Assembly (NCBI GenBank): GCA_965205835.1
Contig: OZ242182.1
Location: forward strand, 1,532,226-1,596,225
DNA from: Nitrospinales bacterium
Lineage (GTDB): Bacteria; Nitrospinota; Nitrospinia; Nitrospinales; VA-1
Direction of reading: 5' to 3'
Length of the DNA: 64,000 bases
A model generated the notes under the pieces. The model worked only from the letters and a program-made list of their open reading frames with translations. It did no database searches and had not been told where the DNA came from. Numbering within the stretch: the stretch's first letter is position 1; the number at the start of each line of letters is the position of its first letter. Both the position numbers and the translations under genes were made by a program. Positions 1-64,000 of this stretch are shown in pieces.

Positions 1-428
1 TGTTCGATATCGTTGAGAGTGTACTCTTTGCCCCCCACCTTACCTGCCGGGTACTCCCAGACAGATTTAAACAAACTCCCCACATCCTTGATACTCTCTA
101 TGGGATAGTGGTCGGTGATCATTTTTGCCGCTAGAATATTATAAACGTTGATCCAGAAGGCCAACTTAGATTTATCCGACCCCAGACTCTTTAGAGAGTA
201 CGACTCGATCCTGGAAATCAGATCCGAAAAAAGAGGATCTTTTTTCAGGTTGGCATAATCAACCGCGTTGAGAGGAACATCCTCCAACGTTTTAGGAGTT
301 ACATGTTTTTTGACCAGCACATCCCAGTCAGAAAAATCAAAAGCTTCACCATTGGAACAAAAACTAAAAACAATAAATATCCCCAAAAATACAGATTGTA
401 AGTGCCGGACAAAATTTTTATCTCTCAT
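1..428 (-). CDS. DUF547 domain-containing protein (N-terminal part; gene runs off the left window edge)
   Basis: My translation of the minus strand from the ATG at the complement of 426-428 gives MRDKNFVRHLQSVFLGIFIVFSFCSNGEAFDFSDWDVLVKKHV...KLAFWINVYNILAAKMITDHYPIESIKDVG...GGKEYTLNDIE. It has a signal-like N-terminus and the AFWINxYN ... LxDIE pattern of DUF547. There is no stop before position 1, so it is absent from the ORF track. Confidence 0.7.
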   Translation of the reverse strand, partial: MRDKNFVRHLQSVFLGIFIVFSFCSNGEAFDFSDWDVLVKKHVTPKTLEDVPLNAVDYANLKKDPLFSDLISRIESYSLKSLGSDKSKLAFWINVYNILAAKMITDHYPIESIKDVGSLFKSVWEYPAGKVGGKEYTLNDIE

Positions 429-641
429 GAGCCTCAATCCTTTTTCGCAGAATAATCAAATCCCGCAAGTGGGTTTTATTCCCCCCCAGCTTGCCATATT
501 TTTTAAAATAACGTCTTATTCAGGATATCCTGTCTGTTGGCAACAGGGTTGTTCATCCAATAATTTTATTTTAGTATACTCCCGAAGCTATTCCTTACAA
601 ACAGAGAGCCTTGCCTAAGTCGAAAAAAAACCGAAAAGTGC

Positions 642-714
642 GATCCTTCACTGCGTTCAGAATGACAACACAGGCTATTTTGTCGTTCTGAGAAATAAAG
701 TGGCGAAGACGCGA
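642..714. repeat. Small imperfect palindromic intergenic repeat (REP/MITE-like)
   Basis: The left arm is GATCCTTCACTGCGTTCAGAATGAC (642-666) and the right arm is GTCGTTCTGAGAAATAAAGTGGCGAAGACGCGAT (682-714). The cores TCAGAATGAC and GTCGTTCTGA pair at 9 of 10 positions. A unit with the same architecture (GTCATTGCGA ... TCGCGATGAC) lies at 56541-56609. Confidence 0.4.
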
Positions 715-811
715 TATTTTTCCTTAACCTTCATGCCCTATGGGGTACTAAGGTTATGCAAAGGTCTCCCGCAAACAGGCCCGCGAGAATTCCATTCATT
801 CAAACCCGATT

Positions 812-1654
812 ATGGATAAAGAGCTTTTATATATTTCCGATCTGGACGGCACCCTGTTACGGCCCGATAGTTCATTCCCCGATGATTACAAGAGGCGCCT
901 CAACCGTCTAATCGACATGGGAATGCGTTTCACCATCGCCACTGCCCGAAACCATGATTCCGTGCATCCGATTTTGAAGGGGTTGAACCTGAACCTACCG
1001 GTCATTTTATTCAATGGCGTTTACATGGCCGACTTCAACACCGGGCACATTTTAGAACATTCTAGCTCCATTGAAAAAAAAGTCGTTCAAAGCATGCTTG
1101 AACTGGCCTTGCCTCTGGGCATTGACCCCTTCATCTATACACTTGGAGAAAAACACCAACTTTATTATCTGAATGCCACCAATCCCGGTTCCCAAGCCTA
1201 TGTCAAAAGCCTTGAAAGTGACGCAAGACTTTGCCGAGTTAACTGTTTTGACTTTCAAGAGGAGGAAAAAGTTTCCGGGTTTTTGTTGATCGACACGCAT
1301 GATCGGCTCAAAAACGTTTACCAATCACTTAAAGAAAAATATTTTGACCACCTCAATTTATATTTCGCTGAAGACGTTTCCATGAAAGGATATTACTGGT
1401 TGCAGTCCTTTCACCATGAAGCCAGTAAGAGAAATATGGTAGAGGTTCTTGCTCTAAAACTGAGGGTCCCGCTGGAGCACGTCGTCGTATTCGGAGATTA
1501 TTTGAACGATCTCGATATGTTTCACATCGCCGGTCGGGCCATTGCCATGGAAAATGCTCTGCCGGAAGTCAAGGAATCCGCTAATGAAATCATCGGAAGC
1601 AATGCCCAGGGAGCTGTCCTGCAATATCTGGAGTCTATATGGCTTGAAAAATAA
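812..1654 (+). CDS. Cof-type HAD-IIB family hydrolase (sugar-phosphate phosphatase-like)
   Basis: The N-terminus carries HAD motif I, DLDGTLL. The C-terminus carries motif IV, FGDYLNDLDMF. The 280-aa length and the cap region fit the Cof subfamily. Confidence 0.85.
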   Translation: MDKELLYISDLDGTLLRPDSSFPDDYKRRLNRLIDMGMRFTIATARNHDSVHPILKGLNLNLPVILFNGVYMADFNTGHILEHSSSIEKKVVQSMLELALPLGIDPFIYTLGEKHQLYYLNATNPGSQAYVKSLESDARLCRVNCFDFQEEEKVSGFLLIDTHDRLKNVYQSLKEKYFDHLNLYFAEDVSMKGYYWLQSFHHEASKRNMVEVLALKLRVPLEHVVVFGDYLNDLDMFHIAGRAIAMENALPEVKESANEIIGSNAQGAVLQYLESIWLEK

Positions 1655-1724
1655 ACCCATTCAAATTACACTGCTATTGAGAGTAACCATCACCCTGTCA
1701 AAATAACCTTTCTGAAGAGCTATT

Positions 1725-2303
1725 GTGCCTGAACAACCCCAGGAACCTGAAAAGACCATTTTCGAACGAGACAAAACTACCAAGGAACCCCAGCCTGTCG
1801 CGGATAGCCCCAAAGACCCTACCAAGCCCAAACCAAAAATTAAAAAAGCCTTTGTCCCGACGAAGAAAACTTTCACCACTGACAAGCCCATGGAGCACAG
1901 GGTGAGAGCCATTCGTATGACCTCCATCGAGTCTGCAAAAATGATCTGGGAAACACTGGTAGATTATCAGAATGAACTGGCACAACAGGAAATGGACGAT
2001 CCCGACAAGCCTTTTCATGACTGGGAAAAAATGGAAAAAATTTTCACCCGTCTCGCAAAAAAATACAGCGCTTGCGTGAGTAAAGCCTTGGGAGGGTCGT
2101 TAGGCTGGATTTACCAGGGAATGGAAATAGCCCCGCATACCATGAACCAGGAATTAATCGATTGCATCATGAAATCGGAGAAATTCAAGCTTGAAGAACC
2201 CCTCAAAACAAAATTAGGCTTCCATATCGTTATGGTTTGCGAAAGTCAGGTTCACACACCCCGCGAAAAAATTATTATGGAAGAAAAACCGCCCCTGTTT
2301 TGA
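1725..2303 (+). CDS. PpiC/parvulin-type peptidyl-prolyl isomerase domain protein with Pro/Lys-rich N-terminus
   Basis: The C-terminal half reads AKKYSACVSKALGGSLGWIYQGM...EPLKTKLGFHIVMV, which matches the parvulin rotamase pattern (GG-LGW ... G-M ... S-P--T--G-H-I). The start is GTG. The N-terminal 60 aa are low-complexity. Confidence 0.65.
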   Translation: MPEQPQEPEKTIFERDKTTKEPQPVADSPKDPTKPKPKIKKAFVPTKKTFTTDKPMEHRVRAIRMTSIESAKMIWETLVDYQNELAQQEMDDPDKPFHDWEKMEKIFTRLAKKYSACVSKALGGSLGWIYQGMEIAPHTMNQELIDCIMKSEKFKLEEPLKTKLGFHIVMVCESQVHTPREKIIMEEKPPLF

Positions 2304-2316
2304 TCCGGGTTCGGAC

Positions 2317-3819
2317 TCACTCCCCCAGAAAAAATCGGTGGATCATTTGAACAACATATTCCTGCTGAGCTTGATCGACTTCATGGGATATGGGAAGTGC
2401 TAGGGTCTCCCCTGCGGCTTTTTCGGATTCAGGGAAGTCACCACTTTTATAGCCTAAAGATTTGAAACAGTCTTGAAGGTGAAGCGGGATGGGATAATAA
2501 GTTTCACACCCGATCCGCTTTTCATTCAGGAAAGTTCTGAGCTCATCCCTGCGGCTTCCCGCGCGAATGACATACTGGTTATAAACATGACGGGAAAACA
2601 CTTCAGGAGGCAGTTGGACAAACGGGGTCAATGTGAAATCTTTAAATAGCTGATTATAAATTTGCGCGTTTTCCCTCCTTTTTCCAGTCCAGTCCTCCAA
2701 GAAGTTCAGCTTGGCACTTACAACATCAGCCTGCAGAGCATCGAGACGAAAGTTTCCGCCTATCGTTTTATGGTAATACTTCGGTTCCGAACCATGCGCT
2801 CTGGTAATCTTTAACTGTCTGTAAAATTCTTTGGAGTTAGTGACCACCAAGCCACCGTCGCCAAATCCCCCAAGATTTTTTGCGGGGAAAAATGAGAAGC
2901 ACCCCATATCCCCCATCGAACCTGCCGGCCTGCCCTTGTACTCAGAGCCAATCGCCTGCGCGGCATCCTCAATCACCGCCAGACCCATTTCCCTGGCCAG
3001 ATGAAGAACAGGGTCCATATCCGTACATTGCCCATAAAGGTGCACCGGAATAATGGCTTTGGTATTCGGAGTAATGCAACGTTGAATATGTTCCGGTTTG
3101 ATATTGAAAGTAATGTCGTTGATGTCCACAAAAACCGGTTTAGCCCCGGTGCGAATGATAGAACCCGCCGTCGCAAAAAATGTATAAGGGGAGGTGATCA
3201 CCTCATCACCCGGGCCAACCCCCAAAGCCATCAGCGCAACCAGTAACGCATCGGTTCCGGATGAAACTCCAACGGCATATTTGGTCTGGCAATAATCTGC
3301 CATCCTCTCTTCCAGTCGAGACACTTTGGGGCCAAGGATGAAATGTCCTGATCGAATCGTTTCCGCCATCTCATTTTCTACTTCATTTAATATCTGGTGA
3401 TACGAGGCGGTGATATCCAGTAGACGAACTTCCTCAACTGGCTCTGGTGGAGCATCCAATTTTTCCCGCAACTGTGCGGGAGTCAGGGCTTCTACTGTCA
3501 AACCGGAAAAACTTTCAGGGGTAAGGGTGACCACCACATCCAACCCGCTGGCCTCTACCAGACGTGTCGCCAGGGCTTGCGTAAAGGGTTTTTTAGAACC
3601 GAGGGCCAGGTCAATATCGTGAGCCGTGGGAGTCAAGACAGCCAGGTCCCGCAAAATTGATTGAACATTTCGTGCTCCCGCCTCCTGCCAAATGGCAGGA
3701 ATGGAAGTAGACGCTACCCAGCCCCGGCAACGTTTCTGACGGCACAGGCTTAGGACCGCCGAATCCGCAATATTTTTCGATGCCTGAATCAGGCAATCCG
3801 CATCCAAAAGAATCTGCAT
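2317..3819 (-). CDS. DegT/DnrJ/EryC1/StrS-family sugar aminotransferase with an extra ~125-aa N-terminal PIN-like domain
   Basis: Residues ~130-500 are a full PLP sugar aminotransferase (ILGPKVSRLEERMADY, GVSSGTDALLVALMALG, SFFPAKNLGGFGDGG). Residues 1-125 begin MQILLDADCLI and end GLDVVVTLTPESF, which resembles a degenerate PIN fold. Confidence 0.85.
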   Translation of the reverse strand: MQILLDADCLIQASKNIADSAVLSLCRQKRCRGWVASTSIPAIWQEAGARNVQSILRDLAVLTPTAHDIDLALGSKKPFTQALATRLVEASGLDVVVTLTPESFSGLTVEALTPAQLREKLDAPPEPVEEVRLLDITASYHQILNEVENEMAETIRSGHFILGPKVSRLEERMADYCQTKYAVGVSSGTDALLVALMALGVGPGDEVITSPYTFFATAGSIIRTGAKPVFVDINDITFNIKPEHIQRCITPNTKAIIPVHLYGQCTDMDPVLHLAREMGLAVIEDAAQAIGSEYKGRPAGSMGDMGCFSFFPAKNLGGFGDGGLVVTNSKEFYRQLKITRAHGSEPKYYHKTIGGNFRLDALQADVVSAKLNFLEDWTGKRRENAQIYNQLFKDFTLTPFVQLPPEVFSRHVYNQYVIRAGSRRDELRTFLNEKRIGCETYYPIPLHLQDCFKSLGYKSGDFPESEKAAGETLALPISHEVDQAQQEYVVQMIHRFFLGE

Positions 3820-3890
3820 GAATTAGTTTAAACCTTGAAATTTATTGGAAGGAGTTTTTGGGACGGTGTTTCAGGTATCCGCCACCCATT

Positions 3891-4220
3891 CTATAAAAAT
3901 TGAATGTCCTGACCTAGCTTTTCACGAAGGATGATCTCTGCCGGGGTGTAGTATTTTTTATTCACATTGCATTTTTTACACGCGGGCACCAGATTCCCAC
4001 GCTTACTTTTTCCACCGCGGGAAATGGGGACAATATGATCCATCGTTAACTCTTCAGCCGTGAACCGGCCTCCGCAATAATGGCAAACGCCAGCCTGGAT
4101 TTTTTCTTTCCACCACTGTGACTGGCGGAGTTTTCGCGCCTTGGATTTTTCAACTTTGAATTGTTGCTCGTCCATATTGGTTTCAGGAGTCTTTGGCTTT
4201 TTCTGCCCAACCCGGGTCAA
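3891..4220 (-). CDS. Small HNH endonuclease
   Basis: The HNH core reads CHYCGGRFTAEELTMDHIVPISRGGKSKRGNLVPACKKCNVNK. An alternative start at M16 (4175) would remove the 38-nt overlap with the upstream gene. Confidence 0.8.
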   Translation of the reverse strand: MTRVGQKKPKTPETNMDEQQFKVEKSKARKLRQSQWWKEKIQAGVCHYCGGRFTAEELTMDHIVPISRGGKSKRGNLVPACKKCNVNKKYYTPAEIILREKLGQDIQFL

Positions 4221-4671
4221 TCATTAGCAGAGGCTGCCAATCATTCCGCACGGCCCGAACGGTTCCCCTACAGCTCCCCTTGGGATACCAGTGAATATCT
4301 CCCATGTCAAATTCGAAGCCAAGTGCCGCAGAAAGCCGGGTCTTACTGGTCCAAAAACAACTGCCGTAACTGAATTCAAAAATCGGGTCAATATGAAGAA
4401 TGAATGTTTTTCCACGCGACTGGAAGGGTTTGGCGATTTCATAAAGGCTTTGAATTTCAAGCCGGTCCGGTAGGCGCCAATCTTCATGGCCCCCCAGTTT
4501 TTCGCGATTTAGCTTGCTGATATAGTCTTGGGCATCATACCAGCTAATATTATTCCCCGTTTCAATATAAGCATAGCTCTCCTGCCAAACCAAACCTGTG
4601 TGGACATCTTTTATCGTCCTGTTGCCATTTTCAACAAATCGTTGACCCATAGCTCCACCCAGATATAACAT
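4183..4671 (-). CDS. DUF1566 (Lcl C-terminal domain) protein, no signal peptide
   Basis: VKDVHTGLVWQ ... SWYDAQDYISKLNREKLGGHEDWRLPDRLEIQSLY matches the DUF1566 signature (TGLxWQ ... W..A..Y ... G..DWRLP...EL.SL). Confidence 0.75.
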   Translation of the reverse strand: MLYLGGAMGQRFVENGNRTIKDVHTGLVWQESYAYIETGNNISWYDAQDYISKLNREKLGGHEDWRLPDRLEIQSLYEIAKPFQSRGKTFILHIDPIFEFSYGSCFWTSKTRLSAALGFEFDMGDIHWYPKGSCRGTVRAVRNDWQPLLMIDPGWAEKAKDS

Positions 4672-5229
4672 TATAGCAGAGGTTGTTCGAACTTCTTAAA
4701 ACACGCCTCTCCAAGAAAAAACAAACCGCCTTTTTACAACTGGTTTCCCGAAAATCAGCTTCGGACCCAAGTTGTAAATATTTTATTACAAGGGATATTA
4801 TCTCTCTTCAAAATAAAAGTATTAGCTATTCGGCAACCTCGGTAACCGAGACACTCCTTGTGAAAAAATCATTGCGCGGGAAAGTTGAAAAAGCCGATAA
4901 TCTTAAGCCGAAACCTAAGGAGTATCTTGTGAAAATGCGAAAAACCGCGCTCTGGATGCAGAATCTCGCTGACGATCTCCAGCTTTTTTCATAAACCACC
5001 ATTCAGACGAGACCGTTTGGGAAAATAAGCCTTTCGATGGTTTTTAGAGAGATGATCTCAGGCTTGGAAATATTGCCCCATAAAAATGGTTGGAAAATTC
5101 TTGTGAACTCGCTCCCCACTGTAGAAGAAAGCTTCGCATAAGTCGAGAAAACAGAACAGCAAGATTACTCGTTCCAGGCACAATCCCCAAAAAAGAATAC
5201 CACCGCTCCTGCGTCGAATAACTGATTTT

Positions 5230-5589
5230 TTAGCCGTGTTCCACTGTAACGGTAGTATGGATTCCCCCGCGAACATTGAAATCGCCAACAATTTTCATTT
5301 TTTGCGGTCGACACGCCGACACCAGATCATCCAAAATGATATTGGTCACCTTTTCGTGAAACCCGCCTTCATCGCGATACGACACCAGATAGACCTTCAA
5401 CGATTTCAACTCCAAGCACAATTTGTCCGGAACATAACTGATATGCAGGGTGGCAAAGTCCGGTTGCCCGGTTTTGGGGCACAAACAGGTGAACTCCGGA
5501 CATTCCATTTCAATGATATAAGTCCTTCCCGGGAACGGATTCGGAAACGTTTCAATCTGTAAAGCCTCTTTTTTATTGGTGTTTTTCAT
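5230..5589 (-). CDS. queF: NADPH-dependent 7-cyano-7-deazaguanine (preQ0) reductase, type I
   Basis: [51 protein letters not shown] contains the QueF motif and the catalytic Cys. The 119-aa length fits unimodular QueF. Confidence 0.9.
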
Positions 5590-5627
5590 AATATTAGCAG
5601 TTTTTTCACTTTTTTTCGGGGAAGACC

Positions 5628-5657
5628 TTGCTTTTTCATATAGGGGTTTTATATAGT
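5628..5657 (+). promoter_or_regulatory. Putative sigma-70 promoter of groES-groEL
   Basis: TTGCTT (5628-5633), an 18-nt spacer, then TATAGT (5652-5657). It lies immediately upstream of the CIRCE element, which is the usual arrangement. Confidence 0.4.
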
Positions 5658-5658
5658 A

Positions 5659-5685
5659 TCAGCACTCGTACTGATAGAGTGCTGA
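5659..5685 (+). promoter_or_regulatory. CIRCE element (HrcA operator)
   Basis: TCAGCACTC-GTACTGATA-GAGTGCTGA is compared with the consensus TTAGCACTC-N9-GAGTGCTAA. It is a perfect 9-bp inverted repeat with a 9-nt spacer and one symmetric mismatch. It sits 150 nt upstream of groES. Confidence 0.85.
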
Positions 5686-5835
5686 TAGTTCAAATCCTGT
5701 GCGGGTCTTCTCGCATTCTATGAAATAAGATATTTATTTTCAACATATTAGTAGTTTTTTTTTCGGGTAGATTCAGGAAACACTGGCTTTTTTTCAACAT
5801 TCGATTAGAGTTTAACATTTTTTCAAGGAGCCCAT

Positions 5836-6123
5836 ATGAAAATCCAACCATTGCACGACCGTATTCTGGTTCAGCCTATTCTGGAAAAAGAAGTCCGAAA
5901 GAGCGGGATCATCATTCCTGATTCGGCCAAGGAAAAACCAATCGAAGGTCGCGTCAAAGCTGTAGGTAAAGGCAAAGTAGGTGATGATGGCAAGCCAGTC
6001 AAATTGCAAGTTAAGGTCGGCGACAAAGTCCTTTACAGCAAATACGGCGGAACAGAAGTCAAATTTGACGGAGAAGATTTCCTGTTGATGCGTGAGGACG
6101 ATGTTCTTGCGATCGTAGGTTAA
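5836..6123 (+). CDS. groES: Co-chaperonin GroES
   Basis: [14 protein letters not shown]...[36 protein letters not shown] over 95 aa. The gene sits directly upstream of groEL. Confidence 0.97.
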
Positions 6124-6179
6124 GTTCCCATCTCAATCATTCATCGACAAATAACGACAAAATTATTCACATCTCTTAA

Positions 6180-7877
<1,698 letters not shown>

Positions 7878-7910
7878 TTTACTCCTTTTCGATTGCACGC
7901 AAAAATTAAA

Positions 7911-7943
7911 CCGGCTCCTTTTTATAGAGGGGCCGGTTTTTTT
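7911..7943 (+). terminator. Rho-independent terminator after groEL
   Basis: The stem pairs CCGGCTCC (7911-7918) with GGGGCCGG (7929-7936), giving 8 bp including one G-U pair. The loop is 10 nt and seven T follow (7937-7943). An A-tract lies upstream, so it could act in both directions. Confidence 0.8.
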
Positions 7944-8058
7944 GTGCCCGGTTGGTAGTCCAGAGCTTTAACAATATCATCAAAACCCAGATCGCCCTGA
8001 TGTATTCAAACCAAAAATAAGGGGCTTCTATGGCCGGTTCAATAAAAAAGTCCTCGGA

Positions 8059-9194
8059 ATGATTCTTGCCGGCGGCGAGAGCAGTCAACTCCCGCTCACC
8101 CAACAACGTGCTAAACCCGCTGTCCCCTTTGATGGAAAGTATCGGCTGGTTGATTTCCCTTTAAGCAATTTCATCAATTCCAGAATCTATTCTATTTACG
8201 TTCCGACCCAGTTCAAGTCCCAGTCGCTGACTGGACGTTTACAAGAAAGCTGGCACCTCAGCTCTATTCTGGGTGACCACTTCATTCTCCCTGTCCCCGC
8301 GCAGAAACACACAGGCGATAGCTGGTACTGCTGCACAGCAGACGCCATTTATCAGAACATCAATTTGATTGAAGATGGTGACTTTGACTTCACCCCCGTC
8401 TTCGGCACTGACCATATCTACCGCATGGACTTGCAACAAATGATCGACTTTCATGCGCGAAAGCGGGCCGATGCCACAATCTCCGCCCTGCCCGTACCTC
8501 TTAAGGAGGCGTCCTCGTTCGAGGTGATCCAAGTGCAGGAAAAGCAAAGGGTCACACCGGATTCAAAGAAAAACCCAAACGCCCAAAACCCATCCTAGGA
8601 AGACCCAATGAAGCCTTCGCGTCCATGGGCAACTATCTGTTCAACAAAGATGCTTTGATTGAAATGCTCTATGACGACGCCACGCATTTGGAGTCCTCTC
8701 ACAATTTCGGCAAAGACATCTTGCTCCGAGTTTTAAAAAAATCCAGAGTATTCGCTTACGATTTTCGCAGAAACCGGATACCTGGACCCGAAAAGAAATC
8801 GTTTATTGGCCGAATGTCGGAACCATAAAAAACATTCTGGGAAGCCAGTATGGATTTGAGAAATATTAAACCCCAGTTCAATCTTTATAATAAAAACTGG
8901 CCCATTAAAACAGCAAACCACGGAACACCACCGGCCAAGCTCGTCTTTAATGAGGATGGGTGCCGAGGCCAGGCTGTCAACAGCATCGTTGCCGAAGGGA
9001 ACATTATTAACGGAGGAATTGTGCAAGACTCGGTGATCGGCCGCAAAGTCACCATTGACCGTGGCGCAACAGTCATCAACTCTTTGTTGATGGACCGGGT
9101 AAAAATCGGCAAAAACTGCAAAATCAACATGGCAATCATCGACAAGGATGTTGAGGTTCCCCCCAACACCGCTGTGGGGTATAATCTCGAATAG
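8059..9194 (+). pseudogene. glgC: Glucose-1-phosphate adenylyltransferase (glgC) pseudogene
   Basis: Three pieces (8059-8598 in frame 1; 8625-8828 and 8850-9194 in frame 3) are colinear with ADP-glucose pyrophosphorylase. Shared segments are ILAGG, RAKPAVPF-GKYRLVDFPLSN, PAQ..WY..TADA, ASMGNYLF, SHNFGKDIL, LYNKNWPIKT and a beta-helix C-terminus. A frame change lies near 8556-8560, where ...RVT / GFKEKPKRP...ASMGNYLF continues in frame 3. An in-frame TAA lies at 8826-8828. Core motifs are degraded: GGxGxRL reads GGESSQL, and WYRGTADA reads WYCCTADA. Confidence 0.8.
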
Positions 9195-9282
9195 GATAAA
9201 GGCCGTTTTTTCGTTGATGAGGAATCCAACATCATCGTCACTCCCAAAGGTTTTAAATTTTCCTGACCCTCTACAAAACCCA

Positions 9283-10458
9283 ATGCCTCGAACTGTTTCA
9301 GGAATTGACCATTTACTATCCCAGCCCGAAAAATATTTAAAAGGCAAGACTGTCGGGTTAGTCGTCAACCATACCAGTCTGGTTGGCGATGGCAGGCACT
9401 CCATCTCTCATTTCAAATCCCATTCAGGTTTCACACTGCAAGCCTTGTTCGCTCCCGAACATGGGCTGTATGGCACCGCACAGGACATGGTCCATATCGA
9501 TGATGAGGTGGACCCGCTTTCCAGCCTCAACATAAAGAGCCTGTACGGGAAAAATGAAGCGTCTCTGACTCCTGATCCAATGCTGTTAAAGGGTATTGAT
9601 AATCTGGTTTTCGATATTCAGGATGTCGGTGCACGCTACTACACATTCATTTATACAATGGCCAACTGCATGACCGTCTGCCGACAGGCCGGGGTCCGGA
9701 TGGTGATTTGCGACCGACCCAACCCCATAAACGGGACATCGGTGGAAGGCAATCTGGTAAGAGAACCTTGGCAGTCCTTTGTCGGACAATACGCCCTGCC
9801 CAACCGCCACGGAATGACGGTGGGTGAACTCGCCAGGATGTTCAATGATGATATCCATTGCGACCTGGAAGTCGTACCAATGACCGGCTGGAGCCGGGAG
9901 ATGTGGTATGACCAAACAGGCATGATCTGGACACCACCATCGCCCAATATGCCGACATTGGCAACCGCCATCGTCTACCCAGGAATGTGCATGATCGAAG
10001 GAACCCGGCTTTCAGAAGGACGCGGCACCACCCTGCCCTTCGAACAAATCGGTGCCCCTTTCATCGACCCTAATAAACTAGTCGCACGGCTTGAAAAAGA
10101 TATTCTTCCCGGTGTATTTTTCTGTCCGCAATATTTCAAACCCATGTTTCAGAAACACGCTGGAGAAATTTGCGCCGGACTCCAGCTTCATATCACCGAC
10201 CGGGAGAGGTTCAAGCCCCTGCGCACCACCTTGGCATTGCTTCGCGCTATTGCCGAAATGTACCCCGAGGAGTTGCAATGGAGAACCGAACCCTACGAAT
10301 TTGTCAGCGATCGGCTAGCTATCGACCTCTTGTACGGTAACGAAAGTTTACGGGAAATCCTTTTCAAACCCGGCTTTTCTCTGGAAGAATTGGAAAACTC
10401 CTGGCGGAAAGAATTGGAACCCTTTTCACAGCTCAGGCAGGAATACCTGGTTTACTAG
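9283..10458 (+). CDS. DUF1343 family protein (NamZ-like exo-beta-N-acetylmuramidase family)
   Basis: GKTVGLVVNHTS ... LFAPEHGLYG ... VFDIQDVGARYYTFIYTM ... VICDRPNPING ... RHGMTVGELARMFN. The ORF track starts at 9148, inside the glgC remnant. I prefer the ATG at 9283 (MPRTVSGIDHLL), and 9217 is also possible. Confidence 0.8.
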   Translation: MPRTVSGIDHLLSQPEKYLKGKTVGLVVNHTSLVGDGRHSISHFKSHSGFTLQALFAPEHGLYGTAQDMVHIDDEVDPLSSLNIKSLYGKNEASLTPDPMLLKGIDNLVFDIQDVGARYYTFIYTMANCMTVCRQAGVRMVICDRPNPINGTSVEGNLVREPWQSFVGQYALPNRHGMTVGELARMFNDDIHCDLEVVPMTGWSREMWYDQTGMIWTPPSPNMPTLATAIVYPGMCMIEGTRLSEGRGTTLPFEQIGAPFIDPNKLVARLEKDILPGVFFCPQYFKPMFQKHAGEICAGLQLHITDRERFKPLRTTLALLRAIAEMYPEELQWRTEPYEFVSDRLAIDLLYGNESLREILFKPGFSLEELENSWRKELEPFSQLRQEYLVY

Positions 10459-10677
10459 TCCGAACGAAGCATTTTTCAAAGCGACATCGATAAGCCAAAT
10501 TAAAAAAATGTCCCCAAAACTGAGGTATAAGGTGAGATAATGCGGCGATTTTATGACTGGAAAGTAATTAATATGGTTAAGGAAGCATCGCCCATCCCAG
10601 ACATAAGGACTTGCTTTTAAAGGAGTAAGATAAAAGCTTCTGCGTTCTTTAGTGTTTTCTTAGTTTCCCCCCAGCTA

Positions 10678-10706
10678 TTGACAAACCCTGTGTGGGCCAT
10701 TATATT
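10678..10706 (+). promoter_or_regulatory. Putative sigma-70 promoter of yqeY-dnaG-rpoD
   Basis: TTGACA (10678-10683), a 17-nt spacer, then TATATT (10701-10706). It lies 28 nt upstream of the yqeY ATG. Confidence 0.5.
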
Positions 10707-10733
10707 TCCTATGCTGTTTAACGAAATGAATTC

Positions 10734-11177
10734 ATGACTTTAAAGGACAAACTCCTTGCAGATATGAGGGAGTCCCTTAAATCTAAGGACTCGCTCAGGC
10801 TCAACACCATCCGTAGCATAATTTCCGTCGTCAAAAATCAGGAAATCGACCTTCGCAGGGAGCTACTGGAAGAGGAGATTTTCTCTCTGGTTGCTCGTGA
10901 AGGTAAAAAACGAAAAGAAGCGTCTGCCCTTTTTAAACAAGGAGGACGCACAGATTTGATGGAAAAGGAAGATCAGGAATTGGCAATTTTGCGGGACTAT
11001 TTGCCAGAACAAGTCTCTGAAGAGATTTTGCGCAAAAGAATCCAGGAAGTGATCGCAGAAACCGGGGCCGAAGGGATGAGAGATTTTGGCAAAATCATGA
11101 AAGTCCTGGTTCCCGAGTTCAAAGGCAAAGCTGATAACAGCGTGATCAAAGACCTGGCGGGTAAGTTTTTAAATTGA
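10734..11177 (+). CDS. yqeY: GatB/YqeY domain-containing protein
   Basis: LKDKLLADMRESLKSKD..RLNTIRSIISVVKNQEID ... ELAILRDYLPEQVSEEIL ... MKVLVPEFKGKADNSVIKDL is the typical YqeY pattern at 147 aa. Confidence 0.85.
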   Translation: MTLKDKLLADMRESLKSKDSLRLNTIRSIISVVKNQEIDLRRELLEEEIFSLVAREGKKRKEASALFKQGGRTDLMEKEDQELAILRDYLPEQVSEEILRKRIQEVIAETGAEGMRDFGKIMKVLVPEFKGKADNSVIKDLAGKFLN

Positions 11178-11226
11178 CATCGGCAGATTAAAAATCTGTC
11201 ATCTCTGATAAAAAAATTTCAAACAT

Positions 11227-11249
11227 GGCCTTACCAGGCCGGTTTTTTT
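11227..11249 (+). terminator. Possible attenuating terminator between yqeY and dnaG
   Basis: GGCCT-TACC-AGGCC forms a 5-bp stem, followed by GG and seven T (11243-11249). The stem is weak. The position is analogous to the internal terminator upstream of dnaG in the E. coli macromolecular-synthesis operon. Confidence 0.35.
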
Positions 11250-11267
11250 CTAACGTCTGTTAATACT

Positions 11268-13040
11268 TTGAAAGTTTCAATCCCAGACCATATTATTGAT
11301 GAGATTCGCGATCGCACCGATATCGTTGCAGTGATTTCGGATCATGTTGTGCTTAAAAAAGTCGGCAAGAACCATAAGGGGCTTTGCCCTTTTCATCCGG
11401 AAAAAACGCCATCTTTTTCAGTCAGTCCTGAAAAACGCATTTACCACTGTTTCGGTTGTGGTACCGGGGGCAATGTTTTTAAATTCCTCATGGAAATCCA
11501 GAGCATTACTTTTCCGGAAGTACTCAAGATTCTGGCTGGACGCACAGGCACTCCCCTGCCTAGCAACCCTTCGAGCCATTCTGCTGACCCCAGGCAAAAG
11601 GAACGCGACGCTTTAAGAAAACTCAATGAGGCCGCGACACAATATTTTCAGTCCTTGTTGAAAAACCCGAAAGGCGGTCTGAGTGCGAGAAATTATTTAG
11701 CCTCCCGGCATTTTGATGCGGAAATTCTGGAGCGGTACCGCATAGGCTGGGCGATGCCAACATGGAAAGGCCTGCTGACTCATGTCCAGCAAAAAAGTTC
11801 CGTCACTCAGGAGCAACTCGTTCAGTCCGGATTGATCATCCGGAAAGAAGGTAGCTCTACGGTCTATGACCGTTTTCGCGGTCGGGTAATTTTTCCGATC
11901 AAAGATATCCACTCCAACATCATCGGATTTGGAGGGCGTAGCATTGCCGAGGAAAACCAGCCCAAATACCTCAATTCTCCCGAAACTCTTCTCTATCAAA
12001 AAAGTGGGACGCTTTTCGGCATGGATCAGGCGAAACAAGCAATTCGCAGGGAAAAACAGGTCATTCTGGTTGAGGGCTATTTCGACCAGATACGGGCGGT
12101 ACAACATGGCATTGAGCATGTGGTCGCCACCTGCGGAACGGCACTGACTGCCAAACAGGCGGGGATATTGCGAAACCACGCAGACACCGCCATCATGGTT
12201 TTTGACTCAGACCCCGCCGGTCGGTCCGCCTCTGAAAAAGGATTTGATGTCCTGCTTGAACACGGATTGAATGTGAGAATCGTGATCTTGCCCGAGGGCC
12301 AGGACCCGGATTCGTTCATCTACGAAAAGGGTGCGGAAATTTTTCTGGAAAAAATCCGCAACGCCAAGCCTTTTATGGAATCTTATATTGATGCCTTGGT
12401 TCAGGATTCGCCCGGCAAAAGCCCTGAAGACAGGGTCAAAATGGCCAACCAGATTCTTCCGATGCTGATAAAAATTAAAAATACTGTGGAACGATCCGCT
12501 TGGCTGGAAAAATTTACCTCGAAAACAAACATTGATGATCGGACTTTTTTAAAAGAACTGAGCAAGGCCCTTTCCCGAAACCAGCCTCGGCTGGCCAAAA
12601 CAGAAAATGAACTGGCCCCACTTTTAAACCTGGAGAAACATTTAGTTCACCTGATTCTTTCCGATGAGGAAACAGCCAAGGTCATTCTCATGGAGATAGA
12701 TCCTGACGAGTTTTCAGACCCTGCTTTAAAAGCCATTGCCCAAACCTGCCGAAAAAGAATCAATAACAGCGAGGACCTGAAAATTGACCGACTGCTCGAC
12801 CAGACCGAAGACCCCGAGATCAGAAATATCTTGTCCCGATTAGGGTTGGAAACAGTAGAATTTGATACCCCCGAACGAACCATTAAGGACTGTGTCGGAA
12901 AATTTAAAAACATTCACCTTAAATCAAGAATCAAGGATCTTCAATTGCAACGCCTCAATGCTACCAAAGCCGGGCAGGTAGAACGGTCGCGGGAACTGCA
13001 GGCACAGCTTCATGAAATGCATTTAGCCTTAGCCCGTTAA
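11268..13040 (+). CDS. dnaG: DNA primase
   Basis: The zinc ribbon reads CPFHPEKTPSFSVSPEKRIYHCFGCGTGGNVFKF. The TOPRIM region reads VILVEGYFD ... MVFDSDPAG. The length is 590 aa with a TTG start. Confidence 0.95.
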   Translation: MKVSIPDHIIDEIRDRTDIVAVISDHVVLKKVGKNHKGLCPFHPEKTPSFSVSPEKRIYHCFGCGTGGNVFKFLMEIQSITFPEVLKILAGRTGTPLPSNPSSHSADPRQKERDALRKLNEAATQYFQSLLKNPKGGLSARNYLASRHFDAEILERYRIGWAMPTWKGLLTHVQQKSSVTQEQLVQSGLIIRKEGSSTVYDRFRGRVIFPIKDIHSNIIGFGGRSIAEENQPKYLNSPETLLYQKSGTLFGMDQAKQAIRREKQVILVEGYFDQIRAVQHGIEHVVATCGTALTAKQAGILRNHADTAIMVFDSDPAGRSASEKGFDVLLEHGLNVRIVILPEGQDPDSFIYEKGAEIFLEKIRNAKPFMESYIDALVQDSPGKSPEDRVKMANQILPMLIKIKNTVERSAWLEKFTSKTNIDDRTFLKELSKALSRNQPRLAKTENELAPLLNLEKHLVHLILSDEETAKVILMEIDPDEFSDPALKAIAQTCRKRINNSEDLKIDRLLDQTEDPEIRNILSRLGLETVEFDTPERTIKDCVGKFKNIHLKSRIKDLQLQRLNATKAGQVERSRELQAQLHEMHLALAR

Positions 13041-13084
13041 TACATCATCAAAACACAAACGTGTAATTAGGAGAAATCATCCAG

Positions 13085-14842
13085 ATGGCAACAGTGGAAA
13101 AACTGGCACATGTATCAGAAATCAATCAGTTGGTAGCACAGGGCAAGGAAAAAGGTTATTTGACCTATGAAGAGGTCAATGATGTCCTACCCTCTGATGT
13201 TGTGACCCCGGAACAAATCGACGACCTCATGGCTCTTCTTGCTGAAAATGAAATAGACATCGTTGACACCACCGCCAAGGGTGAAAAAATAGCTGCCGCC
13301 AAAGGAGATCATGATAAGGCTAGTGCTGAGAATGCCCCGGCCTCCAAATCCGATTCTATTTCCGTTGATGATCCAGTCCGGCTCTATCTGCGTGAAATGG
13401 GAACCATTTCCCTGCTAACTCGTAAAGGAGAAGTGGAAATTGCCAAAAGAATTGAAGCCGGGCAATATGAAGTGCTCGCGGCAGTGGCCAGTTGTGCGGT
13501 CACAACCCACGAACTCACCACCATGGCAGACCAGGTTAAAAAAGGGGAAATCCGAATCTTCAGTCTGATCCAGAGCCATGAACCAGAAGAAGACAAGGAA
13601 CAATCCGAAAAAGACGAAACCAAAAAATTTATTAAGAAAGTCAGACACCTAAAGTCGGAATTCGCCAAGTTAGAAAAATTTCAAAAGAGAGTCGAGAGCG
13701 GAAAGTTATCTGAAAAAATGCAGGCCAAAGCAGCCGATCAGTTGCAAAAACAGCACAAAAAAATGGAGAACCTCATTGCCCATCTAACTCTCTCCCTCGA
13801 TAAAATGAACGGCCTCATCGAAAAAATTTATGCGATCGCTGTAGAGTATCGGGAAGCCGGAAAACGGGAAAGGGATATCGAAAGACAATTGGGCATATCT
13901 TTGGCCGGAGTTAAAAAGCTGGCTAAAAACTGGACCAAGCAGAAAAGCGTCAAGGTTCCAAAGGGGAAAATGGTCACCCGCACACAGTACGACAACTTCA
14001 TGAAGCAGGTGCAAAGCGGGCGTCGGAAAATTAGAAAGATAGAAAAAGAAACGGTAACCAGTAAAGACAGTCTGCTGGCCACCGTGCGGTCCATTGCCCG
14101 AGGTCGGGTGAAAGACAAAACTGCCAAGCGGGAGCTGGCAGAAGCCAACCTCAGACTGGTAGTCAGTATCGCTAAAAAATACACCAGCCGGGGACTCCAG
14201 TTTCTTGACTTGATTCAGGAAGGCAATATCGGCCTTATGAAAGCGGTCGACAAATTTGAGTATCAGCGAGGCTATAAGTTTTCGACCTACGCCACCTGGT
14301 GGATTCGGCAAGCCATCACCCGCGCCATCGCCGATCAGGCCAGAACAATCCGGATTCCAGTACACATGATCGAAACCATCAATAAACTGACCCGGGTATC
14401 CCGCCATCTCGTTCAGGAGCTCGGGCGCGAACCAACGCCGGATGAAATCGCCGTTAAAATGTATCTACCGGTAGACAAGGTCCGAAAAGTCTTAAAAATC
14501 GCCAAGGAGCCCATCTCTCTCGAGACTCCCATCGGCGAAGAGGAAAACAGCCATCTGGGAGATTTCATCGAAGACAAGAAAGTCCTGTCACCCATCGACT
14601 CTGTGGTCAAAAAAAACCTGAAGGAACAAACCCTGAAAGTTCTCTCAACCCTGGCATCCAGGGAAGAACGTGTGTTGCGCAAACGGTTTGGAATCGGATT
14701 GGATTCCGAACACACGCTTGAGGAGGTCGGGCAGGATTTTGCTGTCACCCGTGAGCGTATCCGGCAGATCGAGGCCAAGGCTCTACGCAAACTGCGGCAC
14801 CCCAGCAGAAGCAAAAAATTACGCAGTTTTATCGAAAGCTGA
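13085..14842 (+). CDS. rpoD: RNA polymerase sigma factor RpoD (sigma-70)
   Basis: Region 1.1/1.2 reads [11 protein letters not shown]. Region 2 reads [76 protein letters not shown]. Region 4 reads [30 protein letters not shown]. Confidence 0.97.
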
Positions 14843-14848
14843 CCATGC

Positions 14849-14921
14849 GGGCCTATAGCTCAGTTGGTAGAGCCCCCGGCTCATAACCGGTAGGTCGGAG
14901 GTTCGAATCCTCCTGGGCCCA
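14849..14921 (+). tRNA. tRNA with CAU anticodon (elongator Met, or Ile2 if lysidine-modified)
   Basis: Hand-folded cloverleaf of 73 nt. The acceptor is GGGCCTA/TGGGCCC, the D arm GCTC/GAGC, the anticodon loop CTCATAA and the T arm GGAGG-TTCGAAT-CCTCC. No CCA is encoded. G1:C72 excludes an initiator. C4:G69 and C5:G68 match the E. coli tRNA-Ile2 pattern, so Ile2 is a real possibility. Confidence 0.9.
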
Positions 14922-14974
14922 TCACTACCCAGAGATAATACATTCCCCTATCAAATCAAACAGGAGAAATTGAA

Positions 14975-15229
14975 ATGCTTGTTTCTATAGATACTGGTAA
15001 AGAAACTCGATCTATGCCGCACAAACATGAATTTGAAGCTTGGAAGTGCCGCCTTAGCAACGAGGAATACCAAAAAATTTATGATGAACTTTACGCACGC
15101 TTGAAACAAGTGAAATTCACACGTCCAGTTGGATACCAGGGAACGACTGGACAGGAACTGTATATCAACCCATTTATGAAATTTCCTGCAACTATAACCA
15201 AGAATCAGCCGCAAAATTCTTTGGCTTGA
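14975..15229 (+). CDS. Hypothetical protein, probably frameshifted (reading continues to 15384 in another frame)
   Basis: The 84-aa ORF has no motif I recognise. Beyond about 15205 a second frame reads AAKFFGLILWKVLMGRPDSWGFGRYELDNLPIQGMTYFIVEP... up to the TGA at 15382-15384. That looks like the natural continuation. Confidence 0.35.
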   Translation: MLVSIDTGKETRSMPHKHEFEAWKCRLSNEEYQKIYDELYARLKQVKFTRPVGYQGTTGQELYINPFMKFPATITKNQPQNSLA

Positions 15230-15426
15230 TTCTCTGGAAAGTATTGATGGGTCGACCTGATAGCTGGGGATTTGGTCGATATGAACTAGACAATCTTCCT
15301 ATTCAAGGAATGACTTACTTCATAGTTGAACCTCAAAGCCCAGGCAAGGGGCACCCCATGAGAAAAAATAAGGGTTACGGCTGAACCTTAACCCTTCGGA
15401 TATTGGTCGATTAGTATTGATCGACC

Positions 15427-16491
15427 CTACTGTGGGAACGAAAGAGGAGCCGTTGCATGTTGCCAACCCTCACCATTCAAGGTACGGAGCATCTCAACAA
15501 GGTCCTGCTTTTCCGACTCAGTGAGCTTTAGCGGAATGATCTGGTTATCCAGAAACGGATTTTTAACACCGCCTTCGTTGTAATGATCGACCACTTGTCT
15601 TAGAGTTGCGAACCTTCCATCGTGCATATAGGGTGCGGTTCTGGAAATCTCCCTTAAGGTTGGTGTTTTAAATGCGGCGATATCCTTTTGATCATGACTC
15701 ACCTTGTACCTTCCAATATCCACAGCTTCACCCTCCCAACCGATCCCGATATTGTGGAACTTTTCATCTGAGAAGTTTGTCCCAAAATGGCACAAGTTGC
15801 ATCGGGCCTTACCAAAAAATAATATTTTTCCTCTTTTCGCCGCTTCAGAAATTGCCTTTTCCTCTCCGTCATAATCAAACCGGTCAAAAGGGCTGTTTCC
15901 AGAAATGAGTGTCCTTTGGAAAGAAGCAATGGCTTTTCCTACATGCTGAATGGTAATCGTGTTGGTTGCAAAAGCCTTGCTGAAAAGATTTTTATAACCT
16001 TCGATGCTATTTATCCTGGCAACCACATCATCGTTTTCAGGAAAACCATGCTCAATCGGGTTGGTCAATGGGCCCACGGATTGCTCTTCCAATGTGGTGG
16101 CACGTCCATCCCAGAACTGAACTTTACTGAATCCCCGATTAATCGACGTAGGGGCGCTTCGACCTCCCTGTTGCCGATGAATCCCTGTGGAAACCGGCTG
16201 GCCATCCGTGAAAGCCAGTGACGGGATATGACAGGTGGAGCATGAAATGGTATTGTTTTGCGACAACCGACTATCGAAAAATAAAAGACGGCCCAACTCT
16301 ATCTTTTCTTGAGTCAAAGGGTTGTCTCCAGGAACAACAAATTGGTCCTCATCCAGTCCTAGAGGAATTTCCAGTTCATACTCCTCTTCGGGTGCGGCCA
16401 CAACCCCGAGCGGCCCGCCAATCAAGAGCAAAATCGCTCCAACAACCCCCAGTAACTGAACCTTCATGGTGCTAAAGTTTTTTCCTGTCAT
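15427..16491 (-). CDS. ccp: Di-haem cytochrome c peroxidase (CCP/MauG family)
   Basis: There is a signal peptide, two CxxCH haem motifs (CSTCH and CNLCH), and the CCP pattern FWDGRATTLEEQ ... PTLREISRTAPYMHDG. Confidence 0.9.
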   Translation of the reverse strand: MTGKNFSTMKVQLLGVVGAILLLIGGPLGVVAAPEEEYELEIPLGLDEDQFVVPGDNPLTQEKIELGRLLFFDSRLSQNNTISCSTCHIPSLAFTDGQPVSTGIHRQQGGRSAPTSINRGFSKVQFWDGRATTLEEQSVGPLTNPIEHGFPENDDVVARINSIEGYKNLFSKAFATNTITIQHVGKAIASFQRTLISGNSPFDRFDYDGEEKAISEAAKRGKILFFGKARCNLCHFGTNFSDEKFHNIGIGWEGEAVDIGRYKVSHDQKDIAAFKTPTLREISRTAPYMHDGRFATLRQVVDHYNEGGVKNPFLDNQIIPLKLTESEKQDLVEMLRTLNGEGWQHATAPLSFPQ

Positions 16492-16617
16492 TGTGGTTAC
16501 CTCAAGATATAAGTTTCATTCAAATAAAATTGCTAATTGGTTGATCCTCATTCTGTTTTCCCAAGTATTGGTAATTTTCATTAATACATCCAACCGATTA
16601 TCACTATACTTCAATAG

Positions 16618-17548
16618 ATGGAATCTATCACTCTAATCCAGCTCAGCTATATCGTGGCGGTGTTCCTGACCCGGAATTTTGGTTCGGCCGCCAAAGCCTG
16701 CTTTATCCCCCAAACCAGGCTGAGCATGCAGATTGAAAAGCTGAAGGAAGACTTTGGGCTAACTCTTTTTGATCACTCTAAAAAACCGGCGGAACCAACC
16801 GCTACCGGACAAAAAATTATCGAGTAAGCGCAAATTGTGGTTAGGGAAGCTCTTAGAGCGGCACATTTACATTAGGCTTCATCCTCACTCTCGCTCCCTA
16901 CCTGTTACCACTTTTCCCGGAAAAGTTTACGAAAAGTTTTCCGGAAGCTAAGTTGATTGCGGAGGGATTACAAATCCGGCAGATCATTCATGCATTGATA
17001 GAAGGCAGGATTGATGCTGGAATTCTGGTGACCTTGTTAAATTTCAAAGGGATCGTTGAGTGGCTAATTTTCAACGATCCTTTTTGATCTACCTTTCCCC
17101 AGACCATCCTTTCCTATCTCTTGGTGCCATTTCGGAAAAAGATTTAAGTCTCGATCACATCTGGCTATTTAATGAAGGGCATTGCTTCAGGGGTCAAGCA
17201 ATTGAAATTTGCAAAAAAACAAGAGGTGAAAACGTTAGGCGAAAAAACCTGACTTTTGAAAACGGAAACATGGAAACATTGAAGCGGTTAATCGCCCCAA
17301 AATTTGGATGCCTCCTGCTACCCTGGCTGGCGACTTTGGGAATGTCCATCCTTGAGCAAAAGAAAAAGATCCGATTTTTCAAGGCACCGGTTCCAACCCG
17401 TGAGGCCAGCATTATTTATATCCGTTTCTACCTTAAAAAAAGTATCATTGAAGTTCTTCACAAAGATACCATTTCTTCTCTCCCAATGAAGCTAAAAAAC
17501 TCAAAAACCAAGGAACGGGTGACGAGTGATCGAAATATCTTCACTTAA
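16618..17548 (+). pseudogene. oxyR: OxyR-like LysR-family regulator pseudogene, divergent from ccp
   Basis: An HTH piece (16618-16827: LIQLSYIVAV...LSMQIEKLKEDFGLTLFDHSKK) ends in a stop. The co-inducer domain is then spread over at least three frames: LHIRLHPH...FPGKV; AKLIAEGLQIRQIIHALIEGRIDAGILV...; FLIYLSPDHPF...LFNEGHCFRGQAIEICKK... The segment HCFRGQAIEIC keeps the C-x8-C spacing of the OxyR redox cysteines (E. coli HCLRDQAMGFC). Confidence 0.8.
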
Positions 17549-17678
17549 ATAAGTTGATCATCTAGACTTATTAGAGTTAATATTCTCAAAACCCAAGAGG
17601 TCACTAGCCCGAATTCCCGGCAGTCCTTTTCCACAAGCCCTGAAAACTAGCATTACCCCACTTAAATCTGGAGAAACA

Positions 17679-18203
17679 ATGTCCAATAAAACCGAACAAT
17701 TTTTAGAAAAATTCATTTTCAACAGCAGGTGGCTACTGGCTCCTTTCTTTCTTGGACTGGTCATCAGCATAGCCCTGCTTTTTATAAAATTTTCCCAAGA
17801 GCTGATTCATCTGACCTCTCACGTTTTTACCACATCCGAAAGCGAAGTGGTCATTAGCATTCTGGCCCTGGTGGACATCACCCTGGTCGGGTCTTTATTG
17901 CTCATGATCATCTTCTCGGGCTACGAAATTTTCGTCTCCAAAATAGATGTGGGAGACCATTCGGACCGGCCCGAATGGATGGGAAAAGTTGATTTTAGCG
18001 GGCTCAAGTTAAAGGTCATCGGTGCCATTGTCGCGATTTCTGCCATTCATCTTCTAAAAACTTTTATGGATATCCCTGACGCACCGACCGAAGCCAACAC
18101 AGAAATGTTCTTGTGGAAGGTCGTGATCCATATGGCCTTTGTATTGAGCGGTGTGCTTTTCGCCCTGACGGACCGGATAGCCTCCGGCACCACCAACCAC
18201 TGA
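17679..18203 (+). CDS. yqhA: UPF0114/YqhA-family membrane protein
   Basis: KFIFNSRWLLAPFFLGLVISIALLFIKF... with a 174-aa length and multiple TM helices, as in TIGR00645/YqhA. Confidence 0.8.
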   Translation: MSNKTEQFLEKFIFNSRWLLAPFFLGLVISIALLFIKFSQELIHLTSHVFTTSESEVVISILALVDITLVGSLLLMIIFSGYEIFVSKIDVGDHSDRPEWMGKVDFSGLKLKVIGAIVAISAIHLLKTFMDIPDAPTEANTEMFLWKVVIHMAFVLSGVLFALTDRIASGTTNH

Positions 18204-18291
18204 CAAAACCCAACGGTCTGAAAAATGGAACAGACATTTATCCCACAAAAGGGCTCTTTAGAGCACCCTGTTTAAAAGCAGGCTTTCGGCT

Positions 18292-18542
18292 TTAAAGACT
18301 AGAATATGAGTTATAGTTATTTCTGATGTACAAGGTGATTGAAACAGCGTCGCACCGTTTGTTGTAAAATTGTTTTCTACGACAAAAGTAATTTAACAAG
18401 AGACTTGTGTGTAAGTCAAAAAAAGGGGGAAGGATGTTCAGCTTTCTTCTGATAATGTATTGATCTTGAGTCATTGGTTTCTCCTTTAAGTTAAATAAGT
18501 TCTTAAACAAACTTGTCTTAACCGAGAAACCATGACCCTTTT
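18292..18542 (-). mobile_element. Relic of an IS 5' end (5' UTR plus degenerate transposase N-terminus), copy 1
   Basis: On the minus strand, GGAGAAACCA-ATG at 18474 opens MTQDQYIIRRKLNIL..., followed by decayed sequence. The segments 18440-18486 and 18521-18542 recur at 39412-39480. The N-terminal peptide resembles HTH N-termini of rve-type (IS481-like) transposases as I recall them. The family call is tentative. Confidence 0.5.
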
Positions 18543-18609
18543 ACTTGCAAAAGTCGCATCTTGTGAACGCTTTTCTCAACTACGCCAGTTTATAATAGAA
18601 AAAATAAAG

Positions 18610-18682
<73 letters not shown>

Positions 18683-18714
18683 ATTTATTTGACCTCCTAC
18701 AAAGCGACCGTATG

Positions 18715-18742
18715 ATATTAGCGATTATCCCACAACTGTCAA
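18715..18742 (-). promoter_or_regulatory. Putative sigma-70 promoter of tRNA-Ala
   Basis: On the minus strand: TTGACA (complement of 18737-18742), a 16-nt spacer, then TAATAT (complement of 18715-18720). It lies about 30 nt upstream of the tRNA 5' end. Confidence 0.45.
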
Positions 18743-18852
18743 GGGCAAAACCACCCTGCCCTGACCCTCTTTGCCTTCCGCCATTTTTCCTATATAATGT
18801 ATATTGAAAGTTTTCAGACCCACACACCATTCTCTAGCTCATCATTACCGCT

Positions 18853-19521
18853 GTGCTTAAAAATTTCCAACGCAGACTTCGGAATGTTTTTATCACCGGG
18901 TTGCTGATCACCCTGCCGATCGCGCTGACATGGTCCATTTTGCAGTTCCTGTTCAAGAACCTCGATGCCCTATCGCCAGTATTCACCAATATGTTGGTCC
19001 AGCTTGGCGCACCCTTTCCCGAAGGTTACCGCATCCCCTTTTTGGGAGTACTGATGACCATGCTGATCGTACTCGCAGTGGGCTGGCTGACCACTAACTT
19101 TTTCGGGAAAAAGATTTTTGAAATCGGCGAAACCGTTGTTGAAAAAATCCCATTCGTCCGTCGAATTTATAAAGGCTCCAAACAGGTAGTGGTTTCCATT
19201 GCCCATGCCGACACGTCGGCCTTTCGCAAAGTCGTCCTGCTCGATTTCCCGCGCCGAGGACTTCTGGCGATCGGGTTTGTGACCGGCGAGTCCCGCGGAG
19301 AAGTGCAACAGATTACCCAAGATAACATGCTCAACGTGTTCGTGCCGACCATGCCCAATCCCACTTCCGGATTCCTGATCTTCTCTCCGCCCGATGAACT
19401 CACGAAAGTTTCCATGACCATTGAGGACGGCATCAAGTATGTGGTTTCCGGCGGCATCGTTACCCCTCCGGAACTTAAAGTCATTGAAGCCAAAGGACTG
19501 AAGCTTGAGCAACCTTCCTGA
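18853..19521 (+). CDS. DUF502 domain-containing membrane protein
   Basis: LRNVFITGLLITLPIALTWSILQFLFKNLD ... IPFVRRIYKGSKQVV ... PNPTSGFLIF is the typical DUF502 pattern. The start is GTG. Confidence 0.85.
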   Translation: MLKNFQRRLRNVFITGLLITLPIALTWSILQFLFKNLDALSPVFTNMLVQLGAPFPEGYRIPFLGVLMTMLIVLAVGWLTTNFFGKKIFEIGETVVEKIPFVRRIYKGSKQVVVSIAHADTSAFRKVVLLDFPRRGLLAIGFVTGESRGEVQQITQDNMLNVFVPTMPNPTSGFLIFSPPDELTKVSMTIEDGIKYVVSGGIVTPPELKVIEAKGLKLEQPS

Positions 19522-20191
19522 CTCTTCTCTCGACATCCTCTATCTCGACAACCATTTGATCGCGGTGTGCAAACCTGCAGGGATGCTCACCCAGTCTGAC
19601 AATTCCGGCGAAGCTTCCCTGATGGACCAGGTTAAGGACTGGATCAAAATAGAATATAAAAAACCTGGAAAAGTGTTTTTAGGATTGGTCCATCGACTCG
19701 ACCGGCCAGTGTCGGGAGTGGTGGTGTTTGGCCGCACATCCAAAGGGGCCTCGCGGCTCTCGGAACAGTTTCGTCAAAAAACCACAAAAAAAAATTATCG
19801 GGCACTCGTCGAAGGAATTCCAGAACCTCAGCAAGCCAGCCTGACACATTACCTGAGAAAAGAAAAGTCCCTCAAAGCCACCGTGTTCTCCCGCCCGACA
19901 CCTGACGCCAAAGAAGCTCTATTGACTTATGAGGTCATCGAAACCTCTAGCACCACCAGCCAGCTCAATATTCATCTGCATACCGGAAGGTTCCACCAGA
20001 TCCGTGCACAGCTCGCCTTCATCGAGCACCCCATCGTTGGCGACAAAAAATATGGAGCAAATTCAACATTACCGGAAGGGCGGATCGCTCTGCACGCCCA
20101 GCGCATGGTCTTCCATCACCCAACGAGCAAAGAAGAAATCGCCATCGACTGCCCCCCGGCCCAAGATTGGCCAATGGACTACCAGAACTAA
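19505..20191 (+). CDS. RluA-family pseudouridine synthase
   Basis: The catalytic motif is HRLDRPVSGVVVFGRTSKGASRL, and HQIRAQLA is also present. There is no S4 domain. The length is 228 aa with a TTG start that overlaps the previous gene by 17 nt. Confidence 0.85.
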   Translation: MSNLPDSSLDILYLDNHLIAVCKPAGMLTQSDNSGEASLMDQVKDWIKIEYKKPGKVFLGLVHRLDRPVSGVVVFGRTSKGASRLSEQFRQKTTKKNYRALVEGIPEPQQASLTHYLRKEKSLKATVFSRPTPDAKEALLTYEVIETSSTTSQLNIHLHTGRFHQIRAQLAFIEHPIVGDKKYGANSTLPEGRIALHAQRMVFHHPTSKEEIAIDCPPAQDWPMDYQN

Positions 20192-20247
20192 AGAGTTTTT
20201 GCCAACTCCCTCTTACTGCGGTATGGTGGTCTGGTAACAGTATTTTT

Positions 20248-23200
20248 TCAAGTAACCGTAGGTGCAGAACCCGGGTCCGTTTGGAGCGAATCTTTAACGA
20301 GGTCTTCTTTGCGAGTGTGAAATCCCATATCGATCAACAGGGATATCAGCACAGGAACCAGGAAAAGGGTAAACAGGGTGGAAATGCTCAATCCGCCGAG
20401 CAGGGCAGTGCCCATGCCCCGGTAAAGTTCAGTGCCGGCACCTTCACCGAATGCCAAGGGGACCATGCCGAACAAGCTGGAGATGACAGTCATCATGATG
20501 GGTCTTAACCGTGTCTGGCAGGAAACGAGAAGGGCCTCGCGTTCCTCCATACCCAATTTAATATTGTTGAGCATTTGATGCACAATGAGGATGGCGTTAT
20601 TAACCACAATGCCGGCGAGGATGACAATCCCCAATTGAGTCAAAATGTCAAAGGTGACCCAGTTCCAGTCATCAGCCATGGCCTGCGCATTAGACACGTT
20701 CCACTCATTGAGGATTTCAAGAATATTCCCACGCTGGTACCAGTTGTTCCAGGCGATTCCGAGAAAGGAGCCAGAAACAGCCAACATCACCGTCAGCATA
20801 ACAATGAACGGTCTGAGAAAAGAGGAAAAGAGGGCCACAAGAAGCAGGTAGATGAACCCCAGCGCATAAGCAAAACTGTCCATCAGTGATTTTTCAGTGG
20901 AGGCCAGTTCATCCGCCGAGCCTCCAATACGCAGTCCGAATTCCGGACCGAGGTTTGCTCTCGCGCCTGCCAATACTTTCTGATCAACCCGGTCGATGAC
21001 CAACTGCATGGCCACATCTTTTCTCACCTGCACGCGAAGCTTGATCGCGCGTTCAGTTCCAATATGGTCGATACGCGCAGGGCCTGCGTCGATTTCCACA
21101 TCCACCAGATGTCCGAGATGGGTCATCATACCTTCTTCGGTCCACACAGGCAGGGAACGATAGTCTTCCAGTCCTAGTTTACTGGCGTCTTTCTTTTGCA
21201 CCAGAACAAAGTCGATGGGTTCACCTTGATCGTTGAACTCGCCCAAGTATTTGCCGGCATTGAGTGACTCGATAATATCCCCGATCTCCTGCATACCCAT
21301 GTCCAACCGGGCCGCGTCTTCACGCCGGGGAATAAACCGCAGCTCCGGGTTGCCGAACTTGAACTCTGGCCTCACTGAGTGGACACCAGCAATGCCGGAA
21401 ATCTGCCCGATCAAATCCAGTGCATTGGATTTCAGTTTCAACATATCCGGCCCGGTAATTTCGACTTCAAAAGTCTTGCTGGCTGACCGGAAAATAGGTC
21501 TCTGCATGGCAAAGGCAAACCTGTAACCAGGAATGCGGAAAATTTCCCGTCCCATTTCCCCTGACTTGACTGCCATTTTTACTTCGCCGCGCTGGCCTGC
21601 CGCCAGCTCCTTTTCAATGATGGCACCGCCCCCATTAAAGCGAGATGAAAACACAAGAAAGTTGCGATTGACATCTTCCATTGCGACAATCTTTTTTTCA
21701 TAATCGGCTATGTAGCGCATATTCGTTTCAACGGGTGTTCCCGCCACGGGTTCGATGAGCATGAAAACCATATTATTGTTGCCGTAGGGCAGATAATCCT
21801 TTGCTGGCAGAGTTTGACCACTGTACCACAACATCCACCCCACACCGGCGATGACAAAAACTCTGAAAAGAATACTTACAGGAGAATGACGCAGTATCCA
21901 TTTCATAGTACCGGAGTAGATATCACCGACCTTCCTTCCAATCAGGACGAGCGGCTTGAACAGAGTGCGGTGGAAAAAACCTGGTCGGTATTCCTCCCCT
22001 GGCTCAAGACGGATCAATAACGTGGCCAAGGTTGGAATGACGGTGATGGATACCAACAAAGATAAAGCGATGCTGGCACTGATGGTGATGGCGATGTCGC
22101 GGAACATCTGCCCCGCCTCTTCCTGAATGAACACGATGGGAATAAAAACCGCCAGCGTCGTTAGCGTTGAAGCAAGAACCGCTCCCCAAACCTCTGAAGT
22201 ACCATCGTAGGCGGCCTTGAACACTCCCTTTCTCATTGTGAGGTGACGATAAATATTTTCCAGCACCACAATCGAGTTGTCGACCACCATGCCGACAGCG
22301 AAAGCCATACCTGCAAGCGAAATAATATTAATGCTTCGCCCTAGAAGCTTAAGAACGATGAATACCAAGACCAGGCTCACAGGAATGCTGATCGCGACAA
22401 TGAGCAATGACCGCGCAGATCCTAAAAACACCAGCAAGACAGCCACAGCAAGCAGCGCCCCTAACCCAAGATTGGCTTTCACCAGTCGCATGGCCTCGTC
22501 GATATAGTCCACATCTTTGTAAACGATTTTCAACTGTAGCGGGATGCCCCGGTTCAACAATTCCTGATTCAGTTCCTCTACTTTTTTGGCAGTCAGGTTG
22601 CAGGTTTCCACCACATTGGCCCCGGCTTTGCGAATCACTCCGAAAGCGTTGGACAGGTTGCCGCTGATGCGGACCAGGGAACTGGTTCGTTGATAGCCGT
22701 CCACCACCGTGGCAAAATCTTTCACCTTGATGGTTTTGTCGCCATCGCGCTTGATGACCGTATCCAAGATATCCCGCGGATTGAGAAACTCTCCCAGAGC
22801 GCGGACGGTGTAGGACCGGTTGGCTTCGTCGTGAAATCCCGCACGGGTGTTCTGGTTTTCTTCCGATAGCTGGTCTATCACCTCCTTGTATGTCACACGC
22901 AGACGCGCCATACTATAAGGGTCAAACTCGACCCGCATTTCCCGGTCTTCCCCACCGAAGTGCCAAACATCGGCAATGCCCTTCACCCGCCTGAGGACAG
23001 GGATAATGATATCTTCGCCGATCTTGTACATATAATTCTGATTGAGGTCGGGCATCTTCTCATTGGGCTTGTCGAAAACGATCCACATGATAGGACTGGA
23101 GTTGTCGCTCGAAATAGATCGTAGGGTCGGTTTGTCGGAATTGACCGGCAGGTCTTTAACCTGTTGAAGCTTGTTGTTGACATCGAGCACCGCCAGGTTT

Positions 23201-23502
23201 TTATCGATGCCCCATTCAAACTCCAGATTGATCGTGCTCAATCCGTGCTGACTGGTGGAAGTCATCTTTTTCATACCCTCCACCGATTCGAGTTGGTCTT
23301 CCAACCGACGCGTGATATTGCGTTCCACTTCATCAGGGGAAAGGCCCAAATATTGAGTCTTGACCTCAATCTCCGGTTTGTCAACGGTGGGGGCCAGCTG
23401 CCTGGGCAGAGTCTGAAAACATAAGATACCCGCTACCAGGGCCATAACAATGATCACCATCACCGTGTGGTAGTTTCGGATGGACTGATCAATGAGTTTC
23501 AT
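20248..23502 (-). CDS. RND efflux transporter permease (AcrB/HAE family)
   Basis: The protein is 1084 aa with twelve TM segments and two large periplasmic loops. It shows typical AcrB-family segments (AGMAFAVGMVVDNSIVVLENI; RLRPIMMTVISSLFGMVPLA). Confidence 0.95.
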   Translation of the reverse strand: MKLIDQSIRNYHTVMVIIVMALVAGILCFQTLPRQLAPTVDKPEIEVKTQYLGLSPDEVERNITRRLEDQLESVEGMKKMTSTSQHGLSTINLEFEWGIDKNLAVLDVNNKLQQVKDLPVNSDKPTLRSISSDNSSPIMWIVFDKPNEKMPDLNQNYMYKIGEDIIIPVLRRVKGIADVWHFGGEDREMRVEFDPYSMARLRVTYKEVIDQLSEENQNTRAGFHDEANRSYTVRALGEFLNPRDILDTVIKRDGDKTIKVKDFATVVDGYQRTSSLVRISGNLSNAFGVIRKAGANVVETCNLTAKKVEELNQELLNRGIPLQLKIVYKDVDYIDEAMRLVKANLGLGALLAVAVLLVFLGSARSLLIVAISIPVSLVLVFIVLKLLGRSINIISLAGMAFAVGMVVDNSIVVLENIYRHLTMRKGVFKAAYDGTSEVWGAVLASTLTTLAVFIPIVFIQEEAGQMFRDIAITISASIALSLLVSITVIPTLATLLIRLEPGEEYRPGFFHRTLFKPLVLIGRKVGDIYSGTMKWILRHSPVSILFRVFVIAGVGWMLWYSGQTLPAKDYLPYGNNNMVFMLIEPVAGTPVETNMRYIADYEKKIVAMEDVNRNFLVFSSRFNGGGAIIEKELAAGQRGEVKMAVKSGEMGREIFRIPGYRFAFAMQRPIFRSASKTFEVEITGPDMLKLKSNALDLIGQISGIAGVHSVRPEFKFGNPELRFIPRREDAARLDMGMQEIGDIIESLNAGKYLGEFNDQGEPIDFVLVQKKDASKLGLEDYRSLPVWTEEGMMTHLGHLVDVEIDAGPARIDHIGTERAIKLRVQVRKDVAMQLVIDRVDQKVLAGARANLGPEFGLRIGGSADELASTEKSLMDSFAYALGFIYLLLVALFSSFLRPFIVMLTVMLAVSGSFLGIAWNNWYQRGNILEILNEWNVSNAQAMADDWNWVTFDILTQLGIVILAGIVVNNAILIVHQMLNNIKLGMEEREALLVSCQTRLRPIMMTVISSLFGMVPLAFGEGAGTELYRGMGTALLGGLSISTLFTLFLVPVLISLLIDMGFHTRKEDLVKDSLQTDPGSAPTVT

Positions 23503-24866
23503 CAGGTCTCCGAGGTGTCAGGTGATTTTTTTTTATCTGCCGAGTTGAACGGAGTTTTCGTTTTTGGTTCCGGATTGGTCAAAAATACTTTCGCACCCGG
23601 GAATACCGCGCCGGAACCACGCAGGATGAGATCGGCTTCCGGCCCAAGCTGATGAGTGAAATCCTCGATCTCCACAAAATCATTCTGCTCCTTGAAAGCC
23701 CTGACCGGAACGAGATGGGCGTGACTGTCTTTGACGACATAAACAACGGTGCCTTTCTCGCCAATGACCAGAGATACCGCTGGCACATGCAACACATTTT
23801 TACGAATACCAAAACTCAAGATGCTTTCCAGTGTCAGTCCTGGAAACAGAGAAGGGTCGGGGTCAGGCAAGTCGATTTGCACTTTGATATTGCCGGAATA
23901 AATGTTCGCGTCGGGAATGACCCGGATGAGCCGCGCCAGGTTTCTGTGATGCTCAAACTTCAAGCCCAGTTCCCGCGCCAGAAATCCCGCTCTTTTGAGC
24001 TTTTTCAATTTATTCCTGTAACTCTGCGGCATTTCCAGAACCGCCTTCAGGCGAGAGGAACCAATCATTCTCACGACAGGGGTTCCCGCCTCGGCAAAAG
24101 TGCCCTGCTCAATTTCCTTGGCTATGATGATGCCTTCGAAAGGAGCCTCGATATTTACTTTTGAAAGATCCAGTTGGGCGACGGCAACCTGTTTACGGAT
24201 CGACTGCATTTCCGATTCCAGCTTTTCAATATCCTCACTGCGCCCTTTCATCCCGGCAGCCATTTCCGCTTTCCTGGCCTTCAAAAACTCATCGGCCTGA
24301 CGAACCTTGTCTCTGGCCATGTCGAGTTCCGATTGCGGCATCACTTTTTCCGTTACCAATTTTTCGGCACGGGTCAATTCTATATGGGTCAGGTTCAGGG
24401 TGCTCTCGGCGGCATGCATTCTGGCTTTCAGCCTTTGCTTATCCTCCGTGCGCAACCCTTCCCGGGCTTTCTGATATTCCTTTTGAACGGAGGAGAGGTC
24501 GGCCCGCAACCTTTCGTAGACCAGTTCATATTCTCTCGAATCGATCTGCGCCAGCAAATCCCCGGCCTTCACCTTCATCCCCTCCTCCACCGCGATCCGG
24601 GTAATTTTCCCCCGGACTTCCGCATTGACCATCACTCTCTTTTCAGCCTCGATATTTCCTACCGCACGCACTTCATCCGCCACATCCATGTACACGATTT
24701 TTCCGAACTGGACCGGGAGCGCAAATTCCTTCTTCTTAACCTGCGAGGCATTGTCTTCGGAGGAAGAGCACGAGACCAATAGAAGAGTCAATAAGACGAG
24801 TGGGAAAACAGGCTGCTTTAATCTGTGAAACGAAGTTCTGATATAATCCGCCTCTAAACAGGGCAT
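23502..24866 (-). CDS. RND efflux periplasmic adaptor (MFP/HlyD family) lipoprotein
   Basis: The lipobox LLVSC is followed by a biotinyl-lipoyl-like hairpin, a long coiled coil and a beta-barrel, giving the usual MFP layout. The stop overlaps the start of the RND pump gene. No outer-membrane factor gene is adjacent. Confidence 0.9.
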   Translation of the reverse strand: MPCLEADYIRTSFHRLKQPVFPLVLLTLLLVSCSSSEDNASQVKKKEFALPVQFGKIVYMDVADEVRAVGNIEAEKRVMVNAEVRGKITRIAVEEGMKVKAGDLLAQIDSREYELVYERLRADLSSVQKEYQKAREGLRTEDKQRLKARMHAAESTLNLTHIELTRAEKLVTEKVMPQSELDMARDKVRQADEFLKARKAEMAAGMKGRSEDIEKLESEMQSIRKQVAVAQLDLSKVNIEAPFEGIIIAKEIEQGTFAEAGTPVVRMIGSSRLKAVLEMPQSYRNKLKKLKRAGFLARELGLKFEHHRNLARLIRVIPDANIYSGNIKVQIDLPDPDPSLFPGLTLESILSFGIRKNVLHVPAVSLVIGEKGTVVYVVKDSHAHLVPVRAFKEQNDFVEIEDFTHQLGPEADLILRGSGAVFPGAKVFLTNPEPKTKTPFNSADKKKSPDTSET

Positions 24867-24926
24867 TGTTAAAAGTAAATCTTTAAATTATTATCCTATA
24901 GAACTCATCGAAGGTTTTCAACATTC

Positions 24927-25817
24927 ATGGGCCATTCCCCAACACAAAACTATCCTCGGTTTGACTACCAGTTACTCGACACCGGCTCATTCCAGAAGCT
25001 CGAACAGTTCGGCCCACACCGTTTCATTCGTCCCGCACCCCAGGCCATCTGGCCCAAATCCCTTTCTCCCAAAGAATGGGAAAGGGCGGAAGGAGAATAC
25101 AAATATTTTAAAGGTAAAGATATAGGGGGTGAATGGAAGTTTTTCGCCCCACTCCCTGAGGATGGATGGACCATTCAATTCCATAACCTTGTATTTAAAG
25201 TTCAACCCACAGGATTCGGACATATCGGGGTCTTCCCCGAACAGGCCATCAACTGGCTATGGATCATGGATCAGCTTAACAGCAGAAAAATACAAGTACT
25301 TAATGTTTTTGGCTACACCGGTGCCAGCACCATTGCGGCGGTCTCTGCCGGGGCTCATGTCACCCATATTGACGCCTCCAAGGCCTCGGTCACCTGGGCC
25401 CGGCGCAATCTCGAGCTTTCCGGGCTGGGAGACCGTCCAGTACGCTGGATTGTCGATGATGCCATGAAATATATGCAGAGAGAACACCGGCGCGGCAAGA
25501 AATATGATGCCATTATCATGGACCCTCCCTCGTTCGGCAGAGGGCCTAAAGGCGAAGTCTGGAACATTGAAAATATGCTATCCAAATTCATGGAAGCCTG
25601 CCAGAACATCCTCAATGATTCTCCGGCATTTTTGCTGTTCACCACGCACTCTCCCGGATTCTCCGCCCTCACCCTCGAAAACATGATGCGGACTTATTTC
25701 CCGTCACACAAGACCGGGAGTTTCGAGACGGGAGAAATGTTCATCCCCGACCGGTCATCCGGACTCAATCTGCCCAACGGTTTCTTCGCCCGGTGGGTGG
25801 CTAACAACCACGGGTAA
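24927..25817 (+). CDS. Class I SAM-dependent methyltransferase (RlmI/RlmK-like rRNA methyltransferase domain family)
   Basis: VLNVFGYTGASTIAAVSAGAHVTHIDASKASVTWARRNLELSGL ... YDAIIMDPPSFGRGPKGEVW shows the SAM-binding motif and the DPPSF motif. Confidence 0.75.
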   Translation: MGHSPTQNYPRFDYQLLDTGSFQKLEQFGPHRFIRPAPQAIWPKSLSPKEWERAEGEYKYFKGKDIGGEWKFFAPLPEDGWTIQFHNLVFKVQPTGFGHIGVFPEQAINWLWIMDQLNSRKIQVLNVFGYTGASTIAAVSAGAHVTHIDASKASVTWARRNLELSGLGDRPVRWIVDDAMKYMQREHRRGKKYDAIIMDPPSFGRGPKGEVWNIENMLSKFMEACQNILNDSPAFLLFTTHSPGFSALTLENMMRTYFPSHKTGSFETGEMFIPDRSSGLNLPNGFFARWVANNHG

Positions 25818-26186
25818 ATGACCATGGCAACACCTCATATCGATAAACCAAAGTCTCTTGGCAAAGAGGCGGTTCGTTTGGACCGTTTCTCAATGCTCCA
25901 GAATGAACATGCTTCTTCACTAACAAGTCCTATTTAAAAATTGCACAGAGAAAGAAATTTTGTTGATGAAGTCCCATATTTTGACCCATTCGACGGTGGT
26001 GGCATATTTGCCAAAGTTCTTTTTATCCTTGAAGCTCCTGGAGCAAAAGCGGTGAAAAGTGGCTTTGTTTCCCGCAACAACCCCGATGAAACCGCTAAGA
26101 ACATGTTTAACCTCCTGAATGAAGCAGCATTCGAAAGAAGTGGTACCATGCTTTGGAATATTGTTCCCTGGCACGTAGGAATGTGA
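25818..26186 (+). pseudogene. Uracil-DNA-glycosylase-superfamily gene remnant
   Basis: The ATG at 25818 opens MTMATPHIDKPKSLGKEAVRLDRF...SLTSPI, which ends at an in-frame TAA (25935-25937). The same frame then continues VPYFDPFDGGGIFAKVLFILEAPGAKAVKSGFVSRNNPDETAKNMFNLLNEAAFERSGTMLWNIVPW. This carries a GEAPG-like motif (LEAPG). It terminates at 26186, far short of the roughly 200 aa expected. Confidence 0.55.
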
Positions 26187-26258
26187 TATTAAATACCAAC
26201 GACTAGGTAATCGGTCATACACTCGCAAATTATTGGCTAAAACTTTGGAGCTTCAAGA

Positions 26259-27782
26259 TTGTCTTTTTACCAATACCTGAAAGCGCATGCGAAAAAGGAC
26301 CCGTCCTATCCAGCGATTATCGAGGGAGACACCGCCTTGAACTATGGCGATTTTGTTTCCCAGATCGAACGGTTCGCCAGTGCTTTATCCAAACTCGAAC
26401 TAGGTGCCAACAGCAAGATCGGCCTGTTGTGCCTGAATCAGAAAGAATACCTCATTGCTTTTTTTGCCGCGCTGCTTAAAAGCGTTCCTGTTATCCCTTT
26501 CAACTTCATGCTGAAACCGGAAGACATGGTCTACATCACAAGGGATGCTGGAATCGATACTCTGGTGGTCGACTCAGCATTTGTCAAACCCGAAGTCACA
26601 CCCTTTTTCAAGTTCTTTGCCAACAAAATCCTTGTGGGTCCGGCTGACCCAGGACAAGTGGGAGACGGAACTCTGAAATGGGATGAATTCATAGCCATGG
26701 CCGACCCCAGTGATGCTCTAACGAAACATAAAAGAGGCGAAAACCTCCCTGACATCATCCTCTACACCTCCGGCACCACCGCCAAACCCAAAGGGGTCAT
26801 GTTGGAAGAAAACCAGTTCGACATCAACTGCAGTGGGTTTCTAGAACATCTGCAATTTGTCCCGGAAGACAAGGTGATCGTCGCCCTGCCACTGTTTCAT
26901 TCGTTCGGCAATATCATGGTGCTGGTATTATTGCGTTCGGGAGCCACCCTTATTTTACTCAAACAGTTTCAACCCAAGACCATATTGGAATCTATCGCCC
27001 AGCATAAAGCCACCATCCTGCCATTGGTACCGACTATTTATTCATTCTTGGTGCAACTTTATGCACGTGGAGGATATGACGTTTCGTCCTTGCGCTACTG
27101 CATCTCCGGCGGCGCGTCTTTGCCCGAAGCCCTGCTGAAAAAAGTGGAAGACGGATTGGGTGTCACCGTCATCGAAGGTTATGGATTGACCGAGACTTCG
27201 CCGGTGATCGCCGTGAACACGATGAAAGACGGCAGTGTACCCGGATCGGTCGGACCCGTCCTTCCCAATGTCGAGCTGGAAATTGTCGATGATGCCGGGA
27301 AGCCGGTTAAGCAGGGAGAAGTCGGCGAAATTCGCGTGCGCGGCCAAACGGTAATGAGAGGTTATTGGAACAAGCCTGACGAAACAGCCCAAACCATTTC
27401 AACCGATGGCTGGCTTAGAACCGGGGACCTGGGTCATCTCGATGAAAAAGGTCGACTATTTATTTCTGTCGGAAGAATCAAAGACCTCATCATTCGTGCC
27501 GGGGAAAACGTTTCACCCCTGGCAATTGAAAACACATTGATGAGTCATCCTAACATTGTCGAAGTGGCGGCGGTGGGCATTGCCGATGAACGGGTGGGAG
27601 AAAAAGTAAAAGTGTTTGCCGTTTTGCGTGAGGGGACTCAAGCCACCGAGCAGGAACTGAAAGAACTGTGCCGGGAGAAATTGCCCGCCTTCATGATCCC
27701 CGACCTGTTTCAGTTTATGGAGTCGCTGCCAAAAACCGCAACCGGAAAAATTTTAAAGTCGGACTTGAGAAAGATTAAATAA
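26259..27782 (+). CDS. Long-chain fatty acid-CoA ligase (AMP-binding enzyme)
   Basis: The AMP-binding motif is YTSGTTAKPKGV. GYGLTETSP, TGDLG and PKTATGKILK are also present. The length is 507 aa. Confidence 0.9.
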   Translation: MSFYQYLKAHAKKDPSYPAIIEGDTALNYGDFVSQIERFASALSKLELGANSKIGLLCLNQKEYLIAFFAALLKSVPVIPFNFMLKPEDMVYITRDAGIDTLVVDSAFVKPEVTPFFKFFANKILVGPADPGQVGDGTLKWDEFIAMADPSDALTKHKRGENLPDIILYTSGTTAKPKGVMLEENQFDINCSGFLEHLQFVPEDKVIVALPLFHSFGNIMVLVLLRSGATLILLKQFQPKTILESIAQHKATILPLVPTIYSFLVQLYARGGYDVSSLRYCISGGASLPEALLKKVEDGLGVTVIEGYGLTETSPVIAVNTMKDGSVPGSVGPVLPNVELEIVDDAGKPVKQGEVGEIRVRGQTVMRGYWNKPDETAQTISTDGWLRTGDLGHLDEKGRLFISVGRIKDLIIRAGENVSPLAIENTLMSHPNIVEVAAVGIADERVGEKVKVFAVLREGTQATEQELKELCREKLPAFMIPDLFQFMESLPKTATGKILKSDLRKIK

Positions 27783-27941
27783 TCCGGCGACAAACTGGCT
27801 CCATATCTACTCCTACGGCCACGCCATTCGCGATAATGGCCTAGCCAACCTCCATCTTAGTGAAGAGGAAGAGAGGACTTTTTTTGCGATTTGGTAGCTC
27901 TGGAGCGAAGCGAACGTCTGCCACCCGCTACCACTGGTCGG

Positions 27942-29231
27942 TTAGCGGGCGCAGCGGAAACCGAAACCTTCAATACGATAATCGGTTTGAAATTCTTTTC
28001 GTGAAGAAGACCGCTGGCTGGCCGGACCAGTTTCCCAGGCTCCACCGCGAAGGACTTTTTCATTCCCTCCGCCCCGTCGGTCTGTCGGGTTTAATCGCTG
28101 GGGTCCTTGTGGGTTGTCTCTCGGGCTACTCGAATAATATCTCTGCTCAAACCAGTCCGCCACCCATTCGTGGACGTTTCCTGCCATGTCATGCAGTCCA
28201 AACGGATTAGCCGGGAACGAACCTACCGGCGCTGTGTTGGGAAACCCATCGGACAGGTCTTTGGCCCGGATGTTCAGACCACAGGTGCTGTCGCAGAAAT
28301 TAGATTTGGAGGCATCGAACTCATCGCCCCAGTAATAGGCCGTATCGGTTCCACCGCGCGCGGCATACTCCCATTCCGCTTCGGTCGGCAGGCGTTTGTC
28401 GGACTTGTGGCAGAATTCCTCGGCTTCGTGCCAAGTCACCATTTCAACCGGTCGATCTGCGGCTTTAAAGCGGGAAGGGTTGTGTCCCATTGTCGCCTGA
28501 AATGCGCTTTGATTGACTTCGTATTTGTCCATTTTAAATGGTTTTAAGCAGACTGCATGAATCGGTCTTTCTGACGGAGCACCCTTTTCGCTGCCCATTT
28601 TAAAACAACCGCCTTTAAGCTCAACCATTTCGGCTGGGCCAGACGACCCGGCCCTGGCGATCAATTTGTCGGTGATCTTGCCCTGCAGTTCTCGAACCGC
28701 CTCATATACTCGGTTGGGAACGCCTTGGTATTGGATACGGGCATTGCTGTGAGGGATGAGTTCCATTTTGCCCGTCTTCATGTTGAACAGCCGATAATGC
28801 GGGACGGGTTTCGTAGCTTTCCCATCGACGTAATTTCGCATATTATTTCTACCACTGTCAGGAGTGATGACACTTTCGTCAACAATTTCTGCTTCAAACG
28901 GTTCAGGGTCTCCCTCAACCGTAACAATGACAGTATTACGGTTGGTCACTTTCATGGCCAGAATTCGGCGGGTCAAATCGTCCGCCTCTTCAAATTTTTC
29001 CAGCCGGAATTTGACATCGGCCAGAGAACGCATGATGCGCCAACTTTCCGGATCCATTCTAAGAGCGGTAGCATAATGCTCTTCGGCTACCCGAATTTCG
29101 CCCTGGGCCAGCTTAGCGTCCCCCTTGAGTGTTTCATCGGCCACGCCCGCAATCCCAAAAACCGGGAACAGAAAAAAGCTTAAGACCCATAAACAAACTG
29201 TATTTTTAAAAAATAAAAAAGGGGCACCCAT
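27942..29231 (-). CDS. Formylglycine-generating-enzyme (SUMF1/EgtB/PvdO) family protein with signal peptide and TPR-like N-terminal region
   Basis: The C-terminal domain reads VTWHEAEEFC ... RLPTEAEWEYAARGG ... GLHDMAGNVHEWVADW ... VLRGGAW ... GFRCAR. The N-terminus is hydrophobic. Confidence 0.85.
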   Translation of the reverse strand: MGAPFLFFKNTVCLWVLSFFLFPVFGIAGVADETLKGDAKLAQGEIRVAEEHYATALRMDPESWRIMRSLADVKFRLEKFEEADDLTRRILAMKVTNRNTVIVTVEGDPEPFEAEIVDESVITPDSGRNNMRNYVDGKATKPVPHYRLFNMKTGKMELIPHSNARIQYQGVPNRVYEAVRELQGKITDKLIARAGSSGPAEMVELKGGCFKMGSEKGAPSERPIHAVCLKPFKMDKYEVNQSAFQATMGHNPSRFKAADRPVEMVTWHEAEEFCHKSDKRLPTEAEWEYAARGGTDTAYYWGDEFDASKSNFCDSTCGLNIRAKDLSDGFPNTAPVGSFPANPFGLHDMAGNVHEWVADWFEQRYYSSSPRDNPQGPQRLNPTDRRGGGNEKVLRGGAWETGPASQRSSSRKEFQTDYRIEGFGFRCAR

Positions 29232-29551
29232 TGTTTGGCTCCTGTTGTGGAAAATTGAAATTCAATGAGAGGCTATTATAACAGCGGAGGGGTCCCAATC
29301 CAAATCAGTAATTTTGATGGGCCTTATTTTGTGGTTTTTTTCTGCCTAACAGGAGACTTCTTGCTACTTTCCTTGCTTTCGTTCTGGACTTTGTTGTCCT
29401 GTTTAGATTTTTGTTTTTTCAGATCTCCCCATCCCGAATCCACCTTTTTCTTTTTATTATGTCGGTCTCTTCGGGGAAAATAATCAATCTCGTCAATCAT
29501 AGCTTGTTTGGCATTTTAAGGGTTTTGGATTTAACCTAGTCAGCCACTGGA

Positions 29552-29767
29552 TTATAAAACAAAACCTGCATTTTTTGCCAAGTGTATAAATTCCCAATCA
29601 CGGAGCCCTTGCTCAAGACCATCCATGGAGCCATTTGTGCTGGCATTATCCACCACCAAGAGCCTGGTTGAAGGCAAAGCCTGACCCCTAAAATTTTGCA
29701 AACATTTTTCCAGGTACCGGCCTGAGTTCCAATCAACAACGACTGCAATGGAAGGAGAGTGCGCCAC
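29552..29767 (-). pseudogene. GT2 glycosyltransferase N-terminal fragment
   Basis: SIAVVVDWNSGRYLEKCLQNFRGQALPSTRLLVVDNASTNGSMDGL...FIHLAKNAGF is the first ~70 aa of a family-2 glycosyltransferase (VVDNAS-DGS motif). A stop follows and no continuation is recognisable. Confidence 0.6.
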
Positions 29768-29909
29768 AATCCTGAATTACTTAAAACAATGTTTTTTATC
29801 AGTTGCGTTAGCTTGAATATATAGGTTCAACCACTTATACTTCTCAGAGATAGTCGAAGCGTTTCCCGCAAACCTTGGTTTTATCACCTTCCAACAGATT
29901 TTCACAGAA

Positions 29910-30965
29910 ATGAAAACATTTTTTGTTACGGGTGGTGCCGGTTTTATCGGTGGAAACTTTATACTGAACCTGATGAAAACCAGGCAGGTAAAAATAATCA
30001 ATTATGACAAACTGACCTATGCGGGAAATCTCGACACTCTGGCATCAGTAGAAGGTGACAGTAATTATGAGTTTGTACGGGGTGATATCTGCGACAAAAG
30101 CAAACTAAGAGCATTATTTGGAGGACATGAAATCGATGCAGTGGTTCATTTTGCCGCCGAATCGCATGTTGACCGATCCATTGAAACACCGGGAGACTTC
30201 ATTCAAACTAACGTAGTGGGAACCTTTAAACTTCTGGAAACCGCCTGTGAGTACTGGCAAGGATTAAATAAAACTAACAATTTCAGGTTTCTGCATATTT
30301 CTACCGATGAGGTTTATGGCTCTTTGGGAAAAACCGGCTTGTTTACGGAAGAAACCGCATACGCTCCGAACTCGCCGTATGCCGCATCCAAAGCCTCCTC
30401 CGACCATCTTGTGAGAGCTTATCACAAAACATTTAACCTTCCGACACTGACCACGAATTGTTCCAACAACTATGGGCCGTACCAGTTTCCCGAAAAACTT
30501 TTACCATTGATGATTCATGACGCGCTTGAGGGGAAACCTCTTCCCATATACGGAGATGGACAACAGATAAGAGATTGGCTGTATGTTGAAGATCATTGCC
30601 GGGCCATTCTCGAAGTTTTGGAAAAAGGAACCGTGGGGCAGGTTTATAATATTGGCGGACATAATGAAAAAACCAATCTGGACGTTGTCCGGGCTCTATG
30701 CGGTATTTTAGATGAAAAGGTACCGAATTCTCCACACCGACCGCATAAAAATCTGATCAGTTTTGTCGAGGACCGCCCTGGACATGACCGGCGTTATGCC
30801 ATTGACGCAAGCAAGATTCAAAATCAACTGGGCTGGGTTCCCAAGGAATCCTTTGAAACCGGTTTAAGAAAAACTGTGAGCTGGTATTTGGACAATCCGG
30901 ACTGGACAAACAGGGTCATGTCCGGCACCTGCAAAGGGGAACGTTTGGGCCTTGAAAAATCCTGA
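29910..30965 (+). CDS. rfbB: dTDP-glucose 4,6-dehydratase
   Basis: [12 protein letters not shown] ... [12 protein letters not shown] ... [15 protein letters not shown] ... [15 protein letters not shown] over 351 aa. Confidence 0.95.
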
Positions 30966-30977
30966 AGAACATTCAAT

Positions 30978-31856
30978 ATGATCAACAAAGGAATCATTCT
31001 AGCGGGAGGATCGGGAACCCGGCTCTATCCATTGACCCATGTTGTCAGTAAGCAGTTGATGCCTCTCTATGACAAACCGATGATATATTATCCGCTCTGC
31101 ACTCTCCTGCTGGCTGATATCCGGGATATCTTTATCATCACCACACCCCAGGACCAATCACTGTTCAAAGAATTGTTGAAGGATGGAAACCAGTGGGGGG
31201 TCAATATCAGTTATGGAGTCCAGCCTAGCCCGGACGGTCTGGCTCAGGCATCCATCATAGGAAAAGACTTTATCGGCAAAGATGGGTGCAGTTTGATCCT
31301 TGGTGATAATGTTTTTTATGGTCACGAACTGCCCGAACTCATGGAGAAGGCCCGGAAAAGGAAAACGGGTGCCACCGTTTTCGGCTATTGGGTGAAGGAC
31401 CCGCAAAATTATGGAGTGGCCGAATTTGGTCCTGATAATAAAGTCGCCAGCGTCGAGGAAAAACCTCAGGAACCTAAATCAAATTACGCTATTACCGGAC
31501 TGTATTTTTATGACAATCAGATTGTCGATATCGCTTCTTCCATCAGACCTTCGTCACGGGGGGAGCTCGAAATCACCGACGTCAACCAGGTATATCTTGA
31601 ACAATCCCTGCTATCCGTTGAGAAAATGAGTCGCGGCTTTGCCTGGCTGGATACAGGCTCTCATGAATCCCTGCTGGATGCCGCCAACTTCATAGAAACC
31701 ATTCAACGACGACAAGGACTGATGGTCTGTTGTCCCGAAGAGATTGCTTACAGTAAAGGCTGGATCACGGCAGAAAATCTGGGAAAACACGCTCGATCAC
31801 TGAAAAAAAACGACTATGGGCAATATCTTATGCGTATGATTTCTAGAGAAAAATAA
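30978..31856 (+). CDS. rfbA: Glucose-1-phosphate thymidylyltransferase
   Basis: [37 protein letters not shown] ... LGDNVFYG ... YGVAEF ... [13 protein letters not shown]. Confidence 0.95.
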
Positions 31857-31930
31857 ATACTGGATATGTTAGGAAATCGACCACCACAAAGAAACATCGT
31901 TCCCTTGATAAGTAAAAACTTAATCCGATT

Positions 31931-32854
31931 ATGAAAATCTTAGTTACTGGAATGGCGGGCTTTATTGGCTTTCACGTTTCTAAACGATTGCTCGATTCTG
32001 GCCATGAGGTGATCGGACTGGACAATCTCAATGACTACTATGACATTAATCTAAAAAAAGACCGCTTGAAAATCCTTAAAGATCACGAACAGTTCGCATT
32101 TTACGAAAACAATCTGGAAGACAAAGAAGCGATTGAACAATTATTTCAAAAAGAAGAGCCTCAAAAGGTAATTCATCTTGCCGCGCAGGCTGGCGTTCGT
32201 TACTCAATCCAGCACCCGGAAGTCTATGTTCAAAGCAATATTGTAGGAACATTCAACATCCTAGAAGGCTACCGCTACAACGCGGTAGAACATCTTATCT
32301 ATGCTTCTTCCAGCTCAACATACGGACTCAGCACAAAATATCCGTTTGCTGTTGAAGATAACGTCAGCCACCCTGTTTCATTTTACGGAGCCACAAAAAT
32401 AGCCAATGAACTGATGGCTCATTCCTATTCCCATCTTCATGGAATCCCCACAACTGGACTCAGATTTTTTACCGTTTATGGTCCTTGGGGAAGACCCGAT
32501 ATGGCCTTATTTTTATTTACGAAAGCTATTTTGGCTTCACAACCCATTGATGTTTATAACTGCGGAGATATGGAACGCGATTTCACTTATATTGACGATA
32601 TCGTAGAAGGGGTCATAAAAATAGCCAACAAATCACCCAAACCAGATCCCAGCTGGAATAGTGACAAACCTAATCCGGCCACATCATCTGCACCTTACAG
32701 GCTTTACAATATAGGGTCCAATGCACCAGTTAAGTTGATGGACTACATTCATGAAATCGAAAAAAATCTCAGGATGAAAGCCAAATTAAACCTGATGCCC
32801 ATGCAGGATGGTGATTTTTTAAAATCTCATGCTGATGTTCATAGTCTCGTCTAG
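31931..32854 (+). CDS. NAD-dependent nucleotide-sugar epimerase (UDP-glucuronate 4-epimerase-like), cut short by an in-frame TAG
   Basis: MKILVTGMAGFIGFHV ... YGATKIANELMAHSY. After the TAG at 32852-32854 the same frame continues DFGYAPKYSIESGIKKFIEWYMDYYHPS up to the TAA at 32937-32939. That stretch is the normal conserved C-terminus of this family. Confidence 0.8.
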   Translation: MKILVTGMAGFIGFHVSKRLLDSGHEVIGLDNLNDYYDINLKKDRLKILKDHEQFAFYENNLEDKEAIEQLFQKEEPQKVIHLAAQAGVRYSIQHPEVYVQSNIVGTFNILEGYRYNAVEHLIYASSSSTYGLSTKYPFAVEDNVSHPVSFYGATKIANELMAHSYSHLHGIPTTGLRFFTVYGPWGRPDMALFLFTKAILASQPIDVYNCGDMERDFTYIDDIVEGVIKIANKSPKPDPSWNSDKPNPATSSAPYRLYNIGSNAPVKLMDYIHEIEKNLRMKAKLNLMPMQDGDFLKSHADVHSLV

Positions 32855-33053
32855 GATTTTGGGTATGCCCCAAAATATTCTATTGAATCAGGGATTAAAA
32901 AGTTTATCGAATGGTATATGGATTATTACCATCCTTCATAAAGCAGGAGATTGTTAATAAGCTCTTTTGTTAGAATATTAGCTGTCCAACGCAGAGATAC
33001 ATGAGTTTTATCATAAGCACGGCCCAAGTACGGCCCAAAAAATATCTCCGCAT

Positions 33054-34048
33054 TTGTCCCAAGACACTTTGATAGTTCTGGAATCGACCACCTATCCAGG
33101 AACAACAGAAGAAGTGCTGATCCCTGAATTGGAGTCGTCTAACAACTTGAAACAAGGGCAAGATTTTTTTGTAGCTTACTCTGCAGAACGTGAAAACCCC
33201 AACAATCCAAGTTTCCGGACAGCTGACATCCCAAAAGTAATTGGGGCGGATTCTGAAATAGCTATGGAAACTGCTTCTGCCCTTTATGGAACAATTATTA
33301 AAAAATTGTTCCCGGTTTCGAGCACTAAAACAGCAGAAGCAACAAAGCTGATGGAGAATGTTTTCCGCGCCGTGAACATTGCATTGACCAATGAACTAAA
33401 AGTGATCTTCGAAAAAATGGGCATAGACGTGTGGGAGGTCATTGAGGCCGCAAAAACCAAACCTTTCGGATACATGCCTTTTTACCCGGGCCCTGGTCTT
33501 GGGGGACATTGCATCCCCATCGACCCTTTCTATTTAACCTGGAAAGCCCGTGAATATGGGGTAACGACTCGGTTCATAGAACTGGCTGGAGAAGTGAATA
33601 TATCCATGCCCGACTATGTGGTAGAAAAAATATTGTCTGCACTCAATTGAGCAGAAAAGAAAATAAGTGATTGTCGTAATTTGTTATTGGGGCTGGCCTA
33701 CAAGAAAAACGTAGATGACGAACGTGAATCTGTCACTTATAAAATAATCAATTTACTACAAAAACAGGGCGCGCATGTTGACTATAACGACCCGTTCATC
33801 CCAGAAATCAAACAAACCAGAGAGCATGAAAAACTTAAAGAAAAAAAAGCGTGCCCTTAAATGATTTAGGCTCATATGATCTGACTGCTATCTTGACAGA
33901 CCACTCGGATTACAACTACGAAAATATCGTAAAAATTCAAAAATCGTTATTGATACTCGCAACGCCTGCAAAGGTACAAAGTCCGATAAAATCATCAAAG
34001 CTTAATCCATTGACTCCACGCACATCCATAAAAACGCTCCGTTCATGA
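33054..34048 (+). pseudogene. Nucleotide-sugar (UDP-GlcNAc/ManNAc-type) 6-dehydrogenase pseudogene
   Basis: The N-terminal Rossmann ~100 aa are missing. The middle is intact (LESTTYPGTTEE ... FVAYSAERENPNN ... GGHCIPIDPFYL). An in-frame TGA lies at 33648-33650. The reading then continues LLLGLAYKKNVDDERES...GAHVDYNDPF, and a frameshift leads to YDLTAILTDHSDYNYENIV (33851-34048). Confidence 0.8.
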
Positions 34049-34929
34049 AAATTCTTCTGACAGGAAAAAGCGGGCAGGTGGGTTGGGAATTAAACCATTC
34101 ACTCTCTAAACTGGGGACCGTTTTTGCCATGGGCAGAGACCAGCTGGACCTTTCCAAACCGGAAACACTAGGCCCTGTCATTCAGAAGATCCGGCCGGAT
34201 ATCATTATCAATGCCGCCGCCTACACCGCAGTCGATAAGGCGGAGTCGGAATCTGAACTGGCCATGACCATCAACGGAATAGCGCCAGGAGTGATCGCCG
34301 AGGAAGCTCGAAAAATAGGCGCAGGAATGATTCACTATTCCACCGATTATGTTTTTGATGGGAAAGCAACATCGCCGTATGTGGAAGAGGACCCAACCTG
34401 TCCTTTAAATATTTATGGGGAATCCAAGCTGGCTGGGGAAAAAGCAGTGACCCAGACCGGCATTCCCCATTTCATACTCAGAACCGGGTGGGTGTATAGC
34501 CTGAGGAACAGCAATTTTCTGCTTACCATGCAAAAACTGGCTCAAACCAGAAAGCAGATAAAAGTTGTTGACGATCAAACAGGAGGCCCCACTTGGGCAA
34601 AAACTATTGCGGAGGGCACGGCAGGCATCCTAAGGAAAAGTCTGAAAGAGGGTGCCACGGAATCCCCGATATTTTCCCACTCTGGAATTTTTCATATGTC
34701 GTGTGGTGGGGAGACCAGCTGGTTTGGCTTTGCGAAAAAAATCCTTGAACTTTCCAGTGTTTCAAAAGACACAGAACTAATTCCCGTCCCCACCACGGAG
34801 TACCCCACTCCCGTAACTCGTCCAAAATATTCACTGCTTTCAAACAGAAGGTTGAAACAGGTCTTCCACAATGAAATGCCCCAGTGGCAGGATGCATTGC
34901 AGGAATGTCTGAACTCTGTGCTACAGTAA
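34045..34929 (+). CDS. rfbD: dTDP-4-dehydrorhamnose reductase
   Basis: MKILLTGKSGQVGWEL ... IINAAAYTAVDKAESE ... HYSTDYVFDG ... YGESKLAGE ... RTGWVYS. Confidence 0.9.
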   Translation: MKILLTGKSGQVGWELNHSLSKLGTVFAMGRDQLDLSKPETLGPVIQKIRPDIIINAAAYTAVDKAESESELAMTINGIAPGVIAEEARKIGAGMIHYSTDYVFDGKATSPYVEEDPTCPLNIYGESKLAGEKAVTQTGIPHFILRTGWVYSLRNSNFLLTMQKLAQTRKQIKVVDDQTGGPTWAKTIAEGTAGILRKSLKEGATESPIFSHSGIFHMSCGGETSWFGFAKKILELSSVSKDTELIPVPTTEYPTPVTRPKYSLLSNRRLKQVFHNEMPQWQDALQECLNSVLQ

Positions 34930-35056
34930 TCCGAGGGTCGCTGGAGCTTCCTTCTAGATTTTGTTACTATTTTACACAAAAGGATTGTCGGGAAAATACC
35001 CTTTACCAATGGCTTGAAAACTGCTTTTAAGTCGTATCGTTCCTGATTTTATAAAA

Positions 35057-36292
35057 ATGGAAAAACTTCTACCTGACACTAATTCATCCGAAACAAACCC
35101 TGCGGTTCCCGTCCTGGACAAACTGATCCAATTTTCCTTGTGCACGTTTGCCGTTTTCTCCATGTTTTCCATCAGTGTCACCCAGATTTCATTTGCTATC
35201 GGAGCATTTGCTTGGTTGATTAAGACCCACTTAACCAAATCATGGAAAGAGTTGAGAGGTACGCTGGCTGGTATTGCCATCTTGTGTTTTTGCTTGGCCT
35301 CTATTTTATCGCTAATAACCGCGGTTGATTTAGAACACAGTATAAAGTTTCTGAAGAAATTGCTTCAGTTTGTCATCTTCTTTTGGGTGGCCAATGCGGT
35401 TCAGGGCGCAAAACAAAGAGATTTGCTCATTATTCTGCTTATTGTCGCAGGGGTAGTTGCAGCCTTAAATGGACTCTTACCATTGTTAGACCCTGGCTCT
35501 TTTTCACCTGAAAGGCTCTACGGAGAAAGCAGGCGGTTACTCGGCACCACGAGCGTCGCGGCTTTTAGCGCGGCTATGATGCTTGTTAGCCTGGCGACCT
35601 TGGGAAGATTCTTGTTCCATAAGACCAAAGAATATTGGGTGCTGGGGAGTGTGGGTATTATTGGCCTTGCATTGTTGTTCGCTCAGACGAGGCAGGCTTG
35701 GCTCGGATTTTTTACAGGGACCTTATTTTTGGTTTTCTGCTGGAACAAAAAATATCTTCTGGTCTTGCCGTTATTGCTGGCAAGCCTATTATTTTTTGCT
35801 CCTGATAGAATTGTAGATCGTATGTCTAGTTTCACAGACTTGCAAGACCATTCATTCCGTGCAAGGGTATCCCTTTGGAAAGGTGGATGGGAAATTTTCA
35901 AGGACTACCCCATAACAGGGTGTGGCTATAACTGTGTGGACTTGGTTCACTCTCAATACCCTGATCCTTCAGGGTGGATTGCGCGTCTCCGGGGAATGCA
36001 CAGCAATATAATCCAATTATTGGTGGATACTGGAATTGTAGGGCTGGGAACCTGGCTTTCAATCTGGGTGGCCTATTTCGTTGAAGTCTTTAAACGCTGG
36101 AGGGCTTTGGCTGGAGAAAATTTTCAAGACAATGCCGCCGGGATATTAATGGGATCATCAGCAGCGGTACTTTCCTTTTTAATTGGAGGTTTTTTCGAGA
36201 CTAATATCTACGACTCGGAAGTTGCAATGTTGCTGTATTTTCTAATGGGTCTTTCTTTGGCCAAAGTAGAAAAAGTGACCAGAGCTGACTAG
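35057..36292 (+). CDS. O-antigen ligase (WaaL/Wzy_C) family membrane protein
   Basis: The protein has about 10-12 TM helices. The Wzy_C segment reads AQTRQAWLGFFTGTLFLVF, and the periplasmic loop ends in GMHSNIIQLLVDTGIVGL. Confidence 0.8.
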   Translation: MEKLLPDTNSSETNPAVPVLDKLIQFSLCTFAVFSMFSISVTQISFAIGAFAWLIKTHLTKSWKELRGTLAGIAILCFCLASILSLITAVDLEHSIKFLKKLLQFVIFFWVANAVQGAKQRDLLIILLIVAGVVAALNGLLPLLDPGSFSPERLYGESRRLLGTTSVAAFSAAMMLVSLATLGRFLFHKTKEYWVLGSVGIIGLALLFAQTRQAWLGFFTGTLFLVFCWNKKYLLVLPLLLASLLFFAPDRIVDRMSSFTDLQDHSFRARVSLWKGGWEIFKDYPITGCGYNCVDLVHSQYPDPSGWIARLRGMHSNIIQLLVDTGIVGLGTWLSIWVAYFVEVFKRWRALAGENFQDNAAGILMGSSAAVLSFLIGGFFETNIYDSEVAMLLYFLMGLSLAKVEKVTRAD

Positions 36293-36432
36293 ATATTGAG
36301 CAGATTGAGCCCACGGTTGTTTTATGGCATCTTGTTTGAACAGCCATTCTATCCAGAAACAAACGTTAAAGGATTGCAACCCCAAGGAGCCAGAGGCAAA
36401 GACATTTAATCCCTTCAATGTAAGATTAGGGT

Positions 36433-37092
36433 ATGGAACAGTATTTTGAAACACTAAAACTCAAACCCGGTGCGTCTATTGAAGATGTGAAACGGGCCTA
36501 CAAGGTCCAAGTCAAGATATGGCATCCGGACCGGTTTCCAGCGGAATCGCCACACCTGCAAAAGAAGGCCCATGAAATGTTCCAGAAGATCACGGCCGCC
36601 TACAAAAAAATCTACGACGCTCACACCAGTCACAAATACAGTGGAGCTCCAGGCTGGAAGGGAAAGCGGTATACGCGGGCTTCCCGGAAATCCGCAAGGA
36701 CTACCCCCGAGTCAGACTCCCAAAAATCCGAACCCGTTCCGAGGTTTGACATCCGGGTCTGGCCCAATGGGGATAAGTATGAGGGCCAAATGTTCCAAGA
36801 CCAGATGCATGGCAGAGGAATCTTTACCTCTTCCCAAGGCTATGTTTATACCGGTGAATTCAAACATGGAAAACCCAATGGTTTAGGAAAACTGGTCTAT
36901 GACAACGGCGACCAGTATGAGGGGAGTCTCGTAAATGACATGCTCCACGGCAAAGGGAAATACCTTTACGCAAATGGGGATCGCTACCAGGGCGAATTCC
37001 AGAATGATTTACCCCACGGGCAGGGTGCCTACATCCTTACAAACGGCAATATTTATTCAGGGTCCTGGGAAAATGGCGGGCTGGTTTCCTAA
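36433..37092 (+). CDS. J-domain protein with C-terminal MORN repeats
   Basis: The J domain reads YFETLKLKPGASIEDVKRAYKVQVKIWHPDRF, including HPD. At least five MORN units follow (YEGQMFQDQMHGRG, YTGEFKHGKPNGLG, YEGSLVNDMLHGKG, YQGEFQNDLPHGQG, YSGSWENG). Confidence 0.85.
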   Translation: MEQYFETLKLKPGASIEDVKRAYKVQVKIWHPDRFPAESPHLQKKAHEMFQKITAAYKKIYDAHTSHKYSGAPGWKGKRYTRASRKSARTTPESDSQKSEPVPRFDIRVWPNGDKYEGQMFQDQMHGRGIFTSSQGYVYTGEFKHGKPNGLGKLVYDNGDQYEGSLVNDMLHGKGKYLYANGDRYQGEFQNDLPHGQGAYILTNGNIYSGSWENGGLVS

Positions 37093-37347
37093 TATCCTCC
37101 TAATGGGCTTGTTGATGTGGGTTATGGAAAACATCTTCGCGTTGATCATGGACGTAATGAGTTTGCTAAGGGATCGACACACGTTAATGGCATTGAAGGG
37201 TTTTGGGGCTTCTCCAAAACTCGCCTATCCAGGTTTCGCGGTATGAGCAAATCTACTTTTTATTTGCATCTTAAAGAATGTGAGTTTAGGTTCAATTATC
37301 GCGGTCAGGACCCCTACAAAATTCTGATCAAAATGATTAAAAATTAG
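37093..37347 (+). mobile_element. IS1595-family transposase C-terminal remnant
   Basis: VGYGKHLRVDHGRNEFAKGSTHVNGIEGFWGFSKTRLSRFRGMSKSTFYLHLKECEFRFNYRG matches the conserved IS1595/ISXO2-like DDE C-terminus (H.NxIExFW ... YLxExEFRxN). It starts directly after the stop of the previous gene. No N-terminal part is present. Confidence 0.75.
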
Positions 37348-37441
37348 CCTCTATTCTGGTCATGACCCTATAATTTGAGCAAACGAAGATGCAGACTCTT
37401 TCTTCGGCTTTATTTTGTTTTCCCCCACTGATTCCTGACCA

Positions 37442-39379
37442 ATGCACATTATTCTAAAGCACACCTCAATCTATAGTCGAAACAAAAAACGTACCATAAT
37501 GATTGTCGCAGATGCCTTTCTGGTGACGTTTTCACTGTGGTTAGCGTTTGCCTTACGCCTGGGTGAGTGGTTCTGGCCAACCCAAGGCCAAGCTTGGTTA
37601 TTTATTGCGGCTCCCCTTTTAGCTGTCCCTGTTTTTATCAAGTTTGACTTGTATCGAGAAGTAGTACGTTTCATAGGGACCAGGTCCATGATAGCGATTG
37701 CCCAGGCTACAGGAGTGTTGGCTCTATTATTGCTGTTGATCACGATTACTTTTTTTCCTTTATATGTCGCATATACCGGCAGAGAAATTTTGTTTCCCCG
37801 TTCTGTCCCCATACTTTTTTGGATGACTCTGCTGTTAAATGTGGGAGGTAGTCGGCAGATAGCCCGTTGGCTGTTATCGGAGCCTGCCATCACTAACGCT
37901 CAATCCGGAAAGAACATCCTGATATATGGCGCAGGCAGAGTTGGTTTGGAACTGGCCTCATCTTTATCTTTTAACAAGAATATATGGGTTTGGGGCATTA
38001 TTGATGATGACCTTACATTGCAGGGTCACTATATCCAAAACTTGAAAGTCTTGGGAGGTCGTTCCGAAATCGCGAAAATTCGTGCCATGACCAGCTCTTT
38101 GGAAGTCCTGCTGGCAATGCCCGAAATGTCCCGCGACACGCGTAAAGAGTTATTGAAATATCTTGAAGATAAAAACGTGGCTGTCAGAACAATACCTTCA
38201 CTCGGTGATATTACGTCCCGAGCGGTGACGGTGGATGACCTGAGAGATGTCGATGTCGGCGATTTGTTGGCACGTAAAGTCGTGGCACCAAATCAAAAGC
38301 TTCTTGCCGCCTGCATCACCAATAAAAAGATACTGGTAACCGGTGCCGGTGGGTCAATAGGTTCTGAGCTCTGCCGCCAAAGTCTGGCACTGGACCCCGT
38401 GCTTATCGTTTTGTTCGATCATTCAGAACTCAACCTCTACAAAGTTAACGCTGAGTTAGTCAATCTATGCGCAGGTACGGACTGTTCTGACGTCAAGATC
38501 ATTCCCATCCTTGGCTCCGTCACCAACAAACAGCGTGTAGAAGAAACCATCAGAAATTTCGCAATCGACACCATCTACCATGCTGCCGCCTACAAACATG
38601 TGGCTCTCATCGAAAACAACATTGAAGAAGGCGTGTTCAATAACATATTCGGTACCTATACCATTGCCCAGGCCGCCCTTGATCTGAATGTGGAACGTTT
38701 TATCCTCATATCCACCGACAAGGCTGTTCATCCAACCAGCGTCATGGGGGCAACCAAAAGAATTGCCGAACTAATAGTACAAGGGCTCGCCCGAAGAGGT
38801 GGAATAGAGCATATAAGCAGGCAAAAATCTACACGCTTTATCATAGTGCGCTTTGGCAATGTGTTAGGGTCCTCCGGTTCCGTAGTGCCCCTATTTCAGC
38901 GGCAGATAGCCTCTGGGGGTCCCATTACCATCACCCATCCAGAAGCCACTCGATATTTCATGACCATTTCAGAAGCCAGCCAACTTGTAATGCAAGCAGG
39001 CTCCATGGGTAGTCATTGCAGTACCTTCGCGCTCGAAATGGGCGATCCTGTATCAATCCTTGCTCTGGCAAAACAAATGGTTTACTTGTCCGGTCGCATG
39101 TTAAAAACCAATGAAAGCAACATAGAAAAATCAAACATTGAGATTCAGTACACCGGGTTGCAAAAGGGGGAAAAAATCCACGAAGAGCTCTTCATCGGCG
39201 ATAACATTACCAGCACCGAACATCCAATGATTTTAGAAGCTCAAGAGAGTCTTTGCGAATGGTCAGAAGTTGAGGAAATAATATCTGGACTCAAATCATG
39301 GGATAACCTTGATGACGAAGAAAAGCGACAGTTGCTTATGAAATATTCTTATGGAAAAGGACAGCAGAAATCCAGCTGA
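37442..39379 (+). CDS. Membrane-anchored polysaccharide biosynthesis protein CapD/PglF/WbpM type (UDP-HexNAc 4,6-dehydratase)
   Basis: Four N-terminal TM helices are followed by two Rossmann regions (ILIYGAGRVG; ILVTGAGGSIGSEL). HAAAYKHVALIENN, STDKAVHPTSVMGATKR and RFGNVLGSSGSV are also present. Confidence 0.9.
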   Translation: MHIILKHTSIYSRNKKRTIMIVADAFLVTFSLWLAFALRLGEWFWPTQGQAWLFIAAPLLAVPVFIKFDLYREVVRFIGTRSMIAIAQATGVLALLLLLITITFFPLYVAYTGREILFPRSVPILFWMTLLLNVGGSRQIARWLLSEPAITNAQSGKNILIYGAGRVGLELASSLSFNKNIWVWGIIDDDLTLQGHYIQNLKVLGGRSEIAKIRAMTSSLEVLLAMPEMSRDTRKELLKYLEDKNVAVRTIPSLGDITSRAVTVDDLRDVDVGDLLARKVVAPNQKLLAACITNKKILVTGAGGSIGSELCRQSLALDPVLIVLFDHSELNLYKVNAELVNLCAGTDCSDVKIIPILGSVTNKQRVEETIRNFAIDTIYHAAAYKHVALIENNIEEGVFNNIFGTYTIAQAALDLNVERFILISTDKAVHPTSVMGATKRIAELIVQGLARRGGIEHISRQKSTRFIIVRFGNVLGSSGSVVPLFQRQIASGGPITITHPEATRYFMTISEASQLVMQAGSMGSHCSTFALEMGDPVSILALAKQMVYLSGRMLKTNESNIEKSNIEIQYTGLQKGEKIHEELFIGDNITSTEHPMILEAQESLCEWSEVEEIISGLKSWDNLDDEEKRQLLMKYSYGKGQQKSS

Positions 39380-39411
39380 AAATTGTCAAGATACCCACTA
39401 CTAGGGGTAGT

Positions 39412-39480
39412 AGCTTTCTTCTGATAACGTGTTGGTCTTGAGTCATTGATTTTTCCTTACCGGGAAACCATGGTTCTTCT
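39412..39480 (-). mobile_element. Relic of the same IS 5' end as at 18440-18542, copy 2
   Basis: By hand alignment, 39412-39458 matches 18440-18486 at 42 of 47 positions, and 39459-39480 matches 18521-18542 at 17 of 22. On the minus strand, GGAAAAATCA-ATG at 39446 opens MTQDQHVIRRKL. It then diverges into the antisense of the capD 3' end, with a stop at 39336. Confidence 0.5.
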
Positions 39481-39576
39481 TCTTTGAAAAAGCTAAATCT
39501 GCAAATGCTTTTAGTTACTGGTCCAATTAAAGCAAGAGCTAATTTTTATTAATACCTCTACTTTTCGGGAGTCAAG

Positions 39577-40824
39577 TTGTTAGGAGATGTGTCTCGTGTA
39601 GTCAGTGGGCAGCTGATTGCTCAGGTAATTAATTTATTGGCATTACTGTTCGTAACTTATTTTTATAAACCAGAAGTATTTGGTGTTTTTGCCGTTTTTT
39701 CTGCTTTGGTATGGATTATGTCAATCATTGCAACAGGGCAAGCCGAGCACCTTATCATAACAATGCCAACAAAGAATGCGGCGAAATCATTAACGGTAGC
39801 CATATTTTTGGCTGTGTTGCTTATAAGTAGTTTATCCATTGTATTCTTTGAGCTTACCCTGAAACTATGGTTTCAGTCATCATCGATAAAATATAGTTTA
39901 TCGTTGTTAATTGCCCTCAATATTAGCCTTGTTAGTGTCAATCAAACAATTCGCTCTTACGCAACTTATTTAGGAGAATTCAGATGTCACGGCATGGCGG
40001 CGATCCTAAATTCCATAGGAATCACGGTTGTATCTTTAGGCTACCCAATACTAATAGACGATAGTCCATCAGTCTTAGGTTTGATTTTGGGGCAAACTAC
40101 AGGTTTAGCATTTTCTGTGGTTTCATTTGCGCTTTATACGGACATACTTCGTATCAGTAAAAAAAATATCCTTCTAGCTCCAAGGACTTTTTATGGGCAA
40201 TTATCAAAGTTACCTAGGCTGTTAGTGATGAATTTATCAAGAACGATGTGCTTTAGGTTACCGGTATTGATTGTTGGAGCTGTTGCCAGTAGTGGTGTTG
40301 TCGGTGTTTATGCGATGGCAGAAAGAATAACCTCAATTCCCACTGGCATACTAGGGTCAGCTATCGGTCAGGTATTCCGACATCGCTTTAGAAAAGATTT
40401 TGCAGATAAATCAAGGAATATCAGTCAACCACGTCAAATCATAAAAACAACTTCTATGCTCGCCTTACTCGGCTATAGCACATTTATCTGGCTTGCCGAT
40501 TGGTTGGTGTTGGTTTTTTTGGGCGAAAAATGGGCAGAAATAGTACCATTTGTGAGAATTATCGCTATCCTGGAAATGGTGAGTTTTGTGTTTTATAGCA
40601 CTGAAGACATAGCCATTATCAGAGGATCTTATAATTACCGAATGTTATGGCAGTCGGCTAATTTTTTAACACTTGCGATACTGTACTGTACCACGAACTT
40701 CACCGATTTCCTTTCTGGATTAGGGGTTAAGGGGATTGTGATTATTATGTGTGCCGTGCGATCACTACTGATAATTTATGATATTTCAAAGACGTGGCAA
40801 CCTAACATTACGAATATAAAGTGA
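39577..40824 (+). CDS. wzx: Oligosaccharide flippase (Wzx-type, polysaccharide biosynthesis protein family)
   Basis: The protein is 415 aa with about 12 TM helices. The N-terminus reads SGQLIAQVINLLALLFVTYFYKPEVFGVFAVF, as in Wzx/RfbX flippases. The start is TTG. The coding sequence is AT-rich. Confidence 0.75.
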   Translation: MLGDVSRVVSGQLIAQVINLLALLFVTYFYKPEVFGVFAVFSALVWIMSIIATGQAEHLIITMPTKNAAKSLTVAIFLAVLLISSLSIVFFELTLKLWFQSSSIKYSLSLLIALNISLVSVNQTIRSYATYLGEFRCHGMAAILNSIGITVVSLGYPILIDDSPSVLGLILGQTTGLAFSVVSFALYTDILRISKKNILLAPRTFYGQLSKLPRLLVMNLSRTMCFRLPVLIVGAVASSGVVGVYAMAERITSIPTGILGSAIGQVFRHRFRKDFADKSRNISQPRQIIKTTSMLALLGYSTFIWLADWLVLVFLGEKWAEIVPFVRIIAILEMVSFVFYSTEDIAIIRGSYNYRMLWQSANFLTLAILYCTTNFTDFLSGLGVKGIVIIMCAVRSLLIIYDISKTWQPNITNIK

Positions 40825-41972
40825 CAAATAACATTGCAGGAGTAGTAATATCGTCGTTGGGTACGATTGTTCTTCTGATCGGTCAAATTACTATTGATCA
40901 TAGATTGGCATATGAAGGAATCCCACTGAATACAGGCGTGTTTTTGCTGGCATTTTTAACAACGATCTGTCTCGCTAAAGGGAGACCATTGATAAAAGTA
41001 TCTGTTTATCTTTCTCCGTTATTAACTGCGCTCATTCCCCTGTTATATAGCGATAATTTTGAATATGGCGTGTACAAAGCATCAAATTTAATAATTTCAT
41101 CATCATTGGCAACCGCTTGTTATTTTTATGTATCAAAGAATTTTGGGGTGGATTTCTTATTAAAAAACATATTAACAATGCTTTCGTGTTTGTTGATTCT
41201 AGCGATCATACATAAATTAAATTATGGGTTTGGGTGTAGAAGGGATGTTAATTTTTTCCTAAATGGACCAATCACTTTTTCAAGATTGATGGGTATGGCT
41301 TTGTTAATAAGCATTTATTTGTTTGCAGGTTTCAGGCGAATAGTTGTGATGCTGATTTTTCTTTTTGCCATGGTGTGGACAAATTCAAAAGGCCCTCTTT
41401 TAGCTCTCTTTATTACATTGCTGTATATGTATTTTAATTCAGCAGAAAAACGTAAACGTATTCCTGACATATTGGTGGGCACCTTCACAAGTTTGATTGT
41501 TTGCTTTATGTTATGGCAATTTACCGAAATAAACAAACTGTGCCTATTTAACAGGTTTCCCAACGATATAACATCTAGCAGTTATTCAGTAAGGCTTGAA
41601 ATGATGGAAAGCTCCGTAAGAGAGATTATAAGCCAGCCAATAATAGGTGCTGGTTTAGGTGACTGGGCTTTAGTTGTACCCAATAAATACGAGTTACTAT
41701 ATCCGCATAATATCTTTTTAGAAGTTTTTGTTGAGTTTGGTCTTATATTTGGTTGTGTTTTTCTAATTCCATATTTTTATTTTATTTTATTTTTAGATAG
41801 GAACAATATTTTCTCTACGCTTGCTTTATTTCACTTTATTGCCCAACAAGTGAGTGGCGATATATTAGATGGAAGATACATTGTTGTTTTCAGTGTATTA
41901 TCATTGTTAGTCAATAAGGGTTTTCCATCGCCAGAAAGTAAGGAGAAAAACCAACCTCTGTTCTCGTCATGA
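40821..41972 (+). CDS. wzy: O-antigen polymerase (Wzy-type, Wzy_C domain)
   Basis: The protein is 383 aa and polytopic. The Wzy_C-like segment reads TNSKGPLLALFITLLYMY, and the loop ends in YPHNIFLEVFVEFGLIFG. The start overlaps the wzx stop (GTGA). Confidence 0.7.
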   Translation: MTNNIAGVVISSLGTIVLLIGQITIDHRLAYEGIPLNTGVFLLAFLTTICLAKGRPLIKVSVYLSPLLTALIPLLYSDNFEYGVYKASNLIISSSLATACYFYVSKNFGVDFLLKNILTMLSCLLILAIIHKLNYGFGCRRDVNFFLNGPITFSRLMGMALLISIYLFAGFRRIVVMLIFLFAMVWTNSKGPLLALFITLLYMYFNSAEKRKRIPDILVGTFTSLIVCFMLWQFTEINKLCLFNRFPNDITSSSYSVRLEMMESSVREIISQPIIGAGLGDWALVVPNKYELLYPHNIFLEVFVEFGLIFGCVFLIPYFYFILFLDRNNIFSTLALFHFIAQQVSGDILDGRYIVVFSVLSLLVNKGFPSPESKEKNQPLFSS

Positions 41973-42126
41973 CCCTAATTCCAGTAGTACCAATCAGTCT
42001 TTTCATTTTTCTATTTCACTTTCTCGTCAGTGATGGACCTATAGCTATCTTGATGAGGAGATATAAAGCTGAAAATTACCGCAGTATTTCTTCTGCCCTT
42101 ACCCGGGCATACCAATACCAATCCGC

Positions 42127-43404
42127 ATGCTTCCGCATAGACATGGCTTTATTTTGAAGGTCTGGATATTTCAAACGGGCGAGCCTTTGCATGTTGACAG
42201 CGGGCAACCTCGGCCAATGCGTGCGATGAATTTAAGCGACAAGCTGGTTGATGCGGGTCATGATGTTGTCTTGTGGAGTTCGGCATTTAGTCATCAACAT
42301 AAACTACACCGAAGCAAAAAGTACGCAACACTCCAAATCAATGACAGTTTAGAAATTCGTTTGATCCCCAGCTGTGGTTATACAAGACATATTGGTTTAG
42401 GACGACTAATAGATCATGCTCAATTGGCATGGAATTTGGCGAGGTTGCTGAAAAAAGAAAAAGATAAACCCAGTATAGCATTTATTGGCTATCCACCGAT
42501 TGAGGTTGCTGCAGTTGTAAGTCTCTGGCTAAAAAAACGCAATGTGCCGACGGTATTGGATGTCAAGGATTTGTGGCCTTCGATGTTTATTGAGGTGCTA
42601 CCTGGCTTCTTGCGGCCACTAGGGAAAGTGGTTTTTTACCCTTATTTCTACCTGGCGAAACGCACTATTCGAGAGGTGAGCTGCGTGTCTTCAATGGCAC
42701 CGGATTTTTTAGAACGGGTGTTAAGTTTTGCTGGTAAAAAAGGCTCGGAACTGGATAAAGTCTTTCGGCTCACTGCTCCTGGCGCACAATCCACCGGCAA
42801 AGAATTGCTGCTGGCAAAAACATGGTGGCAAAAGCAAGGCGTTGACGGAATTTTACCAATTGTATTTTTCGTAGGCGGCTTTGCGTCTGTTTTTGATTTT
42901 AAACCTGTGCAACAAGCAATAAAACAACTGGTGGAGCAAGGAATAAAATGTCAGTTTGTGTTGTGCGGTTCCGGGTATTATTTAGATGCGGTTAAAACCA
43001 TGATGCAAGCCTTACCTCATGTGGTTTTCCCAGGGTGGATTGACAGACCTAAGATTGAAAGTTTGGCCAAGATGTCGATTGCCTCTCTGGCGCCGTACAA
43101 AAACATTGATAATTTTATACTGAATACCCCTAATAAAATCGTTGATGCGCTCGCGCTAGGATTGCCAATACTGAGTCCATTAAGAGGGGAGGTGGGTAAT
43201 TTAATCTTAAATCATAACGTAGGCATGACTTATGGTAGAGATAAAACACTGAAGCAGTGTATTGAGATAATGCTCGAAAATAAATCGCTGCGAAGAGCCA
43301 TGTCAAACAACGCCCGGAAGCTTTATAACGATGCTTTTGAGTTCGATAAAGTTTATGATGATTTTGTTGCGCACCTTGAGAAAATAGTAAAGGATGAGCG
43401 GTAA
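42127..43404 (+). CDS. Family 4 glycosyltransferase (WbuB-like)
   Basis: KVWIFQTGEPLHVDSGQPRPMRAMNLSDKLVDAGHDVVLWSSAF resembles the N-terminus of WbuB-type GT4 enzymes. The C-terminal half carries the GT-B EX7E region. The true start may be the in-frame TTG at 42154 (MKVWIFQ). Confidence 0.8.
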   Translation: MLPHRHGFILKVWIFQTGEPLHVDSGQPRPMRAMNLSDKLVDAGHDVVLWSSAFSHQHKLHRSKKYATLQINDSLEIRLIPSCGYTRHIGLGRLIDHAQLAWNLARLLKKEKDKPSIAFIGYPPIEVAAVVSLWLKKRNVPTVLDVKDLWPSMFIEVLPGFLRPLGKVVFYPYFYLAKRTIREVSCVSSMAPDFLERVLSFAGKKGSELDKVFRLTAPGAQSTGKELLLAKTWWQKQGVDGILPIVFFVGGFASVFDFKPVQQAIKQLVEQGIKCQFVLCGSGYYLDAVKTMMQALPHVVFPGWIDRPKIESLAKMSIASLAPYKNIDNFILNTPNKIVDALALGLPILSPLRGEVGNLILNHNVGMTYGRDKTLKQCIEIMLENKSLRRAMSNNARKLYNDAFEFDKVYDDFVAHLEKIVKDER

Positions 43405-43444
43405 AAATATTGAGTTAAATCGCTATGATGATCGTTAAAAAAAT

Positions 43445-44503
43445 ATGAATAATCTCTTTAATAGTAATTTGGGTGAGCTGGCAGATCCAACTGAATTTCA
43501 TGAGCCTTTGTCCATTGACATTGCTGATTCCGGTTTTCTTGCGTCTTCTCTGAAGACCATGATAATGATAAGAAAAGTTGAGCAACAACTGGCTTTTGGC
43601 AAGAAAAATGGTTTGATTGGCGGGCCTGTGCACCTTGGGGTTGGGCAAGAAGCCATTGCTGTTGGCGTGTCTGCTTCTTTGCATAAAACGGACAGGGTGT
43701 TTGGCACACATCGTTCCCATTCTCATTTGCTTGCTCTCAATCCTGATTTTTACAAACTTTTTGCTGAAGTGTTGGGAAAAAAAACCGGCTTTTCCTGTGG
43801 CATGGGCGGCTCAATGCATTTGTGGGATCAGCCGAATGGCTTTTATGGATCGGTGCCCATCGTATCCGGCACTGTGTCTTTGGCGGTTGGTGCGGCAATG
43901 GCCGCAAAATTGCAGAAAACTAGCGATATAGGTGTCGCTTATATCGGTGATGGTGCTGTGGAAGAAGGTATTGTGCATGAATCACTGAATTTAGCGCGTA
44001 TCCAAAACGCGCCCATGTTGTTTGTACTTGAAAATAACCTGTTCGCGAGCCATATGCATATTTCATTGCGACAACCTGGCAATATGACCTCCAGGTTTGC
44101 TGTGGCAAATAATATTCCACATAAGCTGGTGGATGGAAACAATGTAATTGCGGTAGCAAGAGTTGCAAAGAGCTTGATTGGCAATGCCAGAGAGGGTAAT
44201 GGACCAGCTTTTTTGGAGCTTGTTACTTATCGCTGGTATGGACATGTTGATTGGAGGGATGACGTGGATGTGGGTGTCGCGCGTTCACTGGATGATATTG
44301 AGAACTGGAAAGCAAGAGACCCTATTTCTCGTCTGTCTGCCGCCATGATGGATAAAGGCATATGGACTAAAGAACAGGAAGATGCTTTGAGTGATGAATT
44401 TGACAAGCAGATAGAAATTGCATGGGAAAAAGCAATGAGCGACCCGTATCCCGATGATGATGCGACACTCAATTATGTTTATTCATCCAACTCTTCGAAA
44501 TAA
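43445..44503 (+). CDS. Thiamine-diphosphate-dependent dehydrogenase E1 component, alpha subunit
   Basis: GPVHLGVGQEAIAVG ... YIGDGAVEEGIVHESLNLARIQNAPMLFVLENNLFA (the GDG-x24-NN TPP-binding motif) ... TYRWYGHV. Confidence 0.9.
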   Translation: MNNLFNSNLGELADPTEFHEPLSIDIADSGFLASSLKTMIMIRKVEQQLAFGKKNGLIGGPVHLGVGQEAIAVGVSASLHKTDRVFGTHRSHSHLLALNPDFYKLFAEVLGKKTGFSCGMGGSMHLWDQPNGFYGSVPIVSGTVSLAVGAAMAAKLQKTSDIGVAYIGDGAVEEGIVHESLNLARIQNAPMLFVLENNLFASHMHISLRQPGNMTSRFAVANNIPHKLVDGNNVIAVARVAKSLIGNAREGNGPAFLELVTYRWYGHVDWRDDVDVGVARSLDDIENWKARDPISRLSAAMMDKGIWTKEQEDALSDEFDKQIEIAWEKAMSDPYPDDDATLNYVYSSNSSK

Positions 44504-44509
44504 TTACTA

Positions 44510-45505
44510 ATGACATTGAAAAAATATAATTATGGTGCTGCCATTTGCGCTGCTTTTGAGTATTTATTAGAAAATTATCCAGAGGTGTTTGTGATTGGCC
44601 AGGGTTTGTGGAGCCCTTGGTATGTTGGCAATTCCATGACTGGTCTTGATAAAAAATTTGGCGTTGAGCGTGTTATTGATACGCCGGTTTCTGAATCCGC
44701 ATGTACTGGTGCTACGGTGGGTGCATCGCTGGCAGGGATGAAGCCAATCGCAGTACATCCGAGAATGGATTTTATGCTATATGCAATGGATGCAGTTGTT
44801 AATCAAGCTGCGAAGTGGTCGCATATGATGGGTGGTCAGGCGCATCCGTCGGTTACCATTCGATCTATCATTAATCGTGGCGGGGAGCAGGGCGCGCAAC
44901 ATTCACAAGCGCTTCACGCCTGGTTTGCTCATGTGCCTGGGCTTCGAGTTGTTATGCCTGCCACCGTAGCTGACGCAAGGGATTTGCTGATTGCTGCGGT
45001 TTTATGCGAGGATCCGGTGATGTACATAGATGATCGATGGTTATATGAGCAGGAGGACGACCTTGCGCCTATAGAAGAGATTGACCTCACTACACAAGGC
45101 CCACGCTCTATCTGTTCGGGAAGTGACATCACTGTTGTTGGCTCTGGATATACCTCTTATCTTGCAAAACAAGCTGCCGAACAGCTTGAAACTGAGGGCG
45201 TATCGGCAGAAGTAATCGATATTCGAGTGCTGAACCCATTTGACCCGGGATTGATTATTGAATCTGTGAGAAAAACTCAGCATCTGTTGGCTATAGATTC
45301 TGGCTGGCGTTCTGTCGGATTTTCTGCGGAAGTGATTTCGAGCGTTGTGGAGAGGGTTCCTGTGGATTGTCTGAAGAAACCACCACGACGTCTCACATTA
45401 CCTGATGCCCCTGCTCCCACCTCGCGAGTACTTGAGAGTGAATATTACTTTACTTTGAAAGATATTGTTGAGGCAGCAAAAGCATTTATGGAAACTGAAA
45501 GATGA
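44510..45505 (+). CDS. E1 component beta subunit (transketolase-like pyrimidine-binding and C-terminal domains)
   Basis: RVIDTPVSESACTGATVGASLAGMKPI ... QHSQALHAWFAHVPGLRVVMPATVADARDLL ... DITVVGSGY ... AEVIDIRVLNPFD. Confidence 0.9.
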   Translation: MTLKKYNYGAAICAAFEYLLENYPEVFVIGQGLWSPWYVGNSMTGLDKKFGVERVIDTPVSESACTGATVGASLAGMKPIAVHPRMDFMLYAMDAVVNQAAKWSHMMGGQAHPSVTIRSIINRGGEQGAQHSQALHAWFAHVPGLRVVMPATVADARDLLIAAVLCEDPVMYIDDRWLYEQEDDLAPIEEIDLTTQGPRSICSGSDITVVGSGYTSYLAKQAAEQLETEGVSAEVIDIRVLNPFDPGLIIESVRKTQHLLAIDSGWRSVGFSAEVISSVVERVPVDCLKKPPRRLTLPDAPAPTSRVLESEYYFTLKDIVEAAKAFMETER

Positions 45506-46197
45506 CAATGGAGAACGAAACGAAAGATTGGTACAAGGAATATTATAAGAAGCGGGGCGCTTCCCGAAATGACTTATTTAACCCCGAAGTTTTATTTCAG
45601 GAGTTGGCATATAAAAGAGCATGGCTTGAGGCTTTTCGTGGCATAGATAAACAGGCTGAAATACTTGATGTAGGCGGAGGGGTGGGGGCGGGGCTATTAA
45701 GAGCGATTGAAGCAGGATTTTCCTCAAAACAATTATATCTTATCGACATAATGGAAGAACGCATAGAATATGCTAGGAAGCGGTTGCCGAATGATGTGCA
45801 TGTGCGCCAAGGCAATGCAGGTGATATGAGTTATTTTGATTCGTCCAAATTTGATGTGGTTACCTCATCTACTATGTTTATTCAATTACTAGACGAAATA
45901 CTTGCTGAAAAAATTGCAGGTGAAATGATAAGAGTGACAAAAAACAAAGGAATGTTGCTTATATTTGATTGGGTGTATGACTTTTGGCAATCAGAGTATG
46001 TGGCTGTAGATTACAGCAGAGTACATGCGTTATTTTGTAATAATCAAGCGGAGGTTCGTGTGGTAAAAAGAATCAAGGGACAATTGATACCACCGATCGG
46101 TCGTTTTCTTTCTAAATACCTGCCATCAATGTATTTTATTGCTCAGAAAATACCGCTGTCAACTGGACTGTATTGTTATATTCTGAAAAAATCCTGA
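45502..46197 (+). CDS. Class I SAM-dependent methyltransferase
   Basis: ILDVGGGVGAG is SAM motif I. FDVVTSSTMFIQL and LLIFDW are also present. The start overlaps the E1 beta stop (ATGA). Confidence 0.8.
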   Translation: MTMENETKDWYKEYYKKRGASRNDLFNPEVLFQELAYKRAWLEAFRGIDKQAEILDVGGGVGAGLLRAIEAGFSSKQLYLIDIMEERIEYARKRLPNDVHVRQGNAGDMSYFDSSKFDVVTSSTMFIQLLDEILAEKIAGEMIRVTKNKGMLLIFDWVYDFWQSEYVAVDYSRVHALFCNNQAEVRVVKRIKGQLIPPIGRFLSKYLPSMYFIAQKIPLSTGLYCYILKKS

Positions 46198-46219
46198 ATG
46201 AAATAAACGTCTTATAAGA

Positions 46220-47323
46220 ATGAAAGTTCCTTTTTTTAATTATCCTCGCGCTTATCTGGATGATCGGGAAAATCTGATCAATGTTTTTGAAGATGTCGGA
46301 ACTCGCGGTGCATTCATCATGCAGCAAGATCTTCGTGATTGGGAGCTCGCGCTTGCCGAATTTACAGGCGCAAAATATGCGGTCGGTGTAGCAAATGCTA
46401 CGGATGGTCTTGAGTTAGCTTGGATGGCATTGGGTTTGGGGCCTGGCGACGAGGTTATCTGCTGTTCTCACACCATGCTTGCAACTGCTTCTGCGATTAA
46501 AACTGCTGGCGGTACGCCTGTGCCTGTTGAGTTGGGAGAAGATAACCTGATAGACCCCGATGCTGTCGAAGCGGCAATTACCACAAGAACCGTTGGCATT
46601 ATGCCAACACAGCTCAATGGTCGAACCTGTAATATGGATCCTATTATGCGTATCGCAGAAAAAAATAATTTCTTCGTGGTAGAGGACTCTGCCCAGGCGT
46701 TGGGTTCGCGTTTTAAGGGTCAGCATGCGGGTACATTTGGTCATGCGGGCGCGTTCAGTTTCTTTCCCGCAAAGGTATTAGGTTGTCTTGGTGATGGCGG
46801 CGGGGTAGTTATAAATGACTTTAATTTATTTGATAAGGTCTATCAACTGCACGATCATGGCAGAGATATTAATGGCGAGGTAAGAAGCTGGGGAAGAAAT
46901 AGTCGGCTAGATAATCTGCAAGCGGCCATTCTGAACCACCGCATCAAAAGTTATGATCAAATAATTGCCAGACGTCGTGCTGTTGCCAGCATGTATCAGC
47001 AGCAATTGGGCGATCTTGAAGAATTGCAGTTGCCGCCTGCGCCAGATGCCAATCCTGATCATTTTGACGTTTATCAGAATTACGAGTTGCAAGCCGATAG
47101 ACGCGATGATTTAAAGCAATATCTTCATGCAAATGATATCGATACTCTGATTCAGTGGGGAGGAAAAGCTGTTCACCAGTGGGAGCATTTGGGGTTTGCC
47201 ATTACACTTCCAAAAGTTGAACGGTTTTTTCAGCGATGCATGATGTTGCCGATGAATATGTTCATTGATGATGATGATGTTAATTATGTGTGTAGCAAAA
47301 TAAGAGAGTTTTACAGGCAGTAG
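46220..47323 (+). CDS. DegT/DnrJ/EryC1/StrS-family sugar aminotransferase
   Basis: FTGAKYAVGVANATDGLELAWMALG ... IMPTQLNG ... VEDSAQALGS ... SFFPAKVLGCLGDGG over 367 aa. Confidence 0.9.
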   Translation: MKVPFFNYPRAYLDDRENLINVFEDVGTRGAFIMQQDLRDWELALAEFTGAKYAVGVANATDGLELAWMALGLGPGDEVICCSHTMLATASAIKTAGGTPVPVELGEDNLIDPDAVEAAITTRTVGIMPTQLNGRTCNMDPIMRIAEKNNFFVVEDSAQALGSRFKGQHAGTFGHAGAFSFFPAKVLGCLGDGGGVVINDFNLFDKVYQLHDHGRDINGEVRSWGRNSRLDNLQAAILNHRIKSYDQIIARRRAVASMYQQQLGDLEELQLPPAPDANPDHFDVYQNYELQADRRDDLKQYLHANDIDTLIQWGGKAVHQWEHLGFAITLPKVERFFQRCMMLPMNMFIDDDDVNYVCSKIREFYRQ

Positions 47324-47325
47324 CG

Positions 47326-48054
47326 ATGAAAAGAATGCTTGATTTTGTTATTGCCATGTTTGGATTGTTGATTGCCAGTCCAGTTTTGTTGCCATTGCTT
47401 TTTCTTGTCTGGATGCAAGATCGCCAGTCACCATTTTATATTGCTCATCGCGTTGGCAAAGACGAAAGATTGTTCAATATAGTAAAATTGAGATCTATGG
47501 TTGTTAATGCAGATAAGAATGGTGTTGATTCAACCAGCAACAGTGATGTGCGAATTACACCCATCGGTCATTTTATTCGTAATTATAAATTAGATGAGCT
47601 AACCCAGCTGTGGAATGTATTGTTGGGAGATATGAGCTTGGTTGGACCGCGTCCAAATGTGCAAAGTGAAACTGACTTGTATACAACTACTGAGAAAAAA
47701 TTGCTTTCTGTTAAGCCTGGTATTACTGATTTTTCATCAATTATCTTTTCTGATGAGGGGAATATTTTAGCAGGCAGACAGGACCCTGACTTGTCTTACA
47801 ATCAATTGATTCGCCCCTGGAAGTCGCGCCTGGGTCTAATTTATATCGCCCATCAATCCATGTGGCTTGATATACAACTGGTTTTCTACACTATCGCAAC
47901 TATTGTATCAAAGAGCCATGCTATCTCTTGGGTAGTCAAGAAACTTGATGATTTTGATGCAGGGGAAGATGTTATAAAAGTTTCACGCCGTGATAAAACG
48001 CTTGTTCCTCACCCTCCCCCGGGCACGGACCAGATTGTGACAGAGAGAAGTTAG
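47326..48054 (+). CDS. Small monotopic undecaprenyl-phosphate sugar-phosphate transferase (PglC/WbaP C-terminal type)
   Basis: MKRMLDFVIAMFGLLIASPVLLPLLFLVWMQDRQSPFY ... KLRSM ... DELTQLWNVLLGDMSLVGPRP ... KPGITD. Confidence 0.9.
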   Translation: MKRMLDFVIAMFGLLIASPVLLPLLFLVWMQDRQSPFYIAHRVGKDERLFNIVKLRSMVVNADKNGVDSTSNSDVRITPIGHFIRNYKLDELTQLWNVLLGDMSLVGPRPNVQSETDLYTTTEKKLLSVKPGITDFSSIIFSDEGNILAGRQDPDLSYNQLIRPWKSRLGLIYIAHQSMWLDIQLVFYTIATIVSKSHAISWVVKKLDDFDAGEDVIKVSRRDKTLVPHPPPGTDQIVTERS

Positions 48055-48106
48055 GCTTATTTTCTCTGAGTTTATTGTCCCAAATCTCTGGTCAAAGCCA
48101 TACACT

Positions 48107-48510
48107 TTGGTTTCATATGTGTATTCCGATTTTGCGAATGCTCAAGGCAGGGCCTTGGCCGTTGGTAAGGATGGTTCTAGAATAGTGGTGGGCGTTGCTG
48201 CCAATGCTTTCAAACTGCTGGGAAATACCCCCAACAGAGTGCGTGGCTTGCTATATCAGTCATTGCTGTTGTTCGATGCTGTATTTCTCGTTACAAGCGC
48301 GGTGTTGTGCTGGCGATTAAATATATTATTTACTTTATTGACGCTATTTATATTATTAGAACAGATGCCTTTATAAAAGAAGGTAGTCTTTTTACTGATG
48401 AGGCTATCTCTTATGTCATGAGCAAAGCGAAAAGCTTGGATATTGACAGTATGGAGGATTTAGAAAAAGTGGCAAGAAACATAGGACTTATTAAAAGTAG
48501 AAACAGATAG
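48107..48510 (+). pseudogene. Possible cytidylyltransferase (NeuA/KdsB-like CMP-sugar synthetase) remnant
   Basis: Only the C-terminal piece is recognisable: DAIYIIRTDAFIKEGSLFTDEAISYVMSKAKSLDIDSMEDLEKVARNIGL (about 48330-48510). It follows the family pattern NGAIY ... Y.M....S.DID...D. Upstream sequence is degenerate and in another frame. Confidence 0.35.
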
Positions 48511-48920
48511 AACATTGAACTGACATAACACCAAAGTTGAATAGATTCGTTGTTATGGCACGTATGTTTAAAAAAGTACGGTAGTCACCATTCACAGACA
48601 CAGCCAGTCTCCCAGTTGAGATATTCTACACGATTTTAAGCGGCTTCTTTTTCCTCCTACGAGTTTTTAAAGACATATTTTCGGCAAAGCTCCCGGACCA
48701 TCCCGGAAATCAGCCTGCCTTCCTCTACCACCAAACGGACTGCTTTAATAAACACCCCAAAAAATAATTATACCCATCGATTCCTTCGTATCCACTTTTA
48801 CCGAGCAAAACCATGCACCCGTATTTGATCATGGCCCATTACCATTTCGACAAGTTTCTATAGTCTTCCCGCGTATAGATGGCATATCAAGCCAAACCGG
48901 AAGTTCTGAGGCAGGAAAAC

Positions 48921-48998
48921 TGGCGTCCCCAGCGGGATTCGAACCCGCGTCGCCGGCGTGAAAGGCCGGTGTCCTGGGCCAGGCTAGACGATGGGGAC
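48921..48998 (-). tRNA. tRNA-Glu (UUC)
   Basis: The reverse complement is GTCCCCATCGTCTAGCCTGGCCCAGGACACCGGCCTTTCACGCCGGCGACGCGGGTTCGAATCCCGCTGGGGACGCCA. The anticodon loop is CTTTCAC and CCA is encoded. It is close to E. coli tRNA-Glu. Confidence 0.95.
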
Positions 48999-49026
48999 TT
49001 CCAAATTTTAACAAGGAAAAAAGAAA

Positions 49027-49099
49027 TGAGCCGCGAAGGGATCGAACCTTCGACCACTTGATTAAAAGTCAAGTGCTCTACCAACTGAGCTAGCGGCCC
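49027..49099 (-). tRNA. tRNA-Lys (UUU)
   Basis: The reverse complement is GGGCCGCTAGCTCAGTTGGTAGAGCACTTGACTTTTAATCAAGTGGTCGAAGGTTCGATCCCTTCGCGGCTCA. The anticodon loop is CTTTTAA. A possible promoter TTGACA lies on the minus strand at the complement of 49150-49155. Confidence 0.95.
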
Positions 49100-49255
49100 A
49101 TTCTTAAATCAAAAGCAAGAGGGGAAAAATTAACAGACCCATTTTAACATGTCAATGCATTTATTTGGCTTGATTTTATGCCTAAGGCCCAATAATATCT
49201 ATCTTTAACCTGTTTTACCCCTGACCCCGCAAACCTGCTCCATAACGAGGCTCTC

Positions 49256-50173
49256 TTGGAAAAATCTGAAAAAATCTGGATGGATGGGAAAATGGTCCCT
49301 TGGCACGAAGCCAATGTCCATGTCCTCACTCATACTCTGCATTACGGCTTCGGCGTCTTCGAAGGCATTCGTTGCTACAACTCCAAAGATAATGGTTCGG
49401 CCATTTTCCGCCTGCAGGAGCATATCGACCGGCTGTTCCAGTCTGCCGTCATTCTCGGCATCGAAGTGCCCTTTTCCAACAAAGACATCTTTGACGCCAC
49501 CCTCGATGTCGTGCGCAAAAATAAGCTGGATGAATGTTACATCCGCCCCATCATATTTCTGGGGGATAACAAAATGGGACTCAACCCGAAAGGGGTTGAT
49601 GTCCGTTGCGCCATTGCCGCCTGGCCCTGGGGCACCTATCTGGGGGAGGGCGGCCTCGACAAGGGCATCTGTGTCCGCTTGTCTTCCTTCACCCGGCACC
49701 ATGTCAACGTCACCATGACCAAAGCCAAAGCCTGCGGTTATTACATCAACTCTATCCTGGCCAAGGCCGAGGCTGTTCGCGACGGTTACGATGAGGCAAT
49801 TCTTCTCGACCCTTCGGGCTACGTTTCAGAAGGATCGGGAGAAAATATATTTATCTACTCCAAGGGAAAATTACACACCCCTTGTTTGTCCTCCTCCAAT
49901 CTGGATGGGATCACCCGCGACACCGTCCTTGAAATATGCGCGGACCTGGGAGTTGCTCTGGAAGAAAGAACCATCACCCGTGATGAATTGTATATCGCAG
50001 AAGAGGTCTTTCTGTCGGGAACCGCAGCCGAGATCACACCCGTCCGCGAGATCGACAACCGCGTTATCGGTCTGGGCAAAAAGGGTCTCATCACCGACCG
50101 TATCCAGAAAACATTTTTTGAGGTGGTTCGCGGAGGTCAGCCCAAATTCCAGAAATGGCTCACCCGGGTATAA
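49256..50173 (+). CDS. ilvE: Branched-chain amino acid aminotransferase
   Basis: IWMDGKMVPWHEANVHVLTHTLHYGFGVFEGIRCY ... CYIRPIIFLG ... EGSGENIFI ... GITRDTVLE ... TAAEITPVREID. The start is TTG. Confidence 0.95.
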   Translation: MEKSEKIWMDGKMVPWHEANVHVLTHTLHYGFGVFEGIRCYNSKDNGSAIFRLQEHIDRLFQSAVILGIEVPFSNKDIFDATLDVVRKNKLDECYIRPIIFLGDNKMGLNPKGVDVRCAIAAWPWGTYLGEGGLDKGICVRLSSFTRHHVNVTMTKAKACGYYINSILAKAEAVRDGYDEAILLDPSGYVSEGSGENIFIYSKGKLHTPCLSSSNLDGITRDTVLEICADLGVALEERTITRDELYIAEEVFLSGTAAEITPVREIDNRVIGLGKKGLITDRIQKTFFEVVRGGQPKFQKWLTRV

Positions 50174-50255
50174 GCTGAGATAAAACCCCGCCATTTCCGC
50201 TTTTGAATCATATAATTTACGGTCCCTATACCGCAAACACCGGAGATTTTGAGTT

Positions 50256-50633
50256 ATGCCAATTTACGAATACGAATGCGACAAATGCGGAGCCGTCTTT
50301 GAGGCCATGCAAGCCATTTCCGCCAAACCTTTCAAGACCTGCAATGGCCTGGGTTGCGACGATAAAGATAACGGAGAAGTCCACCGTCTGGTTTCCGCTT
50401 CCGGGTTTATCCTTAAAGGTTCGGGGTGGTATACTTCTGAATACCCTTCCGAAGCACGCAAGAAAGGCTGGGAAAAAGAAAGCAAACAGGGCAAAACCGA
50501 CACCAAAGCCCCGGCACCCGCGCCTGCTACAGAAACCTCCAAAACCCCTGAACCTGCGACCCCGGCTAAAAAGCCTGCGCCCAAAAACCCTTATTCCGGA
50601 GGGAAATCCAAAAAGGTCAAAGGCTCCAAATAA
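50256..50633 (+). CDS. FmdB-family zinc-ribbon protein with Lys/Pro/Ala-rich tail
   Basis: MPIYEYECDKCGAVFEAMQ ... CNGLGC ... is the CxxC...CxxxxC zinc ribbon of the FmdB/CxxC_CxxC_SSSS family. The C-terminal 60 aa are low-complexity. Confidence 0.8.
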   Translation: MPIYEYECDKCGAVFEAMQAISAKPFKTCNGLGCDDKDNGEVHRLVSASGFILKGSGWYTSEYPSEARKKGWEKESKQGKTDTKAPAPAPATETSKTPEPATPAKKPAPKNPYSGGKSKKVKGSK

Positions 50634-50648
50634 ATTGGCACCGGCACC

Positions 50649-51731
50649 ATGAATGACCGCCTGCACCAGAATATTTTTTATTCCATCATAGACGGGGTTC
50701 TGCTCATTTCCCCGACGTTCACCATTCAGGAAAGCAATTTGGTCGCCGAGGACCTGTTTCGTCGGTCCCGCGACTCGTTCGTTCACCGCGGCCTGGAAGA
50801 ATTGTTCCCCCGCCAGCCGCATGTACTCGACAAAGTCCGCAAAGTTCTGGTAACCGGAGCCTGTTATCACGATGTGGAGGCAGAAGGCGTGCGCAACATT
50901 CCCTCTTCCCGGTTCCCGGCTAATCTGACCCTATCACCCTATCTGGAGAGCGACGACTCTATTCAGGGGGTGATTATACTGGTCAAAAACATGACCCTGA
51001 TTCGAGAACTGGAGGAGCGACAAAGACCAGCAGACCAACTCAGCAAGCTGGAGGAGATCACAATGGGCATGGCTCATGAAATTCGCAACCCTTTGGGGGG
51101 TATCCGCGGGTCAGCCCAGCTTCTGCGCCAGGAAATCAAAAACAAATCGCATCAGGAATATCTCGATATCGTGGTTTCCGAAGTGGACCGGATAGACAGA
51201 ATGATCAAGAGAATGATGAGCCTGACCCGACCTCTCAACCTGAAACTGAAAAGCACCAATATCCATAAAGTTCTGGAAGAAATCCTGGTGCTCGAAAAAG
51301 ACAGTCTCACCCGCAAAAAGGGCCGGTTTGAGCAAATTTATGATCCCAGCCTGCCTCCCATTGAGGCCGATGAAGACCAATTGAAGCAGGTGTTTCTCAA
51401 CCTCATCAAAAATGCCATCGAAGCATCGAGAAAAGGCGGCAGAATCCAGATTGTCACCCGGGTTAGTTCAGGATATGCCATCAAGGCAGCCTCTTCTCCC
51501 GTCCCACAACAAAATATCGTGGTCGAAATCATCGATTCAGGAGAAGGCATGGATGAGGAAGCCCGAAAAAAACTGTTCACCCCCTTTCACACCACAAAAA
51601 AAAAGGGTAGCGGTTTAGGGCTTCCTGTTTCTCTGAAAATTGTCAAAGACCATTATGGAAAAATCAAAATCACCTCCGAAAAGGGATTAGGCACCACGGT
51701 ACAAGTGTTTCTCCCCAGCGGGCAGAGATGA
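50649..51731 (+). CDS. Cytoplasmic PAS-domain sensor histidine kinase (NtrB-like)
   Basis: There is no TM segment. An N-terminal PAS-like domain is followed by the H-box MGMAHEIRNPLGGIRGSAQLL, the N-box LNLIKNAIEA and G-boxes DSGEGM / GSGLGL. Confidence 0.9.
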   Translation: MNDRLHQNIFYSIIDGVLLISPTFTIQESNLVAEDLFRRSRDSFVHRGLEELFPRQPHVLDKVRKVLVTGACYHDVEAEGVRNIPSSRFPANLTLSPYLESDDSIQGVIILVKNMTLIRELEERQRPADQLSKLEEITMGMAHEIRNPLGGIRGSAQLLRQEIKNKSHQEYLDIVVSEVDRIDRMIKRMMSLTRPLNLKLKSTNIHKVLEEILVLEKDSLTRKKGRFEQIYDPSLPPIEADEDQLKQVFLNLIKNAIEASRKGGRIQIVTRVSSGYAIKAASSPVPQQNIVVEIIDSGEGMDEEARKKLFTPFHTTKKKGSGLGLPVSLKIVKDHYGKIKITSEKGLGTTVQVFLPSGQR

Positions 51732-51743
51732 TAAGATAAAAAC

Positions 51744-53198
51744 ATGACAGACAAACAGAATAAAATCCTCATCGTTGATGACGAGCAAAACATTCTCTGG
51801 GTCTTGAAAAAAGGACTGGAAAAGAAGAACTATCGCGTCCACACCGCCTCATCCGGACGGGAAGCACTGAAAAAGCTGGCCGCCAACCAATACCTGATGA
51901 TGTTTTCCGACATTTTCATGGAGGATACCGACGGACTGCAACTTCTCGAACATACCCGGAAGGTTTCTCCCAACTTGAAAGTGGTGATGATGACCGCTCA
52001 GGACACCATGAACAACACCATCGAGGCTATGCGACTGGGGGCCTACGACTACATAGCCAAGCCGTTCGATTTCAAAGAGATTTTTCGCTTGATCGACAAG
52101 GCGGAAACTGCCCGGTCCGTTTCCGCACCGACCTCCGACTTGTCCGACCAGAATCAGGAAGTCGGCGAGCAAGGCACCATATCCTCGATCATTGGCAAGA
52201 GCAAACGCATGCAGGAAATTTTTAAAACCATCGGTAAGTCGGCGAGCTCCGACCTGTCGATCCTGATTACCGGAGAAAGCGGGACAGGTAAGGAAATGGT
52301 GGCCAGCACGCTCCATCAGTACTCGCACCGCAAGAACCAGCCCTTTATTTGCATTAACTGCGCCGCCATCTCCCGCGAACTTTTGGAGTCGGAGCTGTTT
52401 GGTCATGAGCGCGGGGCTTTCACCGGGGCCATAGAGACCAAGATCGGAAAATTTCAGCAGGCCGATAGAGGCACCCTGTTTCTCGATGAAATTGGCGACA
52501 TGGAGCTGCCCCTGCAAGCTAAAATCCTCCGCGTTCTGCAAAACAATGAATTCTACCGGGTGGGAGGCAAAAATCCGATCACCGTTAATGTTCGGGTCAT
52601 TGCCGCGACCAACCAGGACTTGACAGACATGATGGACCTGAAACGGTTTCGCGAAGACCTGTATCACCGCCTGAACGTCATCCATATTGATATTCCACCG
52701 TTAAGAGAACGGCTGGAAGATGTACCCCTGCTGGCCAATCATTTCATCCGCCGATACACCGATTCGCTTTCATGCGAAAAAGTCTATCTCTCCCCCGATG
52801 TCGAACGCATCCTCGGCGGTTATCACTGGAGCGGCAACATCCGCGAGCTTGAAAACGTCATCAAACGCGCGTTGATGCTGGCCCTTTCCGGCCCCATCCT
52901 GCCGGAGCACCTGCCGCCACACCTGCAAGAAGACATCACCACCGACGATGAAGGACAATGGGATGAACGCCTGAACCGGTTGCTGAAAGACTTTCTTATT
53001 AACAACCATGAAGAAGGGACGATTTATCAAACCCTCGTACAAAAAATTGAAAAACATCTTTTTGAAATTCTTCTAGGCAAATATTCCGGCAAACAGGTCG
53101 CCACCGCCAAGGCTCTGGGCATCAACCGCAATACCCTCAAAAGAAAAATTGACGCCATGGAAATTTCGCCCAAAAATCACAAGTCCAACGGCTCCTGA
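51744..53198 (+). CDS. Sigma-54-dependent response regulator (NtrC family)
   Basis: The receiver domain shows ILIVDDE ... SDIFM. The AAA+ domain shows the GESGTGKE Walker A motif, ESELFGHERGAFTGA (the GAFTGA loop) and RVIAATN. A C-terminal Fis-type HTH reads ALGINRNTLKRKI. Confidence 0.95.
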   Translation: MTDKQNKILIVDDEQNILWVLKKGLEKKNYRVHTASSGREALKKLAANQYLMMFSDIFMEDTDGLQLLEHTRKVSPNLKVVMMTAQDTMNNTIEAMRLGAYDYIAKPFDFKEIFRLIDKAETARSVSAPTSDLSDQNQEVGEQGTISSIIGKSKRMQEIFKTIGKSASSDLSILITGESGTGKEMVASTLHQYSHRKNQPFICINCAAISRELLESELFGHERGAFTGAIETKIGKFQQADRGTLFLDEIGDMELPLQAKILRVLQNNEFYRVGGKNPITVNVRVIAATNQDLTDMMDLKRFREDLYHRLNVIHIDIPPLRERLEDVPLLANHFIRRYTDSLSCEKVYLSPDVERILGGYHWSGNIRELENVIKRALMLALSGPILPEHLPPHLQEDITTDDEGQWDERLNRLLKDFLINNHEEGTIYQTLVQKIEKHLFEILLGKYSGKQVATAKALGINRNTLKRKIDAMEISPKNHKSNGS

Positions 53199-53207
53199 TC
53201 TAACTTC

Positions 53208-53319
53208 CATGCTAAGCCAATACGTCTTCTCCGTTGAAATCCATGCTAAACCCGCAACGATTCAGGAGATTAACCGGTCTTTCTCATGCTAAGCCGATGT
53301 ATCTTCTCCGTTGAAACCC
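53208..53319 (+). repeat. Direct duplication of the 5' end of the downstream gene (two 35-nt copies, 77 nt apart)
   Basis: By hand alignment, 53208-53242 (CATGCTAAGCCAATACGTCTTCTCCGTTGAAATCC) matches 53285-53319 (CATGCTAAGCCGATGTATCTTCTCCGTTGAAACCC) at 30 of 35 positions. The upstream copy opens a 27-codon ORF (53209-53292, MLSQYVFSVEIHAKPATIQEINRSFSC). Its stop overlaps the downstream ATG at 53286. Confidence 0.8.
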
Positions 53320-54239
53320 CGGTTGGGTCGCCGGTGGAAATCGTCCGCCACACATTTTCCTCGCATTTACCAAAACCAGCCAAGCGCGTCTCGCTGGTTG
53401 CCGGCCTGCACGGCGATGAACTGGAAGGACTCTATATCTGCCACCGGCTGATAGAGACCCTGAAAAATCTGGAAGAACAAAATGCTTTCAAAGGCGAGGT
53501 CCACATTTATCCGGCGGTCAATCCGCAGGCCCTTGAAACAGGAACCCGCCTGTGGCCTTTTTTTTCCGTCGATATCAATCGCACCTTCGGCCAAACAAAC
53601 ACACCCTCTCTGCCCAGCGAGGTATCGAAAACCATATTGGAAGATTTAAAGTCCAACTCTGACCTAGTGGTCGATGTTCATTCCAGCAATCTTCACCTGA
53701 TGGAACTGCCGCAAATAAGAGTCATCAAGAGTTTTGAAAAGAAACTCGTGCCGCTGGCAAAATTTTGCAACGTCGACCTGATCTGGGTCCATCCCCATGC
53801 AGAGATTTTTGAGTCCACCCTCGGTTACAGCCTGAACCATGCCAAAATACCCACTCTCGTCATCGAAACTGGAATCTGCCTGCGCATTGACAAAAGTTAT
53901 TGCGAGCAGATTGTTTTCGGCATCCTCAACCTGCTTCAACAAACCGGCACGCTCGAGTCTGGCGAACCCTTAGCTGAAGTCACGTCGCCAAAGGTAGCGC
54001 AACCCGAATACGTCACCATGATCCAGGCTGAGAATGCCGGGTTATTCGTTAAACAAACAGAAGTGGGGCAAATAATAACCGAAGGAGAAAAAATCGGCGA
54101 CCTCATCGACCCTGTCGAAGGAAAAGTACTGGAAGAAATCCGTTCGCCCTGTTCCGGCCTTCTCTTCACCCTCAGGGAACATCCTCTGACTTCAAAAGGC
54201 GCGCCCCTGGCCCGCATCGCCATCGAGGAACCGGCATGA
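53286..54239 (+). CDS. Succinylglutamate desuccinylase/aspartoacylase (AstE/AspA, M14-like) family protein, catalytic-type
   Basis: The zinc-ligand pattern is intact: LVAGLHGDELEG (H42, E45) and DLVVDVHSSN. The length is 317 aa. Confidence 0.8.
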   Translation: MLSRCIFSVETPVGSPVEIVRHTFSSHLPKPAKRVSLVAGLHGDELEGLYICHRLIETLKNLEEQNAFKGEVHIYPAVNPQALETGTRLWPFFSVDINRTFGQTNTPSLPSEVSKTILEDLKSNSDLVVDVHSSNLHLMELPQIRVIKSFEKKLVPLAKFCNVDLIWVHPHAEIFESTLGYSLNHAKIPTLVIETGICLRIDKSYCEQIVFGILNLLQQTGTLESGEPLAEVTSPKVAQPEYVTMIQAENAGLFVKQTEVGQIITEGEKIGDLIDPVEGKVLEEIRSPCSGLLFTLREHPLTSKGAPLARIAIEEPA

Positions 54240-55204
54240 AAGAAAAAGTCCTCTCCGTCCCAACTGCGTTCGGCGCCCCGCTGGAACTTTATAAAAATAC
54301 TTGGGGGAAGTCCGACCACGAAAGCCTTTCTATTGTCAGCGGATTGCAAGGCGACCTTTTGAACGGCATGTATCTAAGTTCGCGCCTGTCGCAGTTTCTC
54401 GACAGCGTGGTCGAAGGCGTCGACCCCAACTACACCCTCAAAGGACAGGTCATCAGTTTCCCGGTAGCCAACCTGAACGCCATTCAATCCGGCTCCAGGT
54501 TATGGCCATACGACGGCATGGATATGGACCTGGCGTTTCCCGGCAACCCCGAAGGTGAAACCAGCGAGGCATTGGCTTCCGCCGTTTATACACATACGGC
54601 GGATTCCTATTGGGGACTCATCCTGCAATCAGCCCCGCCGCATTATGAGGACGCCCTGCATATCCAGGTCACAAAGCTGGACGGAAGAATCAAAAAGCTG
54701 GCCCGCGACCTACAAATCGATACCGTGCGCAAGTTAAATGAAACCTCAAAAGTCAGCTTGTTTCATCAATGGCACGCGCATGACATCATCGCCGCCACCC
54801 TGTCAGCCGGATCTCCCCGGACCCTGAACGTTCAGCAATGCGAGACCCTGTTCCAAGGCATCGTGAATTTTATGGTTGCGGAGAAAATCCTGAAAGATAA
54901 AAGAAAATCAAAGGGAAATACCAAATCCCGATTTTATGAACCGGAGAATGAAGTCGCCGTTATTGCCAGCACAGCAGGGATGTTTCTCAAAGAAGTGGAG
55001 GTGGGAACCGCCGTCCAAGCCGGACAAAAGATAGGAGAAGTCCGCGACATTTATAGCGGTAAAAGACGAGAAGAGATCACAGCAACGACGGACGGGTTTC
55101 TCGTGACGCTAAGGCAACACCCCATTGTTTACGAAAAAGAACCTATTGCCATAATCCTGACCACAAAAAAATCCTGGAGGGAGTATCTCCCCTGGCCAGC
55201 GTGA
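54236..55204 (+). CDS. AstE/AspA-family paralog with substituted metal ligands (probable pseudoenzyme)
   Basis: It is colinear with the upstream paralog, but the ligand positions read IVSGLQGDLLNG (Q38, L41) and WGLILQSAP. The start overlaps the upstream stop (ATGA). Confidence 0.75.
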   Translation: MKEKVLSVPTAFGAPLELYKNTWGKSDHESLSIVSGLQGDLLNGMYLSSRLSQFLDSVVEGVDPNYTLKGQVISFPVANLNAIQSGSRLWPYDGMDMDLAFPGNPEGETSEALASAVYTHTADSYWGLILQSAPPHYEDALHIQVTKLDGRIKKLARDLQIDTVRKLNETSKVSLFHQWHAHDIIAATLSAGSPRTLNVQQCETLFQGIVNFMVAEKILKDKRKSKGNTKSRFYEPENEVAVIASTAGMFLKEVEVGTAVQAGQKIGEVRDIYSGKRREEITATTDGFLVTLRQHPIVYEKEPIAIILTTKKSWREYLPWPA

Positions 55205-55241
55205 AGTCACTGGGCGTGGGGCTAGTGAAAACCTTGAACTT

Positions 55242-55293
55242 CCCCCTGACAAGGGGGATTAAGGGGGGTTGGTTTTTTTGGCTCCCTCTTTTT
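55242..55293 (+). repeat. 52-bp repeat, copy A (inverted partner at 56669-56720)
   Basis: CCCCCTGACAAGGGGGATTAAGGGGGGTTGGTTTTTTTGGCTCCCTCTTTTT contains the hairpin CCCCCT-GACA-AGGGGG. A second hairpin, CCCTCTTT-TTC-AAAGAGGG, follows directly. The repeat lies between two convergent genes, so it probably doubles as a bidirectional terminator. Confidence 0.9.
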
Positions 55294-55317
55294 CAAAGAG
55301 GGCTGGGGTGATTCACC

Positions 55318-56382
55318 TTATTTCATCTCTGGTTCGAGCGGTCGACCGTTTGCTTTTTTCTGCTCAATTTCCTCGACCGCTTTTTCTATGGCGAGAAATC
55401 GCGTGGCTGTTGAGGGGTGGGTACTGCCCTGCAGATTGATGGCATTGGGGTGGGCAGTAGCCATCCTGCGCCACAATGCCGCCGCGCCTTTGACATCATC
55501 ATAACCCGCTTTCGCCGCGTAGTAGGAGCCGACATAATCCGCCTCTGCTTCATATTCCTGCGAGTAGGCCATTGACCCGAGGTCGGCCGCCAAGTTGGAT
55601 GTGTTCACCCCCGTCAATACCAGGACCGTCGCGTCGACCAAGGCCCCCATCACCCGGTTGCCCAATTTGCTAAGAGAATGTCCCATTGTATTGTGTGCCA
55701 TTTCGTGGGCGATCACCAGCGCCAGCTCGTCGTCTGAGTCGACGAATTTCAGCATTCCGGTGGTGATGTATATTTTGTCCCCATCAGCGAAGGCGTTCAC
55801 GTCTTCCGACTCTTTTATCTGGATCGAGGAATAACAGGCTTTCACTCCGTCAATGGTCAGGTCAAGATGCTTCACCCCACGCTGAATCCGCAACTTCAGC
55901 TTTCCACTATCGCCCTTACTCCAGGATTTGACCCGGTCGATCAGGGTGGTAAGTGTGCCTTCTTTTTCTCCATTGACCAGAATGATTTTGTCGCGCACTT
56001 GTAGTCCGGCTCGATCTGCCGGGGTTCCGGCAGGTACTGCTCTAACCGTGAGCTTACCGTCCACACCATAGAGTTTTCCCCAAGCTATTTTAGCGATGTC
56101 ATTATTTATTTTTTCAGGGGCACTGTGGAACCCAGCGTACCAACGGGCATCATCACCACAGTCGTTAGCATTAACCGAGAGCACCGGAAAAGCCACCCGG
56201 CTGAGCCGAGCAGAAAGTTTCACTCTCTCGGTGATGGCGGTTTCCATCTGGCGAAGAGCTTCGGCCCGGGCTTGGTCAGCGTCGATGGTCGGAGTCCGGG
56301 TTTTCGGAGCACAGGCCGATAAAAGAAAAACAGCGACCACAATTACTCCCACTCTATAATTCTGTTTCATGGAACACCTCAA
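55318..56382 (-). CDS. M48-family zinc metallopeptidase lipoprotein with PDZ domain
   Basis: The lipobox is LLSACAP. The PDZ-like segment reads AGLQVRDKIILVNGEK. The motif is HEMAHNTMGH, an HExxH, with a downstream E in YEAEADY. Confidence 0.9.
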   Translation of the reverse strand: MRCSMKQNYRVGVIVVAVFLLSACAPKTRTPTIDADQARAEALRQMETAITERVKLSARLSRVAFPVLSVNANDCGDDARWYAGFHSAPEKINNDIAKIAWGKLYGVDGKLTVRAVPAGTPADRAGLQVRDKIILVNGEKEGTLTTLIDRVKSWSKGDSGKLKLRIQRGVKHLDLTIDGVKACYSSIQIKESEDVNAFADGDKIYITTGMLKFVDSDDELALVIAHEMAHNTMGHSLSKLGNRVMGALVDATVLVLTGVNTSNLAADLGSMAYSQEYEAEADYVGSYYAAKAGYDDVKGAAALWRRMATAHPNAINLQGSTHPSTATRFLAIEKAVEEIEQKKANGRPLEPEMK

Positions 56383-56540
56383 GTCTTAAAATTTCACCCA
56401 TCCTATAAATTTATGCGGCATACGTCAACACAATACCGTAACCCTTCCGGGCATAAAGTTAATGTTGGGAAAATCACAATACAGATGAACAGAGATAAGT
56501 TCTTCCCCTGACAAGGGTAGGTTGGGAGAGGGTTTAGCTT

Positions 56541-56609
56541 GTCATTGCGAGTGCAACGAAGCAATCTAGAGACTGGATCGCCGCACTCCTTTTAGTCGTT
56601 CGCGATGAC
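56541..56609. repeat. Palindromic REP/MITE-like unit
   Basis: GTCATTGCGA (56541-56550) ... TCGCGATGAC (56600-56609) are 10-bp terminal inverted repeats. The architecture matches the element at 642-714. A degenerate direct copy of the 52-bp repeat (about 56507-56535) lies on one side, and inverted copy B lies on the other. Confidence 0.45.
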
Positions 56610-56668
56610 GATTTAAGCAACTCCCTCAGTCCCATCGAACAAAACGTACTCCTAATTGTTCGAGTTTA

Positions 56669-56720
56669 AAAAAGAGGGAGCCAAAAAAACCAACCCCCCT
56701 TAATCCCCCTTGTCAGGGGG
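56669..56720 (-). repeat. 52-bp repeat, copy B (perfect reverse complement of 55242-55293)
   Basis: AAAAAGAGGGAGCCAAAAAAACCAACCCCCCTTAATCCCCCTTGTCAGGGGG is the exact reverse complement of copy A over all 52 positions, checked base by base. Confidence 0.9.
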
Positions 56721-57323
56721 GAGATTATCAATGTATTGCGCTTGAGTGTTCAGTCTGCCTTATGGGCAATGCAGTACTGCCCCAGGCGTGGCCCGGTTAG
56801 ATGTGTATGAGGAAGAGGATCATGCCGCCGAAGCACAGTCCCCCCCCAGAACAGTCATAATGTTTCCCCGCGTGGATTTGGGTTTCATCTCCTCCTTGGT
56901 TTTACCGTAGCGATCGTGCGGGTCTTTAAAGGCTTCCTCATGTGCTTTTTCCCATTTGGCGCATAGACTGAGGATAAAAGAGCTCACAATAGCCATCGCT
57001 ATTGCCTAAACCTGTTCTTCAGCTAAAAAATCCATTCTTTCTCCTTCCACTCGGTGTGAGGCCAAAGGGCAATAACTCGTTGGGTCGAAAATATCTTTGC
57101 TAGCGGTAAAAGGTATTGCTAGTTACTAGCGGAGGTAGTCCGCGCGAAACAATTGGGGTTTCAGGAAAACCCCATCTTCATGAACATGGGGACCGGGCCC
57201 TATTACATCAATTACTTCTTAATAAACAAATAGTTCAGAACCAAAAAAGGTTGCCACCCCTTCGGGTATGGGTTAAGCTTCAATCGAAGTTTCATTGTAA
57301 AACCGTTATTTGGCGGCACCATT

Positions 57324-58019
57324 ATGAACAGCACCAAGACCGAACTGGTCATTGACCAAGAAAATACCGGCTATCGCTATTCCATCGAACCATTTCTGCT
57401 AGCCGATTTCATGCCCTTGTTGCCGGGCCAGTCGGTGCTCGATATCGGCACCGGTTGTGGCATCATTCCTCTTTTGATAGTTCACCGGCAACCGACACTT
57501 GAAGTAACCGCCATTGAAATTCAGGATTGCACCCAGGCACAAAAAAATATTCACAAAAACGCAATGGGTCAGCAGATTTCTCTCATTCAAGGTGATTTCC
57601 TGAAGGAAGCAGAAAACCTGCAGCCTGAATTTTTCGACCATATTGTTTCTAATCCACCTTACCGGAAGGTTCAGACAGGGCGGATCAATCCCGATTCCGG
57701 CAAAGCCCTGGCCCGGCACGAGCTGTCCCTTAGCATGAGTTCCCTGCTGAAGAAATCGGCTCCACTGCTAAAAAAAGGCGGGCAGATAAGCTTGGCCTAT
57801 CCGCCCGAACGACTGAGCGAACTCATGCGGGAACTGGAATGCGGGAGTCTATATCCCAGCCAAGCACGTTTTGTCCATGGCAATTACCGGGCTCCAGCAA
57901 AAATCGTTCTGGTTTCCGCCCTTAAAGAAAAAAAAGCCGATTTTAGCGTGGCCCCGCCGCTGACAGTCTATAATGAGGACGGCACCTATTCAAAAGAGAC
58001 GGAGAACCTCCGCAGGTGA
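57324..58019 (+). CDS. tRNA1(Val) (adenine37-N6)-methyltransferase-like (TrmN6/YfiC family)
   Basis: YRYSIEPFLLADF ... VLDIGTGCGIIPL ... the catalytic VSNPPYRK motif ... ARHE, over 231 aa. Confidence 0.8.
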   Translation: MNSTKTELVIDQENTGYRYSIEPFLLADFMPLLPGQSVLDIGTGCGIIPLLIVHRQPTLEVTAIEIQDCTQAQKNIHKNAMGQQISLIQGDFLKEAENLQPEFFDHIVSNPPYRKVQTGRINPDSGKALARHELSLSMSSLLKKSAPLLKKGGQISLAYPPERLSELMRELECGSLYPSQARFVHGNYRAPAKIVLVSALKEKKADFSVAPPLTVYNEDGTYSKETENLRR

Positions 58020-58107
58020 CTGGCAATAGCTTTAAACTGAAGGCAAACGTTTTCCCGGCTGAACGAGCCAGCTACCTGCCTCTACGGCGAGTGGATGCGA
58101 AAAATTT

Positions 58108-61100
58108 ATGCTTCCTCTAATTATATTAACCGGCCCAACGAATTCGGGAAAAAGTGAAACCGCTCTGGCCCTGGCCCGGAAGCTGAACACAGAAATCATC
58201 AGTGCTGATTCGTTGCAGGTCTATAAATATTTTGATATTGGCACCGCGAAACCTCTGCAGGTGGTAAGAGAGGATATCCCGCATCACTTGATCGATGTTC
58301 TCGAACCTGATGAAGAGTTTAACGCCTTCGATTTTAAAACACGGGCCTTGGAAATCATTCGCGAACTCATGAATCGTAATAAAATTCCTATTCTGGTTGG
58401 CGGCACCGGACTCTACATAAAAGTCCTGACAGAAGATTACGATTGCGCCGAAGGAGCCTCTCCCGAAATCCGGGAAAAAATCAGGGATGACATTCGTGAC
58501 CAAGGAGTTGAAAAAGTTTATCAGGAACTCCAACGCGTTGATCCTGAATACGCCACAAAAATTTCCGAAACAGATTCCCTGCGCATCGAACGGGCTTTAG
58601 GGGTTTATCTCGACACGGGAAAACGTTTTTCGGAATTTCATGAAAGCGACTTCCCGACCGCAAACCAATTCCCCATCCACACCTTCATTCTGGAAAGAGA
58701 CAGGGCCGAGCTGTATTCACAAATCGATCAGCGTGTGGATAAAATGATTGAGGACGGATTTGCCCGAGAAGTTCAAAGTATTTTGGAGCGTGGTTACAGT
58801 CCGGACCTGAAACCCTGCAGAAGCATCGGTTACGCACAAATGATTCAATACCATCAAGGCCAGTTGGATATGGACCGTGCCACCTATGAGGTTAAAAGAG
58901 AAACCCGGCATTACGCCAAAAGACAGTTGACCTGGTTCAGAAAAATGAATAACGCCAATAAACTGTCGGTGGACTCCAAAGACACACCCAAAACCATGGC
59001 GGATAAACTGCTTTCTCTTCTACCCAAAGTCGCCGCCTGCTTTTTGGTACTGCTCTTGGGCTTTGCGCAAACAGGCGAAGCCAGATCTACGCACTATGAG
59101 AAGGCTAAAAAATTTTTCCAGAAAAAAGATTGGGGCAAGGCTAAAAACAGCCTTCTGGCTCTACAAAATCAAAAACCAGGTTCAATAGAAGCCAAACGTG
59201 CCCGGTTTTTACTCGCTCTCATTCACGCCGAACAGGGGAAGCCGGAGGAAGCCATAAAGCTTCTCGAACCGTTGAGCGAAAATTATAAAGAGGTGGAAGA
59301 TTATATCCGCTTCCATTTAATCCAGGCACAGGCACAAGCAGGCAAACATGAAAAAGCCCGCGACAACGCTCTCGAACTCCTCAAGCACAGTCCCAACACC
59401 CTTCTCTATGCCAAGCTCCATCTGATTCTTGCCGAAGTACAAACTCAGCTAAAGAAAAAAGAAGCCGCAATCAAAACGTTGGAAGGAGCAATCCGGTCGA
59501 TCACCAAGGATTTCAGCCGCCGCAAGTTTCGCGAATTTCTGCCTGACCTGATTTTCCAACTAGCCCGGACCCAGAAACAGTCCGGAAAGCAAACCGAAGC
59601 TTATTTGAATTTTCGCAAACTTCACATCCAATATCCAAACCATGATCAAACGCCCGAGGCTGAAATGGCACTCAAGCGCCTGTCAGCTTTGGCAACGGTT
59701 AAAGAGATCCCACTAACTTTAAGAGAGTACACCAACCGCATTCAAGGAATGTTTGAAAACGTGCGCTACCAGGAAATCATTCAGGAAGTCCAGACACTGC
59801 AAAAAGAAAAAGATCTTTTACCGGGGCGGTTTTATTTTTTCCTGGCCCGGGCGCATGGAGGACTTAGAGATCGTAAAAAAGCCAACAAAGTTTTAAAACA
59901 ATTTTTGAAAACATATCCTCACCACGCCAAGGTGCAAAACGCCAAATTTGACATCGGCAGAAACCTTTGGAACCTGGGCCAGCCAATGGCTGGGGCAAAA
60001 TATTTTAAGGAAATCACTCAGGACGTCCCTTCAACAGAATTGGCGATGAAGGCGCAGTTTTTTCTCGGAAAGATTTATGAAGAACGCAAAAACTTTCCTG
60101 AAGCACTGAGAAACTACAAGACCGCTTTGGAAAAATATCCCAGTGAAAGTTATGCGCAGTGGGCCGGCTGGCGACTGGGTTGGGTCCATTATCTCGATGG
60201 AAAATTTGAGCAAGCCTTCAACAGGTTCCAAGACGCGGCCAACCGATTTCCTAATAAATCGTTTATTGAATACAACTTGTATTGGAGTGCCAAGTCGGCA
60301 GAAAAACTGGAAAAAAAAGATGTGGCCCGCGATTTGTATGCTAAAGTCGCTGAGCTTTACCCCTACACGTTTCACGGCATCCGCGCTAAAGACAGGCTCT
60401 TGACCCTGGATGTCAAGGGTGTCAAACTAGATACGGTTCTTGCAAATCAAACACCGTCTTCCAAAGAAGAAAACCCGCAACTGGGACGGCCTCTCAGCGA
60501 GCGGGAAAAGTTTCATCACATCCGAGCCACCGAACTGGCTACGCTTGGGTTGACACAGGAAGCACGCATCGAAATTGGAGAGTTGCAAAAAACAGTGCGG
60601 AAGAACCTGACCGGGGTTTTGTGGCTTTCCCAGCTTTATCATCAGGCACAAGGCTATGCGGAATCACTCAGGCTTTTACACCTATACAAGGACTTCACCA
60701 CCAAACCCAAAGAGAAAAATCTTTCTTCAAAATTCTGGAAGCATTTTTTCCCTCTCGCCTACGAAGAAGCAATTCTGACCTATGCCAATTCACGCAGGGT
60801 CGACCCATTTTTCGTGAGTGGCATTATCCGTCAAGAAAGTTTTTTTGACAGTCAGGCACTTTCCCCTGCCGGTGCTCGCGGGCTCATGCAAATCATGCCA
60901 GCCACCGGGGAAAGACTTTACCCGAAAACAAAATTGAAAAAACCTTTTGAGACCGATGTCCTCTTTGATCCAGATATGAACATCCAGCTGGGTGTGAAAT
61001 ATGTCAGTCTGTTGAACAAACGGTTCAACAAAAACGGAATGCATATTCTGATTTCATACAACGCCGGGCCTCATATCCTGAAAAAATGGCTGAAACAATT

Positions 61101-61221
61101 CGGACATTTGAGTGATCAGGACGTATTCATAGAATCCATCCCTTACTCAGAAACTCGCCGCTATGTCAAGTATGTGCTGAGAAATATGGGGATATATAAA
61201 GCACTATATTCTCCCTCCTGA
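58108..61221 (+). CDS. miaA: Single ORF fusing tRNA dimethylallyltransferase (MiaA, aa 1-296) to a signal/TM segment plus an Slt70-like soluble lytic transglycosylase (aa 297-1037)
   Basis: The N-terminus reads LIILTGPTNSGKSETALALARKLNTEIISADSLQVYKYFDIGTAKP ... YAKRQLTWFRK, which is MiaA. The in-frame ATG at 58996 opens MADKLLSLLPKVAACFLVLLLGFAQTGEA, a signal-peptide-like segment. TPR/superhelical repeats follow. The C-terminal SLT domain reads GIIRQESFFDSQALSPAGARGLMQIMPATG ... YNAGP. Confidence 0.85.
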   Translation: MLPLIILTGPTNSGKSETALALARKLNTEIISADSLQVYKYFDIGTAKPLQVVREDIPHHLIDVLEPDEEFNAFDFKTRALEIIRELMNRNKIPILVGGTGLYIKVLTEDYDCAEGASPEIREKIRDDIRDQGVEKVYQELQRVDPEYATKISETDSLRIERALGVYLDTGKRFSEFHESDFPTANQFPIHTFILERDRAELYSQIDQRVDKMIEDGFAREVQSILERGYSPDLKPCRSIGYAQMIQYHQGQLDMDRATYEVKRETRHYAKRQLTWFRKMNNANKLSVDSKDTPKTMADKLLSLLPKVAACFLVLLLGFAQTGEARSTHYEKAKKFFQKKDWGKAKNSLLALQNQKPGSIEAKRARFLLALIHAEQGKPEEAIKLLEPLSENYKEVEDYIRFHLIQAQAQAGKHEKARDNALELLKHSPNTLLYAKLHLILAEVQTQLKKKEAAIKTLEGAIRSITKDFSRRKFREFLPDLIFQLARTQKQSGKQTEAYLNFRKLHIQYPNHDQTPEAEMALKRLSALATVKEIPLTLREYTNRIQGMFENVRYQEIIQEVQTLQKEKDLLPGRFYFFLARAHGGLRDRKKANKVLKQFLKTYPHHAKVQNAKFDIGRNLWNLGQPMAGAKYFKEITQDVPSTELAMKAQFFLGKIYEERKNFPEALRNYKTALEKYPSESYAQWAGWRLGWVHYLDGKFEQAFNRFQDAANRFPNKSFIEYNLYWSAKSAEKLEKKDVARDLYAKVAELYPYTFHGIRAKDRLLTLDVKGVKLDTVLANQTPSSKEENPQLGRPLSEREKFHHIRATELATLGLTQEARIEIGELQKTVRKNLTGVLWLSQLYHQAQGYAESLRLLHLYKDFTTKPKEKNLSSKFWKHFFPLAYEEAILTYANSRRVDPFFVSGIIRQESFFDSQALSPAGARGLMQIMPATGERLYPKTKLKKPFETDVLFDPDMNIQLGVKYVSLLNKRFNKNGMHILISYNAGPHILKKWLKQFGHLSDQDVFIESIPYSETRRYVKYVLRNMGIYKALYSPS

Positions 61222-61275
61222 AAGCCTCCAAATTTGTATGTTTAACCGTCATAAAGAGGTTATAATGCCAGAAAC

Positions 61276-61509
61276 TTGAAAGAGCCTTTCATGAAATTAA
61301 AAGTCCGCTTACAAGAAATTGAAGATTATTCACTGGAGAGCACGAAACCGTTTGCCCGGAACTCTCTGAAAGCCCTAGGCCCTGAAGCATCCCCGTTCGG
61401 CCGAGGTCAGAGGGTTCTTTTGGAACCTAATCTTTTGCGAGGGTTCAAACTCGAACGCCGTATCACCACCCACCCTGTGGTGGTGGAAACCTGGGTTCTT
61501 AAGGATTGA
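61276..61509 (+). pseudogene. DUF362-domain gene fragment (N-terminal ~77 aa only)
   Basis: GQRVLLEPNLLRGFKLERRITTHPVVVET matches the N-terminal DUF362 pattern (VLIKPNL ... TTHP.VV). Full-length members are several-fold longer. The fragment ends 36 nt before the convergent arsR-family gene. Confidence 0.4.
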
Positions 61510-61544
61510 TCGCCCAGTCAACCTATTGCAAGCTGCCCCCACGG

Positions 61545-61895
61545 TTAGTGGTGGTTGTCAAAGTTGACGGAGCAACAGCCAAAGTCGAGTCCTGTCTCTC
61601 TTTTGTTTAAAAAATATTTACCCGGATGGATAAAATTGATAACCTTGTTACCTTCTCTTCGGGTGCCAACCAAGCCCGAGGCTCTTAATATGGAAAGATG
61701 ATGGGAGGCCTGGGGTTGGCCCATGCATAGAGACCGAACAATTTCAGAAACACTCTTTTCTCCTTTAAGCAACAACTGGACAATTTTTAATCGGGTTTCA
61801 TCCCCCAGTGCTTTCAGGATTCTGGCGCATTCCCCGGAATCTGTGGATGGCTCTTCCATAAGACCAAGTATATGGACTCCTTCTACCACGTTCAA
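61545..61895 (-). CDS. ArsR/SmtB-family transcriptional regulator
   Basis: ARILKALGDETRLKIVQLLLKGEKSVSEIVRSLCMGQPQASHHLSILRASGLVGTRREGNKVINF is the canonical ArsR winged helix. Confidence 0.85.
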   Translation of the reverse strand: MNVVEGVHILGLMEEPSTDSGECARILKALGDETRLKIVQLLLKGEKSVSEIVRSLCMGQPQASHHLSILRASGLVGTRREGNKVINFIHPGKYFLNKRETGLDFGCCSVNFDNHH

Positions 61896-61919
61896 GTCTA
61901 ATTCAGATCACCGAGAATT

Positions 61920-62480
61920 ATGATCCAAGAGACTCTAGAACCACAACAATGGGTGGAAAACTATGCGGATATGATGTACCGCTTTACGCTCGCCCGGGTA
62001 AAAGACCCTGAAGCCGCTGAAGAGCTGGTTCAGGCTACATTTTTTGCCGCATTAAAATCGCAACACAGCTTTGCCGGCAGGTCATCAGAAAAAACCTGGC
62101 TGTTCGGAATCCTGAAGCATAAAACCATGGATTATTTTAGAAGCTCCAAAAAAAATATTCCCATCGATTTGACTGTAGAGGAAGCTGACCAGATTCATTT
62201 TGACACCCGCAAACATATGATTCCCAAGCCAAGAAACTGGAACATAGACCCTGAAAAAGCCACTGAGAATAAAGAACTTGCCCAGGTTCTGGCTAAATGT
62301 ATGGAAGGATTGCCGGAAAAATTTCACAGGGTCTTTGTCCTGAAAGAAATGGATGGGTTGAGTTCCGACGAAATCTGTAAAGAATTCAATATAAAACCGA
62401 CCAACTTGTGGGTTATCTTGCACCGTGCCAGAAATCAGCTCAAACTTTGCATGGAGTCGAACTGGCTCAGCGCAAAATAG
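61920..62480 (+). CDS. ECF-type RNA polymerase sigma-70 family factor
   Basis: Region 2 reads YADMMYRFTLARVKDPEAAEELVQATFFAALK ... TWLFGILKHKTMDYFR. Region 4 reads LPEKFHRVFVLKEMDGLSSDEICKEFNIKPTNLWVILHRARNQLK. Confidence 0.9.
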   Translation: MIQETLEPQQWVENYADMMYRFTLARVKDPEAAEELVQATFFAALKSQHSFAGRSSEKTWLFGILKHKTMDYFRSSKKNIPIDLTVEEADQIHFDTRKHMIPKPRNWNIDPEKATENKELAQVLAKCMEGLPEKFHRVFVLKEMDGLSSDEICKEFNIKPTNLWVILHRARNQLKLCMESNWLSAK

Positions 62481-62495
62481 GGATGGGTTTTTATT

Positions 62496-62795
62496 ATGAT
62501 GGATAGAATGCTAAAAGTGCTTAAAATGACCTGCAAGGATGTCTATCCACTTATTTCGGAAAGCCAGGACCACCCTCTGACTTTTTTGAGCAGGATTCGG
62601 CTCAGAATGCATCTGGCCATATGCAGGCTTTGCGAAATATACCTGAAACAATTGGAAATCATCTGCCGGATAACCCGGTCGATAGGAAAAGATGAATCCA
62701 AAGTTTTCGAGGACACCAACATGAATCCTGAAGTAAAAGAAAAAATCAAACAATTGATCACAGAAAAAAATAATCAGAACTTTTTAAGGAGGTAA
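62496..62795 (+). CDS. Cytoplasmic zinc-binding anti-sigma factor (ZAS family, RsrA-like)
   Basis: H39-x3-C43-x2-C46 (MHLAICRLC) plus C13 lies 26 residues upstream of the His. This is the same C-x25-H-x3-C-x2-C spacing as RsrA (C11, H37, C41, C44). There is no TM segment. The gene sits directly downstream of the ECF sigma gene. Confidence 0.7.
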   Translation: MMDRMLKVLKMTCKDVYPLISESQDHPLTFLSRIRLRMHLAICRLCEIYLKQLEIICRITRSIGKDESKVFEDTNMNPEVKEKIKQLITEKNNQNFLRR

Positions 62796-62801
62796 CAGGA
62801 T

Positions 62802-63206
62802 TTGTCGGAAAAAATCACAAAAACCGAAAGCGAGTGGCGGAAAATTCTGACTGAAGAACAGTTTAAAATATGCCGGAAAAAAGGGACCGAGCCGGCCTTC
62901 TCCGGCAAATACTGGGACTGCCATGACCGGGGAAACTATCATTGCGCATGTTGCGATACGCCTCTATTTTCTTCCATCGCTAAATTTGATTCAGGCACCG
63001 GGTGGCCGAGCTATTACGAGCCTCTCCGCCCCGAAAGTATCGCCACCGAAAATGACACGCTCTTCTTTATGCGCAGAACAGAAGTGTTATGTAGCAATTG
63101 CGATTCCCATCTGGGTCATGTCTTTGAAGACGGGCCAGACCCTACCGGACTTCGCTACTGCATCAACTCCGCCTCTCTCGTCCTGCACAAGGCAGAATCT
63201 TCCTGA
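62802..63206 (+). CDS. msrB: Peptide-methionine (R)-S-oxide reductase
   Basis: GTEPAFSGKYW ... YHCACCDTPLFSS..KFDSGTGWPSYYEP ... VLCSNCDSHLGHVFEDGP ... RYCINS. The start is TTG, 9 nt after AGGAGG. Confidence 0.95.
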   Translation: MSEKITKTESEWRKILTEEQFKICRKKGTEPAFSGKYWDCHDRGNYHCACCDTPLFSSIAKFDSGTGWPSYYEPLRPESIATENDTLFFMRRTEVLCSNCDSHLGHVFEDGPDPTGLRYCINSASLVLHKAESS

Positions 63207-63431
63207 TTCCAAGTAAAAAATTACTTGGCAGAAAATATACGAGTTTCAAGATGGAACACGTGGCCAGGTAAGCCAAAACCCTGCGATGGAAGATATCCCC
63301 CTGTTTTTTTCATCCCAGATGAACGCACCGTCACAAAAAAACCAATTTGAGTTTGTCTACTCGATGGGGCACTGGCTCAGCGATTCCTTACACCCAACAT
63401 TTATTATGGACATCCCGGCAGTTATTGTCTT

Positions 63432-64000
63432 TTAACCCTGCTCACAATTCAACTCTTCAGCCATCTGTTGTAAAGCCTCCGAAAACACTGCGTGAAGCTC
63501 CCGGCGGATTTTTTTAGAATCGTATTCGACCATAGAGCCTCCGCCGTTTAAAAAATTCATCTGCTCGTTGACCCTTATACAGGCGGAGCGTTTTTCTTCC
63601 CCCTCCGATGTCCGCAATAACATCAACTCACAAAAATTGATGCCCGCCTCCACCGATTGCGTCAGTTGTGGATTGATTCGAAACCCTCGGTTCTGCAAAT
63701 GGTCAACAATTTGCAGAGCCTTTTTAAACTCAATACCAGCCTTGGCGTAATCCTTATCTAGCACAGACTGGAGTGCTTTCATGATGGCCAGCTCCTTATT
63801 ACCCTGAAAATGGGGATGTGGCACCGGTTGTTTGAAATAGCGGTTTTCCAAATCGATCAACAGTCCGATGGCGTTTTGCCGGGTCTTCTTTTGTGATAAA
63901 GGGTTTTCGGGAGGAAGCTCCTTGTTTGCTGGATTGATTTGTTCAGAAATATAAAACCATGCCAGGGTTTTCAGTGCCAGCGGTTGCGTTGCCCCACCAT
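63432..64000 (-). CDS. Hypothetical protein (open at the right window edge)
   Basis: The ORF track starts it at 63860. My translation shows the frame stays open upstream to position 64000 (...GGATQPLALKTLAWFYISEQINPANKELPPENPLSQKKTRQNAIGLLIDLENRYFKQ...). I recognise no motif. Confidence 0.45.
   Translation of the reverse strand, partial: GGATQPLALKTLAWFYISEQINPANKELPPENPLSQKKTRQNAIGLLIDLENRYFKQPVPHPHFQGNKELAIMKALQSVLDKDYAKAGIEFKKALQIVDHLQNRGFRINPQLTQSVEAGINFCELMLLRTSEGEEKRSACIRVNEQMNFLNGGGSMVEYDSKKIRRELHAVFSEALQQMAEELNCEQG

Follow-up and report, generated by a model that had tools for sequence, protein, structure and literature searches.

A surface-polysaccharide locus in 64 kb of DNA from a Nitrospinales bacterium (the whole stretch analyzed, hereafter the window) encodes an E1 alpha/beta pair that is far from isolated: its clade is very large, conserved and horizontally spread, and the cassette around the pair is common to hundreds of mostly aquatic bacterial species. 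Judging from sequence and genomic setting, the pair is probably a stand-alone ThDP-dependent carboligase working outside any dehydrogenase complex, which would branch UDP-4-keto-6-deoxy-HexNAc at C4 ahead of the action of a DegT aminotransferase, methylation and transfer by a PglC-like enzyme. We infer the donor (pyruvate), the acceptor, the regiochemistry and the order of steps. The five-gene block (the last five lines) and the genes upstream of it are:

37442-39379, + strand, PglF/CapD-type membrane-anchored UDP-GlcNAc 4,6-dehydratase (Polysacc_synt_2, 358 bits; PDB 5bju)
39577-40824, + strand, Wzx-type flippase (Pfam Polysacc_synt_3 / Polysacc_synt)
40821-41972, + strand, Wzy-type polymerase (Pfam Wzy_C, 56 bits)
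42127-43404, + strand, GT4 glycosyltransferase (Pfam Glycos_transf_1 / Glyco_transf_4)
43445-44503, + strand, E1 alpha-like ThDP-binding subunit, 352 aa (E1_dh, 210 bits)
44510-45505, + strand, E1 beta-like subunit, 331 aa (Transket_pyr, pyrimidine-binding, and Transketolase_C, C-terminal)
45502-46197, + strand, class I SAM methyltransferase, 231 aa (Methyltransf_11/25/31)
46220-47323, + strand, DegT-family PLP aminotransferase, 367 aa (DegT_DnrJ_EryC1, 285 bits)
47326-48054, + strand, small monotopic PglC-like phosphoglycosyl transferase (PGT), 242 aa (Bac_transf, 176 bits)

The first-pass annotation had described the block as five closely spaced ORFs on one strand, and we reproduced its coordinates and spacings exactly (gaps of 6, 22 and 2 nt after the first, third and fourth genes, and a 4-nt ATGA overlap of the second with the third). 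The domain identities it gave for the five genes were upheld by a Pfam scan, and domain matches confirmed the glycan neighborhood that it reported, with wzx, wzy and GT4 upstream and the dehydratase at 37442-39379. This arrangement is not due to chance, since it recurs in dozens of unrelated genomes.

The GDG...NN ThDP motif that had been claimed for the alpha subunit was found at G168-D169-G170 ... N197-N198 and is invariant in the alignment (A1). E1 beta could be aligned along its full length to that of G. stearothermophilus, matching its cofactor-activating Glu (TPVSES) and its catalytic His (AQHSQ). The top NCBIfam models for the pair are those of PDH E1 alpha and beta, both below cut-off: the equivalog scores are 264 bits against a cut-off of 394 for alpha and 235 bits against 321 for beta. 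TPP_enzyme_C gave only 21 bits on the window enzyme, under its cut-off, and the top PDB match of E1 alpha, human PDH E1 alpha, reached merely 142 bits. Signature motifs of the glycan-cassette clade of E1 alpha are GMGGSMHL and WYGHVDWRDDVDVGV, the latter a clade-specific substitute for the active-site-channel (lipoyl-channel) loop that is equivalent to the PDH phosphorylation loop. The pair thus has the fold, ThDP motif and catalytic Glu/His of the heterotetrameric pyruvate, acetoin and branched-chain 2-oxoacid dehydrogenase E1s, but differs from them in its sub-equivalog scores, in this loop and in being without an E2/E3 partner. The alignments also retain both His residues with which true E1s reductively acylate lipoamide, so sequence alone leaves room for lipoyl chemistry.

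The statement that the 64 kb hold no E2, E3 or lipoyl gene stood up to Pfam scans, which covered 39 large ORFs of the window (among them the nine in or next to the block) and detected none, and to tblastn, in which a genuine E2 and E. coli Lpd were searched against the entire 64 kb and returned no match. The sole Biotin_lipoyl match in the scanned ORFs is an HlyD-type membrane-fusion protein. In a canonical E1 pair used as control, E2 lies directly downstream.

The E1 alpha clade is present in at least 577 species genomes, among them a Nitrospinales MAG (90% identical, and of the relatives found the closest), SAR86, Pelagibacteraceae, Prochlorococcus, Polaromonas, Gemmatimonadota and acI Actinobacteria. 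Cultured carriers include Prochlorococcus MIT 9302 and SS51, Polaromonas eurypsychrophila CGMCC 1.15322 and Verrucomicrobiae DG1235. In a neighbor-joining tree, built without support values, the clade is tight and monophyletic, and a long stem separates it from the canonical E1+E2 operon. Synteny was counted in 50 loci flanked on either side by 5 kb or more of sequence, and these co-occurrence counts are not phylogenetically independent. E1 beta adjoins E1 alpha in all 50 of these well-flanked loci and a PglC-like PGT adjoins the pair in 49, while E2 and E3 were each found in 0/50. Linkage to E2/E3 had been named beforehand as evidence against an orphan pair dedicated to the glycan locus, and its count of zero supports that role. 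DegT occurs in 40/50 loci and an aldo-keto reductase (AKR) in 8/50, never both together; one or the other is present in 48/50, and neither in L058 and L086. A homologue of the PglF dehydratase lies within 7 kb of the pair in only 29/50. The glycan context of the pair is kept in 50 or more species, which belong to more than 10 phyla. GT4 homologues adjoin the cassette in 35/50 well-flanked loci, with identities of up to 80% (Nitrospinales) and about 50% (Polaromonas, Rhodoferax and Synechococcus MAGs); GT4 travels with the cassette and likely adds the second sugar to the branched first residue.

For the acceptor, the top PDB match of 37442-39379 is C. jejuni PglF (WlaL, 5bju; 268 bits), and we propose this enzyme as the supplier of UDP-2-acetamido-2,6-dideoxy-hexos-4-ulose. 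The PGT, which has its Asp-Glu dyad in KLDELTQL, matches PglC best (8e37, 83 bits). PGTs act on UDP-sugars, and the adjacency of the PGT together with the PglF match points to an acceptor derived from UDP-HexNAc. Comparative genomics and context thus support the earlier suggestions that the pair is fed by a PglF-type UDP-GlcNAc 4,6-dehydratase and follows an AviB1/AviB2-type C-branching logic; genomic context likewise favors the modified sugar as first residue, since the pair would act upstream of the initiating transferase.

In the proposed pathway, the PglF-like enzyme would convert UDP-GlcNAc to UDP-4-keto-6-deoxy-HexNAc. E1 alpha/beta would decarboxylate pyruvate to hydroxyethyl-ThDP and add it onto the C4 ketone, giving UDP-4-C-acetyl-6-deoxy-HexNAc, whose C4 would carry a tertiary alcohol. 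DegT would then transaminate the side-chain ketone to a 1-aminoethyl branch, and in other genomes AKR would instead reduce it to 1-hydroxyethyl. The methyltransferase would methylate the product, probably at the new amine, and the PglC-like transferase would load the finished UDP-sugar on undecaprenyl phosphate as residue 1, after which the co-inherited GT4, Wzx and Wzy would extend, flip and polymerize the unit. AKR and DegT loci are interleaved on the E1 tree, and this, with the interchangeability of the two enzymes, is the pattern expected if E1 makes a ketone that needs tailoring. Because the pathway as drawn offers a single carbonyl, E1 must act on the 4-keto group, leaving the branch ketone to the tailoring enzyme.

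DegT (PLP-lysine motif SFFPAKVLG) finds its top PDB matches in the C-3-type sugar aminotransferases DesV (220 bits), WbpE and QdtB, against only 84 bits for PglE. Taken with the alternation with AKR, this likeness suggests that the most likely target of DegT is the new branch ketone and not ring C4, giving a 1-aminoethyl branch like that of kibdelomycin. Its close homologues are cassette-specific: all four at 76-81% identity sit in the same cassette. The 231-aa methyltransferase (motif I, ILDVGGGVG) is a rare accessory type, unlike the usual cassette methyltransferase, with only 29 homologues among 5.8 billion proteins; those with 57% and 52% identity are likewise neighbors of DegT/PGT/ThDP-pair cassettes. 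In the PDB it has only weak matches, to LahSB and to CypM, an amine N-methyltransferase, and we propose it as the enzyme methylating the branched sugar, at N or O. Methyltransferases resembling phosphoethanolamine N-methyltransferase (PMT-like) occur in 42/61 DegT loci and 0/11 AKR-only loci, that is, solely alongside DegT.

E1 pairs of antibiotic sugar pathways put an acetyl branch on a keto sugar, which is then reduced in paulomycin or transaminated in kibdelomycin (PMC4753412, PMC12247030). These alpha-KADH2 pairs (AviB1/AviB2 of avilamycin, Pau11/Pau12 of paulomycin, AlmDI/DII of aldgamycin and KbDH-alpha/beta of kibdelomycin) resemble the window pair in fold and gene context. They too have a split alpha/beta E1 fold, lack E2/E3 and sit next to an NDP-sugar 4,6-dehydratase, and the branch ketone is then tailored by an AKR in the paulomycin pathway (Pau7), by an aminotransferase in that of kibdelomycin, and by methyltransferases (PMC4753412, PMC12247030). 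KbDH-alpha/beta couples pyruvate to a ketone in vitro, and branches of this type undergo reduction, methylation, oxidation or transamination (PMC12247030). The window differs in being a primary cell-surface polysaccharide (Wzx/Wzy) locus, in its predicted acceptor, a keto sugar from UDP-HexNAc, in a product passed straight to the initiating phosphoglycosyl transferase and in a clade spread over many non-actinobacterial phyla. The YerE/YerF pathway of yersiniose synthesis (Yersinia pseudotuberculosis O-antigen) joins a pyruvate-derived C2 unit, ThDP-dependently and as proposed for the window pair, to C4 of a nucleotide-4-keto-6-deoxy sugar, but the acetyl branch is then reduced (PMC12247030, PMC4753412), whereas we propose transamination. 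YerE, moreover, is a decarboxylase-superfamily enzyme made of one chain, and its substrate is a CDP-3,6-dideoxy sugar, whereas the window enzyme is of two-subunit E1 type with a predicted UDP-HexNAc-type substrate. In one locus (L096), an orthologous cassette (DegT 55%, PGT 57%, both methyltransferase types) has a split transketolase, absent from the window, where E1 alpha/beta would be. It resembles the split-gene transketolases of miharamycin and amipurimycin, which a review names as candidate keto-sugar branching enzymes with a proposed hydroxyacetyl branching; the published examples, whose branching role is proposed, are all from Streptomycetes. Because such enzymes are proposed to branch keto sugars, we count this replacement, by analogy, in favor of a branching role for the pair.

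The block could instead serve a bacillosamine- or AATGal-type pathway, in which DegT or the reductase acts at ring C4 and E1, via acyl-ThDP, acylates the 4-amine or 4-hydroxyl in place of PglD. The PglF-PglE-PglD-PglC pathway to di-N-acetylbacillosamine in Campylobacter jejuni has the same flanking PglF-like dehydratase and PglC-like small PGT and, as predicted for the window, a modified 6-deoxy-HexNAc as residue 1; the window has an E1 pair and a methyltransferase inserted and is without a PglD-type acetyltransferase. The DegT/AKR alternation fits tailoring at ring C4 too. We nevertheless consider this reading unlikely: the aminotransferase of the window is not PglE-like (84-94 bits against PglE/PseC-type C4 aminotransferases, 220 against DesV), and the pair is replaceable by a split transketolase, which lacks such acyl-transfer chemistry. 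Conversion of hydroxyethyl-ThDP to acetyl-ThDP requires a two-electron acceptor (lipoamide, FAD or Fe-S), and such a partner is encoded in 0/50 loci. We know of no precedent for an E1 pair as acyl donor in a pathway of this kind.

The pair might also make or process a non-sugar substituent: a 2-oxo acid could, for instance, yield an aldehyde or acyloin that is joined to the glycan after amination or reduction. Or the pair might branch another keto sugar such as dTDP-4-keto-6-deoxyglucose, whose maker rmlB (29910-30965) shares the window locus with rmlA and rmlD. E1-type pairs do occur in non-sugar secondary metabolism, for example on a Streptomyces plasmid beside an NRPS condensation protein, and PglF homologues are near the pair in little more than half of the loci. 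We give this little credence, as the near-obligate partner is an initiating PGT, the rml genes are not conserved partners and the cassette has no conserved ligase or transferase to attach a free substituent. An ordinary pyruvate, acetoin or branched-chain 2-oxoacid dehydrogenase E1 that happens to sit in a glycan locus, with E2/E3 elsewhere, would explain the PDH E1 models and structures among the top matches and the full set of catalytic residues, but is strongly disfavored by the scores of both subunits well under the equivalog cut-offs, the replaced lipoyl-channel loop, a clade apart from the canonical operon, and a glycan context conserved across phyla with E2/E3 linkage in 0/50 loci.

The literature consulted contained no characterized pathway with the five-gene block, in line with the first-pass annotation, and to our knowledge no described bacterial glycan contains a 4-C-(1-aminoethyl) HexNAc. 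If the branching pathway is correct, the first sugar of the surface polysaccharide would most likely carry a two-carbon branch and be a sugar so far undescribed.

The five genes that the first-pass annotation had placed at 43445-48054 were found at exactly those positions, all on the forward strand and separated as described (gaps of 6, 22 and 2 nt at the first, third and fourth junctions and an ATGA overlap at the second), and Pfam searches bore out the domain identities given to each:

43445-44503 (+): E1 alpha subunit; E1_dh, 210 bits
44510-45505 (+): E1 beta subunit; Transket_pyr, 89 bits, and Transketolase_C, 98 bits
45502-46197 (+): methyltransferase (MT), 231 aa; class I SAM methyltransferase families, SAM motif I present
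46220-47323 (+): DegT aminotransferase; DegT_DnrJ_EryC1, 285 bits, PLP-lysine motif SFFPAKVLG
47326-48054 (+): PglC-like phosphoglycosyl transferase (PGT); Bac_transf, 176 bits, Asp-Glu dyad present

The glycan genes expected upstream of this block (Wzx, Wzy and a GT4 glycosyltransferase) were recovered with Pfam, and the gene order runs GT4-E1 alpha-E1 beta-MT-DegT-PGT. The dehydratase at 37442-39379, previously called CapD/PglF-type, proved to be of the PglF type, with C. jejuni PglF as its nearest solved relative (5bju, 268 bits); its soluble domain covers residues ~270-645. The glycan locus extends from about 29.9 kb to 48,054, its 5' part comprising rmlB, rmlA, an epimerase, rmlD and a second Wzy_C protein, and its 3' boundary is identical in the closest relative. 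A scan for promoters and terminators between 36.9 and 49.4 kb stayed near chance level and gave no usable signal. GC content is 0.36-0.44 over 40001-48000 and 0.45-0.52 across most of the flanking sequence, and GC skew is clearly positive over the wzx-to-PGT segment, which is consistent with horizontally acquired DNA. The two distinct Wzy_C-domain membrane proteins of the locus, at 35057-36292 and 40821-41972 (+), presumably act one as O-antigen ligase and the other as polymerase, and a DnaJ-MORN repeat protein (36433-37092) separates the 35057-36292 gene from the PglF-like gene. A 198-aa ORF at 33054-33650 (+), with the central domain and only part of the N-terminal domain of a UDP-glucose/GDP-mannose dehydrogenase, is probably what is left of a gene; the closest relative also has a remnant from this family, of 72 aa (locus L001, 964-1182). 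Elsewhere in the window, a single 1037-aa ORF at 58108-61221 (+) joins an N-terminal MiaA-type tRNA isopentenyltransferase (IPPT, 279 bits) to TPR repeats and, at its C-terminus, an SLT lytic transglycosylase domain; it represents an unusual fusion or else a read-through of two genes.

The pair has the two-chain E1 fold (PF00676 in the alpha chain, PF02779 and PF02780 in the beta chain) and aligns over its full length with solved E1 structures. The GDG...NN motif for thiamine diphosphate (ThDP) noted earlier is invariant in our alignment of E1 alpha relatives (GDG168-170, NN197-198). In E1 beta, the cofactor-activating glutamate lies in TPVSES, which aligns with TPLAES of 1w85/3duf, and this residue and the catalytic histidines of the pair align with those of the G. 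stearothermophilus and human E1. Against the NCBIfam equivalogs for pyruvate dehydrogenase (PDH), E1 alpha scored 264 bits for a cut-off of 394 (TIGR03182) and E1 beta 235 bits for a cut-off of 321 (NF006667). The phosphorylation loop of PDH lines the lipoyl-lysine channel; at its position, after the catalytic YGH, the clade carries an invariant WYGHVDWRDDVDVGV instead. Split phosphonopyruvate decarboxylase, suggested in the first-pass annotation as a comparison, was rejected: the domains are E1_dh and transketolase-like rather than TPP_enzyme_N/C, and none of the 39 window ORFs scanned encodes a PEP mutase.

Homologues of E1 alpha number in the thousands, and every one of the best 120 clusters is at least 70% identical to it. 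Using two clade-specific peptides (WYGHVDW and GMGGSMHL) to scan one genome per species, we found carriers of the E1 alpha clade in at least 577 species and inspected the best 80 of these genomes. The pair is thus a member of a widespread clade rather than a one-off orphan; its nearest relative among the matches listed, at 90% identity, is from a Nitrospinales MAG. Other carriers include SAR86, Pelagibacteraceae, Ca. Thioglobus, Methylophilaceae, Synechococcus and Prochlorococcus (with the cultured MIT 9302 and SS51), and further carriers were found in Polaromonas, Gemmatimonadota, acI Actinobacteria, Verrucomicrobia, Bdellovibrionia, Chloroflexota and Vicinamibacterales. Among cultured carriers, Prochlorococcus MIT 9302 has the DegT version of the cassette, Prochlorococcus SS51 and Polaromonas eurypsychrophila CGMCC 1.15322 have the version with an aldo-keto reductase, and Verrucomicrobiae DG1235 is a further example. 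In a neighbor-joining tree the clade is monophyletic, with a long stem separating it from a canonical E1-E1-E2 operon, and its branching disregards taxonomy, which points to horizontal transfer. No clade members were found on plasmids (best match 42% identity), in phage records (best match 35%) or in complete E. coli genomes, and no solved O-antigen structure linked to the clade was found. Two MAG contigs labelled ‘Candidatus Micrarchaeota archaeon’ (L029) and ‘Bifidobacteriaceae’ (L034) carry cassettes of a Burkholderiales-like type and are probably mis-binned. The nearest Streptomyces pairs are both outside sugar clusters: that of plasmid pSALBX2 neighbors a P450, an ABC-exporter and an acyl-CoA dehydrogenase (L089), and that of S. 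griseofuscus pSGRIFU1, without E2, lies directly upstream of an NRPS-type condensation-domain protein (L088, 11983-17513), in a non-sugar secondary-metabolite context with gamma-butyrolactone regulators.

The main evidence for our interpretation is synteny, which we assessed over loci from 50 species, each with 5 kb or more flanking E1 alpha on both sides. The arrangement of the block recurs across these loci: E1 beta is adjacent in all 50 and a small PglC-like PGT in 49, a cassette-type DegT is present in 40 and an aldo-keto reductase (AKR, PF00248) in 8, so that 48 have one or the other and none has both. A class I methyltransferase occurs in 39 of the 50, a homologous GT4 in 35, and a PglF-like dehydratase within 7 kb in 29. 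In the reverse direction, 4/4 DegT homologues (76-81% identity), including one from a Thermoleophilia genome, sit in GT4-MT-E1 alpha-E1 beta-DegT-PGT cassettes. Individual loci differ in other genes: in L093 (4901-5444), E1 beta and DegT are separated by the gene for a PemK-type toxin and a small ORF upstream of it, and in an Opitutia MAG (L046, 8286-9916) the E1 pair is directly preceded by a formyltransferase (Formyl_trans_N/C) and a de-N-acetylase of the PIG-L family, which suggests a variant that swaps the 2-N-acetyl group for formyl.

In one further locus (L096), a split transketolase occupies the position of the E1 pair (2984-4773, reverse strand, with neighbors at 4749-8571) and consists of a Transketolase_N protein of 278 aa and a Transket_pyr/Transketolase_C protein of 318 aa. 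The rest of the cassette is orthologous (DegT 55%, PGT 57%, type A MT 42%, window-type MT 52%), and the locus is a non-orthologous displacement of the E1 pair by another ThDP enzyme, of a family that has also been proposed for keto-sugar branching (review). That a different ThDP carboligase can take this position argues for carboligation as the conserved function and against one tied to lipoyl/E2 chemistry.

The best PDB matches of the window DegT were DesV (220 bits), WbpE and QdtB (range 198-220 bits), against 84-94 bits for PglE and PseC (PglE 1o61, 84 bits), which is consistent with a substrate ketone outside the ring. Cassette versions with AKR and with DegT are interleaved on the E1 tree, indicating that the two enzymes have been swapped repeatedly. 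In the variant with AKR and no DegT, AKR lies directly upstream of E1 alpha (L014, 9090-9968; L035, 8844-9785; L060, 9101-9988); AKR was also seen at L013, L015-L017, L020 and L021, and the Pelagibacteraceae loci L015 and L016 have both AKR and DegT. A second DegT-family aminotransferase of the window (2317-3819, reverse strand, 393 bits), distant from the glycan locus, is extended at its N-terminus by about 140 residues that have no domain match.

The cassette methyltransferases belong to several subfamilies. Type A, whose nearest solved relatives are, weakly (39 bits), phosphoethanolamine N-methyltransferases, was present at 42 of 61 DegT loci but at none of the 11 AKR-only loci, and type B at 6 of those 11, these loci not being phylogenetically independent; the confinement of type A to DegT loci, together with its relatives, fits N-methylation of the DegT-made amine. 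The window has no type A gene at the usual place upstream of E1 alpha (GT4-E1 alpha spacing, 40 nt), and in the closest relative two other methyltransferases flank the E1 pair, the first ahead of E1 alpha and the second separating E1 beta from DegT. The 231-aa MT of the window is from a rare family (29 database matches) that recurs beside such cassettes, and its weak PDB matches include CypM, an amine N-methyltransferase; we propose that it may N- or O-methylate the branched sugar.

A ThDP enzyme of the E1 type requires an electrophilic carbonyl as its reaction partner. Judging from gene content, the pathway offers one only, the C4 ketone from the PglF-type dehydratase, and with DegT and AKR both consuming ketones this suggests the order dehydratase, E1, tailoring, methylation, PGT. 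The dehydratase would make the C4 ketone, and E1 alpha/beta would put a pyruvate-derived acetyl unit on C4, creating a new ketone on the branch. This branch ketone, which we infer to be the substrate of the tailoring enzymes, would be reduced by AKR or transaminated by DegT, and the product would be methylated and the finished sugar transferred by the PGT. We consider this mechanism rather probable as a whole, its donor, acceptor, regiochemistry and step order all being predictions. The AviB1/AviB2-type pair Pau11/Pau12 installs a C-4' acetyl branch that the aldo-keto reductase Pau7 then reduces (PMC4753412); branches made by alpha-KADH2 enzymes (the two-chain E1 superfamily) can be reduced, methylated, oxidised or, in kibdelomycin, transaminated, and KbDH-alpha/beta couples pyruvate to a ketone in vitro (PMC12247030). 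Like AviB1/B2, Pau11/12 and KbDH-alpha/beta, the window pair lacks E2/E3 and lies among nucleotide-sugar genes beside a 4,6-dehydratase, here the predicted source of the keto-sugar, and the DegT or AKR of the cassettes parallels the branch-tailoring enzymes of paulomycin (Pau7) and kibdelomycin. Unlike YerE, the pair is a two-chain E1 (TPP_enzyme_C match 21.1 bits, cut-off 21.9), and unlike the bacillosamine pathway (PglF/PglE/PglD/PglC), the window locus has a DegT that is not of the PglE type and no acetyltransferase (PglD) was found in it.

That the pair instead serves as an acyl donor for N-acylation in place of PglD is unlikely: this would need an oxidant partner, which none of the 50 loci encodes, and it misfits the non-PglE-type aminotransferase, the displacement by transketolase and the AKR-only loci, which lack any amine. 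Slightly less probable still is a non-sugar product or, given the nearby rml genes, a dTDP-sugar acceptor, as the rml genes are not conserved partners whereas the UDP-dependent PGT is. A housekeeping E1 with E2/E3 encoded elsewhere in the genome is strongly disfavoured and very improbable. The absence of E2, E3 and lipoyl genes claimed for the 64 kb was upheld: Pfam found none in 39 large ORFs of the window, nine of them from the block and its surroundings, tblastn searches of all 64 kb with real E2 and E. coli Lpd as queries gave no match, and neither E2 nor E3 was found in any of the 50 related loci. In the control, a canonical E1 pair from a Nitratireductor plasmid (L090), E2 was found directly downstream, indicating that the method detects E2 where present.

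Comparative genomics therefore supports, with refinements, the C-branched-sugar pathway first suggested for the block. We filed the pair as a putative case of E1-type ThDP sugar C-branching shifted from actinomycete antibiotics to Wzx/Wzy surface-glycan loci, with a UDP-HexNAc-derived sugar as the predicted acceptor, which would become residue 1. Tentatively, and with somewhat less assurance than for the mechanism, we suggest that a mobile module in hundreds of species (PglF-like dehydratase, E1 pair or split transketolase, aminotransferase or AKR, methyltransferase, PglC-like PGT and cognate GT4) may make an undescribed 4-C-(1-aminoethyl)- or 4-C-(1-hydroxyethyl)-branched, often methylated 6-deoxy-HexNAc as the reducing-end residue of surface glycans. 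In the literature searched we found no description of the cassette; some of these loci may already be among the roughly 120 alpha-KADH2 clusters reportedly gathered in the 2024 bioinformatic survey of Krug et al. According to a 2025 review (PMC12247030), actinomycete antibiotics are the only known setting of E1-type sugar branching, and branching in LPS is ascribed to YerE-type enzymes.

The proposal is open to direct testing, with several cultured carriers and simple substrates (UDP-GlcNAc, pyruvate, ThDP, glutamate and SAM). For biocatalysis, it would offer a large natural collection of useful ThDP carboligases that build tertiary alcohols on UDP-sugars. If true, E1-type ThDP carboligases would be a mainstream tool for making the cell envelope in primary metabolism and not just a peculiarity of antibiotics from actinomycetes, and the C-branched amino sugars they help to make would form a new class. 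Among the carriers are some of the most abundant ocean and lake bacteria (SAR11, SAR86, Prochlorococcus, SUP05, Methylophilaceae and acI), and in these dominant members of the plankton branched residues would then be the anchor of the surface polysaccharides, which would affect the recognition of the cells by phages and grazers and the chemistry of the bacterial carbohydrate released to seawater.

Follow-up and report, generated by a model that had tools for sequence, protein, structure and literature searches.

A complete tRNA dimethylallyltransferase (MiaA) and an Slt70-like lytic transglycosylase are encoded by one uninterrupted gene in a Nitrospinales bacterium. The window analysed here is a 64,000-nucleotide stretch of this genome, and the open reading frame (ORF) at 58108..61221 on its forward strand continues in one frame for 1037 aa plus the stop codon. 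The ORF is real and encodes a complete MiaA (residues 1–306), a hydrophobic segment (residues 307–325) and the lytic transglycosylase (residues 328–1037). We hold it almost certain that the gene is an old, selectively maintained fusion. The fuller account, in which this ancient fusion would carry an internal export signal that is likely cleaved, appears to us evenly balanced when taken as a whole. A literature search found no published description of a MiaA–lytic transglycosylase fusion architecture, and an exact protein look-up found no identical entry on record for the 1037-aa protein of the window.

A MiaA module and an Slt70-like module in one reading frame

The MiaA module spans 58108..59025 (+) and was delimited by TIGR00174, Pfam IPPT and AF2/Foldseek. 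It scores 300.3 bits against the miaA equivalog TIGR00174 (cutoff 148.65), with positions 1–281 of the 288-position profile aligned to residues 4–284, and matches Pfam IPPT over residues 37–279 (E 5e-83). It contains the P-loop GPTNSGKS (residues 9–16; 58132-58155, +) and the motif YAKRQLTWFRK (residues 269–279). Across 33 fused orthologues, G9, P10, T11, S13, K15, and S16 hardly vary and many core residues do not vary at all, and the dN/dS of the MiaA segment is 0.13–0.24. The predicted fold matches E. coli MiaA (2zm5_A/3foz) in Foldseek with a TMt of 0.78–0.80, 36% identity, and an E-value of ~5e-15. By its equivalog score, conserved core and predicted fold, the segment 1–306 is a MiaA, with the formation of i6A37 as its putative activity. 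It resembles the E. coli enzyme (2ZM5, 3FOZ) in completeness, P-loop and fold, and its C-terminal helix matches the tails of stand-alone enzymes. Stand-alone MiaA is a soluble protein of ~310 aa that stops after the C-terminal helix, whereas in the fused protein this helix is followed by an essentially invariant Pro, the hydrophobic, predicted export segment, and a further 712 residues.

The C-terminal module begins with an alpha-superhelical, TPR-like region (residues 328–880; 59089..60747, +), which corresponds to the U and L domains of Slt70 according to Pfam TPR and Foldseek matches. Many Pfam TPR families match between the MiaA and SLT domains, and PF27553 (SLT_superhelical) is among the precomputed annotations of orthologues. 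The SLT (GH23) catalytic domain follows at residues 889–1005 (60772..61122, +), matched by Pfam SLT (E 1e-26; 93 bits, cutoff 21.3) and by the PDB sequences of Slt70 (1qsa) and P. aeruginosa Slt (6fbt) at E ~1e-26. Its motifs are RQES (908–911), which contains the catalytic Glu910 (60835-60837, +), GLMQIMP (925–931), and YNAGP (984–988). E910, S911, G925, M927, Q928, Y984, N985, A986, and G987 are invariant in the 33 orthologues. The dN/dS values are 0.18–0.21 for the TPR-like region and 0.06–0.18 for the SLT domain. An AF2 model of the whole fusion (mean pLDDT 83) yields both the MiaA and the Slt70 folds in Foldseek, the latter with 707 columns aligned to Slt70 1qte at a TMt of 0.63.

Two more specific profiles scored below their cutoffs, namely the Slt70 equivalog PRK11619 of NCBIfam (122 bits against 536, with only the catalytic domain matching) and the BB0259 flagellar lytic transglycosylase profile (173.8 against 234). 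Judged from these profiles and the model, the module is Slt70-like in architecture and not an Slt70 equivalog. It shares the GH23 SLT domain and the Glu-Ser motif with the family 1A enzymes E. coli Slt70 (1QSA/1QTE) and P. aeruginosa Slt (5OHU/6FBT). As in Slt70, an alpha-superhelical region lies N-terminal to this domain, and the whole 700-residue module aligns structurally. In contrast to both enzymes, sequence similarity is restricted to the catalytic domain, the superhelix is longer and has recognisable TPR repeats, and the predicted signal peptide is internal and not N-terminal.

The fusion is conserved across Nitrospinales

A search with the fusion protein gave 245 matches at E<=1e-10. 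Among the 120 listed, 115 are uninterrupted proteins of 998–1058 aa with 96–100% query coverage and 45–90% identity, and the other 5 are shorter gene calls. P0001, the nearest orthologue among the listed matches, shares 90% identity with the query at 100% coverage. A library of 1.8 billion proteins yielded about 14 representatives of clusters at 50% identity that carry the fusion, the most distant of them 38% identical. Altogether, more than 130 full-length fused orthologues from independent assemblies range from 90% down to 38% identity, and the fusion is found on contigs of 2.3–3.4 Mb. Where the source is named, the name is only Nitrospina, Nitrospinae, Nitrospinaceae, Nitrospinales or Nitrospinota. 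A scan of a genome collection showed at least 3 fused loci among the 80 matches listed, with little taxonomic breadth. In every segment, the junction included, dN/dS is below 0.5. In neighbour-joining (NJ) trees, built once from the MiaA half and once from the Slt half, the fused sequences are monophyletic and have no unfused sequence among them, which points to a single origin of the fusion. No case of fission was seen among the more than 130 sampled sequences.

An earlier sequence-only reading of this locus had offered a sequencing error, a recent fusion by stop loss, to which it leaned, and a real fusion protein as the three options. Its statements about the ORF, the MiaA and SLT motifs, the hydrophobic segment, the ATG at 58996 and a TAA at 59004-59006 are all borne out. 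The window does carry signs of local decay or rearrangement, namely a DUF362 gene that has lost ~930 bp and an insertion of 96 bp shortly before the window's miaA. These would suit an assembly or sequencing error, or a recent pseudogene-like stop loss peculiar to a decaying genome, as would the break seen in one related MAG (P0076, 877 aa). P0076 is the one of the five shorter gene calls that was examined, and its apparent split falls inside MiaA and leaves the junction fused. Against such an origin, more than 130 orthologues from independent assemblies, some as little as 38% identical, keep the frame continuous, and purifying selection acts across a junction whose motif is conserved. Conservation across Nitrospinales shows that the fusion is neither an artefact nor a recent event, and we give such an origin next to no credence. 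The comparison with relatives further shows that the fusion is not unique to this assembly and that the orthologous loci are not all two separate genes. The remaining option, a real fusion with a cytoplasmic MiaA, one membrane segment and a periplasmic Slt, is the best supported of the three, its topology being predicted.

The junction between the two modules

The MiaA C-terminal helix and a helix breaker form the motif D292-T-P-x-x-L-x-D-K-L-L-S-x-L-P306 (58981..59025, +), which was defined by conservation and by the AF2 model, where a helix spans residues 294–304. In 134 fused sequences, the expected residue is present at D292 in 129, L297 in 117, K300 in 119, L302 in 123, L305 in 123, and P306 in 129. 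The segment 292–306 aligns with the C-terminal tail of the stand-alone MiaAs P0147, P0150 and that of locus L087. In the window, residues 297–325 read MADKLLSLLPKVAACFLVLLLGFAQTGEA.

The in-frame ATG at 58996-58998 (+; Met297) had been proposed as an internal start, from which a secreted Slt would be made; two proteins would then come from one ORF, with the fusion minor or irrelevant. The window's protein, P0001, P0277, and P0278 have this ATG eleven codons before the hydrophobic core, and MADKLLSLLPK followed by the h-region would be an acceptable signal peptide. Only 4 of the 134 orthologues have Met at position 297, against 117 with Leu and 12 with Ile. The DNA was read for L001–L003, where CTT or CTG encodes this residue, and in L002 there is no ATG, GTG or TTG across residues 280–313. 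In the alignment, Met297 is thus a clade-specific Leu-to-Met change. No Shine-Dalgarno motif was found upstream of ATG 58996, and the junction shows no conservation of a start-like codon or of such a motif. Even the accepted gene starts of the window have weak Shine-Dalgarno motifs, so the absence of one at the junction is only weak evidence against initiation in the window's ATG-bearing clade. A consensus scan for an internal promoter or terminator gave no more sites at the junction than in shuffled sequence. Moreover, internal initiation as a rule would leave no selection against a miaA stop, yet no junction stop occurs in any sampled lineage. ATG 58996 was rejected as a general Slt start on the counts at position 297, the CTT and CTG codons and the L002 sequence, and the production of two proteins by internal initiation seems improbable to us.

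A hydrophobic segment resembling a signal peptide

The segment after P306, KVAACFLVLLLGFAQTGEA (residues 307–325; 59026..59082, +), was delimited by hydropathy and by comparison with signal peptides. The Kyte-Doolittle peak of the whole protein lies at the junction (a 19-residue window from residue 301 in the query), with a mean score of 2.06 against 1.00 for the second-best window. The large majority of 116 sequences likewise peak there (window starts 266–319, N-terminally truncated gene calls included). Since this is the sole strong peak, the protein is predicted to have a single membrane-active segment. AF2 models a short helix of 12 residues here (307–318; pLDDT below 50).

Several features liken the segment to the signal peptides of unfused homologues. 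The apolar core has a median of 14 aa (range 9–24) in 134 fused proteins, the same as the median for the signal peptides of 51 unfused homologues (14 aa; Mann-Whitney p=0.88). The alignment of the unfused homologues begins at about query residue 323, onto their residue ~27. A small −3/−1 site is present in 126 of the 134 fused sequences, although the −3/−1 rule is permissive, and at column 325, 120 of them have A, S, T or G. Signal peptidase I could cut at GFA|Q (after A320) or at GEA|R (after A325); an Arg after the cleavage site, as follows GEA in the window, disfavours export or cleavage in E. coli. The segment thus has the h-region length (~7–15 residues) and, under this permissive rule, the small −3/−1 residues of Sec/signal peptidase I substrates, but it begins at residue 307, after a complete MiaA, and lacks the N-terminal location of a Sec signal peptide. 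From these comparisons, residues 307–325 appear to correspond to the retained h- and c-regions of an ancestral Slt signal peptide. The segment is probably an export signal within the protein, and signal peptidase I may cleave it. The two flanks carry nearly equal charge (K+R per 15 residues, 2.7 and 2.5), and orientation is therefore not fixed by the positive-inside rule. A lipoprotein reading of VAAC (308–311), after the lipobox pattern [LVI][ASTVI][GAS]C, was rejected because Cys311 is poorly conserved (70 of 134) and wrongly placed, at the start of the hydrophobic core and not at its end.

The same ancient fusion could instead keep the segment as an uncleaved signal anchor, giving a bitopic protein of ~115 kDa with MiaA on the cytoplasmic face and Slt in the periplasm, an arrangement that could permit coupling or co-localisation of the two activities. 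A single hydrophobic segment does separate two folded enzymes, and large N-terminal cytoplasmic domains are common in bacterial type II proteins. The strikingly conserved helix and Pro306 just before the segment could reflect a defined juxtamembrane geometry, and the architecture persists without fission. PknB-type kinases, ToxR/CadC and RodZ have this topology, an N-in domain, one hydrophobic segment and an exported C-terminal domain. Those proteins have full-length transmembrane helices and a functional logic that joins both sides, whereas the segment of the fusion is of signal-peptide length; its median core matches cleavable signal peptides, against ~20 aa for a typical transmembrane helix, and about 18–20 or more apolar residues would be expected for a stable crossing of the bilayer. 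We know of no link between the activities of MiaA and lytic transglycosylases. In addition, the small −1/−3 residues are kept while the rest of the segment varies freely, and E. coli Slt70, like its structural relatives, is soluble and periplasmic, as the PDB names indicate. We regard the uncleaved anchor as possible but on the unlikely side.

A two-gene operon as the putative ancestral state

Upstream of the fusion, at 57324..58019 (+), lies a gene for a class I methyltransferase with an NPPY motif (TrmN/HemK-like), whose top NCBIfam match, TrmN, scores 73.9 bits, far under the cutoff of 350. A gene with an MTS domain is immediately upstream at the fused loci L082, L083, and L084 and at the unfused loci L086–L088, so that on gene order the methyltransferase is a conserved operon partner of miaA-slt.

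At L086–L089, the order is methyltransferase, miaA (310–315 aa) and TPR-SLT (744–761 aa). The gene order is that of the fusion, but miaA and slt are separate, overlapping genes in place of a single ORF; the end of miaA and the start of slt share 11–17 nt. The Slt of these loci has its own N-terminal signal peptide, with an n-region such as MSYTNKSEDRRRKTED... ahead of the h-region, and the same architecture as the Slt half of the fusion at ~30% identity. P0147, on L086, is among the closest stand-alone MiaAs found (50% identity), and P0279, on L087–L089, is within the three nearest unfused MiaAs by NJ distance. A NifU encoded beside a two-gene locus falls in the same 90%-identity cluster as a protein named Nitrospinae/Nitrospinota bacterium. 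We tentatively assign L086–L089 to a deep-branching Nitrospinota lineage, which would keep the ancestral unfused state. The sequence-only reading had pointed to the other-frame TAA at 59004-59006 and to an original pair of overlapping genes. The overlapping arrangement finds its counterpart in L086–L089, whereas the merger is ancient and not recent. At other unfused loci, an Slt homologue from a named Nitrospinota MAG (P0142/L081) has only 267 bp of AT-rich non-coding DNA upstream before the contig ends, and no miaA lies within 6 kb of the TPR-SLT loci L022 and L048 of other phyla.

Proposed origin and export of the fusion protein

The fusion most likely arose from the overlapping stop and start in such an operon. 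In the explanation that we prefer, a methyltransferase-miaA-slt operon in a Nitrospinales ancestor would have lost the miaA stop that overlapped the slt start, so that both frames became one. The Slt signal peptide would have lost its charged n-region and kept its h-region and small-x-small c-region directly after the last helix of MiaA. The fused gene would be translated as a single polypeptide, of which residues 1–306 would fold in the cytoplasm as MiaA. The segment 307–325 would engage Sec as an internal export signal (type II, N-in/C-out), and the 712-residue Slt70-like enzyme would be translocated to the periplasm to act on peptidoglycan. A cut by signal peptidase I after Ala320 or Ala325, which we judge slightly favoured, would free a soluble periplasmic Slt like that of E. 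coli. A short C-terminal hydrophobic tail would then hold MiaA at the inner face of the membrane, and might later be released by signal-peptide degradation. If cleaved in this way, the fusion would be a two-enzyme polyprotein and no sign that tRNA modification and cell-wall turnover are functionally linked.

As a mechanistic analogue, we propose the FbcH cytochrome b/c1 precursor of Bradyrhizobium japonicum. FbcH, reportedly described by Thony-Meyer et al. in 1991, is said to be a single-ORF precursor of two proteins, in which an internal segment like a signal peptide reportedly directs export of the second half and marks where the precursor is cut. The halves of FbcH are subunits of one complex and its upstream half is itself a membrane protein, whereas the halves of the present fusion are functionally unrelated enzymes, the upstream half is soluble and cytoplasmic, and cleavage is predicted.

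A further suggestion is that the fusion is kept as a functional trans-membrane unit, with MiaA opposite a peptidoglycan-cleaving enzyme, either uncleaved or with the halves still associated. If so, translational capacity or tRNA modification status would be tied to cell-wall turnover or growth sites; in a variant, MiaA or its tether could control the export or activity of the lytic transglycosylase. The conserved junction helix with Pro306 and the lack of fission are compatible with such a unit, and neither supports it positively. We think it a rather distant prospect.

Implications for Nitrospinales

Nitrospinales are ecologically important marine nitrite oxidisers. In databases, the fusions of 1030–1050 aa are labelled 'MiaA', and in one case 'tetratricopeptide repeat protein'. 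Labels of this kind conceal the only Slt70-like lytic transglycosylase module of the locus as well as the predicted membrane link of MiaA in these organisms. The order-wide union of enzymes from different compartments, without a known functional relationship, also calls for caution in reasoning by guilt-by-fusion. For the evolution of such genes, the putative ancestral two-gene state and the fused state are both available for comparison. To our knowledge, there are few bacterial precedents for polyproteins with an internal signal peptide. The Nitrospinales gene, in which a soluble enzyme of the cytoplasm would naturally precede a retained signal peptide throughout an order, makes directly testable whether such polyproteins are routinely resolved by Sec and signal peptidase I in bacteria.

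A complete MiaA joined to a Slt70-like lytic transglycosylase

On re-reading, the 1037-aa ORF at 58108-61221 (plus strand) agreed exactly with the sequence-only reading in coordinates, strand and motifs, including an in-frame ATG at 58996 on the plus strand (Met297) and an out-of-frame TAA at 59004-59006. By Pfam and NCBIfam profiles the N-terminal MiaA is complete: the P-loop GPTNSGKS lies at residues 9-16, Pfam IPPT spans residues 37-279, the YAKRQLTWFRK motif occupies residues 269-279, and the TIGR00174 equivalog reaches 300 bits (cutoff 148.65), covering profile positions 1-281 of 288. The same profile libraries place TPR families over residues ~320-760 and the SLT domain at residues 889-1005. 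The fusion protein scores under the NCBIfam Slt70 equivalog cutoff, and the Slt half is therefore Slt70-like by architecture and not a Slt70 orthologue.

In a single AF2 model of the fusion protein (mean pLDDT 83), residues 1-304 adopt a MiaA fold, a 12-residue helix is predicted with low confidence at 307-318, and from residue 328 the chain forms an all-alpha superhelix with a catalytic domain. In Foldseek comparisons of this model with the PDB, the MiaA half matched E. coli MiaA-tRNA complexes (TMt 0.78-0.80). For the Slt half, 707 columns aligned with full-length Slt70 (TMt 0.63), and matches to P. aeruginosa Slt and to Neisseria LtgA were also returned. At the sequence level, similarity to the solved lytic transglycosylases is limited to the catalytic domain.

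The fusion is widely conserved and both halves are under purifying selection

A search of 5.8 billion clustered proteins at E<=1e-10 returned 245 matches. The listing shows 120 of them, and 115 of these have lengths of 998-1058 aa and span 96-100% of the query, at identities from 90% down to 45%. The source names among the matches listed are Nitrospina, Nitrospinae, Nitrospinaceae or Nitrospinota and nothing else, and the database annotates these proteins plainly as MiaA, with one called a tetratricopeptide repeat protein. HMMER, run exhaustively against 1.84 billion representatives, recovered about 14 fused clusters at 50% identity, reaching down to 38% identity. Below all of them in the ranking come unfused TPR-SLT proteins (~730-760 aa, ~30% identity) and unfused MiaAs (~310 aa, 40-51% identity). 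The closest relative, at 90% identity, belongs to GCA_001542995.1, and the fusion is found on Mb-scale contigs of 2.3, 3.25 and 3.37 Mb.

A sequencing error had been listed as one possible explanation of this ORF; the recurrence of the same fusion in 115 of the 120 listed matches, in about 14 clusters and on Mb-scale contigs speaks against it. The proposal of a recent stop-loss fusion is contradicted by the extension of the fused clusters down to 38% identity. The wide conservation of the uninterrupted fusion thus rules out both an artefact and a recent accident.

One apparent exception, the 877-aa protein P0076, is broken within its MiaA half in one MAG, and its junction is fused. There (Nitrospinaceae MAG GCA_016763735.1, locus L084, 3459-6562), the break in MiaA leaves two pieces of 143 aa and 877 aa and the junction intact. 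The MAG could contain a frameshift or a stop codon, or MiaA could truly have been lost.

Nei-Gojobori dN/dS was calculated for three locus pairs (window/L083, L003/L082 and window/L001); dS was saturated in most window/L001 segments, so ranges were taken from the other two pairs. MiaA gave 0.13-0.24, the 48 codons of the junction 0.25-0.39, the TPR region 0.18-0.21 and the SLT domain 0.06-0.18. A comparison of 33 diverse fused orthologues shows a near-invariant P-loop in MiaA and, in SLT, invariant catalytic Glu910-Ser911, GLMQ and YNAG motifs. By the dN/dS values and these motifs, both halves are functional genes in a common frame.

The junction retains a signal-peptide-like segment

The junction is the sole strongly hydrophobic window of the fusion protein (mean Kyte-Doolittle 2.06, vs 1.00 for the next best, over 116 orthologues). 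It is preceded by a motif conserved among 134 fused sequences, D292-[TS]-P-x-x-L-x-[DE]-K-[LI]-L-S-x-L-P306, in which D292 and P306 are each present in 129, L302 and L305 each in 123, and K300 in 119. This motif aligns to the C-terminal helix of stand-alone MiaAs, corresponds to a helix predicted by AF2 at 294-304, and leads straight into a variable hydrophobic stretch ending in small residues. The column at residue 325 holds A, S, T or G in 120/134 sequences, and a -3/-1 site is present in 126/134.

Unfused homologues begin to align to the query at about residue 323, at their own residue ~27; the hydrophobic segment therefore sits where their N-terminal signal peptides sit. Its apolar core has a median length of 14 aa (range 9-24), as do the signal peptides of the unfused homologues (median 14; Mann-Whitney p=0.88). 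The segment has not lengthened into a typical 20-residue membrane anchor.

The in-frame ATG at Met297 had been suggested as a separate start for Slt. As a general rule this fails: residue 297 is Met in only 4 of the 134 fused sequences, Leu in 117 and Ile in 12, and the corresponding codon is CTT or CTG in loci L001-L003. Met297 is particular to the small clade that includes the window. No conserved start-like codon or Shine-Dalgarno-like motif was found near the junction in seven loci, and L002 has no ATG, GTG or TTG at residues 280-313. Since Shine-Dalgarno motifs are weak at accepted starts in the window too, the absent start codons are the stronger argument. In the clade of the window, some Slt may still arise by internal initiation, but this cannot account for the fused loci in general.

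Probable origin from an overlapping gene pair

Among the closest stand-alone MiaAs is P0147 (50% identity), encoded on contig L086 in the order MTS methyltransferase, miaA and a separate 744-aa TPR-SLT gene that overlaps the miaA stop by 11 nt. Contigs L087-L089 carry the same order with an overlap of 17 nt. In the window and in L082-L084, this methyltransferase also precedes the fused gene. A protein that shares a 90%-identity cluster with the NifU encoded on the unfused-locus contigs bears the name Nitrospinae/Nitrospinota bacterium, and the nearest unfused Slt homologue, P0142, comes from a 'Nitrospinota bacterium' MAG. NJ trees of the MiaA half and of the Slt half each group the 25 fused representatives as one monophyletic clade that contains no unfused sequence, and no later fission was seen in the sampled sequences. 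The simplest history is one fusion of the overlapping gene pair in a Nitrospinales ancestor, an event in which the miaA stop would have been lost along with the n-region of Slt's signal peptide.

Downstream, an Amidohydro_3 gene follows slt in unfused Nitrospinota lineages (L081 2495-4078; L087 4056-5690), and DUF362, an ArsR-type regulator and an ECF sigma/anti-sigma pair lie 3' of the fusion in Nitrospinales; downstream synteny therefore differs between fused and unfused loci.

Neighbouring gene decay and other candidate MiaA fusions

A 96-bp insertion at 57998-58093, just 5' of the miaA start, is absent from relatives L083, L084 and L001 and occurs once in the window. It introduces an early stop into the upstream methyltransferase (231 aa vs 243-245 aa in relatives) and separates it from miaA, which it overlaps by 50 nt in relatives. 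The region 57990-58107, insertion included, has a moderate RNA fold (-35.2 kcal/mol, z -2.06). The downstream DUF362 gene, 323-327 aa in L082 and L083 and 267 aa in L084, is cut in the window to its first ~83 codons (61291-61533; ORF 61276-61509), with ~930 bp of L083 (9389-10333) missing. This is real local decay, of the kind noted earlier for the window. Further upstream, ~1.6 kb of unrelated sequence (55197-56796), to which L083 2418-4887 does not align, replaces a block holding a HicAB toxin-antitoxin pair, a DUF4145 gene and small ORFs in this 90%-identical relative. Within this unrelated sequence, at 55318-56382 on the minus strand, is a gene for an M48-type metalloprotease, which gives weak matches to PDZ-type proteases.

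Two further candidate MiaA fusions were seen elsewhere. The Peptococcia bacterium chromosome OZ245787.1 (L038, 6001-7197) carries a 398-aa in-frame MiaA-Hfq ORF (IPPT 34-279, Hfq 323-381); miaA and hfq are classical neighbours, and this candidate fusion may be real or a frame error. On singleton contig L090 (3943-5340; P0268, Logan SRR22388125), downstream of mutL, a 465-aa ORF joins MiaA in frame to an SLH domain through a segment resembling a signal peptide (NTFICMAFLFALCFGLNA|EE). It is unrelated to MiaA-Slt. Either it hints that genes for secreted proteins lying downstream of miaA may readily become fused to its 3' end, or it reflects a misassembly.

A probable trans-compartment fusion

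The fusion is a conserved single ORF under purifying selection with no conserved internal start, and it links a complete cytoplasmic-type enzyme, one signal-peptide-like segment and a complete periplasmic-type enzyme. Translation would yield one chain, and residues 307-325 would serve within it as a signal for Sec export, oriented N-in/C-out, delivering the Slt module to the periplasm. We lean slightly towards the view that signal peptidase I cuts after A320 or A325, since even between deeply diverged sequences the segment keeps the length and c-region features of signal peptides that are cleaved, and Slt70-type enzymes are soluble; MiaA would then stay at the membrane, anchored by its C-terminal tail. 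The chief competing reading is a bitopic protein that is not cleaved. For the mechanism, the nearest known precedent is FbcH of B. japonicum, a cytochrome b/c1 precursor with an internal signal peptide. Full-text searches found no description of the MiaA-Slt architecture. Each enzyme is ordinary; the new element is their conserved trans-compartment fusion through a retained signal peptide.
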